A stretch of 64,000 nucleotides of DNA from positions 14,136,001 through 14,200,000 of the forward strand of contig CM106586.1 in assembly GCA_048013815.1 (NCBI GenBank), in the 5' to 3' direction. The notes below the pieces were generated by a model. That model did not search any database and had not been told where the DNA came from. It saw only the letters and a list, made by a program, of their open reading frames with translations. Positions 1 through 64,000 of the stretch are shown here, piece after piece. How positions within the stretch are numbered: position 1 is the stretch's first letter; the number at the start of each line of letters is the position of its first letter. Origin of the DNA: Setoptus koraiensis. Its lineage: Eukaryota; Animalia; Arthropoda. Made by a program: the position numbers and the translations under genes.

Positions 1-222
1 ATTGTGTCTGATTAGCTGGTTAGCTGATGCCCAGAGCGGTCAGTGCTCTAACTGACCGCTCCCAGTTCGAATCATTGTGCCGTATAATTGTTCGATATAA
101 TCAACATATCATTTCACGAGACCATCCAAGATGGTGAACATTGTAAACATAACGTGCAAACATAAATACATGTAATTAGCGATAATCAGCGAGCCTATTC
201 GTGACTTTGTGAGACTACATTT

Positions 223-248
223 TCTCTCTCTCTCTCTCTCTCTCTCTC
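223..248. repeat. (TC)n microsatellite
   Basis: Direct run of TC dinucleotides. Confidence 0.95.
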
Positions 249-664
249 CCGTGTGGAATCTAGTGACACGACCACTAGTGAAATCAACTTGCAAACAAGC
301 ATTTGATATCCGCTGAAAGAGGATCGCTCGATTTGCAATAGGCAAATCTGATGTTCGACCCGTTGGCGACGCATCGCTGTAGCTTGATCCAAGTTGAACA
401 CTTTACTTCACAAACCGACAAACCATCTATCGTTGTTATTGTGTGTGTGGTCTTCCGGCGACCGGGTGAGTAGATTTTTTGTCCGATATTCCGACAAAGA
501 TCGGGATCATCTCTGCCCAGTGGTTTGCACTCAACTGTTTTTTGTGCTTGTGGTTTCCCCCTAGGTCTTCGTTGTTATACTTGCACCAGCTTTTGATACC
601 GGTTGGCCAGTGGTACCACGATCTCAAGATATTAGCAAGGCGCATTGGCCACCGGGCAAACATA

Positions 665-1006
665 ATGACAGGACCCATCAAATGCGACGTGAATCAAAAT
701 GATCGTTCGTCGAACGACGGCACCATTTTAGCTAAAGACGAAATATTGATTGTTCACGGACAAGTCAGCTATATGCAAAAAGTTGCACTCATTATACTAG
801 GCAGCATTCTGATTCTAGTTGTCTTGTCATCTGTGATACATGCAATTGTCATGTTTATTAGCCACGAACAAGCTACATACAACTTCGAAAATACGGCTGG
901 TAGTAACGCTACCAGCAAGATGATTATTGTTGACGCCGGCAACTCAAGTGTTCATCTCAGAAGTGTCATGTCAGCTTCCTCCAGTCACTGGAGGAAACTG
1001 ACATGA
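665..1006 (+). CDS. Candidate small single-pass membrane protein (orphan ORF)
   Basis: ATG at 665 inside the 479-1006 ORF; hydrophobic segment VALIILGSILILVVLSSVIHAIVMFI. No recognised family; the C-terminus runs through a palindrome. Confidence 0.25.
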   Translation: MTGPIKCDVNQNDRSSNDGTILAKDEILIVHGQVSYMQKVALIILGSILILVVLSSVIHAIVMFISHEQATYNFENTAGSNATSKMIIVDAGNSSVHLRSVMSASSSHWRKLT

Positions 1007-1011
1007 CACTT
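961..1011. repeat. Near-perfect 51-bp palindrome (25-bp arms, 1 mismatch, 1-nt centre)
   Basis: aagtgtcatgtcagcttcctccagt-c-actggaggaaactgacatgacactt. Confidence 0.95.
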
Positions 1012-1503
1012 GATGCTCCGATAGAGTAATGGCCATCGCTACTACCGCTAACAAGACGTGCATTACCGGTCGGACCCGCCCCGTGGTTCCGACCGGTAAG
1101 GTTGGTTGCTGTGGTTGTCGCTGCTGCTGTCGATGACGCTGGCGTGCATTGCGCGTCTGGTTCTGCTGCTGGTTTTGCTACTGGTTTTGCTGCTGCTGGT
1201 TGTCTCATAGAGAGATTGCGACGGTCTGGGCATAGTAGCCACCCACGCCTCTCATGAGGCAGCAGCAAGAGCCACAGGAACAGCGACCACAGCAGAAACA
1301 ACAACAGAGACTTCTATGGAGATAGGAGATATCCCGGAGCAGCAGCAGCAGCAATAGCATCACCACAATTGCTACTATTACTATTATCACTATTACTATT
1401 ATCACTATTGCTATTATCACCATTACTATTATTATTGTTATTACTATTAGCATCACTATTAATAAAAAAACATTTAACGAGCTTGCCCGGCCCATCTTCG
1501 TTA

Positions 1504-1868
1504 TTAGAGTGATCTAGACACAAAGAAAACATCATCAATTATTGCAGAAATCTGGAATTTCCCGGGGAAATGAAAAGAGTTTTCTTGCTCCCCAGAAACA
1601 GCCGAGTTCAACCAGCTACATGGCATGTGGATCGGCGCGTCATGGTTGGGAAGGTTTCCCTGTAAGAGAACATGATAAATAGGCCATGCTTGATTCCAGT
1701 TTCCAATAGTGGGGGCTCCAAGTACTGAATTAATTAAATTCTTCACAGCAAATTTTTCTATCTCAGTGCAGACAAGGAGTCTGCTATAAGTTTCTACCAT
1801 TGCAGGTGAGAGGTGAAGTTTTTGGTTTCCTTGACCTCCTTGAGCCATTTTTACTATCTGAGAAATTA
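1504..1868 (-). CDS. MED23: Mediator subunit 23, internal fragment
   Basis: ISQIVKMAQ...LSPAMVETYSRLLVCTEIEKFAVKNLI...AWPIYHVLL matches my recollection of human MED23 IATRVIKLAH...LAPALVETYSRLLVYMEIESLGIKGFI...AWGILHTLL. The 5' part is lost in the gap and similarity stops near 1660. Confidence 0.75.
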
Positions 1869-2368
1869 NNNNNNNNNNNNNNNNNNNNNNNNNNNNNNNN
1901 NNNNNNNNNNNNNNNNNNNNNNNNNNNNNNNNNNNNNNNNNNNNNNNNNNNNNNNNNNNNNNNNNNNNNNNNNNNNNNNNNNNNNNNNNNNNNNNNNNNN
2001 NNNNNNNNNNNNNNNNNNNNNNNNNNNNNNNNNNNNNNNNNNNNNNNNNNNNNNNNNNNNNNNNNNNNNNNNNNNNNNNNNNNNNNNNNNNNNNNNNNNN
2101 NNNNNNNNNNNNNNNNNNNNNNNNNNNNNNNNNNNNNNNNNNNNNNNNNNNNNNNNNNNNNNNNNNNNNNNNNNNNNNNNNNNNNNNNNNNNNNNNNNNN
2201 NNNNNNNNNNNNNNNNNNNNNNNNNNNNNNNNNNNNNNNNNNNNNNNNNNNNNNNNNNNNNNNNNNNNNNNNNNNNNNNNNNNNNNNNNNNNNNNNNNNN
2301 NNNNNNNNNNNNNNNNNNNNNNNNNNNNNNNNNNNNNNNNNNNNNNNNNNNNNNNNNNNNNNNNNNNN
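1869..2368. other. Scaffold gap (500 N)
   Basis: Exactly 500 N, the same length as the second gap, so a fixed placeholder of unknown true size. Confidence 0.99.
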
Positions 2369-2655
2369 TCGTCGCCGTCGTCGCCCTCTTCGTCTTCGGG
2401 GGCACCGATCTCTACTTCCGGTTGATGTCTCAGTTTGCCGCTTTGATTTGAATTATTATTATTATTATTGGTATTTTGGCTGCTTGCATTGTAGTTATAA
2501 TTGGCACAACTGTTGGCTTTTCTCTGGCTGTTTATCTGTGATGCTGGCTTGTGGTGCTGCTGATGATGCGGTTGTTGCTTTTGGCTGTATTGATGTTGGT
2601 GCTCTAACTGGTTGTTATACGTTGATTGGCCTGCCGAGCTGCTATAGCGCGACAT
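2369..2655 (-). CDS. N-terminus of an unidentified Q/H/N-rich protein, truncated by the gap
   Basis: ATG at 2655; MSRYSSS...QHQYSQKQQPHHQQHH...NNNNNN...PEDEEGDDGD is open until the gap. No domain recognised. Confidence 0.45.
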
Positions 2656-4299
2656 AGTTCGTTGATGCTAATCTTTTGATCGAATTTGCCGATTTCGGAG
2701 CCGTTGTTTGCATTTCTTGTCGCTAGTTGTGTACAACATGTATAAATTTTCTAGCGTAAATTCTCTAGTAAAGAATCTTTACCGTGGTTGGCGTGCGAAT
2801 CTGTCTGTTCATCATGCAGCAGCAGCGGCGGCGGCGGCGGCGGATAATGACAAATGGTGCGCACGAGTCAATGCCATTTCTCTCTGTCTCCAGACAACTC
2901 AATGATGCCAAATGTCATTGCATTGCACTTGTCGGCAGTTGGGGCCAACTTGAGCTTGCCGTTTGCAACTGCTCACTACTGCGCATAAATACGCAGGTAT
3001 GGGAGACAGCGAAATAAAACGGGGTCAGGTATCAACGGCGTGAGATTTGACTTTCTTCGTCTTGCACAATCTCACTGGGGGCGCTCGCGTTCTTTTCATT
3101 CATATATTCTTGTATTCGTATTCGTATACATATATATATATATATTTATATTCATATATACGTATACACAAACACGTGTAAACACAAACAAACAGGCAAC
3201 ATAGCGCAACACATAAATAAATAAACAGTGCGTGTAGAAACAAACAAACGGACAGACTAACACACACACACACACACACAAAACGCGCTGACGGACAGGG
3301 GCCCACAATTGCCGAGAAAATCTACTGATGCAGCAAATGCGATCTTGGCCCCGCTCAGCGGGCTCACTGGCGAATCCGCTTTGCGACTTTGCAACTGACA
3401 GCCAGTAGTAAATTCGTGCCAGTCGCTAATTCTTGGGCCCGACGAGCTGGCTCGTTCGTCTGGTCGCCGGCTCGCTCGTCTGGCCACTTGGTCGGGCACG
3501 CGTTTTGTTGCTTGCTCTCTTTCTTCGGGCCTCACTCGCTCTCGCTCTGACACGAACGAATCAAGCTGTTCCGGTCCCTGTCTCGCTATTTGCCGCTAAG
3601 CGCAATATAACGAAGCTTATCCGCGCGCTCGTTACCGGCACGCTCTGGGCCGGCGCCGCTGCTGCTGCTGCTGCTATAGGCGCTTAAATTTATCCTCCGA
3701 TGCTCTGATGCTAACTCCTCCGGCGGGCACGTGTGCTGCTCGATTCGGGCGCGAGGGGGAGTTTAATTTAAAATGTTTGACTTCTTGCGGTATGGGGCCG
3801 CTCTAGATCAATCAACTCTGGCGGTCGGGGCGCAAACTTTTGCAGTGTTACTTGCGAATCGCTGTTGATTGCAATGATTTGTGTGTGTGTGTGCGTTTTC
3901 TCGCCGGCTGGTCTTTTCTCGCTCGCTGGCAGGAATTGGGGCCCCGGTGGCGCCAGACGTGCTAATTGTAATTTACTTGGTTGGCTGACTTTTGGTTTTG
4001 TGTGTGTCTGGTTGTGTCGTGGTGGCTGTTTTATAGGGGGCGCTCGACGGAATCGCTTCTTTTTGCCGGCGCTCAACGGAGTCGCTTCTTTTTGCCGGCG
4101 CAGTTGATAGTTGACAGTGGGTGCTGTTGTGCCTGTTGGTGCCGGCAATTGGCCGCCAGCCCGCACGCTGTCTGTGTGTATTATCGATGTCGGCTGGGCC
4201 AATTAACCTAATTGGTGGCCTGCGCGCATATGTGCTATATGGCCGCTATATGTTTGGCTGTGTGCGCTGTCGACTGGTGAATATCGCTTCTGGGCTCTC

Positions 4300-4405
4300 G
4301 TGGTTGCCGCTGTCGTCGTGGTTGCCGCTGTTGTCGTCGTCGTCGTCGTGGTTGCCGCTGTTGTTGTTGTCGTCGTAGTTGCCGCTGCTGTTGTCGTCGT
4401 GGTTG
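4300..4405. repeat. Imperfect tandem repeat (gtggttgccgctgttgtcgtc-like) with embedded GTC/GTT triplets
   Basis: About 5 copies of variable length. Confidence 0.8.
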
Positions 4406-4689
4406 TTATTGTTTACTCTGGTGCGCACTTGTTCGCGACTTGTTCGCCTAGCGACCTAGCGACGCGCCGGTTTCTTGCGTTTGTTTGCGACTTGCGCCAC
4501 TAGGCTCGTCGTCGCTGTGTCGCGCTAACTCGCGCGCCGTGACTTGCAAGGCGCCTGACCATCGACCGTGCGCTCGTTGTGCGCTTGCTTGCGCGGAACC
4601 CCGCCGGCGGCGGCGGCCCCGAAACCGTCGAGGCTCCGGCTTGGCGTGGCTTTGTGGTGGCCACTACACGACATGCGCACCGTCGCGCG

Positions 4690-4840
4690 TCACCACACGC
4701 ACACACACGCACACACACGCACACGCACACGACAACAACAACACACACACACACACACGCACACACAACAGCAACAACGACGACAACACACACGCACACA
4801 CACAACAACAACAACAACGACGACGACACACACGCACTCA
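4690..4840. repeat. Compound (CA)n/(CAA)n/(CGA)n microsatellite
   Basis: Seen directly; explains several spurious low-complexity ORFs. Confidence 0.9.
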
Positions 4841-6422
4841 CACCGAATCAATCGAATCTGGGTCAATTGGGGCCCCAATGCAATTGGGGCTGGTGTTAAT
4901 GTCCATTCGGCCCGCACAGCTGATCGCCGGCAGATAGCCAGCGAGCTGGTGGCCAGCGGCCGGCCAAGATAAGAAGCCAAGTTGCGCGCTGTGCGCGCCA
5001 ACAACCTGAGGCCCTGAGGCCGAGGGGCACATAGAGGCGTTCGCGCACTCTCTTGAGCGGCGTTGGCGCTGAAGCGTTCAGCGGTGTCCGCGCGAGTGCA
5101 TTGTGTTTTTACTCAAAAATACAAGTGCACTGAATGTCGGCCGCTGTTGCCGCGGTTGCCGCTGCTGCCGCTGCTGTCGCTGTTGCCGCTGTTGGGCCCG
5201 GCGAGGCCGCACGGGCCGCGGCGCTAGGCAGCAAACGCCAGCGCTGATTCGGCGGGCATATTCGTGCGCTCTGGCGGCCGAGGCGCACCTACCAAGAAAG
5301 GCGCGGGGTGCGCGCATGAGAGCGCCACCCGAACGGCGAGGCATCCAAGCAAACTAATGACCTTGCAACGACAGCCAGTTTCGCTCAGTTAGCTATTGGG
5401 GCCACACTGCCAATAGCTAACAGCTGAGGCCGACGGCGGCATAGATTAATGAAGAATCGCGCGATTGTAGAATTTATATTGTATTATCGGTATACGCACA
5501 CATGTCAATATGCGTGCGCTTTTCGAGCTCGTGCCAGCGCCTAGCTCGCGCCAGCGCCGAGCTCGTGCAAGCGCGCCCAATAAATGTCCGTCTAGGCCGC
5601 CTAGAATGCAGACTCTAGATAATGTAAAGTGTTAAAGGCGCCCGTCGGCCAAGACTCATCGCACTCGTGCCACCGTGCCACTGTCCAGTTGGGCCGCTCT
5701 GCGGGCCCCATTGTCTGGCACAGCCAGCCCGTGCGTCAGTGTGTCTGGGTGACAATTGCGGGCCCGCAAATCGTTCATACTGGCCTGTCAACCGGCACAC
5801 ATTATCTGCACGATCTCGGCACCGCAAATCGCGCGCCGCTGTCTAGACATTTGGCGCTTGCTTTCTGACGGCATGTTTTCTGTTGTGCGTCGCCACTCGA
5901 CCAACAAAGTCGCCGCCGGTCGCTTGAGGGCGCCCGACGTTCTCATGTGAGCGCGCCAATCTGACTCAGATTATCTGAGCGAAACAACCGCGAAATCCAA
6001 TAACACACACACACACACACACAACATTCTAGACTTGGCAGCTAGACAGTCTAGATGGCTAGACTAGATCGCCCGAGTGTGACTGTTACCTGTTTGGCGA
6101 CCCGACGCGCTCGACGGGCCGGCCCGGCCCGACACTATCGCGGCCTGCACGACCTGTGGGCGCTGTGGCCACCATCGCGCTTGGCGCGACAACAACCAAT
6201 CGGCGGCCACTCGAAATCAATCACCCCGAAGACGATAGATAGCTCGGGCTCGATGCCACGTATATAACGATATATGGCCATACATGCACATATATCGCCA
6301 CATATCGTTTGGCTGGATTGGGGCCCTGCTTGCGCATGATTTGAATTAATTTCATGGCCAGGCGCCTCTTTTTGTTGTCCGTCAGCGGCGGGCCGCGTTG
6401 CGACTTGGCGCCGCCAACCGCT

Positions 6423-6446
6423 ACTATTGCCAATATTGGCAATAGT
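6423..6446. repeat. Perfect 24-bp palindrome
   Basis: actattgccaat|attggcaatagt. Confidence 0.95.
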
Positions 6447-7490
6447 CTGTTGGCAATAGTGCGCCAATGGTGCGCATCCAGTAATCCGGCCCGCGTGTGC
6501 GTGCGTGTCGGTGTGCCAGTGTCGCCCCCGGACCGGCCACAACTGGCCGGCCCACAATGCATCACTTAGGCATTCGAGTTACGGCAGAAGGGGGCCGAGA
6601 TTCGAGCCGAATTTCGCCCTGTTTGCTCTGTGCCCGCAAACCGGCCAGCTATCGGCACAGCGCCAGCCAGAGCTGGAAAGGGACAGAGCGAGAGAAAACA
6701 AACAAAAAACGAGAAAGCGGCCCAATAATGATAGCTCCCATTCCGAGAGCGAATTCCTGCAAATTCGGCTCGGATTCTCGTCGGCTCGCCGGCTCGTCGT
6801 GTGAGTGCATGGGGCCATTATTTGCCAGCCGGCACAACCACTCCCCGTTGTTTGATATCACGCGACGCTCATACGACCAACATGGTGTGATATTAGCGCG
6901 ACCCTCCCCCCGTCATGAAACGACCTCATGCGCTCTCCCATGGGCCCCGCGTGACGGGTCTGACCACCAACGACGGGCCCGCAGGTCGTCACACCGTGTC
7001 AAGTCCCGAGCAGATCGAGGCCAGAAATCGGGCCGGCCGGCCGGCCGACCGGACGGACGGATCGAGGCGAGCGGCGAGAAACGCGTGACACAAGCATGAC
7101 TGACACGACCGCCGTCCGCACGCTGGCCACAAGATAACACCAGCCCACTACTGCTAATGATCGCCGGCTATCCGCGCGGCCGCGGCACCTTATCTGCGCT
7201 CGCTCGCTCGCTGTAAACTCGCTCGTCCGGTCTCACTGGCCACTAGCTCGCCAAGTTGTACGGCGAGGCCAATGGCAAATGGGCAGCAGCGAGGCCGTGG
7301 CAAATGGGCATCGGCGGCAAGCAGATAGCGGACAAGTTGCGCGCATTTGGGGCCCTTTGTTGGCAATGGCCAGCGTGCCAGGCGATTGATGTGTGCCCAG
7401 TTCCGTTTGGCTTGCCAGTTGCGCTGGCTCACTTACAAACTTGACTTGGTTCGGGCCGCGCCGCGCCGCGCACAGATGATGCCAGCCGCC

Positions 7491-7545
7491 GCCGACACGG
7501 GCCAACACCGGCCGACACGGGCCGACACGGGCCGACACGGGCCGA
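7491..7545. repeat. 10-bp minisatellite (gccgacacgg) x ~5.5
   Basis: Seen directly. Confidence 0.95.
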
Positions 7546-8049
7546 TATGACGAGAACGCGGGCCGGAGAGGGGGCTAAATATAGATAGAGACGTTTGGTT
7601 GGTGCGCTTGACACTGGGCACGAGACACAACGGCAGCGATAGAGAGAGAGAGAGGGGCGCTTTCAAATAACTCTCGCACGAGCAACATTAAGTTGAATTG
7701 AACAGCCACTGTCTATAGCTGTATATAGATTATTTGCAGCGATATCTATACTCGAGCGCTACTTTATATAAATTAGATTAGCGCCATGAAGTGCCGCTGC
7801 ATTTAGCCATCAACGCGCCCATGAACATCTTTGTTACATGCTGTTGTGCTATATGGTCTTGTTACGTGGGGTGCACTATATGATGGCAACGGTATCATAT
7901 ATTTATATATACATATAATGCGAGCCATATATGTACAATAAGAGCCGTATATATACAGGAGCTGCGCTCAGGAAATGGCGCCCGATTGCCGCTCGAAACA
8001 GTGGCCGAGCCCCGCCAGAAAAATTGTTCAGGTTAAGTGGTGCACGAGA

Positions 8050-8107
8050 GCCGGTCGGGTGACAATGTGATTTCATGTGATTGAAATCACATTGTCACCC
8101 GACCGGC
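8050..8107. repeat. Perfect inverted repeat, 26-bp arms, 6-nt loop
   Basis: gccggtcgggtgacaatgtgatttca-tgtgat-tgaaatcacattgtcacccgaccggc. Confidence 0.97.
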
Positions 8108-11100
8108 CAACAACTGGTGCGTTTCAAACATAGTGTTTGTATCAGTTAGCGAGCGGTTGTGTTGCCCTAATGATAAATGTCACTGACAATTGTGATATGG
8201 CCAATTTACAATCTGAATTGTTCGCGTGCTCAAATTGCAATCCAAACAACATTTGATTCCAAGTTTCACTTGTCGCATTTGTGGCTTGGGCGCGGCAAAT
8301 GGGCAGCCCATGCCACAAATGCGTCCGAGCGAAATGGGCGCCCACGGGGGCACCCCGTGTCAAGCAGAAACCAGTGCTTAAATTTTGGGCATACCCAAAA
8401 TTTCCGGCAAAATCTCCGGAAACGAATCACGCATTGAAGATAGCATCTATCGTTCAGATTGGCGGTAAACCGAAATCGCCGTTCCTGCGCCGATTGTCTC
8501 GCAAGCCGGGATGCGATGATCCGCAGATAAGCGTCGCGGTTGAAACTAACAGGCGAGCTACTTCCGTGCCGTTCCCCTTCTTTTTGGCATCCCGTCACTG
8601 TTTCAATTTCATTTAGAGCGTTCGAAATCTGCCAAAAAACCGAAATTCGTCTGCCCGCAAGCCTGGCAAGCGAAATCGGTGGGCAACACAGCAAAGCTGC
8701 TCGTTTGGTACCTATCGCACATTCGCGGCTGGTATTCATTGTGCTGGTGGCAGTTCAATGGTCACAAACTTGTGAGTGGGTCTCTCGACTGTCGCCACTC
8801 CGAAGCGCATTTGAGCGTTTGGCTGTGGCGCTGCAAATTGAACGAAAAACGACCGGTCGAGCGGCTCGTTTTCTGGAGCCACTGCAACGACAAGCAAATC
8901 TGTCCGCTTTGGGCCGGTTCGCCGTGGCTAGCCGGTCGGTCGGATGCTCGGCAGTTGGGTCAGCTCGAATGTGTGCTTCATTTGCTTCGGCTGGCAAGAC
9001 AACAACAATGCACGCATCGACCATACATACAATGTTGTCCTGCAAATGAGTACGATCATAATGATGATCGTAATAATGATTTTGACCATTCTGCTTACTT
9101 ATGGCCATCTCCACTGCCATTACTGCTAATATTCTATTTGCTTGCCTGCTGGGGGTGCTCGGCTCGACGACTCGATGGCCGGCTGGCCAGACATGATTTA
9201 AGCTCGGCTCGCATCGGTCCCGCAAGCTCGGGCATGTCCCATATTTGATTTGGTGCGGCCCTCTGCAGACCGTCTGAGTCGGACGGCCAAGGGATCACGA
9301 CGGACTGTCATGGGCCCAAACAAACCCAAGCGGCGCCCACGAAACCAGACCAGCGACAAACGTAACGAGCGACAAGAGTAAGTGCTTCTTTCTATTGCAC
9401 TGTGCGCTATATAGCTGCTTCTTTTGGCGAGCTTCATACTTCATTTGGGCCCTCGTTCTTTTCTGACCCACTCGAGCCAGCCACTCATAAACTAGCCGGC
9501 ACACACAGCGAGAATTGGAGATTTTTTCTCTCTTGGTAAATGCTCGCTTGCGCGTTCTTTAGTAGCCAACGCGATATACACACCATCTATTCTTTTATAC
9601 ATCCGATAATTTTGCCCCTCCACACACGTGTGTATATCTGCACTGTCTGACATGTATATATATCTGGACAGCACTGCAAGTTGCGGAGCCAGTGTGTTTA
9701 CCAGTCGTTGGTTAACCAATGAGCTGACCCAAATAGGCCTCCTCACTGGTGCGTCACGCACTAAATTGATGATTGTCGAGCCACCGTGATCGAGCGCGCC
9801 TACTCCGCTTCTTAACTCAATCCAACGTTCAACTGTATCCTAGTGTTACTGCTAATGTAAGAAAAGTGCAAGCCTATGCCACCACACCAGGGGGATAAAG
9901 TGGCATAAAAAGAAGATAAAATGAAATAATGATATAAATATCTATCAATAATACGCTTGCACAGCACCGCACAAACTGAAAGTTGAACCGCTCATGCTTG
10001 GCCCCGCTCTTGTGAGCTCTATTCGATATATATTCGATGGGCCGCTGATCCTTATGACCATCATAATCATAACGAAATAATCAATTTATTTCATACAAAC
10101 AAGACAGAAATCCTTTCGTTGTTGACTACTTTCTAGATAGGAGCTCTTTCTCACCTGTTCTGGGTCGTTCAATCAGAATTTTTCCGGTTCATCGGAATGG
10201 TTTCTCCCAACTGGAGTGAAAGAAAATGAGTTAGAGAAAGAATTCCTTCGACAGGGGACCGTTGCAGAGAAAAATTTCGAACAAAAATAATTCCGAAAAT
10301 AAGAACGATGCGAAAAAACAGTTCACGCGAAAAGTAATCCGACAATGACTTGTGGCGATGTTTTCAGAACGACCTGACTGATTGGTGTTCTGCAGATACT
10401 ATTTGTTTGTCTGGCAAGATCTTGAACGTATTTTTTTTGTCTGGATTTCGAGGGCGCCGCAGTGAAAAAAATTAATATCATTATAAAAACTTAACCTTTG
10501 AGTTTTTTTTTCTGTTTTGCTCCGTTATCCGATGTGCCCTGTCACCTCGAAGAGTGTTTTCATATGACAGGGGCAACTTGAGGGGGGGGGGCAGTCAGCA
10601 TCGCCTGGCAAGCCATCTCAAACAAGGTGAGATATAACAGTTGAAAATTAATCAGATTGACAGTAGTAACACGTTGACAGCGGACAAAAGTCAAAACCCA
10701 ATAGAGTGTGCTTGGCCTCTCGAGGATATAAATTATATCAACTGTGCCGATATGTGTTCGCTGTCAAGAGTGTGTTAATCGTCAGAGTTTCAATCGAGGC
10801 CGACCTATTCATTCAAACATCACGTGTGTGAGTGTGTGTTTTTGAGACGTCACGACACACAAAGAGGCTCACTTGCCGGAGGTGCAAAAGCCAATTGATG
10901 ACGAAGATTAAACCGCGCCCTGATCAAACAGCAACAACATTAATATCAAGCCAGTGTGTATAGGCCGATAACATGGTGTTGCTCTTGATAGAAATAGAGA
11001 CGTTCCCCACTTGGCAAACAACCTTGGCGGCCAGCTATCTAGTGCGTGATAGCTTGTGTTTGTGTCACTTAGGCTTAGCCCATCTAAACAACATTCTATT

Positions 11101-14100
11101 GATGCCGGCTTTGTGTTGGGGCCCCGTCGCACCTACGAGCACACAGTCAGATTACTTTCAGTTTGTCTCATATCGGAGCGGATCAAGGTTGGATCAGGGC
11201 GAGAAAAGCCGAGACAAGCTCATATTTATTATATGCCCGATATACAGTATACACCAGCAGGTAAGCTACAATACATCAGCTAGTTGTACCTGAAACATCC
11301 CATTGGCCTCAAGTATTCTCGGCTCACAAACAAACTTGAGATCCGCTGGCCGCTCGTTACTAGCGACGGATTATTGGCACAAACTTGTGTCCATTCACAA
11401 TCTGGTGCCCCGTTCTAATTGAACAACACCTAAACTAACGAACAAAAGCGGATTAATTCAAGTATGCTTTGTCATCTTTCATTATTATTATTTATTATTA
11501 TTATTATTACTATCTCGCCTTTTCCTTATTATCTGACGCTCTTGCGCATTTATTTACTTCGGCCATACAACTCGATCGTAACTCAATTGACACTTTTGTA
11601 TTGGACGCACGCAATTGATGATGATACCGATATATTGATTGAGAGCACAACAATGATGAGCAAAGCAGCAAACAATTTTATCAATGCAATCAATACAAGT
11701 GTTTGCAATTCCTTGTCGAATGTAATGAATGATCAGCCATTGTTTATTGTTACTGCTTGCCTATAACTAGAATGAAGTCGTCGCATTGCAGACTGCCCAC
11801 AATTCTGGCCACATAGCGACCTGATAAATGTCACACAATGTCAATTATGCTACACAAAAAGACAGTGTGACGAACACACTGGCAGAAGTAGAATTTTGTC
11901 CTTTTCTATCTGATTAAGGGTGAGAAGCTTCCAGATCTTGGGGTTCGCATTTCGTTGCAAACCCGGGATATGCGAAATATCTGTTTTCTTTTTTCGAAAG
12001 TTTCTGCTGTTTTTCGCCGCGTCATAATATCTTTATGTCTACTAGACACTGTCTAGCATGGTCCAATAAATGGGCCTGTCAAGCATGCTCAGTGATCATA
12101 ATTAATTAATCGAGCCATTGTAAATATTCAGGCGTTGCTGTCGCATCAGTTAATGATTCACCTTTGGAACAATGCACATTTTTTGCATTATCAGACATAG
12201 TTTATGGTACCGGTAAGCGTGGAGTGGAAGAAAAACTGATCATGGTGTCTGGCCAAGCTTGCGGTGATAAGCGAACGTAGCCCCAAAGAAAACAGATAAC
12301 AACTTCATCGTGAAATGAGCAAATATTATCCAAGAGTAAGTGTAAACGAAGTCAAGCTTTTGATTCGCTGCTTCCACTAGTCCAGCAAAAATATTCCCCG
12401 CTCGCTGGTGACAATATAACTGGCGAAAATTGCCAATTCAGCTCGCCAGTCATTCGTGCCAACATTTATCATTCTTTTGCTAGAGCAGAGAAAAAAAAAG
12501 CGCAAATATATTCATTGTGTGTTGAATTTTATTTTGGCATTCCTAAGCGTCAAACTAGGTCGCTTCTTGCACGCACGCTATCGGCGTCATGTATTTCGCC
12601 TTTTACATATCCACTTGGCTCGATGAAGATCCGATTGGGCTTGCTGTTTAGCTATTCTGCGTTGAAGAGAACTCCATGAGGTGAGGAAGTACATATAATC
12701 TATGCATACTAAATAGTCGTTGCAACTCTCAGAAAGCGAACGTACAACTGAAGCGGAAAAGCCTCATTACAGGAAGATGAATAGTGGGCTTTGCTGTGAA
12801 TACCTATATATTAGGTCAGTTATATATACACTTTGTTGGTGCGTAAACTCGTACTTATAATTGAGGGCAGCCGTGTTACCTCGGCCGATATAGGACACGA
12901 AGGCGAATCGCCTTGCCGACGTTTAATATACATTTTAACAAAAACACCTTACAGGGCGTAACTTTGAGTTATGGCGCGAGCAATGTAGATGTAAAACATG
13001 TTGGACTGATCGAGATTAGTTGACCCTGAACAATCTATACAATTTTGTCACCCAGTGAAAGAGCCTAGGTCAAGCAGCCAATAGATAAGAATTGGGTTAG
13101 ACATTCTCTCTGTGTGTCGAAAATGTAAAATTGTCTCTCAGTTGTTGAGAGAAATAGAGTAGATTCTGGTTCGTTTTATTCTCGTTTGCACCAATTCAAG
13201 TGCAAGAAGGCAACTAAATAAGATCAAATTTCACCAAATCCAAGTCCAGTTTGAACATTTTACCAGTGGTCGTGCCTTTCTAAACCTCTAGATTACGTCA
13301 ACTTGAGCAATTTGTACTCCCCAACTTAATATGTTAATGCAATTGCATGAGCGACGAAAAACTCAGGGTGAAACTATGCTGACAGCTATACGGAATCTCT
13401 ATGATAAATAGAGGTAAACTTGTTACTTGGAAAGTCGACGCACCGGCGCATAATCAACAAATCTTCGACAGTACTTTCTGCTCAAAGCTGAGAATATTTA
13501 ATTGAAAATAGTTTTTCTCATGGGAGTTGCTTTGAATATACCAACAATATATTCTCAATTCAAGTTATTCAATACTGTACAAATTTATGGACTAAGGAAC
13601 GAATTTGAGCGAGTCGTCTGACAGCAGAAAGAATAATTTTCTTGGTAAACAAACTTGATTGATATTGTAGATATGGTTATAACAAGTTGTCAATTTCTGA
13701 GTGTTATCTGAGGAGTTTAAAAGCTCCCTTATGATTGCTGTGCGATCTCTTGATTAATCGCGGTGACTTTCTTTCTTTAATAGCTCACTTTTCAACATAT
13801 ATCAGAATAGTAACTAACAATGAATGTAAATCTTCGATTTCGGGCACTAAAGCTACATCGAGCATCATGTGATTAGATTGATTAGCCGAAATTTGTGATA
13901 CATGCTCAATTGTAGGTTGTGCCTGTGTTTCCTGAAGCTTCGATTTCCGAGTCTATTTACCGGGGTATGCGCTAGTTTCATATGAACAGTCTTGAATATC
14001 CTATGAATAGTTAGGTTTCACTATGGTTTTAAATATAATCTAAATTCATAGTGATGTAATTAAATACTTCAATCGAAATATTAGTTTGAAACCATGGTGC

Positions 14101-14361
14101 ACCATCAGTTGATTCCTCAACTAGTTGTCTTAAGCTTTGTTATTTGTTTATATACGTGCATGGACATGTATTTGTGTGTAGGGGAAAACTGCTCATCCAA
14201 CCGAAAAGAATTCAAATTGATTCTAGTCCTTTTAGATTGCATTTACTTTATCATAGTTGCCAGCTCTTCCGTCACTTTGTGTCCTCCCATTCTTAGATAA
14301 TCCATTCATGGAGGAATAGTGGATGTTAGCTCATTGAGTATAGAGAATATAAATCATCCGG

Positions 14362-15647
14362 TCAACAACATCCACCCATGAATCCTGACACTGGCTGAGC
14401 TTCGAGAATCCGAGATCTATTGCCGGTTAGGCCAACAAATCCTGACCTACTACTATGAGCGTCTGCCACCAATGGGCCTAGTCTTACTCCATCAATGGGC
14501 TCTTGGCTGTGGCCAACTAAAGCAATATTACCATTGCCAACAGTTATCTTGCCGGAGTCACTAATTCTATCATAGATTTCTTCCGCCAGTATTTGAAAAG
14601 CTTGATCAACATTATGCCTCGCCTTACTAGAGGTTTCAATAAATTGTAATCCATACAGATTGGCAAAGGCTTGACCGTCTTCATAGCTGACCTGCCTCTG
14701 GCTCTCCAAATCTGTCTTGCAGCCAATAACTAGGTAGACTATCTTAGATTTTGTGCTACTCGTCTTTTCATCAGTGTATGTGGTGCCAGAGGGGTTATTG
14801 TGTGTTGCAGTGGACATATTCGCATCAGCGAAGGAGGGGTTTATAACAGGTGGTTCGTTGTTGAATTTAGTTGGCGTGCTAGACGAGTTTGGTGTTGTAG
14901 AGGTTTCAACGAATCTCCTGGCCTCAAATAACCAATCAACAAGGTGGTCGTAAGATTCCCTGTTTGTAATATCATATACTAATACAATTCCAACAGAATT
15001 TCTGTAATAGCTCGTAACAATAGATCTAAAGCGCTCTTGACCAGCGGTATCCCTGTTATGTACAGAGAAAGTCGTAAAGTTGTTGTTTTTTTCATTAGTT
15101 CAATCAATATAATATAATACGCAATATAACATGTAACATACATATAAATGTAATGGAAACTTCAATTAACAACATTCACTTACCAGATTTGTAATTTGAT
15201 TATAATATTGTCTTGATTAGTAGAACTGGCAGTAGAGATGGACGTTAAAGAGGCGTTTGGATTCAGGCGGCCCCGGTCGGCAGTTCTCATACCAGACGGG
15301 CTACTAGTGTTGAGTTTACTCTGTCGTCTACTTGATAGGTATGATGCTTTATGTGATGATGAATACAATGAAGATCTTTTAGCGTTGCTCTTTTGAACTG
15401 AGGATGATGATCGTGATGATATGTCTTTTGGTAGTGACTCAGGTGGGAGATTCGAATGCGGATTCGGTATTTCTATCATCTTAGAAAAGAAATCCACACC
15501 AACTGTGGGCTCTGATTCACTAAATGTTCCCTCTGAAAAGGTTTTCAATAAGGATGATTTTCCCACCATTGTGTCCCCTATGACAATAATTCTAAATTGA
15601 TAATGATGTGGGACCTCCATCTTGAAAGATGAATGATTCGATGGCAT
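14362..15647 (-). CDS. Rab39: Rab39 small GTPase (2 exons: 15647-15184, 15052-14362)
   Basis: YQFRIIVIGDTMVGKS, PTVGVDFF, KLQIW|DTAGQERFRSIVTSYYRNSVG, GCKTDL, ETSSK, C-terminal CC. A GT-AG intron at 15183-15053 restores the frame. Confidence 0.93.
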
Positions 15648-16904
15648 TATTTTTCGTTCAATTAGTAAGTCCAATGTTGCAAGAGATGGGGTGAAGTTGA
15701 GAATTGTGATATTGTCATATTAATTTTGTTTATATTATAATTGGTTGATATTATTGGTGATGATGATAATAGTGTATAGTCATGATAACTAACAGAGAAT
15801 CCGTATGAGTGATTTCGGGCGTTAATATCTATATATCTCGGATGTGTGTTTGTAGTATAGAGTTACTATTGTATGATTGCATGTCCATCATTTTTTATCT
15901 ATTGTAATCATACATGAAAATCTAATCAGTTGATATCTCGATATGAATCGAAACTGGTGACAATAATAGATAAACACAAAGCGAAAGAGAATGGAGATGT
16001 GAGCTATGGCTTTGTTTTTTCTTTCTATTATACCATCTAAAATGAATGAGTGCAATACCTGATGTGGGAGTAAATAACGTTCTCCATATGATCTACTTAC
16101 CGATTGTAAGTATAAGTGATAATATTGTAGCAGTTAGTTTCCAGTACACATTTGTCATTATATGAATCAGCTGGCTCGATGTCGTCGAGAGAAGCTCAAC
16201 AAATCAGAGATGATAGTACAAGCTTCGTCATGTAAAACTCTAGCGTCGTTTGTAGTTGTGATTGTGCTGATCGTAAATTACACAATATCCTCAAATTATT
16301 TGCCTATTCTATTATATCACAGCAGTAGATTGATCCGTACGTTTTTGATGGTGCAAAATAATTACGACTCAACTAATGGGCATGTAAGCAATCAGTTTTG
16401 TTGGAATAATGCGTTAGTTTACTAATTTATGGTGAATCAGCTGAGACTATAAACAAGAAATGAGTATTCTTATCACACCGGTAATGTTGGTTTCAAAAGC
16501 AGTTTCAGATTGCTGACAAATAAACTCTCGGGATTTGCCTATTTATGGCGAGCTCGGCAGCCTATCGGAATTGCGCGACGCCCAACTACCCTGTCATCGC
16601 TCTACTCCTGCTATAGCGTTGTAAACACTCTCAGCTGTTTTATAGAATAAAGCCAACAACAGCAGTGTAAAAGTGCAATGGCGTCATTAAAAAAGAAAAG
16701 ATCCCCGTGTTGTCGATGGTGGCAAGGTCTAAAGACAGATTCTTGCTACATTAGGTATATATTTTATTGAAAAGTTATAGAAAATAAAATCGAGTTAGGT
16801 TCGAAAATATTCGAATGAGACCATTCGTTACAGTTGTGTGATACAAAAAAATATTTTTAGAAAATATGGCACCCTTCCATACAGTGTATGATTTATGCAA
16901 AACA

Positions 16905-18206
16905 TCAGTCGTTAATGTTTTGTGAACTCATTAATTTTTTGAGCAGACTAGCATTATATTGAGGATCTTTACCAACGGCCTTCATGGTTGCCGGTATCGA
17001 TGCAGTTTGTTTAGCGACCGAGGCAGCGTCTGTAGAATCATCATCGCCACCACTAATCAAGATGATTTCGTCAATCTTATTCAATGGCGCAGCAAGCTCG
17101 GCGGCTATTTTGGGTATGGCTATCAGCAAGTTCGACAGAATAGCTGCATCTCCAAACTTCTTATGACATTCGGCCTTCAACTTCATGCCCTGCGCCTCGG
17201 CCATACCAAGCATCTCACTGGCGGCAGCCTCAGCTGCGCCGATGATTTTCATTCGCCCTGCCTCGGCCTCTGCAGCAATACGTACCTCTTGGGCACAGGC
17301 CTCGGCATTCTTCTCTATGGCATAGGCCTCGGCTTTGGCCGGAAGAGTGACGTCCATTTCGAATTGTTTTTCTTGGCGCGAACATTCCTCTTTTTCGATA
17401 TCTATTTGTCCGTCAATTCTAATCTCTTCAACCTTCAACTCTTCTTGGCGAATAGTCTTTTGTGTTTTGGCCCATTGTAGATTATAAGCAAGTTTAGCCT
17501 CTGCCTTCTTTTTGCCCACCTCATTATCAAACTCCGCGCGCTTCAAAGAAGTGGCATGATTAAATCCCTCGACAGCTGTGTCCTTTTCGTATTTCTTTTG
17601 CAGTATCTCCTTGTCACAAGAGGATTCCTCTCGGATGGCCTCACCCTCTGCTTTGGCGACATGCATGGCGGCTTCGCACTTCACTCTGGCCGTGCTTTTT
17701 TTGCCCAGTGAGCTCAGATATTCAACATTGTCACTAATATCCTTTATTGTGAGACTCATTATATCAATGCCCATCCTGGTGAGATCAGTGGCAGCAGCCT
17801 CGCGTATGAGTCCAGCAAAGATTTGTCTTTGCTTATAGATGGCCTCTACTGTTTGTGTTCCTATAACGGCTCTCATGTGGCCCTCAAGAGTGTGCAAAAT
17901 AACCGACTTAATATGATCGATGTTCTTGCCCAAAAATTGTTCCGCGGCCAATGGCAAGAATTCATCATTGGACATTATTTTACAATGAACAACACCTGTC
18001 ACCGTTATGGGAACACCATGAGTTGTTTCAACGTGCTCACATTTTGGCGTCAATGTCATTATTTGTAGCGAGATCTTTTGAATGTTCGTCAGCATCCAAC
18101 AGCTCCAGCACCAGCCACCGACAACTATTTTCTTTTTGGACGAACCGAAGCATCCGCCTGACACTATTAGCGCCTCGTTGGGACCTACAGTGTGGATATT
18201 CCCCAT
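16905..18206 (-). CDS. Flot2: Flotillin-2 (reggie-1), intronless
   Basis: 433 aa; MGNIHTVGPNEALIVSGGC start typical of FLOT2; SPFH domain and Ala/Glu-rich flotillin repeats. Confidence 0.95.
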   Translation of the reverse strand: MGNIHTVGPNEALIVSGGCFGSSKKKIVVGGWCWSCWMLTNIQKISLQIMTLTPKCEHVETTHGVPITVTGVVHCKIMSNDEFLPLAAEQFLGKNIDHIKSVILHTLEGHMRAVIGTQTVEAIYKQRQIFAGLIREAAATDLTRMGIDIMSLTIKDISDNVEYLSSLGKKSTARVKCEAAMHVAKAEGEAIREESSCDKEILQKKYEKDTAVEGFNHATSLKRAEFDNEVGKKKAEAKLAYNLQWAKTQKTIRQEELKVEEIRIDGQIDIEKEECSRQEKQFEMDVTLPAKAEAYAIEKNAEACAQEVRIAAEAEAGRMKIIGAAEAAASEMLGMAEAQGMKLKAECHKKFGDAAILSNLLIAIPKIAAELAAPLNKIDEIILISGGDDDSTDAASVAKQTASIPATMKAVGKDPQYNASLLKKLMSSQNIND

Positions 18207-18879
18207 GTTGTTGGATGGTTAAGATGTTGTTAACACGCTATTATAATACGATAACAATAAATATATAGATGGCGGATAATTTCTGTTTTGACTGGAGTTG
18301 AATTGTCCGGTTATGATTGACTAGATATGATTATTATGCGTATATTCTTGACTAATAGGGATGCACAAAAACCACTGATTACGCGTTATAGTAAAAACAT
18401 TTGTGAAACGCTCTAGATCACAGCGTTGGTCGCTGGCCCCATAATCTTCGAACCTTTTGGGCACTCTCACACGCTCTTCGCCCCACTGCGTTTTAGCAAT
18501 GGAGGAGACACGCCAGAGATGGGCGAACATCGCTGCATGGGGTCTCGTTTCGAACGCGCACACCAGATAATATAACGCCCGCAGAAACAACAGCAACAAC
18601 TTTGCATTGTCTCTATCTTCGGAAACCACCGGAAGGTGGAGCAAGAGACAACGCGATGTTCAGAAGGCCACCAACCTATCGGTCAAAAATGAAGTTACTT
18701 CAGGATTCACCAATTCTGACAAACCAATATTGTCAGCTGTTCTTTTTGTTGTTGCATCAACGATGCAATGCGTCATAGAAACCAGACGAATTGGATCTCA
18801 CAAGCCACCCACCATATCCACTATAATATCGCTTAAAACACTCCAATAAAGATATTATTCTAGTTACCGGATCTCTAAA

Positions 18880-20457
18880 ATGTATGGCGAAGAGAATGTT
18901 TTCTTCAATGATGGTCCACTAGCTAAAGATTGGCAATATCATGATTATGGCAATGAGAATTGGTTGAGCTTTCAATCAATCAGGAAGCGACACAATGAAA
19001 ATATTTGCCATGAAACCAATAAATTATTACTCAGGTTAGACAGGCTCATCAATGAGGCGCCACATTCTAATGCGGACGGTGGAGAACATGGTAAGGTACA
19101 AATGAGAGACCACGAACGTTCAGTGGTCGACTGGACATCTGATGATATTGTAAAATTGTGTCCATTTTGTGCTAAATCTTTCACACTGTCTCGGCGACGC
19201 CACCACTGTCGCCTATGCGGAGCTGTCATGTGTCATGGTTGCTCGTTGTTTCTGGAATACGAGGCAGCTTGTAAACTTATTAAGCCAACTAACTTAGAAG
19301 CACAACAAGACGGTGATACTACAAGGCAATCGGCATCGAATGAACAACTGAACAAATTAACTGCAAATACCTATAACGATACAACATCTAATCGAGCTTC
19401 AAATGGTGCCAACAACAAAAGTTTTACTGAATCAATCCTGTCTCCATTCAAGAGATCATCCTCTAAACTGAATGACAGTGCAAGGAGCAATGATTCCAGA
19501 CCCTCTTTGTTATCGAACGCAATAGGCCTTCTCCAATCACAAAATCGCAGGGGATCTCAGACTAGCTTATTGACATTTATCAATACAGCAAACAACTCGT
19601 CGAGTCAGAATGATCCACAACTGTCTAAGATCAGACTGTGCGAAGATTGCAAACGTCTTTTGGACAAACGATTACAATCTATAGAGGATCATTACTATCA
19701 TCCATTCTTTTGTGATTTTTACGAAAAATTGCGCTCTCGGACAACCTCAGCTGATGAGCTTCTAGCAACTTACGATAAAATGTGTCAGTCATTAAACATA
19801 GGCGAAGAGAATTACAAAATACAGGATGCACAAGAATTGAGAGCAAAACTGGACACACTTAAAAACAACATAGCTCATATGGCCAAGAATATTACCACGC
19901 TTGCTTCTACTAGCAATGAAAAAGAAGTACAGCTTGTAACAGCTATACGGCAATCAATTGGATTTTGGGTGAAAAAGTATGAGTCCTTGGCAGCATATCC
20001 GACCGAGGAAGAATATGAAGAATTAAAGCTCAAGCGCCGCCAGCAAATTGAAGAGCAACTGTCAATGAACAAGTCAAACGTGGCATATGGCAATGAAAGC
20101 ACATTAGGGGATCGTGTCAATTCGGAAAGCAGTAGCCCTCGTCCCGAAAAGCGGGGTCTAATGGGTCTACCCAGATCAGGTAATTCTAGAGGTATGAAGC
20201 GTTCAATCACTATGGGTGACAGTTTCAATGCAAACAATAGTGCTTGGATGCCGAACCAATCCATGCTTGATACCGAGGAAGCAAATCCTTTATTGATACA
20301 AATTAGAAATCTAGAAGAGTATATAAAACAGGCCAGAAATGCCAATCGTTATGAGGAGGTGTCAACTCTGGAAGTGAACCTTCGAGATCTGGAGATAGAG
20401 TTTCTAATCCAACAAGGTGACTCTGTACATCTAGATGACTCAACAACTGACGACTAA
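18880..20457 (+). CDS. Rbsn-5: Rabenosyn-5 (FYVE Rab5 effector), intronless
   Basis: 525 aa; ETNKLLLRLDRL, FYVE motifs WTSDD...CPFC...RRRHHCRLCG...RLCEDC, coiled coil, C-terminal Rab-binding hairpin NPLLIQIRNLEEYIKQARNANRYEEVSTLEVNLRDL. Confidence 0.92.
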   Translation: MYGEENVFFNDGPLAKDWQYHDYGNENWLSFQSIRKRHNENICHETNKLLLRLDRLINEAPHSNADGGEHGKVQMRDHERSVVDWTSDDIVKLCPFCAKSFTLSRRRHHCRLCGAVMCHGCSLFLEYEAACKLIKPTNLEAQQDGDTTRQSASNEQLNKLTANTYNDTTSNRASNGANNKSFTESILSPFKRSSSKLNDSARSNDSRPSLLSNAIGLLQSQNRRGSQTSLLTFINTANNSSSQNDPQLSKIRLCEDCKRLLDKRLQSIEDHYYHPFFCDFYEKLRSRTTSADELLATYDKMCQSLNIGEENYKIQDAQELRAKLDTLKNNIAHMAKNITTLASTSNEKEVQLVTAIRQSIGFWVKKYESLAAYPTEEEYEELKLKRRQQIEEQLSMNKSNVAYGNESTLGDRVNSESSSPRPEKRGLMGLPRSGNSRGMKRSITMGDSFNANNSAWMPNQSMLDTEEANPLLIQIRNLEEYIKQARNANRYEEVSTLEVNLRDLEIEFLIQQGDSVHLDDSTTDD

Positions 20458-20533
20458 TTCCTTACTAAAATGTTACACCAGGTATATCATGGACAGATGT
20501 TTTTCTTACAAAGACCTTTGTGCTGTAGACCAA

Positions 20534-21231
20534 CTACGAGAATTCCTCCAAGGCCAAACCGGGTGGTAATAAAGAGTTTAGCTTATTCATAGAATTGACA
20601 CACGAGTCGGACATGCGCTCGCACTTGTTTAAGATGTTGTATAATTCGTCTACTTTTCTACTGTCATCATTGATCTTTGCAATGGCTTTGTGTTTCTCAT
20701 TAACATAAGCCTCGGTGAATCTGGCGACAAATTCCTCCGACTGGACTATTTTATCTTCCAATTGGTTTTGTCTTGCTGTTATCAGGTCAGCTCTGTTTCT
20801 GAGATGTTGCTCGAGTGTCGTTATACATTCAACCCACGGCGCGGAGTTTAGTTGATGTTCGGGCGAATGTCTCTTTGGATCTATCTGATGACCGTCGATA
20901 GATAAGATGGGCAAAACCCTGGGGGGCAAAGTTTTGTAAGGTCTCAGAGCTCTGTCGGTGGATGTATGAGCGGAACTATTTACAACCACTATCTTGGAAG
21001 TAGGCGAATTGGTTTGAGTAATATCCTCAGTAGATGGGCTTGCAAGAATATAGGAGCCAGTAGCTGTTAAATCCTGGGCGGGTTCTACGGGAGGATCTGC
21101 TAGATTTTGTGTGAAGATCAAATTATTATGTCAACTAAAGCCATAAACGTCATTCGGATCATCAGCTGAGCATCTAAGAACTTACCTTTCCCACGGCGTA
21201 TAGAAATTGTTTGAGATTGGTTTGCACCCAT
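20534..21231 (-). CDS. BORCS5: BORC subunit 5 (2 exons: 21231-21186, 21099-20534)
   Basis: MGANQS myristoylation-type start; phase-1 GT-AG intron 21185-21100; IVVV motif, QHLRNRADLITARQNQL and C-terminal LNSLLPPGLALEEFS resemble BORCS5 (LNSMLPEGERLEPFS). Confidence 0.85.
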
Positions 21232-22172
21232 GGCTCAAGTTTCGCTTCAAAAACATATAAAATCGTGTTCCCATCTAGAATTGTGGCATCACTACGTGTC
21301 AGAAATATATCTACGGTAGTTGATGATCAATCATGTGTATTTCACATTTCCAACAATACACTGGATAGAATCCTCAGCGATTCTCTGTGCGGATGCACGC
21401 GGAGCGGCAGAAGCCACTTCACCCAGTGCAGTACAGTGACAAGACAGGTATGGAGAGAATTGACGAAAGCCAATGTAAAAGTCACTCGTAATAATCGTGA
21501 GTCGATCGATTCGAGGATAATCATCAAAATTCGGACGTATCGAAGAAAAAACGAGTGCTTGAGTAACTGTTTTTGGACAATCGTCAGCCGTCCAATTCAT
21601 ACCATTTATTTACTATGTCGTTCATCCAGGCATGAATCTATTCCTATCTATTACTTATATATTATCTATTACTATTGGACCTCTGTGTCCATTGCGCACG
21701 TTGTTTCGTCGGAAAGACAGTTATTTTACTGCTCACAATACTAACTTATAATGATTGTTGTCACCTTGGGCCAATCTAATGAGAGCTCGCAGATTTTGCC
21801 TCATATCGTTAGCGACAAGCGGAAACGCATGTCTAATATATCCGGCAACCCCACCTAATCAACAGGGCAGACAGAAAGGCTACATTCATGCTTTGGCGGA
21901 ATGGAGATTTTAGAACCGGACTGGCCATCAATCATTAATAAGTGGTTAGAATTAGCCCATTCCGGGCTACAATTTTGGTGCCTCATGTCAAATGTTTATT
22001 ATCTATTATCTATTAGGTATGTGTAGATATAGACACTAGTGTCCATTGTACTAACAATACTCAATTACCTTCTACATCTATTCATTATCGATATATTAAT
22101 GATAGCCTAACGCGATATGAACATCTAAGCATTTGATTCTTGAGACCAATAATGATTTATATTCTAGTATAA

Positions 22173-22785
22173 CTAATTAAGATTCGCTATGACAGCCCGT
22201 GTAAAATCGGTAGTGCTGGCGTAACCGCCCAAGTCTCGTGTCTTGATTTTGCCGTTAGCGAGAACAGTCTCGACCGCATTCTGAACCAGTCTAGCATGGT
22301 CATGCAAATTAACATGTTTGAGTAGATTGGAAGCACAAAGTAACATAGCTGTTGGATTTGCAATATTTTTGCCCACTGCTTGACCATAGGCATGTCTAGC
22401 GCCCTGAAGATTGCGAGAACGAAAAAGTAAATAATTGTATTAATAATTGTTATGAAGTTGTATGATGGAATAATGTAACGGAATCTGAATGCGGATTGAT
22501 ACTTACGGGTTCAAATATAACGCTCTCAGATGAATAACTGGCACCGGGAACCATGCCGGCACCGCCAACTAATCCCGCCGAGAGGTTATCTATGATGTTG
22601 CCGTATAAATTTGGCATTACCATAACGTCAAATTGTTGCGGATGCGACACGAGCTGCATGCAAGTGTTATCTATAATCATCGACTCAAATTCAATTTGTG
22701 GATACAGTTCCGACGTCTCTTGGCAACATTTCAGAAATAATCCATCTCCCAGCTTCATAATATTGGCTTTGTGTACACATGTGAT
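22173..22785 (-). CDS. IDH3B: NAD-dependent isocitrate dehydrogenase subunit beta, 3' part only (intron 22506-22404)
   Basis: [18 protein letters not shown]...[19 protein letters not shown]...FEP|[22 protein letters not shown]...[14 protein letters not shown]. The 5' half is missing because the sequence folds back near 22825. Confidence 0.9.
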
Positions 22786-25717
22786 ACTTCAATATTTGTA
22801 CAAACTATCTTATCATCTCTCGAAGTAGATAGTGAGCGAGATAAGAATAATAGTAGGAGAAGGACAACTGTGTAAAAGCAATCTATAAGAGAGGCGATGG
22901 AATATTCTGAGAATGTTGCCCGAGAGTACGGAAACAATGTCTACAACAATGAATTTGAGTCGATGATTATAGATAACACTTGCATGCAGCTCGTGTCGCA
23001 TCCGCAACAATTTGACGTTATGGTAATGCCAATTTATACGGAACATCATAGATAACCTCGGGGATTAGTTGGCGGTGCCGGCATGGTTCCGGTGCAGTTA
23101 TTCATCTGAGAGCGTTATATTTGAACGTAAGTATCAATCGCATTCAGATTCGTTACATTATTCATATACAACTTATAACAATTATTAATACAATTATTTA
23201 CTTTTTCGTTCTCGCAATCTTCAGGGCGAGCATGCTACGGTAAGAGTGGGCAAAAATATTGCAAATCCAACAGCTATGTTACTTTGTGTTCAATCTATCA
23301 AACATGTTAATTTGCATGAATGCTAGACTGGTTAGAATGCGTCGAGATGTCTGCTAAGGCAAAATCAAGACACGAGATTGGGGGTTAGCAGCATACCGAT
23401 TTTACGGGTGTCATAGCGAATCTTAATTAGTTATATAGAATATAATCATTATTGGTTCAAGATCAAATGCTTAGATGTTATATCGCGTTAGGTATTATAA
23501 TATATCGATAATGAATAGATGTAGAAGGTACATGAGTATTGTTAGTAAATGGAACTAGTGTTATATTAACATATAATGATAATAGATAATAAAATAGACA
23601 TGGGCACCAAAATGTAGGGAATGGGCTAATTTAACACTTATTAATGATTGATGGCAGTACGGTTCTAAAATTCCATTCGCACAGCATGAATGTAGCTTCT
23701 GTTGCTGTTGATTAGGAGGGTTGGGATATATTAGACTGTTTGTTGTGCTAACGGTATGAGGCAAAATCTGCGAGTTCATTAGATTGGCAAGGTGACAACA
23801 ATCATTATAAGTTAGTATTGTGAGCAGTAAATAAATGTCTTTCGACGAAAAACGTGGAATGGAACAGAGGTCAATAGTAATAGATATATATAAGTACATA
23901 GATAGGAATAGATTCATGTGGTATGAACGACATAGTAAATAAATGGTATGAATTGGACGGTGAGATTGTCAAAAACAGTTATAAGCACTGTCTTCTGATA
24001 CGTGAATTTGTGATTATTCGAATCGATCGATCACGATTATTACGAGTGCTTTACATGGTTTTCGTCAATTTCATACTGTCTGTATGTTGCATGGGTGAAG
24101 TGGTTTGCGCTGGTGCTGAAGAGAATCGTGAGGATTATAGTGTATTGTTGGAAATGTGAAATAACATGATTGATCATAATACGTAGTTATTTGACACGTA
24201 GTGATGCCAATTTAGATGGGAACACGATTTTATATGTTTTTGAAGCGAACTTGAGCCTGGTGAAACAATTAAAATTTCTATAGCGTGGAAAGGTAAGTTA
24301 CTTAGAAGCTAGTGATGATGACATGAGTTTATGTTTAGTTGAATAATAATGTTTCACAAAATATAGAGATCATCGTAGAACGCCGGATTACGTATGGTTA
24401 TATTTTGCAAGCTATGAGGATATTATCAAAAATCGCTATCAAGATAGTGGTTGTAAATAGTCGCTCATATCAGAAGAGTTGAGACTTCAAACTTGCAGGG
24501 TTTTGCCATATTATCGAGTATGATAGATAAGAGACATTGCGAAATAATAAATGCGGTGGGTTGAATGTATAACGACACGGCAAATTCCAGAACAGGGATG
24601 ATAACAGAGCACAACAATTGGAAGATAAATAGTCGTCGGAGGATTTGTCGCAGATTAGAGGCTTTGTTAATGAGACAACAAAGCCATTGAAAGATCAATG
24701 ATGAGAAGTAGAAAAGTAGACGAATTATAACATCTTAACAGTGGAGGCATGTGACTGTGTGTCAATCTATGATAAGATCTTTATTACACGGTTTGGCCTT
24801 GGAGGATTCTCGTAGTTGGTACAGAACAACGGTCTATGTAAGAAAAAATGTCATGATATATGGTGTATATTTAGTAGGAATTAGTCGTCAGTTGTTGAGT
24901 CATTAGATGTACAGAGGTACATGTTGGATAGAAATCTATTTCCAGATCGATGTTCTTAGAGTTGACACTCATACGAATGGATTTTGCGCTGTTTTATATA
25001 TCTTTGATTTTAATTTGTATAATAAAGGATTTGCTTCTCGGTATAAGCATGATTGGTTCGGCATCAAGCTATTGTTTGCATTGAAACTGTCATAGTGATT
25101 GAAGCTTATATCTAGAATTACTGATCTGGGTGACCATAGACCCGCTTTCGACGAGGGTACTGCCTTCGAATTGACACGATCCTAATGTGCTTTCATGCCA
25201 TATGACGTTTGATTGTTCATTGGACGTTGATTTCAATTTGTGGCGGGTTGAGCTTTATTTTAATCTTCCTGTGGATAGTGCAAGGATATCTTTTCACAAA
25301 TCATGATTGGTATAGTGTTCAAGCTGTATTCTTTTTTCATTGTAGTAGAAGCAAGCGTGGTAATATTCTTGCATATGAGCTATGTTGTTTTTAAGTGTGT
25401 AGTTTTGCTCAATTCTTGTGCATCTGTATTTGTAATTCTCATCGCAATGTTTAATGATGACATTTTATGTAAGTTGTAGAAGTTCAGTGAGGTTGTCGAG
25501 AGCGAATTTTCGTAAAATACAAAGATGGATGATAGTAATGATTTATAGATTGTATGTTTGTCCAAAGACGTTTGCATTTGACAGTTGATTAGACAGTTGT
25601 GGATCATTCTGACTCGACGAGTTGTTTGTGTATTGATAAATGTCAATAAGCTAGTCTGAGATCCCTGCGATTTGTGATTGGAGAAGCTATGCGTTCGATA
25701 ACAAAGAGGGTCTGGAA

Positions 25718-26329
25718 TCATGTCCTTGCACTGTCATTCAGTTTAGAGGATGATCTCTTGAATGGAGACAGGATTGATTCAGTAAAACTTTTGTTGTTGG
25801 CACCATTTGAAGCTCGATTAGATGTTGTATCGTTATAGGTATTTGCAGTTAATTTGTTCAGTTGTTCATTCGATGCCGATTGCCTTGTAGTATCACCGTC
25901 CTGTTGTGCTTCTAAGTTAGTTGGCTTAATAAGTTTACAAGCTGCCTCGTATTCCAGAAACAACGAGCAACCATGACACATGACAGCTCCGCACAGGCGA
26001 CAGTGGTGGCGTCGCCGAGACAGTGTGAAAGATTTAGCACAAAATGGACACAATTTTACAATATCATCAGATGTCCAGTCGACCACTGAACGTTCGTGGT
26101 CTCTCATTTGTACCTTACCATGTTCTCCACCGTCCGCATTAGAATGAGGCGCCTCATTGATGAGCCTGTCTAACCTGAGTAATAATTTATTGGTTTCATG
26201 GCAAATATTTTCATTGTGTCGCTTCCTGATTGATTGAAAGCTCAACCAATTCTCATTGCCATAATCATGATATTGCCAATCTTTAGCTAGTGGACCATCA
26301 TTGAAGAAAACATTCTCTTCGCCATACAT
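25718..26329 (-). pseudogene. Rbsn-5: Duplicate 5' part of rabenosyn-5 within the fold-back copy
   Basis: Protein identical to residues 1-202 of the 18880 copy, then frameshifted. Confidence 0.85.
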
Positions 26330-27002
26330 TTTAGAGATCCGGTAACTAGAATAATATCTTTATTGGAGTGTTTTAAGCGATATAATAGTGGATATGGTGG
26401 GTGGCTTGTGAGATCCAATTCGTCTGGTTTCTATGACGCATTGCATCGTTGATGCAACAACAAAAAGAACAGCTGACAATATTGGTTTGTCAGAATTGGT
26501 GAATCCTGAAGTAACTTCATTTTTGACCGATAGGTTGGTGGCCTTCTGAACATCGCGTTGTCTCTTGCTCCACCTTCCGGTGGTTTCCGAAGATAGAGAC
26601 AATGCAAAGTTGTTGCTGTTGTTTCTGCGGGCGTTATATTATCTGGTGTGCGCGTTCGAAACGAGACCCCATGCAGCGATGTTCGCCCATCTCTGGCGTG
26701 TCTCCTCCATTGCTAAAACGCAGTGGGGCGAAGAGCGTGTGAGAGTGCCCAAAAGGTTCGAAGATTATGGGGCCAGCGACCAACGCTGTGATCTAGAGCG
26801 TTTCACAAATGTTTTTACTATAACGCGTAATCAGTGGTTTTTGTGCATCCCTATTAGTCAAGAATATACGCATAATAATCATATCTAGTCAATCATAACC
26901 GGACAATTCAACTCCAGTCAAAACAGAAATTATCCGCCATCTATATATTTATTGTTATCGTATTATAATAGCGTGTTAACAACATCTTAACCATCCAACA
27001 AC

Positions 27003-27368
27003 ATGGGGAATATCCACACTGTAGGTCCCAACGAGGCGCTAATAGTGTCAGGCGGATGCTTCGGTTCGTCCAAAAAGAAAATAGTTGTCGGTGGCTGGTG
27101 CTGGAGCTGTTGGATGCTGACGAACATTCAAAAGATCTCGCTACAAATAATGACATTGACGCCAAAATGTGAGCACGTTGAAACAACTCATGGTGTTCCC
27201 ATAACGGTGACAGGTGTTGTTCATTGTAAAATAATGTCCAATGATGAATTCTTGCCATTGGCCGCGGAACAATTTTTGGGCAAGAACATCGATCATATTA
27301 AGTCGGTTATTTTGCACACTCTTGAGGGCCACATGAGAGCCGTTATAGGAACACAAACAGTAGAGGCC
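27003..27368 (+). pseudogene. Flot2: Duplicate 5' part of flotillin-2 within the fold-back copy, cut by the gap
   Basis: Identical translation to the first 122 aa of the 18206 copy. Confidence 0.85.
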
Positions 27369-27868
27369 NNNNNNNNNNNNNNNNNNNNNNNNNNNNNNNN
27401 NNNNNNNNNNNNNNNNNNNNNNNNNNNNNNNNNNNNNNNNNNNNNNNNNNNNNNNNNNNNNNNNNNNNNNNNNNNNNNNNNNNNNNNNNNNNNNNNNNNN
27501 NNNNNNNNNNNNNNNNNNNNNNNNNNNNNNNNNNNNNNNNNNNNNNNNNNNNNNNNNNNNNNNNNNNNNNNNNNNNNNNNNNNNNNNNNNNNNNNNNNNN
27601 NNNNNNNNNNNNNNNNNNNNNNNNNNNNNNNNNNNNNNNNNNNNNNNNNNNNNNNNNNNNNNNNNNNNNNNNNNNNNNNNNNNNNNNNNNNNNNNNNNNN
27701 NNNNNNNNNNNNNNNNNNNNNNNNNNNNNNNNNNNNNNNNNNNNNNNNNNNNNNNNNNNNNNNNNNNNNNNNNNNNNNNNNNNNNNNNNNNNNNNNNNNN
27801 NNNNNNNNNNNNNNNNNNNNNNNNNNNNNNNNNNNNNNNNNNNNNNNNNNNNNNNNNNNNNNNNNNNN
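27369..27868. other. Scaffold gap (500 N)
   Basis: Exactly 500 N. Confidence 0.99.
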
Positions 27869-28017
27869 GCATCTCTGCATATTTCCTTTGTCCATGTTTC
27901 GGGTTCTGAGCTATCAACTGGGGAGCTACCATCTTCTGACGAAGTATTGGCTCTATCGGAAAACAATCCAATGCAGACCAGAAGGGCGAATAATAAAGTT
28001 TTAATCAAATGCTTCAT
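27869..28017 (-). CDS. N-terminus of a putative secreted protein, cut by the gap
   Basis: MKHLIKTLLFALLVCIGLFSDRANT has signal-peptide architecture, followed by an acidic Ser-rich stretch. Confidence 0.5.
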
Positions 28018-28019
28018 TG

Positions 28020-28760
28020 CTGCTCTACTGAAATCTTATGATGCCAGACGGTTGCTACTAGAGAAGACGTGTCCTGCAAGTTCTAATTATTCTATAGACC
28101 TTAGAATTTGACTTTTTCTCTCATGGCTGTTTTGGAGCCACCAACAGTTTTTACAATATTAGTTGGTTGCGCTGAGAGAGATTGCTGATCTTCCGATCGA
28201 AATGATTCACAGGATCCGCATAGAATGTCACGATCAGATATTCCAAAAATAACATTGACATCTCTATGTGATATCCCCTTTACATGTACTAGCAGCAGGT
28301 ATGGAGTGACAAACAAAAACAAAAAACTTTCACATGTTTAACTCATGCTCGACAGAAATTTTATGATGCCACATAACTGCTATCGGAAACGACGATATTG
28401 AGGTTGCTCGTGGACAATCAGTTACTGACAGTGTGAGTAATTAGGGTTACTTGAGATTCATAGGTTGAACTAGTCCAGTTTTTTTGCTAATGCTTATTGC
28501 TCAGGCAGCCTTCGGGATTGGACAAATTTTACAGTATCGGTTGTTTGCGTTGAGAGTGTCGTGATGTTTTGAACAAAACCATTCACAGAATCTGTCTGTG
28601 ATCGTTGAATGCCACAATTAGATATTTCAAAAATAACATTGACATTTCTATGTGAGATCCCATTCGCATGTAATAGTAGCAGGTATAGAGTGGCAAAAAA
28701 AAAATCAAATGCCTACACTGTAGCTATGAAACGCCAGGTGAAACAATGAAATCTTTCGAA
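28020..28760 (-). repeat. Diverged tandem units of ~325-385 bp
   Basis: 28206-28320 aligns with 28581-28704; tgctctactgaaatcttatgatgcc (28021) aligns with tgctcgacagaaattttatgatgcc (28346). Confidence 0.75.
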
Positions 28761-29905
28761 AGTGTCAATGATGGATGGTCAAGGGAGGCTAAATTCAAAT
28801 TAGAAATCGACATCGGTGATTTCAGACAAACTGTTTATTCTGACCCATTGACACCTTGCAAGCCGTGTTCTCGTTTCGGGGTTTTTAGGCCGGGCGAGCG
28901 GAACGAGCCGTCGTCACGAGACTAAAGCCTGCCGGGATTTGCACAAACAACTGATGCAACGATTCAAAAATACACATCAGGCGATCTGTGTGTTACCAAC
29001 GGAGTGAAATTGCATATTTGAAGCACTTGATTAGCACTTGATTGATGTATTAATGATAAGTAAAGTAATAGCTCACGAGCTGCATTGATACATTGTAGTT
29101 AGGCACTGATTTTTCCCGTAGAAATCAATTTGATCACGTGAGCGTATTCGACAAATTTGCCCGAATCGTTTGGTCTACTAATTGACTGGACTCAATCCCA
29201 CTCGAAATTTATCTCTAATCAATCGGATTATTTAGACAATGGTTTTGAAACGCAAACAATGTTCATTGCGTTTGAAGCACCCACATTGAGTTCAGTCACT
29301 GATTTTATTGTTTGCAGCTAGACCTAATTCAACAAATATGGTTGACAGATTGGACAACAACCGCTTCATGCCAGAATATTTCAGATCTAGCGGGACAATA
29401 TCCATGCTCGTCGAATACACCAAAAAGATTTCGGCATACGATCGTTGACGGTAGTGTTTTTGGTGCATTTGACCAGCATGAATGCTATCCTGATAGATCT
29501 AAAGTTTTCTGGTTGAACCGGTTTATGTCAAACTTTTTACAACAACGTTGCTTGAATGAGGTCTAGTCTAAAAATAGTAACTGAACTCGATTTGGTTGCT
29601 TCAATGATAATGAAGATCTATGGAAATCATTTTCGTCTCATACCCATACTTCATGGACAGTTTCAGGGATGTAGTGCACTGATACTATCACCAATAATTA
29701 TCATTATTTAAGTATTTAATGGCATAAACAAGATTATTGGTGCACAAATAACAAGCTACAAAAGCGACCCGATGAATCACAAACGAACTTGCTGCTGTCC
29801 GGTAACGACGCACGATAATTACCGAAATAAACAAATTATGATTAAATCAGCTAAACTAGCTTTGCATGGTGTGACGCAGCCCTGATTACTGGTATTGACA
29901 CACTC

Positions 29906-31008
29906 TCAAGTATCTCTCGTTGACACTTGTGGGTCCTCCAAAACGTATTTGTGTCTATCATTTAGCGACGCTACAATGAATATTTTATACAGATAAACAC
30001 CCACAATTGCGCCAACATGCGGACCAACAATAGCGGTGAAAAACCAATATGTGCCATGAATATCATCGAATACCTCAGGGCCATAACCTACCACATAGGT
30101 CAACAGTCGAGGCGATAAATCTCGAGCTGGATTGAAAATGGCTCCACAGTTTGGGTTAAATGCCACACATGTCATAGTGATCACAAGTGTTATCATGAAG
30201 GGCCGATGTTTCATATCTAGGTTCAAATTTTTCTCATCCGAAACGGAGATCATACCAAACAACAGTATGGCTGTACCTATTATTTGATCGATTAATGCGC
30301 CCCAAAAGGTAACATACGGGGCAGGATAAGTGGCAAATATTGATCCGGTGGCATTGTTATGCTGATGGGCAATATGTCGACCTCCGTCCCTGAAGTTGAT
30401 AGCATCTGTATAATTGATCCAAAGCGTGGCTGCCGCCGCAAAGGCACCAAAATATTGAGCCATCAGATAGGCTGGCACGTGTTTCCATTTGACGTCACCT
30501 TTGACGGCGTAAGCCACGGTGACGGCCGGATTTACGTGTGCTCCGGATATTTTCGAGCTTTGATAGTTGAATATCAATTTGATTATTTCGATGAGAATAT
30601 ATTTTATGTTGTTGTAACAAACGCACAAACACATCATCATATCTAGACAGAGTCAGTGTTGATGCCCATTCTCACCTTGCGAACATGGCAATCATATTTC
30701 CGACTCCAAAGCCGAAGCACATGACGAACACATTTAAAGATGCGGGATTATCACTCTGCAAATGGTAAGTTGCGGCAGTTCCGTCTCCGACGACCTATTA
30801 CATGTAGATAGATCAATGGATCGAGTGTGGGATGGATGCAGACAAAAGTCAAAATTCTAGTCCTGTCTAACAATGTGTTTTTTTTCTGTTTTATTTTGGT
30901 ATTTCATGCCGAAATACTCACCACCAACATGAATGTTCCGATAAACTCCGCCAAGAACAATGATATGGCAACTCGATACCGGGATGTAAATGATTCTACA
31001 CACTCCAT
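29906..31008 (-). CDS. Aquaglyceroporin, MIP family (exons 31008-30922, 30794-30676, 30557-29906)
   Basis: LAEFIGTFML, ISGAHVNPAVT and NPARD (Asp after the second NPA is the glyceroporin signature); GT-AG junctions keep the frame. Confidence 0.92.
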
Positions 31009-33191
31009 TGTGCTCGACGTGAACAACACAGTATGATTATATCTTACTCAAGTACTTGACACTTCCAACAAGTCGATTCTATTACTTTTTTTACCTTGGC
31101 ATTTCTTTACCGTGTAGAAATCTTTTCTCCCCTTTCAAAACAATGTAGTAACCTATTGATTAGTAACTGTTCATATGTTAGAACGGCAATCCTTGCGGTG
31201 AGTTCATGTACTGTATTTTGCTGTATGCTCCATTAAAGTCGAACAGCATATGTAATAACCACGATGCAATCATTATGAAATATTTTTGGGGAGAGAGTAA
31301 AAATTAATTACACTGTCATAAAATAATATGACCATGTTTTCAAACGAGTTTGTCAATTTAATCCCTCTTGTAAATGAATATTTCGCACTCATGGTATTGC
31401 GTGTCAACAAAAAAGTTTAAGCCGCCAGACTCGAATCCTTGCTTCACAATTTGTGGATGACAAATCGAGAAAACAATGATTCAAACTTTACAACACGTTC
31501 ATTGTCGATGCAAACATGTAACATTGATAGATGTTATTTCCTTGTAGCTCAGATTGCCGATACCATGATTGATTCCAATCAAGCGGTTACATGGAAAAAT
31601 GCAGCAAAACCATTTTTTTGTATCACCTTAGCATCACCTGTTGCACTGATCTGCGAGCCACCGCCACTAACAAGCAGTTGTAAGTGCCCGATGCAATCAC
31701 ATCCGTCAGCGAATCCGAGTCTGAAGTTTAGTCAGGGGCCCCATATCCTATCGATTGTGCATATACTGGGCTTATCGGGTATCGTTCAGCCGGATGCTTC
31801 AACTGTCTCGTGGTTGGCGATACACGGTAGACAGGGCCTTTCCTGGTGCGAAGTGAAGTAGATCAGGCGAACTCCATAGATCAAAAGTTAAACGAAAGGA
31901 ATGAAGTAGACGAGAATGATGGACACGAGTAAGTCGAGTTCATCAAGTTCAATTTGCACGTTCCCATTGGTTGCTCTTGAAATAATTTGTCATATATCTA
32001 CGTATTCGCAGAGGGTGTTCACGAAAAGCGTGATCATTTGATACAGATTTGATCCCATTTAGTGTCGCAATGATCACTCTATGTGAACAGTCTACACTCT
32101 ACCAAGTCCATCTAGCTTGAATGAGCTCGGTAGAGTCATTAGGAAGTCACAGTAAGTAACATTGTCATTGTTACAGTTACTATCAAAATGAGCGCAGAGT
32201 TGTGCAAACCGCCGGAAGAAAGATCAGATCGCAGTTTGCGTCAGATTATCTGATTTTGTTTGACAATTTTGTGCATCGAAGCGGCTTTTCGTAGCTGTAA
32301 CTCTGCATATATCGCTATTCAATATCGGATATTGTAATCTTGGACGAGGGATGGCGACAATTGCGATTATAATTATACTATGGCGCCAGTGTGACCCGGA
32401 TGAAAAGGCCGACAAGTTGACAGGTTGCGAATGAGCGATTAGCCTTGAGTCACTCAAGTTGAGTGTGGCCTTGAAGAAGGGATTAGAGCGCCCCTGGTGG
32501 ACATTTTCCAAGACAATGTGGGTATTTGAGAGTGAACAGGGGTGAGTGGCCGTGGCCATTGTGAGCGGTGGTTGGCAAGTCGCAAATTGCAATTTTTTCA
32601 AGTTGCCATTTGCAACGTAAGATGGTGTGTGTGCATGATGCAACCTGTGCAAACTGTGTGCCATAGAGAAAAGAACATGCGCCACCGATGAGTCAGCCAG
32701 TGCGTTGTCCAATTACAAGAGAGCGAGTCACCATTGTGTCGGCGTTGCCATTTGCATTTCACACTGCGAACGATGCTCGCCATTGTTGGCAATTTTGCAT
32801 TATTATTATTATCATATTATCATAGTCGCATATAATTTCTGAATATCACAAATACTCGTTGTATAATTATCACCAAACAACTGATATATTTATATATATT
32901 CCAACAAAGCGCTAGCACAACGCGAATATATAAATATCAGCCTTGAATATTGTTGAGACGCACCATTGGACAAATTGGGCAAATTGGACAAATTGGACAG
33001 GCCACGCCAACGCTCGAATTGGTCGACGCCAGATATATTATCATTATTATTATTAATATTATTATATAATACTGTGATACGCAATACATAGTATACGCAT
33101 CGAGGCCAGCCACTCAGCCAGAGCAGCCCCGACAAACCGACAGCAGCACCAAATAGCACCAAATAACAACAGCAATCCAGCACCAGCAGCC

Positions 33192-33623
33192 ATGGTCGAC
33201 AAGAGCCAGTACGGTTTCCAAGGAGGCGACGCGCCCTCGGCCCCGCCGCCGCCCTACTCCACGGTGCCTCCGCCTGGCTACCCCATCGGAATTGTTGCGC
33301 CCGGACAGGCCCAACAACAGCAACAGCAACGCCAGCAGCAGCAACAACAACAACGACACACCGAAACGCCAGTTATCATCTACAACAGCACCAATCCGGG
33401 GCCTTACACAATGCGGACACTATGCTCCAATTGCCATGCTCACATCATGACACAAACGCGCACCAAGCCGGGACTGTTGACCTGGATACTGAGTGGCACC
33501 CTATGCTTTCTCGGCTGGTATCTATGCTGCTGCCTCGTTCCCTTTTGCATAGCCGAGTGTCAGGACGTCGAACACTTGTGTCCCAGTTGCAAATCTCAAC
33601 TCGGGCTATACAAGCGAATATGA
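33192..33623 (+). CDS. LITAF: LITAF/CDIP1-family protein, intronless
   Basis: PPPPY motif, polyQ, CSNC...hydrophobic segment...CCCLVPFC...HLCPSC LITAF zinc-binding domain. Confidence 0.93.
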   Translation: MVDKSQYGFQGGDAPSAPPPPYSTVPPPGYPIGIVAPGQAQQQQQQRQQQQQQQRHTETPVIIYNSTNPGPYTMRTLCSNCHAHIMTQTRTKPGLLTWILSGTLCFLGWYLCCCLVPFCIAECQDVEHLCPSCKSQLGLYKRI

Positions 33624-33624
33624 A

Positions 33625-33700
33625 CAACAAAGACAACAACAACAACAACGACAACAACAACAACAACAACGACAACAAGCGCATCAGCAACAACAACAAC
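33625..33700. repeat. (AAC)n trinucleotide repeat in the LITAF 3' region
   Basis: Seen directly. Confidence 0.9.
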
Positions 33701-33768
33701 TGTGTGCTCATCATAGCTTCATTTATTTGCATTTTATTTGTCATTACTGTTTGTCATTACAACTACCA

Positions 33769-36003
33769 CTAATCATTTGCACTATTCACTAACAACCTAG
33801 ATGATACTATTATCAACAATAACGCCAACACACAAGTGCCACACAATGTTTGTTGTTGTCTCCAATTGGAAGCTCGACTATTGTTGTACAAATAACCGGC
33901 GTCCGATGAGGCCGATGATGCGGACGACATCTCACCTACAATCACATTTATTTGGGCAGGGCCAACGGAGCCTATTTCGGGCAACAAGTTGCATTTATAA
34001 TAGCCAGAATCTGTATTTTTGGCCTGTCTAATAGTTATATCACTTATCATATGCGTTGAGTTGTCGCGCGATTCAACTTTTATACCACTCCTGGGATGAT
34101 TGAAATTCAGGCTTATATTATCCTTATACCAATAAATATATTGTGCCGTCTTCACTTGACCACCAGAATAATAATAATTACCATGATGACCTCTATGATC
34201 CTCATTGTAGGCCAATACATTTTTTCCAACTCTCGTTGTTGGCCCATCAAAATTTGCTATACAAGTAAGCCTTATATCATCGTCCACGGGCACATACTTC
34301 AGCGGTTCCTCCAATATTTTTATAGTGGCAGCTACACAAAAGCGACATTACATTATCACACAGATCATCATTATTGGGAAAAGCAAACATTAGAGAGAAA
34401 GCAAACGTCAGTATTGTCAGTATCAGTTAGTCACATCTAAAACATTTCCTAGCGACGCAGTCTCAAAATCTCATACTGCTGCTGCCTAATCATACTGTGC
34501 AATCATACCTGTGACATCTAGATAAAAGTGAGCACTTGCGGGACTCGGATCGGAATTTATTTGGCATTCGTAACCTGGAAGCACGGGGATAGTGATGAAT
34601 GATTAAAAGTGTTATTATAGGAATTGAAACTAGCCTTGTTAGTCCTCCAGCAGGAGGCTCTTTTATTTGAGCCCACTTACTTCCTTTGTCTTCCATATTG
34701 ATATTTTTAAGCTCTAATATCCAATCATGAGTGCCTTCAACATGTTTCGGCACAAACCTGTATGACACGACAGGAGACAAGCAGGGTGATATATTATTCC
34801 GAGTGATACACTGAATCACTTATGAGTATCAATCACATTTATAATAGAAATAGTCAACTAACCTTTCGTCACTTGTGTAACGCTGATCGCCGCTAGTTAA
34901 AATCATCATGTTTCTCACCCAGGACACTTTCTGTTATGTGCAACGGAGAGTAGTGAAAAAAGAAAAATTGATTGTTAGCTTGTTTAATTTGATAATTTCC
35001 ATTAACCTTTTCTCCATTGTAACCTCCAATAATTGAATTGGAGGGCCCAATGTAATTATTGTCGTTGATATCTGCTATCATAAGAGGACTTACAAGCTGA
35101 TCCTGTATCATTCGCAATTTGCACGTCAGATAGGCCGTATCGCCAACATTGACAGACACATTTGTTTGCATGGTGGAATCGAAGTGATTCAGACTATACG
35201 AAGGATAATGGTGGACACCGAAAGGCTTACTGCTGCCCATCGTCAGACTGGCTATTTGCTTTTCGGTGGCGTGCAGCCCATTATCTAATCTATTATCTGT
35301 TAGTGTTGTCATGTGCGCTGGCCTCCTACTATGGCCTGATATTTTGGTATTGCTATTTGGATTGGTGTTATATTTAACATTGGTGCCTTTAAAATCATTC
35401 ATTTCACTTTTGATATCTCTATTATAGTAGTCACTGCCACTACTACTACCAATGGTGTCACTCTCTAGTGATGACGTAGCATCATCAATATCATCCTTAT
35501 ATGATGTAATATAGGTTCTTTTAGTGTGTGGACTCAGTGAGGATAAGTTCAAATTAGACGGTGAGCCGTAAGAAGATGGAGAGGCTAATCTCTTGGTAAT
35601 GACATTAGTAGCTCGCTTGTCGTTGATGCTGGCGTCGCTTGGTTTGGCCTTCGCCATCATATTATCGCTATGATGTAACCAAATGTAACCGCTGTCATCA
35701 TTGGAGCGACCATGAGAGTTGACACGAGCATCACTAAAATGGCGTTGATCCCTTTTATGTCTCCTACTGGTGCTGTTGTTGTTGTTGTTGTTGGCCCCTG
35801 TTTCGTTTATCTTCTCCTCCCTGGTCGTTCCACCCGAGGCTACTTTTGATGGTTGTATGGAGGACAAGACGAAAGAATTATTAGAATCAAGGTAAATGCG
35901 AGCTCTTATTTGTAAACTGGGAGCAAATTGGCGTGTCTTTTGAGCTAACATAAGGCTTTCTATCTCTTTAAGAATGATGCCATTGATCGGAAGGCAGCCA
36001 GGT
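33769..36003 (-). CDS. dpr: Dpr-family two-Ig cell-surface protein (exons ~36003-35094, 34930-34863, 34757-34681, 34574-34509, 34331-33769); 5' exon not located with certainty
   Basis: Spliced Ig1 VGDTAYLTC...KVSWVR..ILTSGDQRYTSDERF..DWILELKNINMEDKGSYECQIN; Ig2 IRLTC..YWYKD..DSGYYKC; hydrophobic GPI-like tail. All four internal introns are GT-AG with matching phases. Confidence 0.88.
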
Positions 36004-37181
36004 CTATAGAGATTATACAACGACGATCGGTTAAAATAACGGTATCGGTTTTATCTAGCTAAGAGTGGCTTGTATGCGAACTGTTCATTCAAGCGTGAGC
36101 CAGATTATTGAGCAAGTCGATTATAAGACTGTGTTAGTTTGCTAGCGACTCTCAGACTGAGAGATCACAAACGCAAGTGGGGCTTGATTGAGAAAATTGA
36201 GGCCGCCGATTATATGTAAAAGCACAACAATATTTTCGCTCTACTACCTGGTGTACCTGTAGTGTTGTTGATATCATCAGTCAGGTGTGGTAATGGATTC
36301 AGTATGTGATGGTGCGGCACACAGGAAGAGATGGAAATGGTTGGCGAAACTTGAATTAGTTTCCACTTGGTAGCTTCCCAATGATTTGTCTATCATACAC
36401 CGACTGTTATGCAAACTTTTTAACACCTTAACCTTCTCAGGTGCTCGAAGCAAGGAAAAGAAAATTTGAGGTGAGCGTCCGTATTTCCAGCGTCTAGACA
36501 CTCATAAGATGATGGCAAGTATCTCGGCAAGTATAATCGACGGCGGTTTTTGCTTCGATGGCAAGACACTAAACGTTAAAAGATATTCAGTTGGTTGAAT
36601 GCAACGTTCAACCGGCGCCGCGCCCACCAAGGCGATATTTCCAGTGAAACAAAGAATCCAAAAATCCTTATTGGAGCAACGAAACGGCTATTGCTATTCT
36701 TTATCCATTAGCTACTTGTGTACAATCTCTATGCATCCATAAAGAAAGATAGATGTTTGTTTTGGTGAGTATTGTTTGGTTGAATTTTGGCCGGAATCTC
36801 GACACATATCACGAGACAACAACAGCAACAAGAAAAGTTGCTCTTTGCCACGCTCACATATAAATTCATCTACATTCATGTATGTATAGACGGGCGGCAA
36901 AATAGACGAAGATCTAATTGACAGAGATAAAAAAATAAAATAATGGGCCAACATACACACATCATTAAATAGTGTATATAATGAAAGATAGAGATGGCTA
37001 GCAGTTGTATATTGATCACAAGACTACTCTTGTCAATATGATCTGGCTGCTATCTATCTAGGCACATCTAGAGACAAATGAGATCCATTAATTGAGATTT
37101 AAGAGAGTGGGAGAGAGGAAAAAACATTGCGTCTTGAGCAGCATTTTACTATGTCTAAACTGATGAAAAAGTCCGATATAC

Positions 37182-37199
37182 ACAGAGGGGCCCCTCTGT
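37182..37199. repeat. Perfect 18-bp palindrome centred on GGGCCC
   Basis: acagagggg|cccctctgt. Confidence 0.95.
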
Positions 37200-39084
37200 T
37201 CCACTTGGATGGATTTTCAGTTTGTATTTATCTATCGAAAAAGCAAACACACACACACACACACACATTTAGCTAAAGAGCTAGAGACAATAGAGAAAGA
37301 GGGAGAGAGGGGGCGATAGATAATAAGTAAGGGATAAAGCAAATAATGTGAACGTCAGTGGGCAAAGGGAGGTTACTTAATAGGCAAGAAGTGCTGCGGG
37401 GTAAGCCCAAGAATGGGGCCCCAGAAACGAGCGGACGGGCGAGAATGAATATCCCTTGGAACAATGTTGCTCGCTTGGACGAATTTCGTTCCGATTGAGG
37501 CTTGGGGCCTCCTTAATAAAAAGTCAGCAACACCACGATGAGGTCAGTGGCTCGTGGACTCGAAGGCGTTTATCTGGCCAGCTCTGGCCGGATCGCATCT
37601 TCTTTGGCGGGACTTAGCGTTAGTTTCTGTTTGTTTGTATATGTATGATTAGTGCGATGCATGGGCAAGGATGCTCGCTGTCGGTTGATGTTATTTCAGT
37701 TGCTGCGTCTAAATCCGATCTCATGGCCAGAGATTGAGAGCGGGGCCAGCAAGACAGCGACAGAGGCGACGGCTAGAGTAAGCCATCTAGATAGCTGACC
37801 GGCCAAATGGCCGGCGAGAGCTTGTCAAATGCCAGCTAATCCAATCTTGTTACTTTTTCTCTTGGTTGTGGCTGCTTTAGTTTCCTCGAGTGGCCGTCAC
37901 CATTGGCGTCACAACTATTCTGCGAGCCAATCCCACTCTTGCCGGCGATGGGCCGATGATGGCGTAACCGTGCCCGTGTCTGGATTACAATTGTCGTTGC
38001 CGGGGCCAAACGATGACAAACTGACCATCAGTGAGTCTCTGCCAGGCTGCTCTTATCGAGCCAATACTGAATAATGGTGTTAGCTAGGCACGCTCGGAAT
38101 ACAAAATACAAAATATAAAATATATAAAATACAAAATAAAACCACTTGCCACCACCAGTCCACTAAAGTGTGCGCCCTCTCAATATCGCCCCCTTGTCGC
38201 CGCGCCCCTGACACACGACAACGGCTTCCGGCAAGCCATCCGATCGCTGGCAAGGCTGGTCCGACAAGAGAGGATTTTCCGGCTGACAGTTGTTGGTGGG
38301 GCCGGGCTTAAAACTGAGAACTACTTGACGGGTGTGCCTAGGGCAAATAGCGAGCCCGAGCCAGGGGCAGAGGCATTGTTAATCGTCACATAAAATTGGT
38401 GGGCCAAGTTGAACTTAAACTAACAACTTGACTGTATGAAAAATGCCCGAGGTTCGGAATGGCAGCGCCCCTCACACTGTACTGCACTACTACATGCACT
38501 ACAATGACTCAATGTTGGTGGGCCCAACGCCGTGCCAGTCACCGTGGGGCCCCCCGTTTTAATAGTGAATCATTGGCGCAAGGGGAGCCATACTTGTGCT
38601 GCTGCTGCTGGTGCCGCTGCCAGCGGCAGACAAGAAAATAGACATGATATAGCTGGATGGGCCCGAGGCGATACACTCAAAAGTAAACAAATATTGCTGG
38701 CAGTAGTCAAGTGGCGATGGTGTCTCGGGCAAGCAGCGAGTGCATACATCTTGACAACAACAACAACAAATTTATAAATAGTCTAGACAAGACTAGAACA
38801 ATTGCGTAATGATGTTTTTGAATATGTATGTGTCGACCGCTGGTTGTGCCTAATAGTTGGCATTTAAAGCGGGCCCGAGAGCGATATTTGTGAGCCCATT
38901 TGTGAGATATTGAGACTGTCTCATGTCGCCTCAAACTTGTTAGCGGCCGCGATGTCGGCGCTGGCGAGCTCTGGCAACAGTGCGTCATCGTCATGAGCGC
39001 CTCATAGGGCCATCGTATCAAGTCAGTGTAATGTGGCAAATTCAAAGAAATCCGAATGCTCGGATATGTGTCGATATGTATCCG

Positions 39085-39132
39085 ATATCGGGTATGCCGC
39101 ATATCGGGTATGCCGAATATCGGGTATGCCGA
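39085..39132. repeat. 16-bp minisatellite x3
   Basis: atatcgggtatgccg(c/a). Confidence 0.95.
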
Positions 39133-42100
39133 ATGGTCGGATGTTGGGCCGGTTGAGGCGCGGTGAACAAATAACAAAATCGCGTCGCTGCTAACACGTA
39201 ACATTTTTTGTTTGTGAATTTTCATTATTAAAATCAAATTGCAAGTTGCCGGCAGTTGTTGGGGCCTCGTGCGTGCTGCTGCGGCTGGCCGCTGTTGAAT
39301 TGAATGATGCCGATAATATCTCATCAGAGCCACCATCACTCATCTGAGGTGAGGGCGGGCCGAGCGCACAATTGCCCGCGCGACTAGACTAATTTAATCA
39401 GACAGGCCAGCGAGTTGACTCACGAGCCGCAAAAAATTACCGCCTCGTGCAGCGGCGGCCCCAATTTTTTTCGGCGCCCACCGGCAACCGCCACAAATAA
39501 TAAGCCTGGCCGGATAAGCGAGCGAGAGAAGTTGAAATACTTCAGACACTGCACCGTGACGCCTCTTTGGGCTCCTTCAGCTGGGCGCGCGCGGGCCCAG
39601 AGCGGGCCGGCAACACGAAGCGAATTTGATTAGAGTCGTATTTTATATTCATATTTGTACCTTGTATGAGTAGGCTATAACACACAGGAAAAACACAACA
39701 ACACAATATTCTTCCTGTTTAGAGGCCCCGAGTGAGGCGCATTGTTTGCCTTTTGATAGTTGCCAACCGATGACGCCATCGGCACCGCAACTTGCGTAAT
39801 TTGCGATCGCTTCTTTTGGCGTGTTTTGCCAACCAAGTCACTGTTGAACAGTGCGTGCGTGCGCGTGTTTCAGCCAGAACGAGCACGAGAACGAGGCGCC
39901 CAGATGGAAGCGTGAAGACACAGGCCAAATCAAGGAAATAAGAGTGGAAATTGAGTGGCTGGTCGGCGGGCCCCATTGAAACAGCGGCCAGCGCTTGTGT
40001 GGTGGCGTCGTTGCGATGATGCGATGGGGCGCGCGCAAAAAATAATTTGCTCGCGCCACCAGCAAACAGCGCCAACAACAGCTAACTAAATATCGGGGCA
40101 CCTCGCTCGCTCGTCGTCACACCAGCCGGATTACAGGTAAGCGCACATAACTATAAATAACAGCAGCCGCCGAGTGTCGCCCCAAAAAACATCGGTCTTA
40201 CATATTCATGCAAATAGCAACGCCGCCCGCGGTCGCCTGTCCAACAGAAGGTGCCAAAAGGGCGCGCAAAAGACCCAAAACTGAAAAAACATCTCGCGGC
40301 TCAAAAAGCGGCCCGTTGTCCCAAGGCTACCTGGTATTTATGTTGTCGCGCCGTTGTGAGCAACAGCGACCCAGAGACAACAACAACAAACGCGAAAAAC
40401 AAACAGCCGCCACTCGACACAGCCGGCCGCACTCGGCGGGCCCGGCGACAGCGCCGCCGGGTATTCCGTCGAGTGCGCAGCGCTACCCGAAGCGAGCCAC
40501 GGGCCCACCATTTGTGGGGCTCATGTTGTGGGCTAGCCAAATGGACGGCGACGACGACGATAAACAAACAATTACAGCATTATCATTGCGGGCCACGGTC
40601 CAAATGAAATCAAATGGCATGATATGAATTGCCTTTTGTGCGCCAGCGAGAGGCGCCCATTGCGTGACATGCAAGCAGCATCACGCAATTTGTTTTTTAT
40701 TTGCCCGCTCAGATTCAATATTCTCAGCTCTCGCTGACAATATTGCCTGGCCCCACAAACGCCTCCGAGGTGCCAAGCGAGCCGCAATGGGGCCCCAAAT
40801 GCATGCTCGCTTTTGGTTGGCTCGAACAATGGGCGCACCATTGTGAATTTGCGCTTGTTGTGCGGCGCAGGTATTGTGCCCGATCACACCGGCGTCGCAC
40901 AATCGGCCGGCGTTCCATTCCATATATCACGGCAATCATATCAAATGATGCCCATCTAATGGAAAAAGAAAAATCTTTCATCGCCATGCGAGACTTTTGT
41001 AAAAATGGCACGCTCAACTGGCACCCCGGCCAGCCCGGATTGGCCGGCCCGGCCGCACGAAAACGATCCGTCGTCGACGGGCCGGCCGGCCGCCCGACAC
41101 CAACGCAAATTAAACTCTATCAGTATGGCGCGCATGCATGATATTCGGCGCCCTCCGTCGCGTCGCGAGTCCGCTGTGGCGCGTCGTGCCATCGGCTACC
41201 GTGGCCGGCACTTGTGCCGGCCACTTCCGGTTCCGACAACCAACCGATTGGCGCCGAATTCTGCAAGCAGTAATTCGGAACGGGTGCGGGCGCTGCGGGC
41301 TCACCCGTGCGCGCAGCGCCCGCCTCCCACAGGAAACAGCAGTGACTGCTCAGTGGGCGATTGTGCCCGGTTGGCCGCACAATGGCCCGACGCCGCATGA
41401 AAAGGAGCCAGGTGAAAGGGGCCAATTGTTTGCTAACTGTGTTGTTTTTTGTGTTTTATTTTCAATTGTTTGCAACGTCTGCTCGCTCGGGCGCCTCGGC
41501 CGACACGCCGCACCGCGCCGCCCAGATCGCCAAGATTGCGCCCCTGGGCCCCACAACCGCTTGCCGTCGGTTGGCCCGTCGGACATGGCGGGCAAACGGT
41601 GAACCGTTAATGGGGGATGTCGCGCCAGTCGCCCTGGTCACGGTCACACTGGCCGCCGGGTGTATGGGGGCCGCCAGACGGGCTGAGCTAACACGCACCC
41701 GACTGATTATCTGGACGCCCCGTGCTCCGTTGATTTGTATTCTATTGTTGGCGTTGTGATTGTCGACGCGTGAGGCGCGCCGGTGCAACAAGAAATCATT
41801 TGCGCGCGCCCAGCGGTAATTTATACCGGCTCCGATGCGGAGGCGCGATGCGTATGGCGTGCGCATCGTTGGGGAACGCATCATTGGGGCCCCGATTGGC
41901 CGTCGGCTGAATAAAAAAGGTTGGCAGCGCTCGAAACGCTGCCAGTGGAAACGAGCGGGCCACGGGACAGATGGGCCGGCACGAGATGGCCGCTAGGTGG
42001 CCGCGAGATCGGCCAGAGATTGGCACGAGACTGGCACGAGACTGGCACGGGCCGGCCGCGCGTACCGGCGCTGACGAGCGCCGCAACAACGGACTCCGCC

Positions 42101-42279
42101 GAACATACGAGACGAGACGCGCGCCCGCAGAGATTGAGTGATTTTTGATCATGATTGGCCGGCCCGGCCGCATGATCGGGCGCCGGCGAGCGGGCCCCGC
42201 TGCCAGCGGCTGCTAGTAAATAAAACTTATGTATAATTAATGATCCTATCCAACGGCAACAATAACTGACAGCTCCTCC

Positions 42280-42395
42280 GATCGCAACGAGACGGCAACG
42301 GGATCGCTACGAGATCGCAACGAGATCGCAGTGAGATGGCAACGGGATCGCAGTGAGATGGCAACGGGATCGCAACGGGATCGCAACGAGATCGC
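42280..42395. repeat. 11-bp minisatellite x ~10
   Basis: gatcgcaacg(a/g) and variants. Confidence 0.9.
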
Positions 42396-42702
42396 CCCCG
42401 AAATTGAGGTGCGCTCGTTGCGGCGCGAAGATGCGTCACTGGCTGCTGGCGGTCGCTGGCGCTCGGCTGCTGGCGTGCGCCACCGGCCGAAAGCGCCGCT
42501 ACTTTTGGGGCGCTGGCCAGCGAGCGAGCGAGCGCGCGTCGCTATTATTCTTTTTAGTTCCGCTGGGCCCCAACGCGCAGTGACACGTTTAATAGTTTGC
42601 TATTTAGTTGTTGGCGCGCCAGCGAGCGCCGGTGTGTCGTCCGCGGGCGGACACGCGAACGGCGGGATGCTCATAAGTGTTTGTGTGGGCAACGCCAGCG
42701 CC

Positions 42703-42805
42703 AGCAACAACAACGACAGCAACAGCAGCGACAACAACAGCAACAACAACGACAGCAACAGCAGCGACAACAACAGCAACAACAGCGACAGCGACAACGA
42801 CAGCG
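42703..42805. repeat. (CAA/CAG/CGA)n compound triplet repeat
   Basis: Seen directly. Confidence 0.9.
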
Positions 42806-43496
42806 GGCGACGCGAGTTTTGAGACATGGCGCGAGATGAAATAGCGGTGCGGCCCGAGTCGAAATTGGCGGCGCCCACGCGACAGGCCGGTCGGCATAAC
42901 AGTTGGCGCAACTCGACGGGGTCACACGGTGACGCATTCGGGGGCGCCGAGCGAGCGCGTCCAAGTTTCATTGGGTGGTAATAGCAAAACAACAACAACA
43001 ACAACAACAACAGCAACGACTCGCACCAATGAGTGACAACATCTCGCCATTTGGGCCCGCTGGCCCGGCCGCCCAACTGGCGCTAACTGGCCCCAACTGG
43101 CCCCAAACTGATGGGCTCCTTCCGTCAGTATTTAGCCCTGAGCGACTCGCGCGCGCTCTCTCATCTGTCGGCAAATCTGCCGGCTCGTGTCGTGTCGAGC
43201 GCACGGTCGGGGCCCACAAATCGAGGTTCGCTGTAAACGCCGACCGGCACGCGAGCCGGATCAAGCGAAATTCAGTGTGGGCGCTCAGTTCGGAGTGGGC
43301 CCCAATCAGACACAGTGCGCGCCACTTGGGCTGATTCGCAGCTCTGACAGCGTAATTGTCGTCGCCCGTCCAACAGGCCACAACGGTCTACCTATTACCG
43401 CTGTCGCCCATTTGCTGCCATTTGAGCCATTATAACGTTATATAGACTGCGGGCCGGGCGAGCGGGCGGGCGGGCGAAGCTCCATTGCGGGGCCGC

Positions 43497-43560
43497 CGGG
43501 GCTCCGCAATGGAGCCAGGGCTCTGCAATGGGGCCGGGGCTTTGCAATGGGGCCGGGGCT
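43497..43560. repeat. 19-bp minisatellite x ~3.5
   Basis: ggggctccgcaatggagcc and variants. Confidence 0.85.
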
Positions 43561-45623
43561 CGCCGCTAGTGGCGCCTATTAGCTGCTAATAGTGGCCACT
43601 AGCCACGAGCCGACTATTGATGTCACTGCGCACACAGTGGGCCACTATTAGCGAGCAATCGTTGTCTCATTTGGCTCGCGCACAAGAATATTTGGCGAGC
43701 TCGCCAGCCGTGAGCTGGTCAGCACACTGGCCGGTTGCTCGTTTATGGGCCCCCCGTCATAATTGTCATCGGGCTGGTCACGGCCGTCGGCCGGGCAGCG
43801 CGCCAATCATGAGATAATCAAAATGAGAGATTCCGCTCCGGCGTGCGCCCCAACGGCACCGCCGACCCGAACACAGCAGCGACAGCGAAAAGGTCGCTCG
43901 TGGGCCCCAATTGCGCATCTATGCAGCCATCGGCCAGTTAAATGAGAAGAGCGCTAAATGAAAAAGTGACGATAAGCGCGCGCTATCTTGTCGACCGATA
44001 TAGATTGAATCATCAAAACGGCCACTTGTCGCCAGGCTCGCCGTTGGCCTCTGGTCCGGTGCGCCCCTGTCGACTGCGGCACAAAGCACCACACCGTTTG
44101 GGGCCCGTTTGGGGCCGCTTGGGGCGGCGCGAAAAGTGCACAATGTGCATATAGAGGGGCGCATTAGCGCGCAGCTTGTCGCAGCTTGTAAGTTGCGCAA
44201 CAACAACAATGCAACGGACCAAATGGGGGCGATAACGACAGCGATAGCGAGTTCATTGTTTAACTCGTTCGGCGACGGCACGCGGCTAATTGCGGCCTAA
44301 TCGTCATAATCATTTTCAGGGGGCGCCCGTAACGTTGGCCGGCGACGCTTGGCGCCGACGCTTGGCGGCGCCCGGCGCTTATTGGCTTCGATAGCCGCGC
44401 GCGCCGAGCCGGCAACAGCACGCCACAATTAGCACGTATTGTTGCTGTTTGTTGAGCCGGGCCCCAATGGCAACAACAACGGCAACAGCAACTACTAACA
44501 GCCGGCCCGACATGACGTGCCGGCTATTGGCGGCTCGCAAGCCGTCTTGTGAGCGGCGCAAAACGGCACACATACTACTAGTATGATACTAGTGTGCAGC
44601 CAACGGGCCTGTGGGGCCCCTTGGCCCATAACCGATGGGCCGAACGAGATCAATTATTGTTAGAGGGCGCCGTTGAACACAAACGACGCCTCGGGCGACA
44701 ATTACACGCGCAAACACACGCGCACTCACTCACGAACATCTTGAGATCTGTTGAGGCGGCTCATTTGCATACCGGTTATTGCGTCGATACCTAATGATGA
44801 TAACCGTTTGATTTGATGGCTGTGTGACGCAACAACAATTAAATCAAAAAAGCATTAATGTTAGTTATACGTGGGCATGTTGGCGGGATATGGGCAACTG
44901 GCAACAACAACAACAACAACAAACAACTCGACAACATCTTGCCAGGGGGCCAACGCGTGACACAACTGGCTCGCTGGTGGTTGCATGGGGGTATTTGCTC
45001 ATTTTTGCGCACTATCGCGCCCATTTGGACGTCTAGCCGGATTCTGGCGACTAGATTCTGGCGATTGGATTCTAGTGACTGGATTCTGGGCCAACAAACG
45101 CAGACTGGCGAGCCGGCGAACCGTCAGACTGAATAAGCGAGTAACCGTTTAACTGAATAACCGAGCGGCCGTATAACTGAATCAGATAAATGACAGGCCA
45201 TCAATGATGGGCTATCATCAATTTTCTGAGTGAGCCAGCCCGAATCTGTGCCCACACAGTCAAATGCATAAATGTAAAATGTTGCCGTCATTGTCTGGCA
45301 GTGCGTTTCGCTGGCCAGTGTTCGTTTCGCTGGCCAGATTTCAAACGCTACAAATGGTCACGAGTTGATGCTCGAATTGGCACGACAATAATCGCATGCT
45401 CGTGCATAACAATTCAACAAGCACGGCTAGTTGGGCCGCCAGTTTATCGGCTCGCTGTCGTCGAAAAGAACAACCTACAATAGGTGGCCGTCTGACGGGG
45501 CCCCGTCGATGCTGTTATTATCCGCTGCAAGATCGTGCCCAAGCAGCCAGCAGAGATTCGGTTTCGTGAGCACATCGTGATTTGTCGATTGTGGATCGTC
45601 GATGTTGTGCAGCAGACACTGGG

Positions 45624-45696
45624 TATTACATGCACCAGATATTGGATATTACATGCACTGGATATTGGATATTACATACACTAGATATTGGATATT
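45624..45696. repeat. 23-bp minisatellite x3
   Basis: tattacatgcaccagatattgga and variants. Confidence 0.92.
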
Positions 45697-46111
45697 GTGT
45701 GTGTGTGTGTATTATGATGGATGTAAATATTTATATTTTTGTCAATTGAAAGAAACAACAACGAGCGAGCACTAGATTTATTGTTGCGCACTGTCGATGT
45801 TAGTTGCAGATAATAACAATTCATGAAGAATCTGCCTACAGAAATATCGGTCTGCGCGCTGCTCTTGTCGGGCTGTTGTGGCCGCTCGAGTGGCCCCAAC
45901 CGCCGACTGGACGCCAACAAAAATGGGGCCCAGATTGATGGGAGAGAAATAAAGAGAGAAATAAACAGAGCAAAATCATCAATCAAAACAAATGGACTCG
46001 CCGATTGTGTGCCGCCTTTTAACTAGCGGTCCGCTCTCAGCCGGCAACAAGAGGCCCAAAGTGAATATATATAGTGAATGAAAAGTGAGTCGGGCTGTAT
46101 CATTAACTTAC

Positions 46112-46490
46112 CATCATTAATGGGATTAAAAAGCGATAGTTGAGCATTTAAAAGCGCATCGAGCCGCCGCCTGGGGCCCGATTGGCAATTGTCGCTGCCA
46201 ATAGTGGACAACAATCTGGTCACTTGGTTTGTTCTTTGTTGTTGTTTAATTGAATTGTTGCGACGAAAAGCGTCGTATTGCTTGGACTTGGGCTGCTCGC
46301 GGGCCTCATTTGCTGGGTGCGTTTGTTCGAGGTGGCTCGATAACATCAAATTGGTGATTGAATGATTGGCAAGCTGGCCGGCGTCTGGCCAAGTATCTCT
46401 AACGTTCAACGTCCCGATTGCCTGGCCCCTCTGGTGGGGCCAAACAATCAGGCCAGAGAGCGCCACTAGCGCCACGCTTAATGGAAACAT
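46112..46490 (-). CDS. Candidate signal-peptide-bearing first exon (possibly of the dpr gene)
   Basis: ATG at 46490; MFPLSVALVALSGLIVWPHQRGQA...; 126 open codons ending at a consensus G|GTAAGT phase-1 donor. Confidence 0.4.
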
Positions 46491-46565
46491 TTTTTTCTTG
46501 TTATTGTCTCTGTTGCACTTGACTGTTGTCATATTGGTCAAGTTGTCACGATGTGTAGTTGTCGC

Positions 46566-46632
46566 CATATTGCGTAATTGTCATATTGCGTAATTGTCGT
46601 ATTGCGTAAATGTCATATTGTGCAATTGTCGT
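46566..46632. repeat. 16-bp minisatellite x4
   Basis: catattgcgtaattgt and variants. Confidence 0.92.
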
Positions 46633-48535
46633 ACGGTGTTGCTGTTGTCATGTTGCGTCTGTTGTCGCTTGTGTGTGGCCGAAAATGTCACAATGACTCG
46701 ATGACTCGATGATGCAGCCTCGCGGCACGCTCGCAATCGATGCCAGTTTACGACTGACACAAACGAAATCTGTGTACTTTGGTGCTTGCTGGCAAATTGA
46801 AAAGTTTAAACAGGTAAAACTGACATTTAACTGACGTGCACTTTTCAACTGTTCACTTCCGGTCTGTTCACATCAGCTGAGCGGCTCACCTGGCGCGCCG
46901 ATAGTTTGTCCGGTTGTTTGTTGTTGTTGTTGTTACGTTGACCGATTGCTGCTGTCGATAATTAGATGATTAATTGGTTTTTTCGACAGAACGCCACTAA
47001 TGAATTCGGCCCGGTGCCTATATTTAGCATCATTAATTATGTATTGACTGTGTGCGTGTGTGTGTATAACTGTCAACAACTGACTGTTTTGACCATCGGC
47101 CGACTGACTGGTCAAATGCGGGCCCGGTTTCGCTTGTCTGGCGCATTCAGTCACGCAGTGGGGCTCTCTCGTGCACTCGCCAATTGCAACTATCCGACTG
47201 ATTGATATTCGCTTCGTGCTGGCAACGGATGATGGCCGCAAATATCCAAGAGCAAAGTGGGCACCCATTTGCCCGATTTGATCGGGCGCGCAATCGTGCA
47301 CATGCGCACCGCGCGACTACCCGCGGCGCTGCACACTGTGCCCGCCGCTGTTCACTGTACGCTGTTGTGCCCGCCGCTGTTCACTGTTCGCTGATGTGCC
47401 CGCTCGCCCATCCGCCCGCGACTAACTCGGCCACGTTAGTAACGGACCGCTAGCAACGGGCCGCCAGCGACGGATCGCCAGCAACGGGCCGCCAGCGGCG
47501 GACCGTGTGCATGCTCAGTCAGTGGCACGCTTTGTCTCACTGCTGTGCGCCAGTGGCGCTCCGTTAACTGTATTTACTCGCCGGCGCCGGCCGCCAGCGG
47601 AAGTGGCACAGCTTGGTGCGCGCCATTGCCAGCAATTTGTTGTTGATAAGATTGTTATAAGAAGCCATTTTAGCCAAACATTGCGCAACAACAAGCGCTA
47701 TTTGCACACCGTCATCAGATCGTATGCCACTATCGGATTGGATTCAATTCCGGTGCGCTCATTGGGCAGGCCGCAGTCACGACCGCGCCCGCGAAATGCG
47801 CCCGCCAATTGCGTTAGTTGGGCCCGCTCGGTAGTCCGGCCGGCGCTCTCCGGATCGCAAGCTGAGTTTCGCCCGCCCGGCCGGTCAGTCGGACCGCCGA
47901 GAAGCCGGCCCGCCGAGAAGCCGCCTCTCAGCGCCGCGTTTTTCAGTGCGCCGTGCGCGTTTTTTGCGCCATTGCGCACAGTTTCCGCATTGCGCCGTCG
48001 GCATGGGGCCAGAGTTTGTTTAGCGGTGACTCGTTTGTTTGCTCTGGCGCTTGTGTCACTTGTTCGGCCGCGACGCTTGTGTGTCGCCTGGCGATCACTG
48101 TTGATCGCAGCAGATTATATATATACTTTATTGTGTATTTACAGTCGGAGAATTCGCCTCTGTCGAGCTGCTGTCGAGCCGCTGTCGAGCCGCTGTCGAG
48201 CTTGTGTCGCCAGCGACGAGAGAGCAAAAAATGCTCGCACAAGCATCAATATTAATGGACATCGGAAGCTGCCAATACTGTCACCCGAACACCGGAAGTG
48301 CCGACGTAAATATGGCGCGGCTACTCGACGCGCTTCAGCACTGTTTGACGGCACAGCGACGACACACGAATTGGCGCGGCTCGAACGGGCCGGCTCGACA
48401 ACTCAACGGCTCGACAACTCAACGGGCCGACGACTCAACAGCCCGACAGCAACTGTTGGCAGTCGCCATCGATGCGCTCGCCGATACGACGCCGGGCCGG
48501 CTGTTCGGTCGCATTCCGTCGGTGGCGTTTCGTCA

Positions 48536-48600
48536 GTCTCACTTTGTCAGTCTCACTTTGTCAGTCCCAATTTTGTGAGCCTCACTTTGGCAGTCTCACT
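48536..48600. repeat. 14-bp minisatellite x ~5
   Basis: tcagtctcactttg and variants. Confidence 0.88.
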
Positions 48601-51600
48601 TGGGCGGTGGTCGGCTCAGTGCAATTGAGCGATTTTTCAAACGACCGATCGGCCAGATAGCGTCGTCACGAGCCAGCGCCCTGGCCTACGCTGGCCCGAC
48701 AATGACGCCAAACTGCGCCACGGGCCGGATAACTGGCCCACTGGCACAGGCTGACAGACAAACCGAAAAAGAGCGCGCTTCTTGGGCCCGACTGTTTTTC
48801 GGGCCCCTTGTTTGCACTGCTCGGGCGCTCGCTGACATTGGCTAACTTAGCGGCGCTAAGTCAACAAGCGCCCCTGGTGACTGGTTGCCGGTCACTCGAC
48901 GGCGATCCGCAAGCGCGACACTCACATCGGCCCTACGTGACCCCTATTTAACTGGGGCCCGACATAACCTATCGGGCCAATTAGACAACATTTGCACGAC
49001 GACCAAAGCCAGCATGAGCATTATAAGGTGCCAGTGTCGAGATTACACAGCCGCATTGGCCGGCTCGAGCATTCTAATCGCGACGAATAATCACATAATC
49101 TGGCGATCTAGACCGGTGGGCCAAGCGAAAACAGGGACATGGGCCATTGGACCATCGGGCAAAACAGTTTGTACTTTCGGCGACAATCAACCCGGGCCAA
49201 TCCGTGCGCCAGCTCGCTGACGCGAGATTATCTGCTCGCGCTGATCGACACTCGACACTGGCAAATTGTCTTCGCTCGTGACCTAATGAGCGCCCTCCGT
49301 TCCAACAAGTTGCAACATTTTTTGCCGAAACATTTTCTGGCAAAAGCATGCACTGATTTTCGGTATTCAGAGCTGCGAAATCACTGATTTCGGCGCTCTG
49401 ACTGGTGTGGCCGAAAATTTCGCCACCTTCGCGGAGAAACTTTCGAAATTCGGGAAACTTTTTCTGAGAAACTTTCGAGTTCGCAGAAAAATATCCGCCC
49501 CTCGCCCGTGTGTCTCAGCACATTAGACTCTTAAGATTAGAGACGGGCCTCTCGGCTGTGGATCGTCCACAGTGGGTGCCATGCAAATCGCTTCAACAGC
49601 CGGCCATTGACAACTGCATTCACTGTATTTATTTTTGGCCATATCCATTCCATAACTGATCGCATTTGTGCTCTTTGCGTTTCGGGCTCAAAGTTTTTGC
49701 TCGAACTGGAAAAATGCGAACAGTTTGCAGCGATCGAGTCCTCGTGCAACGGGCGCGACGCTGACGGGGGCCAAAAACTCTTTTTCTTTCTGTTTGGAGC
49801 CGCTTCTTTCTGGCACGAAAACTGCACCAATGACAGTCGCTCAAGCGGCCCCTTATCTGGGCACTGGCCGAAAACTGTCCGACTGCTGCAAATAGTCGGA
49901 AATTAAACGAATTTGTGCGTGCGCAAGCCGGGGATCGTTTCGTTGCAGTTGCTGTTTTTGGTTTGTCTGTTCGCTTGTTTTCGGCAGCGCACGCCTAATA
50001 TCTTTAAAATATCCTGCCATCGGCTCAACTGAAGCGTAACACATATCCAATGCGTCGTGTACGGTCAAGACGGCGTTTGTTTTTTTGAGCAAATCTAACT
50101 CATGTATGTTGTTTACTTCAATAATTGAGCACTGGTTTTGCCTGTCGAATCTCGAAGCCGACAATCATTTGAATTGTCGCCGATTTATCCGACTGACCGG
50201 CCAGATTTATCCAGCCAGCCAGCCAGCCGCATTTTCTGCCAAGTGATTGGTGCAGTTATCTGTGCGAATCTGTGCGCCCCCGACCGACAGTGGCCCTCGC
50301 ACGATCATGGGCGATCTGTGCAGCCGGCGGTTCGAGCCGGCGTATAATCTCTTTTTAATCTGGAGCCATCTCTCAGCGAGACGAGATTATTATTTCTTTT
50401 GATTTGCGCTGCGCTTGCATTACACAACTTGTATACGCGCGTGATATATGATACGAACATGTGTAATAATGTTGTTGTGCCACACACAATGACGACAAAA
50501 TATACCGTTATAGCCGCCGGTTGAGCCAACACCAAATGCAAAAACAAAGAGACGAGAGAGCACCAAAAGCGGAAGTAGCAGTGTCGTCATTGTGGAAATG
50601 TGTGCCTCACCGGAAGTTGCCCCGATCCATATTTAAATTTGTGTGTGTGTGTGTGTGCTCGCATGTGGGGCCAGTGGGGCTCCCACTGGCGGCGCGGGCC
50701 CAAATTGTGAATGGAGAGATTGATTAAAGTGAACTCGCTGGCTCGTTGCTGGCGCCCAAAGGGCGACGTGTGAGACGGGCGGGGGGTCACGTGTATGACG
50801 ATCACGACGACAGCCAGCACAATAAAATATAATAGACACAACAACATTACTGTATATACACAGTTCAGGCACAAACAGTGGCAAATTATCATTAGATGAC
50901 AGGCCGGCGCGGCGCCCACTAAGGCGATCATCATTAGTTTGCTGATGAGGCCCGAGCAGCGCAATAAGAAAAGCGATCCGGCAAATCCGGCGACACTGAC
51001 TGGATATCAGTGGCCGGCCGGCCGGCCGGCTTGCCAACTTTATCCGCGCCACTAACGAGAAGATTTGGCCGCCAGTTTGTGCGAGCGCCGGCGCTTGGCC
51101 TCGCATTGGCCCCACAAGCCGGCCGCTACAACCGCCGGCGGGTCGTGTGTCGGCCCGCTGCCAGGGGCCCCTGGCCCGAAATCATTATTAAACACACACA
51201 CACACACACAAAGCGGAGGATTCATTAATGAATTCGCTATCAACAACATGACAACAGCGACATGTAAAACTACTGTCACTACCGTTACTTTTTCGCCACC
51301 ACCAACTAATAGCGGCTCGGCCGCGGCTTGTGGGGCCACTAAATAATGGCCAGCACACACACACACACACACACAAACATCGAGTGCTCTATTTTTAGGC
51401 TCACTCAATGTCACGACAGTGCGGCTGTATTATGTAACAGCGGCCATAATCATGTTAGCGCCACAGTGACACCGTTCACTGTTCGATGTCCGCGGACTGC
51501 AGACTGCGGACAGTGCGGCGTGTGTCGCAGCTATTTAATAGCTCGTTACATAACATATGCTCGCCTTAGAGCCGCTTCGATTCCAACCGATGACGGTGAC

Positions 51601-53752
51601 GGTCAGAAACAAAGTTTAGCGCCAGTTTAAAACTATAACCTCGGTGGGGCGCGCAAACAGCCAGCGCATTTGCTTGAGCATGTCGCTGGCAAGCTAGCTG
51701 GCCAGCGACATGGCCCCAATGGCCACACAATGGTTATAGCCAAACTGACTAAACCAAACAAAGCTAAACAAAATCGCGCCCCCGCGCTTCATTGTTGTGC
51801 CCGCAACTTGCCGCAGAGCGGACAAGAGATGGCAGTTTTCTGATCCTGTAACTAAGCGCACCTTCACTTTGCCAGCGCCGGCCCGCCTAATGGGGCCCCG
51901 GCCCCGCTCAGCCGACAAACTACAAACTGGCCCACTGCTGGCCGATATTTAAGTGCCGCCCGTCTCAGTGTGCCCTCAGTTAACCACTAAGAGGTCGCAC
52001 CATTTTAGTGGTCAGTTTTACTGGTCCTCTGACTACTCTCGCCCGAGACTCGCCGCTCTACTCGCGGTCTCGAGAGTCTTGTGGCTCTCGTGGGTCTCGT
52101 GGGTCTTGGGGTCTTGGGGGTCTCGCGAGTGAAACTAGTCACATGTTTCGGTCTGCTTAATGGTCTTATTGTATAGGATTACTTCGTACCGGTCACCGGT
52201 GTGTCCGTGTGCAATATTATTGATTCGCATTGATCGACTCGGGACACAACACTTGTGCGCCCGATGATCGGATCTTAATAATAAGCAAAGAGGCCACTTG
52301 CCCCACAAAAACACCAGACTCCCCCCCCCCATTTGGCGAGAACAACCGGTCGCTCAATTAAATCCGACAAACCGCCCAAACAATAGCGTTATTTGGGCCG
52401 CATTTGGGGGCACTTAACAGAAGAGGCTCACAACTGTTGGCCGAGATTCTCGCAGTTTTTCAGCAATTTTTGTGTTGCAAAAAAAAAGTTTACTTTAAAT
52501 CCATTTAAGCTGGGATAAAGATATTTTCTTACCACAGCCGGTCAGAAATATTAGTAAAGTAAATATTTTCTTTCGGTCCTAAACGCAACTATTTCGGACT
52601 GTTTCCTTTAAAATGTAGCAGCTCTGAGCAGCTCTGGAATCCAATCCGTTCTCCCAGAATATGAAGTATACATTGCTTCTGGCCTTTGTTCGAAAGATTT
52701 CGTTTGTTGGCCTCGTTTTCTAAAGTTGTGAGAATCAGGTGAATCACAAGATATTTGTAAGAATTGTGAATATTTGTGTATTTGTAAGAATGGTTTATCG
52801 GTATAAATTTTCATGACCATTTTACGGGAGACGTGTACATTGAATCAGCAGGACAACCACTGTTGACAAGTTATCATGCAGTGGCAGTTTATTTGATTGA
52901 CTCATTGGTATTCTTTGTTGACTGCTCCGCTGTCACTTGTCGCTCGTGCATAATATACTGCTAATTATATTACGTCACTTCAGTGTACAAGCTCCTGTTT
53001 GTGCCGAAATGATCATCAGCAAATGAACAATGTTTCAGCTTGAAACAAAGCTCATAGTTTTACTATTGTTCTAATCGTGTGATATAAGCGCAACCGGAAG
53101 CGCTTTAATATAGTCAGCACAACAATAAGATAGTGCGCAACAATGGTCGACGAATGATAATGACGTAACAAGGGATAGATTTTTGGTGCGCCACACAAAA
53201 TGTGTGGGCCTTGTTGTTGGGTATATCCATCAATATGATTGTACCTGTTTATTGTTTGCCGATTGTTCCAGTGAAACATATATTATCTCTTACACTTGAG
53301 GATAGGGATTACTTGGAGACTGCACTGAGTACAATTCAATCATATCAATAAATTATCCCGTTTTGTCACAAAAGCTGTAACTGATTTATGTTGTATAATG
53401 ATAAATACTATCCATTGTAAGTATAATGCAGCTGGCACTAAAATATGCATTCATGACGAAGTGTCAGAAATTTGCTCGAAACAATCGTCAACAATGTGCC
53501 ATCAATGTCAACAAAAATCACTGATGCATGGGGTTTTACGCAATAAAGACAAAAGATACACACATATTTACTATGGAGAAAGTGGTGGACTAATGAACAG
53601 CATGATAATTAGTGCTATTACGAGCTCAAATTGTTGTTTATAAACAGTGACGATGAAAGAGAGTTCAGTACAGGTAATCAGTTAATTACTGCTACTATTT
53701 GTACTGATTGATATCAATCTAGCTTTGCTCTGCTAAACTGGCGCATTCCAGG

Positions 53753-53790
53753 TATATAAGGCGAATGGTTATTGTCATCCGACATCAGAT
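53753..53790 (+). promoter_or_regulatory. TATA box plus Inr-like element of the Gly/Met-rich gene
   Basis: TATATAA at 53753-53759, TCAGA about 31 nt downstream, ATG at 53911. Confidence 0.65.
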
Positions 53791-53910
53791 CACAAAACAA
53801 GTCATATCAAGCAAGTGACAACTTAAATAGAATTCAATCAAAACATAAAACCAAATCAATTTCCACATTTCATAAAAATCAATCAGCTTCTATCAAACTA
53901 TCGATTCAAC

Positions 53911-54679
53911 ATGTATAAGATTTTCATCGTTATTGCAGCTTGTGCCGCCGTTGCTTCGTGCCGTAAGTATTCTATTTGAACATCTCTGAGAAAAAGGTAA
54001 TCTCAATGAGAACAAGAGATTGAAATATCTCATTGTAACTAACATTTATTCTCTCTCCCTCTCTCTCCCTCTAAACGACAAATCAGGTCCAGGAGGCGAA
54101 GAAGGAAGCTGTCCTATGAGCAGGATGGGCGGACAAAGCGGTCAGATGGGGGGCCCAGGCGGCCAGATGGGAGGACCAGGCGGTCAGATGGGCGGTAGCC
54201 AAGGTGGTCAAATGGGAGGACCAGGCGGCCAGATGGGAGGACAAAACGGTCAGATGGGAGGACCAGGCGGTCAAATGGGAGGACAAGGAATGATGGGCGG
54301 TAGCCAAGGTGGTCAAATGGGAGGACCAGGTGGTCAAATGGGAGGACAAAACGGTCAAATGGGAGGACCAGGCGGTCAGATGGGAGGACAAAACGGTCAA
54401 ATGGGAGGACCAGGCGGTCAGATGGGAGGACAAAACGGTCAGATGGGAGGACCAGGTGGTCAAATGGGAGGACAAGGAATGATGGGCGGTAGCCAAGGTG
54501 GTCAAATGGGAGGACCAGGCGGCCAGATGGGAGGACAAGGAATGATGGGCGGCAGCCAAGGTGGTCAGATGGGAGGACCAGGCGGTCAAATGGGAGGACA
54601 AAACGGTCAGATGGGAGGACCAGGAATGATGGGCGGTAACCAAGGTGGTCAAATGGGAGGACCAGGCGGCCGAATGTGA
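53911..54679 (+). CDS. Secreted Gly/Met/Gln tandem-repeat protein, 214 aa (exons 53911-53962, 54087-54679)
   Basis: Signal peptide MYKIFIVIAACAAVASC; phase-1 GTAAGT...CAG intron; then RPGGEEGSCPMSR and (GGQMGGP/GGQMGGQNGQMGGP/GGQMGGQGMMGGSQ)n; AATAAA at 54981. Confidence 0.9.
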
Positions 54680-55628
54680 TGTCTAGGAACCCATAAGAAA
54701 ACTTTGGTTGAGTTGGGTGACAAAAAAAACTGGATAACTTCAAGTGGATTTGATCATCAACAATTAGTAAATGTTGCCTAGAGAGAAACAAGTATACTAG
54801 TAAAAAGATGAGATTTTCATGTCAATTCAACATCATATAAATGTAATTGATAAAAGAAAATTGTCATTAATAGCATGAGGAGTTTTGATGAAAAAATCGC
54901 TTGCGCACGCGAAAACCTCAGTGGGACATCATCATAGATTGTGCTTCGTTAACTTTTTGTCATAGCTGACTCAATTGTAAAATAAAAAACCACAAAAAAA
55001 GATTATACAACATTATGACCATCATAACTGTCTTCAGGTGACATTAGTTCATGAGCAAATCATCGGGACAAAACAGAAATGAACATATCGCGCGATATCG
55101 GTTTTGAGTTTCCCCTTGCCAGTGGCGTGGTTGTTGTTTGGTCAGGGTTGGCTAATCTCGTCTCGGAAACAAGATAAAATAAAAAACAGCTTAAGTGTAT
55201 ACCTGTGAGAGTACATTTGAAAAAGGAAATTCGCCCAGCTATGTAGGCCATTTCGACTTTTGGCCAACTTTTGCACCATGGCAACGTGCACCATTGCAAC
55301 GATTGCATTGTTCGAATGGAGTGCACCGGAAATGACCGGATTCATCAAGCAGTCATCAGTGTGGCAGATAATAATTTATCCCAACCAACTGTAACTGCGG
55401 TGAGCAGCTTATCTGTGGCCCGTTCTAAACGTTCCCGAATTTCAGATAGAATCTTATCTATTTTGTGCCTGGTAAATAGACCGAAATAGATACAATTGAG
55501 TGCAGCCGATAAGAGTGCCAGTGAAGTGGTGGCTCAGTGTAGATCATTGAGACAAGCCTGACAGGCCGGTGACATAAAATGTCGTTGCAAGTCGACAGCA
55601 CATTACATAACACTGAGAGAACATCGCC

Positions 55629-55728
55629 GGAGCATCAAGTTCGGAGCTTCGAGTTCGGAGCTTCGAGTTCGAGGTTTCGAGTTCGAGGTTTTGAGTTCGA
55701 GGTTTCGAGTTCGAGGTTTCGAGTTCGA
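55629..55728. repeat. 14-bp minisatellite x ~7
   Basis: gagttcgaggtttc / gagttcggagcttc. Confidence 0.93.
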
Positions 55729-56880
55729 AGCCTATCGATGGAGCTGTCACGAGGACCTATTAGACAATCGTCTGGCAATGACGTGGATAACAACTTGGAT
55801 GGCTGCGCAATTGCACATTTTTCACATTGCTTCACATGGGGATTATTGGCGATTGTAGCCGGCCCATATTATGCAATTGCCTAATTGTGTGTCGCCGAGA
55901 GAAGTGACGAAAAGTCACAGTGACAATGCGCCAAAGTTTATCCCATCACACACAAAAGTCGCCCTGCTCATGGCCTCAAAAAGCCCACAAACCCCAAAGA
56001 GCCCGCGAACCGCGCAAAGCCCACAAAGCCCGCTAACCTCACAAATCCCGTAGGCCCCGCCGTACCCTGCACGGGGCCCGATGCGCGCACTAAGGCCGGC
56101 CCATAAGTGTGCTGACGTGCTTACATGACGCTCCGACGCGCCCAATATTATTAAGAGAGCGCCGGGCACCAAATTGGCCCGACAACAATTAAGTTTGCGC
56201 GCACAATTGCTCGGATGTATATGTGACGATTTGTGATTAGAATATTGATCATCACGCTCGAGCGCTCGACCGGGCCCCGGCTGCGACAATGAGCAGCGTA
56301 ATAGCGCACCAACAACAACAACAGCAACAACGACAGCAACAACAATGATTAACATGACTAAATGACTCACGACTATCACTGTTCGTGACAAAGCAAACAA
56401 TTGTTGATGTTGTTTGCATAATGAGGGCGCCCGACTGCACAATTTCATATCACAGCACAGTGAGGCTCAGTGAGGCACAGTGGGGCCCAATAATGGCGCG
56501 TAATCACGGCGACTCGCCGCTTGTCGCTAGAATATTGTCGGGCATAGGGGTTTGTGTGGCTAATAAAATTAATGACGACGCACCGGATTGTTTTGTTGTC
56601 GCGAATTTGCCGAATTTCCAGTTTAACTGTTATTGTGCCGTCGTGTCACAGCGAGCGGTCAGCGGCGCAGCGCTAATTTCACCTCTTTGAAACACTGATT
56701 GGGCGGCGACAATTTGACAATTTGCCAACGAGCCAATTGTGACAATCGGCCAATTGTGACCATTCGCCAATCGCCGATTGTGTGTCGACCAATTGGCCGC
56801 GGCCGACAATTGAACAATTGGCGCCAGTCGGCCGGGCCGCGGGCCCCCACCAAAGCCGTTCGAGAGCGGCCCGATTGGAT

Positions 56881-56935
56881 GGCCGGCACGGACGATTGGG
56901 AGGCCGCACGGACGATTGGGAGGCCGCACGGACGG
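56881..56935. repeat. 20-bp minisatellite x ~2.7
   Basis: ggccgcacggacgattggga. Confidence 0.92.
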
Positions 56936-58383
56936 CCATTAACGGGAGTAGTTATGTTGCAACATTGGAGAGCTAGCTGGCGTCTATTCGAGTCGCTGTC
57001 GTTCGTCATGGGCATGAATTAAACTTTCTACAAACTTTCTGTGCACACACTGTTATACAGTTGCCAATGATTAATTCTTTGCTTTGGGGCCACTCACTGG
57101 CGATGTCTAAATTCTTTTGAGTTTTGTCTTATTGACTATTGTGCGTGTCGTTGTTGGAGTGGTCAGCGATGGCAGCGGTGGCCCAAATAGTGGACGATGG
57201 CCGCCGAGTGGCGCGCCAGTGGAGAGCGCACAATCTTTGCGATTGCAGTTATTGCAGTGATTGATGATGAGCGCGATGATTCATCATGGCTTACAAACCA
57301 AGAGAGTCCAATTAAGCCGATTGGGGCGCCACTGGCCATTGTCGAGAGGTGCCCGGCAAGCATTGTTGGCCGCCTAGTAGCTGCTGCATCTCATGACACG
57401 ACTTTAATAATGATAACAATAATACCAAGACGGCCAACCAAGCGAGCGGCTAATGGTATCATTATTGTAAGCGAGCGAGCGAGCGAAAGAATCAATTCAT
57501 TTGCGTGTCTTGGGCTTTTGGGACTTTTCAGCCGGGCCGGTTACATCGTCTTGTGTGTATCATCTGATACACACATATCTATAAGAAGATGTATAGAAGA
57601 ATTGCGAGAATTATCATAATAATAATCTCGCTAATAACAGTTATGGATTGAAAATACATAGCCCTGGCGAGACTGGCGTACTGTAATTGGCGGGCTTTGC
57701 AGCGGATAGCAGTGGGCAGCGACACTTTGCTGGCTGAGCGCCACTACACTGATTATAACAAAAATCATCAATCATTGCCGGCCAGACACGTACGCCTCGA
57801 CATGTATCACTGCTACTATGTGACTGTGCGTGTAGTGGACACACGTGATGATGTATGTTTGCATAAACGACAACCACCGCTGATCCGCAATACAATGTAA
57901 GTAGCTTGCCAAACAACAATCGCCATACATGACACAGAACGCGGCGCTAATCAATGGGATCATGTCGTCACTCTCGTGCGCTGATTATCATTTGCGACTT
58001 GCACTCGAACAATAACGCCAACAACAACAGCGACAACCACAAAAGCACCAACAACAACAAGCCTAATGCGCGATAATGCCGTTGCCGCGAATGACAGCGA
58101 ACCAGCCTTCGGGTTACGTAACATTTTGGCTTGTTGTAACGCTAGCCAACACAAACGCACAGTGACCAGCGAGGGCCATTCTCTTGGCGGGCCCCGTTCG
58201 GCTCACTTGTCACAAACTGTGTATGTTTATATTTATGTTTATTTATTTATATGTCAATAAATGACAGACATTGACTATGTGGCCGCGTACGTGTGCGTTG
58301 TGTATGTAAACACAATCAATCATGCTTAGCGATATCGCTTGATTCTCTCTCTCGGGCGACTCTCGGCCTAGCCGCGAACCTCT

Positions 58384-58460
58384 GATTCTCTCACTCTCGC
58401 TACGATTCTCTCACTCTCGCTATGATTCTCTCACTCTCACTCTGACTCTCTCACTCTGAT
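58384..58460. repeat. 20-bp CT-rich minisatellite x3 plus decayed copies
   Basis: gattctctcactctcgcta(c/t). Confidence 0.9.
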
Positions 58461-59071
58461 TCTGTCGTGCTCGTTCGCTCGATCTCTCGGTCTGTGAGGT
58501 GGCCAGCGAGCAGCGCTAATTGCCAGCACATATTGCGTGCATGGTTAGCTGGTTTCTTCGATCGATATTCTCGGTGTCGCACACGGGATCGGTATCGCGA
58601 GCGGATTGGTATGACAGCACAAATAAGAGAGAATTGATGTATGGCATTAGCGGCGCCCACAGTGCCGCCACGATGACCAATGATGTTGATGATGATGATA
58701 AAGATGGATCGTTTGTACGTATTCAATCGGCGGCGCCAACTTAATCCAGCCCGCGACTTGGCTCGCCAATTCCGTTCCGTCGACGAGCATTTCGGGCTCG
58801 CTCGGCTCGCATTGGCTTGGCTTGGCTCACTGCGGTTAGGATCGGATCAGTTCGGCGCGGCGCGGCGCGGCTCGGCTCGGTCCAGTTCGCCTTATTCGGC
58901 TCGGTTCGACTGGCATTGGCTCGCGAACTGGACCAAGATTCGCAATGGCCTCGAGATTCGCACAAGCGAACGACTGATTGTGTGCAACTGCAAACAGATA
59001 GACGGATAAGTAGTAAACAATGACAATTCTTTTGTTCTCATTTGCAAGCCCCTTGCAGGCTCTATAAATAT

Positions 59072-59112
59072 TCTGACGGAGCAAGGCCAAGATCGCCCCT
59101 TGCTCCGTCAGA
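59072..59112. repeat. Perfect inverted repeat, 15-bp arms, 11-nt loop
   Basis: tctgacggagcaagg-ccaagatcgcc-ccttgctccgtcaga. Confidence 0.95.
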
Positions 59113-60486
59113 TCAAGTAATCATCATCTCTTCTCATGCGATCAGTTTAATTAAGTTTGCCATAATCTCCATAACATTCGTTATTGTGGCTCTTGGACAT
59201 TGTGCATGGTGCTTTTATGGAATGCAGTCGTGGCATTATTATGATATAAGGGATTGAGTGACTGCATTTAAACCCAACCATCGATATTAGTACATGTACA
59301 GCCGACAACTATGTGTTGACAACTGTATTCGTGACAGCAAGTCAACAAAAGTGACATATACCGAACAGAGGAAATATAGCAAAATGTTGTAAATACCCCA
59401 CATAAATGTGGTATTTACTACAAGTCAATCCGCGCAAATACAATACATAATGAGATTGTCTGCGATCATCATAATCAAAGCTTCATACTGTCCGAATGTC
59501 AACACGAGATCGCATATCCCTTCTACAATCGTCAAATCGATGTCAATTTCACTGTCACTCCATTTGCGCAACATTGTATTGTTATTGTTGTATGCAAATT
59601 GTTGAAACCGACAACTGTAAGCGAACAATTGATGGGGCACCAATTGTGCACATCAATCCACTTGTAATAACAATCTTCTAATTGGTTTTCTCATTAACAT
59701 TGCTCCTGCATTGTAACTCCGTTCGGCTTGGCCAAAATGATGAAATGATGATGGAATTCATTCTTGGGCTGACACTAAACATACACAGCTATTGAATTAT
59801 CGCTTGAAGTGCTCACTATACCAGACTTGAGATGTAGCAACGAAGGATGCTGTAACCGGAAGTTGCAGATAGTTAGCGAAGATAGTCCCCGATAGTCGGT
59901 GCTCGGAATCTATGACAGAAAGTTGGAATTGGAATTCATATCATTGTGTCTCACCGTGAATCCAACTGCAACTAATGAGCTCGAAATTACAATTCATGCT
60001 TGATTACGCTTGATCCATTTATTTGTATAACTTATTTCATAATATAAATATGAAAATGAATGATTTTACACGATGACGAGTCTAGATCATTCGAAAAAAG
60101 ATCAGTCCCCACATCATTCTTCGAGCAGCACGTGGCTCGCTGTTATCCGACTACTCATTTGAAGAACTCTAGCGAACGTTGTCGAGAAATCACCTCACAA
60201 CTCTCCCATCATTACACTTTTCATCCATGTGCGCCCCCTAGTGTGCGCTTTAGTGAGTTTTTTTTTCGCCTCACAAGTGTGACACTACGCGCGCCGCATT
60301 GCCTGTCATGTGATACTGGTTTTCGTTTGGTAACGTGTTCAGGTGCGCCCGAAAATATTTTATTTTACGTTTTTATTACAGATAAGACTTAATTTTTTTT
60401 GTTGCTGAAATATTCAAAATCGGTTTGCATATCATTATCATATTTTCTATCCAAGAGCATCATCAACAACAACATCAGCCACAGAG

Positions 60487-62034
60487 ATGGATTCCGCCAT
60501 GGTAGACGCCTGTTGCCACCCGTTTGGAGATGGAGAAAAAGTAGAGTTTCGCTGCATGATTCAAGATACTTTTGGTAGCGAAATATACTCGTTGCCTCAA
60601 GGAGGCTTCGCCGACCGCGCCCTCTTCTATTGTATCAATATCCCGGGTGAAAACGTTTGGGTAAGAGATCATTCGCAACAGTCAATCAAGAATGAATTTA
60701 TGACTAACAGCAACAGATTGAAAATCAATGATCTCAACTTGACCGAAAGAAACCAAAGGATCGGCTTCAATCTGGTTAATAAAAGTTATCCCCTTGCCGA
60801 CGGTATCAACAGTGCTTGTCTGATAAAATTGTACGATCTAAAATTAGCTGATGATTTCAAAGTCAATGACATCATACATGTTGTGGGAAATATCGAGAAA
60901 CCAGAAACACTTGCCGATAATGATAACTCCAGCCAAAACCAGCCCGACAGTTTACAAGTTGATGGTGGAGATCAACAACAAAAAGTGCAACAACCTGACA
61001 TGGATTTTGAACCTTCCAATGACTTGCCCGATGAATTGGTGCCAAGAGTGCATGTCACATCCATCAGGAAAATGCCACATATTAATCCACTGTTACCTCA
61101 AGATCTTACAAACCATCCCCTGGACAAAACTAAACTCCTTCTGGCAAGAGCTCGCCTATCGACGATTCTTACAGAGCTTTTGGGGGGTGATTCTCTAGCA
61201 GCTGAGTATCTCATTATGTATCTGTTGTCTTGCATATACAAGCGCAAAGATGTCACAACTCTTGGTCAGATGACTCTCAATTTGATTGGCTTTAAGCCGA
61301 ATATGAAGTTCTTGATTGAGAAAATTTGCGATATATTCAAGACGATCACAACTCATAGCACAAAACTTGAATTGTCCATTGCAAATTTAACGAATTTATG
61401 CTTCACTCCGAAGAAAGATCATGAAAATAACAAAATGATTGCGGGCACATTACAACTACCGACTGGACATTATTTGATGTTGGATGAAACTGCCTTGAGC
61501 GAGGGCACTTTAAACGCTCAAGGTACAGACAATATAGCTACTCTGACACACATCATACAATGGCAGCGTCACAACTATAATTTTCAATTTCATCGTGTGG
61601 AAATTGAGACAGATCTCAGGATATTAGTTTTTAGCGAGGGCAAGTCTCTTCTTCCAGTACAGTATTCTGTTAAATTGGAGAAGAATGATGATACAGCTGT
61701 GGAATTGATGAAACAAGCATGCGATTCTGTCAACGATTTCCTCAATGAGGACCTACTCAACATGTTCAGAACGTATATCACCTCCTTAATGAACATAACA
61801 GACTATACAATCCCTGAACAGGTACAGCAGATAATCGAACAGAACTTTGTCGAGTGGAGAAAACAGAAAGATCAAGACGGAAATCCAGTTTTCTCCACTG
61901 ATGACCTCTCATCCTATTTGAGTTTGGCAAGAATCCTCACTATAAGTAAGGGAGAGATGGAATTGACATTGGACATTTGGAGGGAGTTATGTGATAAAGA
62001 ATCCATGCGACAGAGCAGATTACAATCGAAATAA
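60487..62034 (+). CDS. MCMBP: Mini-chromosome maintenance complex-binding protein, intronless
   Basis: 515 aa; FRCMIQD, ACLIKLYD, LGGDSLAAEYLIMYLLS, KKDHENNKMIAGTLQL...LMLDETALSEGTLNAQG. Confidence 0.93.
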   Translation: MDSAMVDACCHPFGDGEKVEFRCMIQDTFGSEIYSLPQGGFADRALFYCINIPGENVWVRDHSQQSIKNEFMTNSNRLKINDLNLTERNQRIGFNLVNKSYPLADGINSACLIKLYDLKLADDFKVNDIIHVVGNIEKPETLADNDNSSQNQPDSLQVDGGDQQQKVQQPDMDFEPSNDLPDELVPRVHVTSIRKMPHINPLLPQDLTNHPLDKTKLLLARARLSTILTELLGGDSLAAEYLIMYLLSCIYKRKDVTTLGQMTLNLIGFKPNMKFLIEKICDIFKTITTHSTKLELSIANLTNLCFTPKKDHENNKMIAGTLQLPTGHYLMLDETALSEGTLNAQGTDNIATLTHIIQWQRHNYNFQFHRVEIETDLRILVFSEGKSLLPVQYSVKLEKNDDTAVELMKQACDSVNDFLNEDLLNMFRTYITSLMNITDYTIPEQVQQIIEQNFVEWRKQKDQDGNPVFSTDDLSSYLSLARILTISKGEMELTLDIWRELCDKESMRQSRLQSK

Positions 62035-62056
62035 AATCCCACAAATTGATTTGTAC

Positions 62057-63211
62057 TTAGTCGTATAGATCATTTATCAAACTCATCAAGAAAGACGCGA
62101 ACAGTAGTCTTTTGTTTTTTTCCGGTGTCATAGGGTTTAGATTGCGTTCATCGACTTGAAATAAACGAGACAAGGTGGATTTTAAAGTCTCGATACTAAA
62201 TCTACAGCCTAGAATCTCTTCAAGGCAAGTAAAGGATTCATGGCCATCGATCACGGTGTTTATACGCTCAACATGACCTTGATTGATTTCAACTTCCAAG
62301 CAGACGTGGTGTTCTTCATCATAATCCATATAATTGAAGATTTTCCTAAGAGTGAACTTTGGTGTCCTCCCAAAGATCCATTCCCACTGAAGAAGATCCT
62401 GTTTCATTTTTTGGTACCCTGGAAACTCTGTATCACATGGCTCGACATGTAGAACAGTCTCTCTCGAATCAACGTTGTCGATTGTTTTGGCGAAACTGGT
62501 GGCTAAGTCACGGATAACAATTTCAGGTGTCAGATAGCTTCTTAATTCTTTCAGATTTTGCACTTTACTCCTGACACTAGGACTAGATTTGGTCTCTAAA
62601 AAAATTGGCAAGTCTTGGCGTATGGCCTTATACAATAACGCTGTATCGGTGTCGACTAGCAGTGTGAAATGGTGATAGCAATTAAATTTCCCTAATTTGG
62701 CAGCTGACCCTGTAATCTTACCACCTGTTCTACTAAGGACTAGATCGTGCCTTTCGGTAGGTTCACATTTTATGTCATACAAATCGTCGATGACTTGTGC
62801 AACAAATTTCAAATTTGCTTGCCGTTGACTAAATCGATCTCTATGACCAATAATACTGATGTTGATATTACTCATGTCATGGTAGACACAACCACCGCCG
62901 GATTGGCGCCTTGCTAGATCAATGTTGTGTAAATCTAATTGTGACAATCGTCCTTCTAGCCAAGGATTTTGATGTCGTCCAATCACAAGTGCCGGAGTAT
63001 TTCTCCAGATGAGCACAATAGGCTTACATTTTGGTCTGTGTATTATCGGCTGATCACAATTGTCCAATTTAATATCATCTGTGAATCTGATATTGGAGTA
63101 GATCCAGTTTTCGAGGGCCAGATTAGAGAAGATGTCATGATCCCGCGAAATGATTACGTTACATCTAGATGATACAAAAGAGGAGTTACGAACGAACTGG
63201 CGAAATATCAT
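62057..63211 (-). CDS. LIPT1: Mitochondrial lipoyltransferase 1, intronless
   Basis: NLALENWI, WRNTPALVIGRHQNPW, ARRQSGGGCVYHD, KITGSA, YHHFTLL (BPL/LplA family); ATG at 63211 starts a presequence-like N-terminus. Confidence 0.93.
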   Translation of the reverse strand: MIFRQFVRNSSFVSSRCNVIISRDHDIFSNLALENWIYSNIRFTDDIKLDNCDQPIIHRPKCKPIVLIWRNTPALVIGRHQNPWLEGRLSQLDLHNIDLARRQSGGGCVYHDMSNINISIIGHRDRFSQRQANLKFVAQVIDDLYDIKCEPTERHDLVLSRTGGKITGSAAKLGKFNCYHHFTLLVDTDTALLYKAIRQDLPIFLETKSSPSVRSKVQNLKELRSYLTPEIVIRDLATSFAKTIDNVDSRETVLHVEPCDTEFPGYQKMKQDLLQWEWIFGRTPKFTLRKIFNYMDYDEEHHVCLEVEINQGHVERINTVIDGHESFTCLEEILGCRFSIETLKSTLSRLFQVDERNLNPMTPEKNKRLLFASFLMSLINDLYD

Positions 63212-63645
63212 GATAGGGTCCACAGATCCAAACGTACGTTACTCTATTATGTAAGTGGGGTATTCCTTGACATAATCGGCGTTGATTTAATATGAATCAA
63301 TGCATTTCTTTATGGGTTTGATGCGAACAGCATATGGCCCCATTTTAAATCTGGCTTCATGCTGGGTATTTATTTCACGGTGTGTCACGTGTTCTGAAAG
63401 TTGTGTGCGATTCGAACTACGCGCCGTCTGTCTTGGATGAAAATTTTGCTTATTGATTTTGATTTAATTGCTTCAGCAACTATATTATTATTATTATTGT
63501 TAATATTATTTGAAGGTAGGTTGCGCTACTGAAAACATGTGACCGCTTATTTGTTTCAAAACGTTTCTTTTCTTTAATTATAAAATCGGTTCAACTGATA
63601 CATACATTCATTGGAATCTATTCACCGTGAAAACTCAACTTATTA

Positions 63646-64000
63646 ATGATCACGTCCAACACTGGCAACGAAGAACAGCGTCCATCGTTAACGCCAAAGA
63701 AAAATGAAAGGGCACCACAAACAAAAGTGAGTAGTTCTCATGGTGACGATCATAAGTATGAATCTATTTTATAGCTTGGAGCAACAGATCTCACCAGTAT
63801 CGCCAACTGCAGTAGACGCATCCCTTACTAAGATCAATCTCAAAAAACCTATCTCTATCCGCCATCCAGCTTGTTATTCGCAGGCTACCACCCTCCATGA
63901 GTGAAGAGGAACTTCTTGAACAGCTATCACCATTATCGGATCACGATTACTTTTGTTATTTTCCAGCAGATACTAGCCTGAGACAGAATGCCTTCTGTCG
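63646..64000 (+). CDS. UPF3: Nonsense-mediated decay factor UPF3, 5' end (exons 63646-63726, 63870-beyond window)
   Basis: Absent from the ORF track. Phase-0 GTGAGT...CAG intron gives MITSNT...PQTK|LVIRRLPPSMSEEELLEQLSPLSDHDYFCYFPADTSL, matching the Smg4/UPF3 RRM start (KVVIRRLPP..EHDYF). Confidence 0.9.

Follow-up and report, generated by a model that had tools for sequence, protein, structure and literature searches.

A candidate orphan gene for a secreted Gly/Gln/Met heptad-repeat protein in an eriophyoid-type mite

Gene anatomy and genomic setting

The window (i.e. the whole stretch of DNA analyzed, 64,000 nucleotides) carries a locus with complete, canonical gene anatomy, arranged as a compact unit on the forward strand. 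All elements named in a preliminary description of this DNA (a TATA box, an Inr-like site, a signal-peptide exon, a single intron, a repeat exon, and an AATAAA signal) are present in the sequence. Their positions in the window are as follows:

53753..53759, forward strand: TATA box TATATAA, found by direct reading; the A of the Inr-like TCAGA lies 34 nt downstream
53785..53910, forward strand: Inr-like site CATCAGATC and putative 5′ leader of about 124 nt, placed by motif location
53911..53962, forward strand: coding part of exon 1, MYKIFIVIAACAAVASC plus the first base of an Arg codon (phase 1)
53963..54086, forward strand: predicted intron of 124 nt, phase 1, with GTAAGT donor, CTAAC branch site at 54039, CT-rich tract, and CAG acceptor
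54087..54679, forward strand: exon 2, 593 nt, ending in TGA
54087..54123, forward strand: head of the mature protein, unique in sequence, (R)PGGEEGSCPMSR; it contains Cys25 and the sole acidic residues
54124..54671, forward strand: repeat array of about 25 units, each with the core G(Q/M)MGG and a linker (PG, QN, Q, SQG, or NQG)
54677..54679, forward strand: stop codon TGA after ...GGPGGRM
54680..54986, forward strand: putative 3′ UTR, extending to the first AATAAA past the stop (54981-54986)

The start codon at 53911 stands in the context caacATGt, and a scan of the 5′ leader (about 124 nt) revealed no upstream ATG. Splicing is required, because exon 1 read on into the intron meets a stop after five codons. 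The resulting coding sequence of 645 nt contains neither stops nor frameshifts. A second in-frame AG is located 6 nt downstream of the acceptor (54091-54092) and could yield a minor form that is two residues shorter.

Across 52.5 to 55.25 kb, the GC content ranges from 0.31 to 0.39, the array excepted (0.53-0.56). The flanks of this island contain no credible ORFs, and their sequence is unique. The GC profile and the unique, ORF-less flanks bear out the earlier view that the gene is isolated on an AT-rich island between gene deserts. The wider interval extends from an aquaporin/flotillin block, with the flotillin ORF at 16905-18203, to the MCMBP gene. Genes in the neighborhood assign the genome to the eriophyoid mites, and an exact-sequence comparison of three neighboring ORFs with the collection yielded no match. 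The repeat, the 5′ region, and the 3′ UTR each occur as a single copy in the genome, and an Rfam scan of the whole window returned no family. Three further secreted Gly/Met/Gln-rich genes of the genome were compared with the locus and proved to be alike in composition only. Membership in one family with such genes (L011, L009) was rejected, as composition alone is common to them.

The predicted protein and evidence for coding

The signal peptide MYKIFIVIAACAAVASC comprises 17 residues, with a mean Kyte-Doolittle hydropathy of 3.0 for residues 4-15, and this predicted hydrophobic N-terminal leader carries an AXA site. A signal peptide combined with a GTAAGT donor occurs once in the window (128 kb, both strands), exactly at exon 1. 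The chance expectation for this combination was 0.025 per shuffled window, by criteria picked after the sequence had been seen. Secretion of the protein is predicted and appears probable. Cleavage of the AXA type (between AVA and SC) would leave two cysteines, C17 and C25, in the mature chain, at odds with the single Cys claimed previously. The cut might fall behind A15, S16, or C17, and the mature chain would accordingly retain one or two Cys.

The two exons were searched separately, and the joined precursor of exon 1 and exon 2 served only for counts of length and composition. The mature chain has about 197 residues, 32 of them Met, and a net charge of 0; the intact protein would be about 17 kDa in size. 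Its main constituents are Gly (49.2%), Gln (17.8%), Met (16.2%), and Pro (7.1%), and the composition count found none of the residues A, K, F, Y, W, D, H, L, I, V, and T in it. The earlier portrayal of a chain that is about half Gly, with no Ala, Lys, or aromatic residue, thus agrees with the count. The head consists of 13 residues, including one or two Cys, two Glu, and two Arg, and the repeat array is free of Lys and Arg.

For the array, TRF gave a 21-nt period with 25.9 copies and a 147-nt super-period with 3.7 copies. At the protein level, the hierarchical modules GGQMGGQNGQMGGP (five copies) and GGQMGGQGMMGGSQ (three copies) were recovered in the numbers originally claimed, along with six free copies of GGQMGGP. 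GPGGQ occurs ten times, and 12 of the 14 Pro residues lie within G-P-G. The value of 2P+G is 0.64, which places the chain within the span of Pro/Gly content reported for elastomeric proteins (Rauscher et al. 2006). AlphaFold returned a mean pLDDT of 50, a pTM of 0.12, and no secondary structure; the chain is predicted to be intrinsically disordered. Alone, the chain cannot form a covalent network, since the residues that commonly serve for cross-linking (Tyr, Lys, His, multiple Cys) are missing.

ORF length alone is uninformative here, because the array is open in all six frames. More telling is the variation between repeat units. The 16 canonical 21-nt units comprise nine DNA types and only two peptide types, and all five sporadically variable columns among them are synonymous third positions (hypergeometric p ~0.001-0.002). 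Moreover, pN/pS was lowest in the proposed frame (0.34, as compared with 0.59-0.97 in the other five frames). The synonymous variation between repeats noted in the preliminary description is hereby quantified. With respect to codon use, GGG is avoided (one of the 97 Gly codons), and the choice of Gln codons matches that of neighboring genes (CAA share 0.69 vs 0.74). The data support a genuine-looking gene in the proposed frame, under coding constraint, and we consider it probable that the gene is real and translated.

RNA data were inspected for the interval 53500-55200 (1.7 kb). Zero reads were found in four poly(A)/oligo-dT runs from four studies, runs that may lack this mite. If they truly are from this mite, the result would speak against expression in those samples.

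Search for relatives and comparison with known systems

A Pfam scan at E values of up to 10 found no family. Word search and exhaustive HMMER search detected no true relative among 1.84 billion protein representatives. The word search with exon 2 had a sole match (P0001), the N-terminus of a Brahma protein. The exhaustive phmmer search produced 108 matches, none below 1e-30; the 12 that were examined and P0001 are unrelated low-complexity proteins, and the remainder fit this by score, identity, and length. A 60-residue query aimed at junction-spanning fragments from RNA contigs had no match, nor did a PDB sequence search; a feature search of the ESM Atlas gave no usable match, and a scan of JGI metagenomes found no relative. 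Nothing relevant to the repeat motif was found in the literature searched. The proposal that the motif matches no characterized family has therefore held in the Pfam, word, HMMER, PDB, and literature searches alike. Neither an orthologue nor a paralogue was found in the searched databases, in which eriophyoid data are very thin. With no orthologue, there is no between-species conservation to lean on. The gene is best explained as a single-copy, lineage-restricted orphan of an eriophyoid-type mite.

The heptad GGQMGGP is identical in Brahma N-termini (P0001). At the DNA level, the two are only 73-78% alike and differ in synonymous codons, and the shared heptad is convergent. An origin of the repeat as a copy of the head of a Brahma gene was rejected on account of these codon differences and because no such head was found in this genome.

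Several known systems resemble the protein in part. Abductin, the rubber of molluscan hinge ligaments, behaves as a random coil, and its Gly/Met-rich repeats come after a short head that carries Cys (PMC13052691). It shares with the predicted mite protein secretion, a head with Cys, short-period Gly/Met repeats, and a predicted random coil; in both, Gly makes up about half of the chain and Met a mid-teens percentage (PMC13052691). The two differ in that (i) the abductin consensus GGFGGMGGGX contains Phe, whereas the mite protein is devoid of aromatic residues and built on the heptad G(Q/M)MGG plus linker; (ii) the abductin head has two conserved Cys and a cross-linking Tyr, whereas the mite head has one or two Cys and no Tyr; and (iii) abductin is very low in Pro, whereas the mite protein contains 7% Pro, in Gly-Pro-Gly, and 18% Gln. 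The mite protein is from a different phylum and showed no detectable homology among the phmmer matches examined; this resemblance, too, is probably convergent. The ten copies of GPGGQ in a Gly/Pro/Gln-rich, non-crystalline chain recall the GPGGX and GPGQQ motifs of spider flagelliform and MaSp2 silk. However, the mite protein lacks the spidroin N- and C-terminal domains (none by Pfam), poly-Ala, and Tyr, and it has about 200 residues with Met in every unit, whereas spidroins run to thousands of residues. The likeness is that of a short motif only and is no evidence of descent from spidroins.

Arthropod secreted glycine-rich proteins (GRPs) are those with at least 20% Gly, and some phase-separate into adhesives (PMC11772090). 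With 49% Gly, a predicted signal peptide, and a disordered repetitive chain, the mite protein falls under this definition. Tick GRPs have been divided into cement, cuticle-like, elastin-like, and glue-like classes with GGY, GYG, or collagen-like GXX motifs (PMC11772090). The mite protein contains no Tyr, so that GGY and GYG are absent, and it has no Gly-X-Y register, because the repeat period is seven residues. Coacervation of tick GRPs also relies on aromatic and cationic residues, and the mite repeat protein has neither. The chitin-binding consensus of cuticular proteins (R&R and related) is likewise absent from it (no Pfam match).

Among plant-feeding acariform mites, the spider mite Tetranychus urticae secretes Fibroin-1, sFibroin-1, and Fibroin-2, salivary adhesives involved in mouthpart fixation at feeding and in silk coating (PMC12534534). 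These salivary fibroins and GARP are comparable in being secreted, repetitive, low-complexity proteins. They are Val/Asn/Ser-rich, based on RQAQA repeats, or Gly/Ala-rich, whereas the mite repeat protein has no Ala or Val, and no homology was found. Finally, the Met-rich, prion-like low-complexity domain of yeast Pbp1 self-associates by way of Met into an assembly that is melted by H2O2 (PMC8394241). Like this domain of Pbp1/ataxin-2 and the C-terminal domain of TDP-43, the mite protein is aromatic-poor and rich in Met and Gln/Gly. Those domains, however, are intracellular parts of larger RNA-binding proteins, whereas the mite protein is a predicted secreted, stand-alone repeat chain.

Proposed function and alternative explanations

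Composition and analogy suggest that the product may be a silk, glue, or elastomer. Transcription, splicing, secretion, tissue, and all material behavior are inferred in the following scheme. The TATA/Inr core promoter would give rise to a short mRNA in which exon 1 codes for a cleavable signal peptide and nothing else; with the phase-1 intron removed, exon 2 would supply the 13-residue head and about 25 heptad-like repeats with linkers of one to three residues. The protein would be synthesized abundantly in a salivary, anal ('silk'), or reproductive accessory gland and secreted to the exterior of the animal. There, the chain could form a hydrated, flexible, self-associating material that serves as adhesive, sealant, or entropic elastomer. 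The flexible side chains of Met and the amide groups of Gln may act as weak 'stickers', and amyloid formation would be prevented by Gly in combination with Pro in Gly-Pro-Gly turns. Possibly, the N-terminal Cys forms an intramolecular loop or a tail-to-tail dimer. The idea of a disulfide-dimerized protein, raised in the preliminary description, is weakened, because an additional Cys at the site of cleavage could instead pair within the chain to form a loop. Conversion of the 32 Met to sulfoxide would greatly raise the polarity of the chain, and the assembly would loosen. Taken as a whole, the best explanation, an orphan, gland-secreted, self-associating material protein that is convergent with abductin and with GPGGX silks, is put at somewhat below an even chance; provided that the gene is real, we lean slightly towards an extracellular material or adhesive role.

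The locus might instead represent a non-functioning gene with little or no expression, i.e. a coding-looking minisatellite that is either an ORF of very recent or de novo origin or a gene that has since fallen silent. The zero RNA reads in the four runs would fit such a case if the mite is present in those runs, as would the want of any orthologue or paralogue, an array open in all six frames, and the isolation of the locus between ORF-less flanks. However, sporadic variation is limited to synonymous third positions, the signal-peptide exon is unique in the window and correctly phased, the promoter, splice, branch-point, and poly(A) signals are intact, and 645 nt of coding sequence run without stop or frameshift; the zero-read result itself, from runs that may lack the mite, is uninformative. 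We regard a non-functioning gene as rather unlikely. For a functional product, a role as a salivary effector acting by chemical and not by mechanical means was considered. Such a protein would be injected into the feeding site or left there, and the 32 exposed Met would serve as a sacrificial sink for the plant oxidative burst, or the disordered chain would disturb plant cell-wall or apoplast signaling. A signal peptide and orphan status are expected of herbivore effectors, and in Aculops lycopersici lineage-specific proteins account for over half of the predicted secretome (PMC7738191). In addition, Met makes up 16% of an unstructured chain and would therefore be fully solvent-exposed, and H2O2 readily oxidizes Met (PMC8394241). 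Yet the gene has no demonstrated tie to salivary glands, a single small protein would be an inefficient stoichiometric scavenger unless a reductase were present outside the cell, and the strict heptad periodicity with its Gly/Pro grammar is more material-like than scavenger-like. The effector role is considered unlikely.

The product could also belong to the integument or eggshell matrix, as a Gly-rich constituent of cuticle or chorion that comes from epidermis or follicle cells and not from a gland releasing it to the exterior. Gly-rich proteins are common in arthropod cuticle, cuticle-like GRPs are abundant in ticks (PMC11772090), and a compact gene with a TATA promoter and a signal peptide would suit such a component. 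Against this stand the missing chitin-binding or other cuticular Pfam domain, the lack of Tyr, His, and Lys for sclerotization and of GGY/GYG motifs, and the single-copy state of the gene, whereas cuticular GRPs usually occur in families; a structural role of this type seems slightly less likely again than the effector role. A precursor of small bioactive or antimicrobial Gly-rich peptides, as in chelicerates, would likewise begin with a signal peptide followed by a Gly-rich chain. Its array, however, offers no dibasic or other processing sites, the net charge is 0, aromatic and cationic residues are absent, and the chain ends in GGRM-stop without a C-terminal amidation signal, so a peptide precursor is highly improbable.

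Eriophyoid mites rank among the major pests of crops and also transmit viruses. The molecular basis of their attachment, feeding, egg and spermatophore gluing, and, in some species, silk spinning is still to be found, and no silk or adhesive gene of eriophyoids has been identified so far (PMC13027148). With its roughly 200 codons, a compact gene for a Gly/Gln/Met heptad polymer that has neither charge nor aromatic residues would lend itself readily to expression and serve as a simple test case. Such a system could reveal how extracellular materials are assembled through Met-based 'stickers', and whether molluscs and mites acquired Gly/Met elastomers independently of each other. If salivary, the gene would be a candidate RNAi target; if silent, it would be an instructive minisatellite bearing every hallmark of a gene.

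Eriophyoid silk is proteinaceous and originates from anal glands; its genes are yet to be found, and a silk proteome is yet to be produced (PMC13027148). A bolder version of the material reading, to which we assign a low probability, takes the protein as a main component of eriophyoid silk or adhesive, from anal or salivary glands. It would then represent a new kind of animal biopolymer with Met/Gln cohesion, convergent with molluscan abductin. Cohesion in a silk of this kind would not rely on aromatic, charged, or beta-sheet-forming residues, and oxidation could toggle it between cohesive and soluble states.

Gene structure and composition of the product

All elements of the complete transcription unit claimed in the preliminary description (TATA box, Inr-like site, signal exon, intron, repeat exon and AATAAA) were found when positions 53300-55400 were read.

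Features of the repeat gene (positions in the window)
53753, +: TATA box TATATAA
53785, +: Inr-like site CATCAGATC
upstream of 53911, +: AT-rich 5′ leader of about 124 nt
53911, +: start codon in the context caacATG
from 53911, +: exon 1, 17 codons (MYKIFIVIAACAAVASC), ending one base into an Arg codon
53963-54086, +: intron of 124 nt (consensus GTAAGT donor, CT-rich tract, CAG acceptor)
54039, +: branch site CTAAC, inside the intron
54087-54679, +: exon 2, (R)PGGEEGSCPMSR and then the repeat array, ending ...GGPGGRM-TGA
54981, +: AATAAA, the first one 3′ of the stop codon

No upstream ATG was present within the leader. When extended into the intron, the frame of exon 1 runs for five codons before it is stopped, and the two exons can therefore be joined only by splicing. 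An alternative in-frame AG lies at 54091-54092, six bases past the predicted acceptor. The two acceptors form a NAGNNNNAG-type tandem, and use of the second might produce a minor isoform whose mature head is two residues shorter, having lost its initial Pro-Gly.

The array has a period of 21 nt (25.9 copies) and a super-period of 147 nt (3.7 copies; TRF). All protein units consist of the core G(Q/M)MGG and one of the linkers PG, QN, Q, SQG or NQG, and the module numbers reported previously were correct (GGQMGGQNGQMGGP five times, GGQMGGQGMMGGSQ three times, free GGQMGGP six times). After removal of the signal peptide some 197 residues remain. Of these, Gly makes up 49.2%, Gln 17.8%, Met 16.2%, Pro 7.1%, Ser 3.6% and Asn 3.0%, the remainder being three Arg, two Glu and one Cys. 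By composition count it is devoid of Ala, Lys, Asp, His, Thr, aliphatic and aromatic residues. The single Cys described near the N-terminus holds for this form, and cleavage at AVA|SC would leave two. Exon 2 encodes a net charge of 0, ten GPGGQ motifs and no N-glycosylation sequon; 12 of its 14 Pro lie within Gly-Pro-Gly.

AlphaFold2 run without an alignment returned no secondary structure (mean pLDDT 50, pTM 0.12), the signature of a chain predicted to be disordered. The value of 2P+G is 0.64 (Gly 0.495, Pro 0.071). Chains in a comparable Pro/Gly range, as Rauscher and colleagues reportedly described in 2006, are hydrated and elastomeric rather than amyloid.

Evidence for translation and transcript data

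Since none of the six frames is interrupted within the array, ORF length is uninformative. All 16 canonical 21-nt units were therefore compared pairwise, one frame after another. Read in the proposed frame, the nine DNA variants collapse into two peptide types, the P-G and Q-N units, which are told apart by three perfectly linked columns. All five sporadically variable columns fall on third codon positions and all five are synonymous (hypergeometric p = 0.001 for the confinement to third positions; 0.0025 without the three linked columns), and pN/pS is 0.34 vs 0.59-0.97 in the other frames. Synonymous variation between repeats, as noted earlier, was thus borne out.

Both strands of the whole window were also scanned for signal exons, i.e. 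an ATG, a basic residue near the start, a hydrophobic stretch (at least 10 of 11 residues in an 11-residue window) and a frame open into a GTAAGT donor; these thresholds were set after the sequence had been seen. Exon 1 of the repeat gene was the sole match, compared with 0.025 matches per window expected from 40 composition-preserving shuffles. With such post hoc criteria, the chance of a signal exon 124 nt 5′ of the array on the correct strand and in phase comes to roughly 1e-5. Codon use (GGG in 1 of 97 Gly codons; a CAA/CAG ratio agreeing with that of neighbouring genes) is consistent with a coding gene but is weak evidence, as the repeats are of common ancestry. Taken together, the gene model is well supported by sequence, and the gene is likely to be translated.

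A silent or very young ORF is the rival reading on which the transcript data bear. No reads mapped to 53500-55200 (1,701 nt) in four RNA runs from four studies (approximately 11 million reads each) that may not contain the mite. The four were drawn from six raw RNA runs whose only tie to the sequence is a species label shared with a DNA run that contains part of it. The label may be that of the host or a generic one, since four large independent poly(A) studies within one year are unlikely for a minute mite; if the runs do represent the mite, the gene was silent in those samples. Four contig sets presumed to derive from RNA contained 15-21% of the words sampled, roughly what the unique portions of the UTRs would account for, which is a possible hint of transcription. 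A search with the first 60 residues of exon 2, aimed at junction-spanning ORF fragments called on RNA contigs, gave no match.

Relatives and possible function

Neither the repeat nor the 5′ region nor the 3′ UTR has a second copy in the genome (48.8 Mb, two contigs). No Pfam family matched the protein at E-values up to 10. P0001 was the one protein recovered by a word search across 5.8 billion clusters, and exhaustive phmmer against 1.84 billion representatives gave 108 matches, none below 1e-30. The 12 short, most identical phmmer matches and P0001 were inspected, and all were unrelated low-complexity proteins; the long top matches (22-37% identity) follow a low-complexity pattern as judged by score, identity and length. 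Metagenome scan, PDB sequence search and Atlas feature search found no relatives, and a literature search found nothing on the motif. The earlier statement that the motif matches none recognised therefore stands. This negative result is of limited weight: few eriophyoid sequences are available, and contigs built from short reads are interrupted within repeats of this kind.

P0001, encoded at L013 499-1008 (Logan SRR32924702), and a second database match, P0152, represent the N-terminal part of Brahma/BRG1-type ATPases from other organisms. Their low-complexity heads, which immediately precede the QLQ domain, carry GGQMGGP or NQMGGP heptads, as does the mite gene. The array is 73-78% alike to the P0001 DNA, with GGA-GGA-CCA in the array vs the synonymous GGT-GGT-CCA in P0001, and no GGQMGGP-type Brahma head was found in the mite genome. 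An origin of the repeat from a Brahma head was rejected on these two observations, and the likeness is read as probable convergence.

The reading with the most support is that of an orphan gene whose product would be secreted by a gland and self-associate into an extracellular material. From the earlier interpretation as a redox-sensitive silk, glue or elastomer, the secreted, disordered, orphan protein was supported (by the signal exon, AlphaFold2 and the relative searches, respectively); redox-sensitive behaviour would have a precedent in Met-rich low-complexity domains, which are melted by H2O2 (PMC8394241). Abductin, a random-coil rubber, carries short repeats rich in Gly and Met behind a short head with Cys (PMC13052691), and the mite protein may work in the same manner, although it is without Phe or Tyr and has Pro in every second unit. 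Its GPGGQ motifs may likewise act as GPGGX modules do in the elastic silks of spiders, but spidroin terminal domains are missing. The searches described above detected no homology to abductin or spidroins, and the protein belongs to neither group. By composition it falls within the arthropod glycine-rich proteins, yet into none of the tick glycine-rich motif classes (PMC11772090). The kind, a secreted glycine-rich repeat protein of arthropods, is known; the aromatic-free, charge-free, methionine-based grammar is unusual.

Having no Tyr, Lys or His, the chain lacks the usual covalent cross-linking chemistry. Possibilities that would be left to it are (i) non-covalent association of Met and Gln, (ii) a disulfide at the head, (iii) transglutaminase coupling of the 35 Gln to Lys on partner proteins, or (iv) prolyl hydroxylation in the Gly-Pro-Gly context. 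Two mite secretions are among the closest precedents in biology: eriophyoid anal glands produce a proteinaceous silk or adhesive whose genetics are explicitly unknown (PMC13027148), and the salivary 'fibroins' of Tetranychus serve in mouthpart fixation and silk coating (PMC12534534). Rival readings would make the product a salivary effector or ROS sink, a matrix protein of cuticle or eggshell, or a peptide precursor.

Three orphan, secreted-looking genes on two other stretches of the same chromosome (L011 and L009, own coordinates) were inspected in sequence.

L011 1965-3013, -: signal-peptide protein with GGLGGLQGALGNLGG repeats (Gly/Leu/Gln)
L011 4534-5499, -: protein with MGQMQGNMGG-type segments (Gly/Met/Gln)
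L009 1774-2424, +: (Met-Asn-Gly)n protein

None showed a sequence relationship to the repeat gene, nor were the three homologous to each other. As these genes show, secreted low-complexity proteins rich in Met and Gly make up a class of shared composition in this mite.

Genomic surroundings

The gene had been placed on an AT-rich island between gene deserts, and both descriptions were confirmed: GC is 0.31-0.39 across 52.5-55.25 kb outside the array (0.53-0.56 in the array itself), and the flanks (38000-52500 and 55300-60000; stretches of 5-14 kb, GC 0.5-0.6) are unique in the genome, with no credible ORFs and no Pfam matches. ORF-less stretches this long are unusual in so compact a genome; regulatory sequence, non-coding RNA and decayed genes are candidates. 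Two motifs of about 40 bp that resemble microsatellites, one near 56300 and one near 58010, occur throughout the genome.

From the long ORFs of the window, Med23, flotillin-2, a rabenosyn-5-like FYVE protein, aquaporin, MCMBP and lipoate-protein ligase were identified, and the genome is that of an intron-poor metazoan. The closest named relative of the flotillin is from Fragariocoptes setiger (Eriophyoidea; 59%), followed by spiders, scorpions and other mites (50-56%), and a metagenome contig is 85% identical. The source genome is consistent with that of a gall or rust mite (Eriophyoidea). The divergent flotillin-2/rabenosyn-5-like pair has a mirror-image partial duplicate (16905-20457 and 25718-28004). 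Identity of the copies (100% over flotillin residues 1-121, 99% over rabenosyn residues 1-202) indicates a very recent duplication, and the duplicated flotillin fragment continues into a 333-aa ORF (27003-28004).
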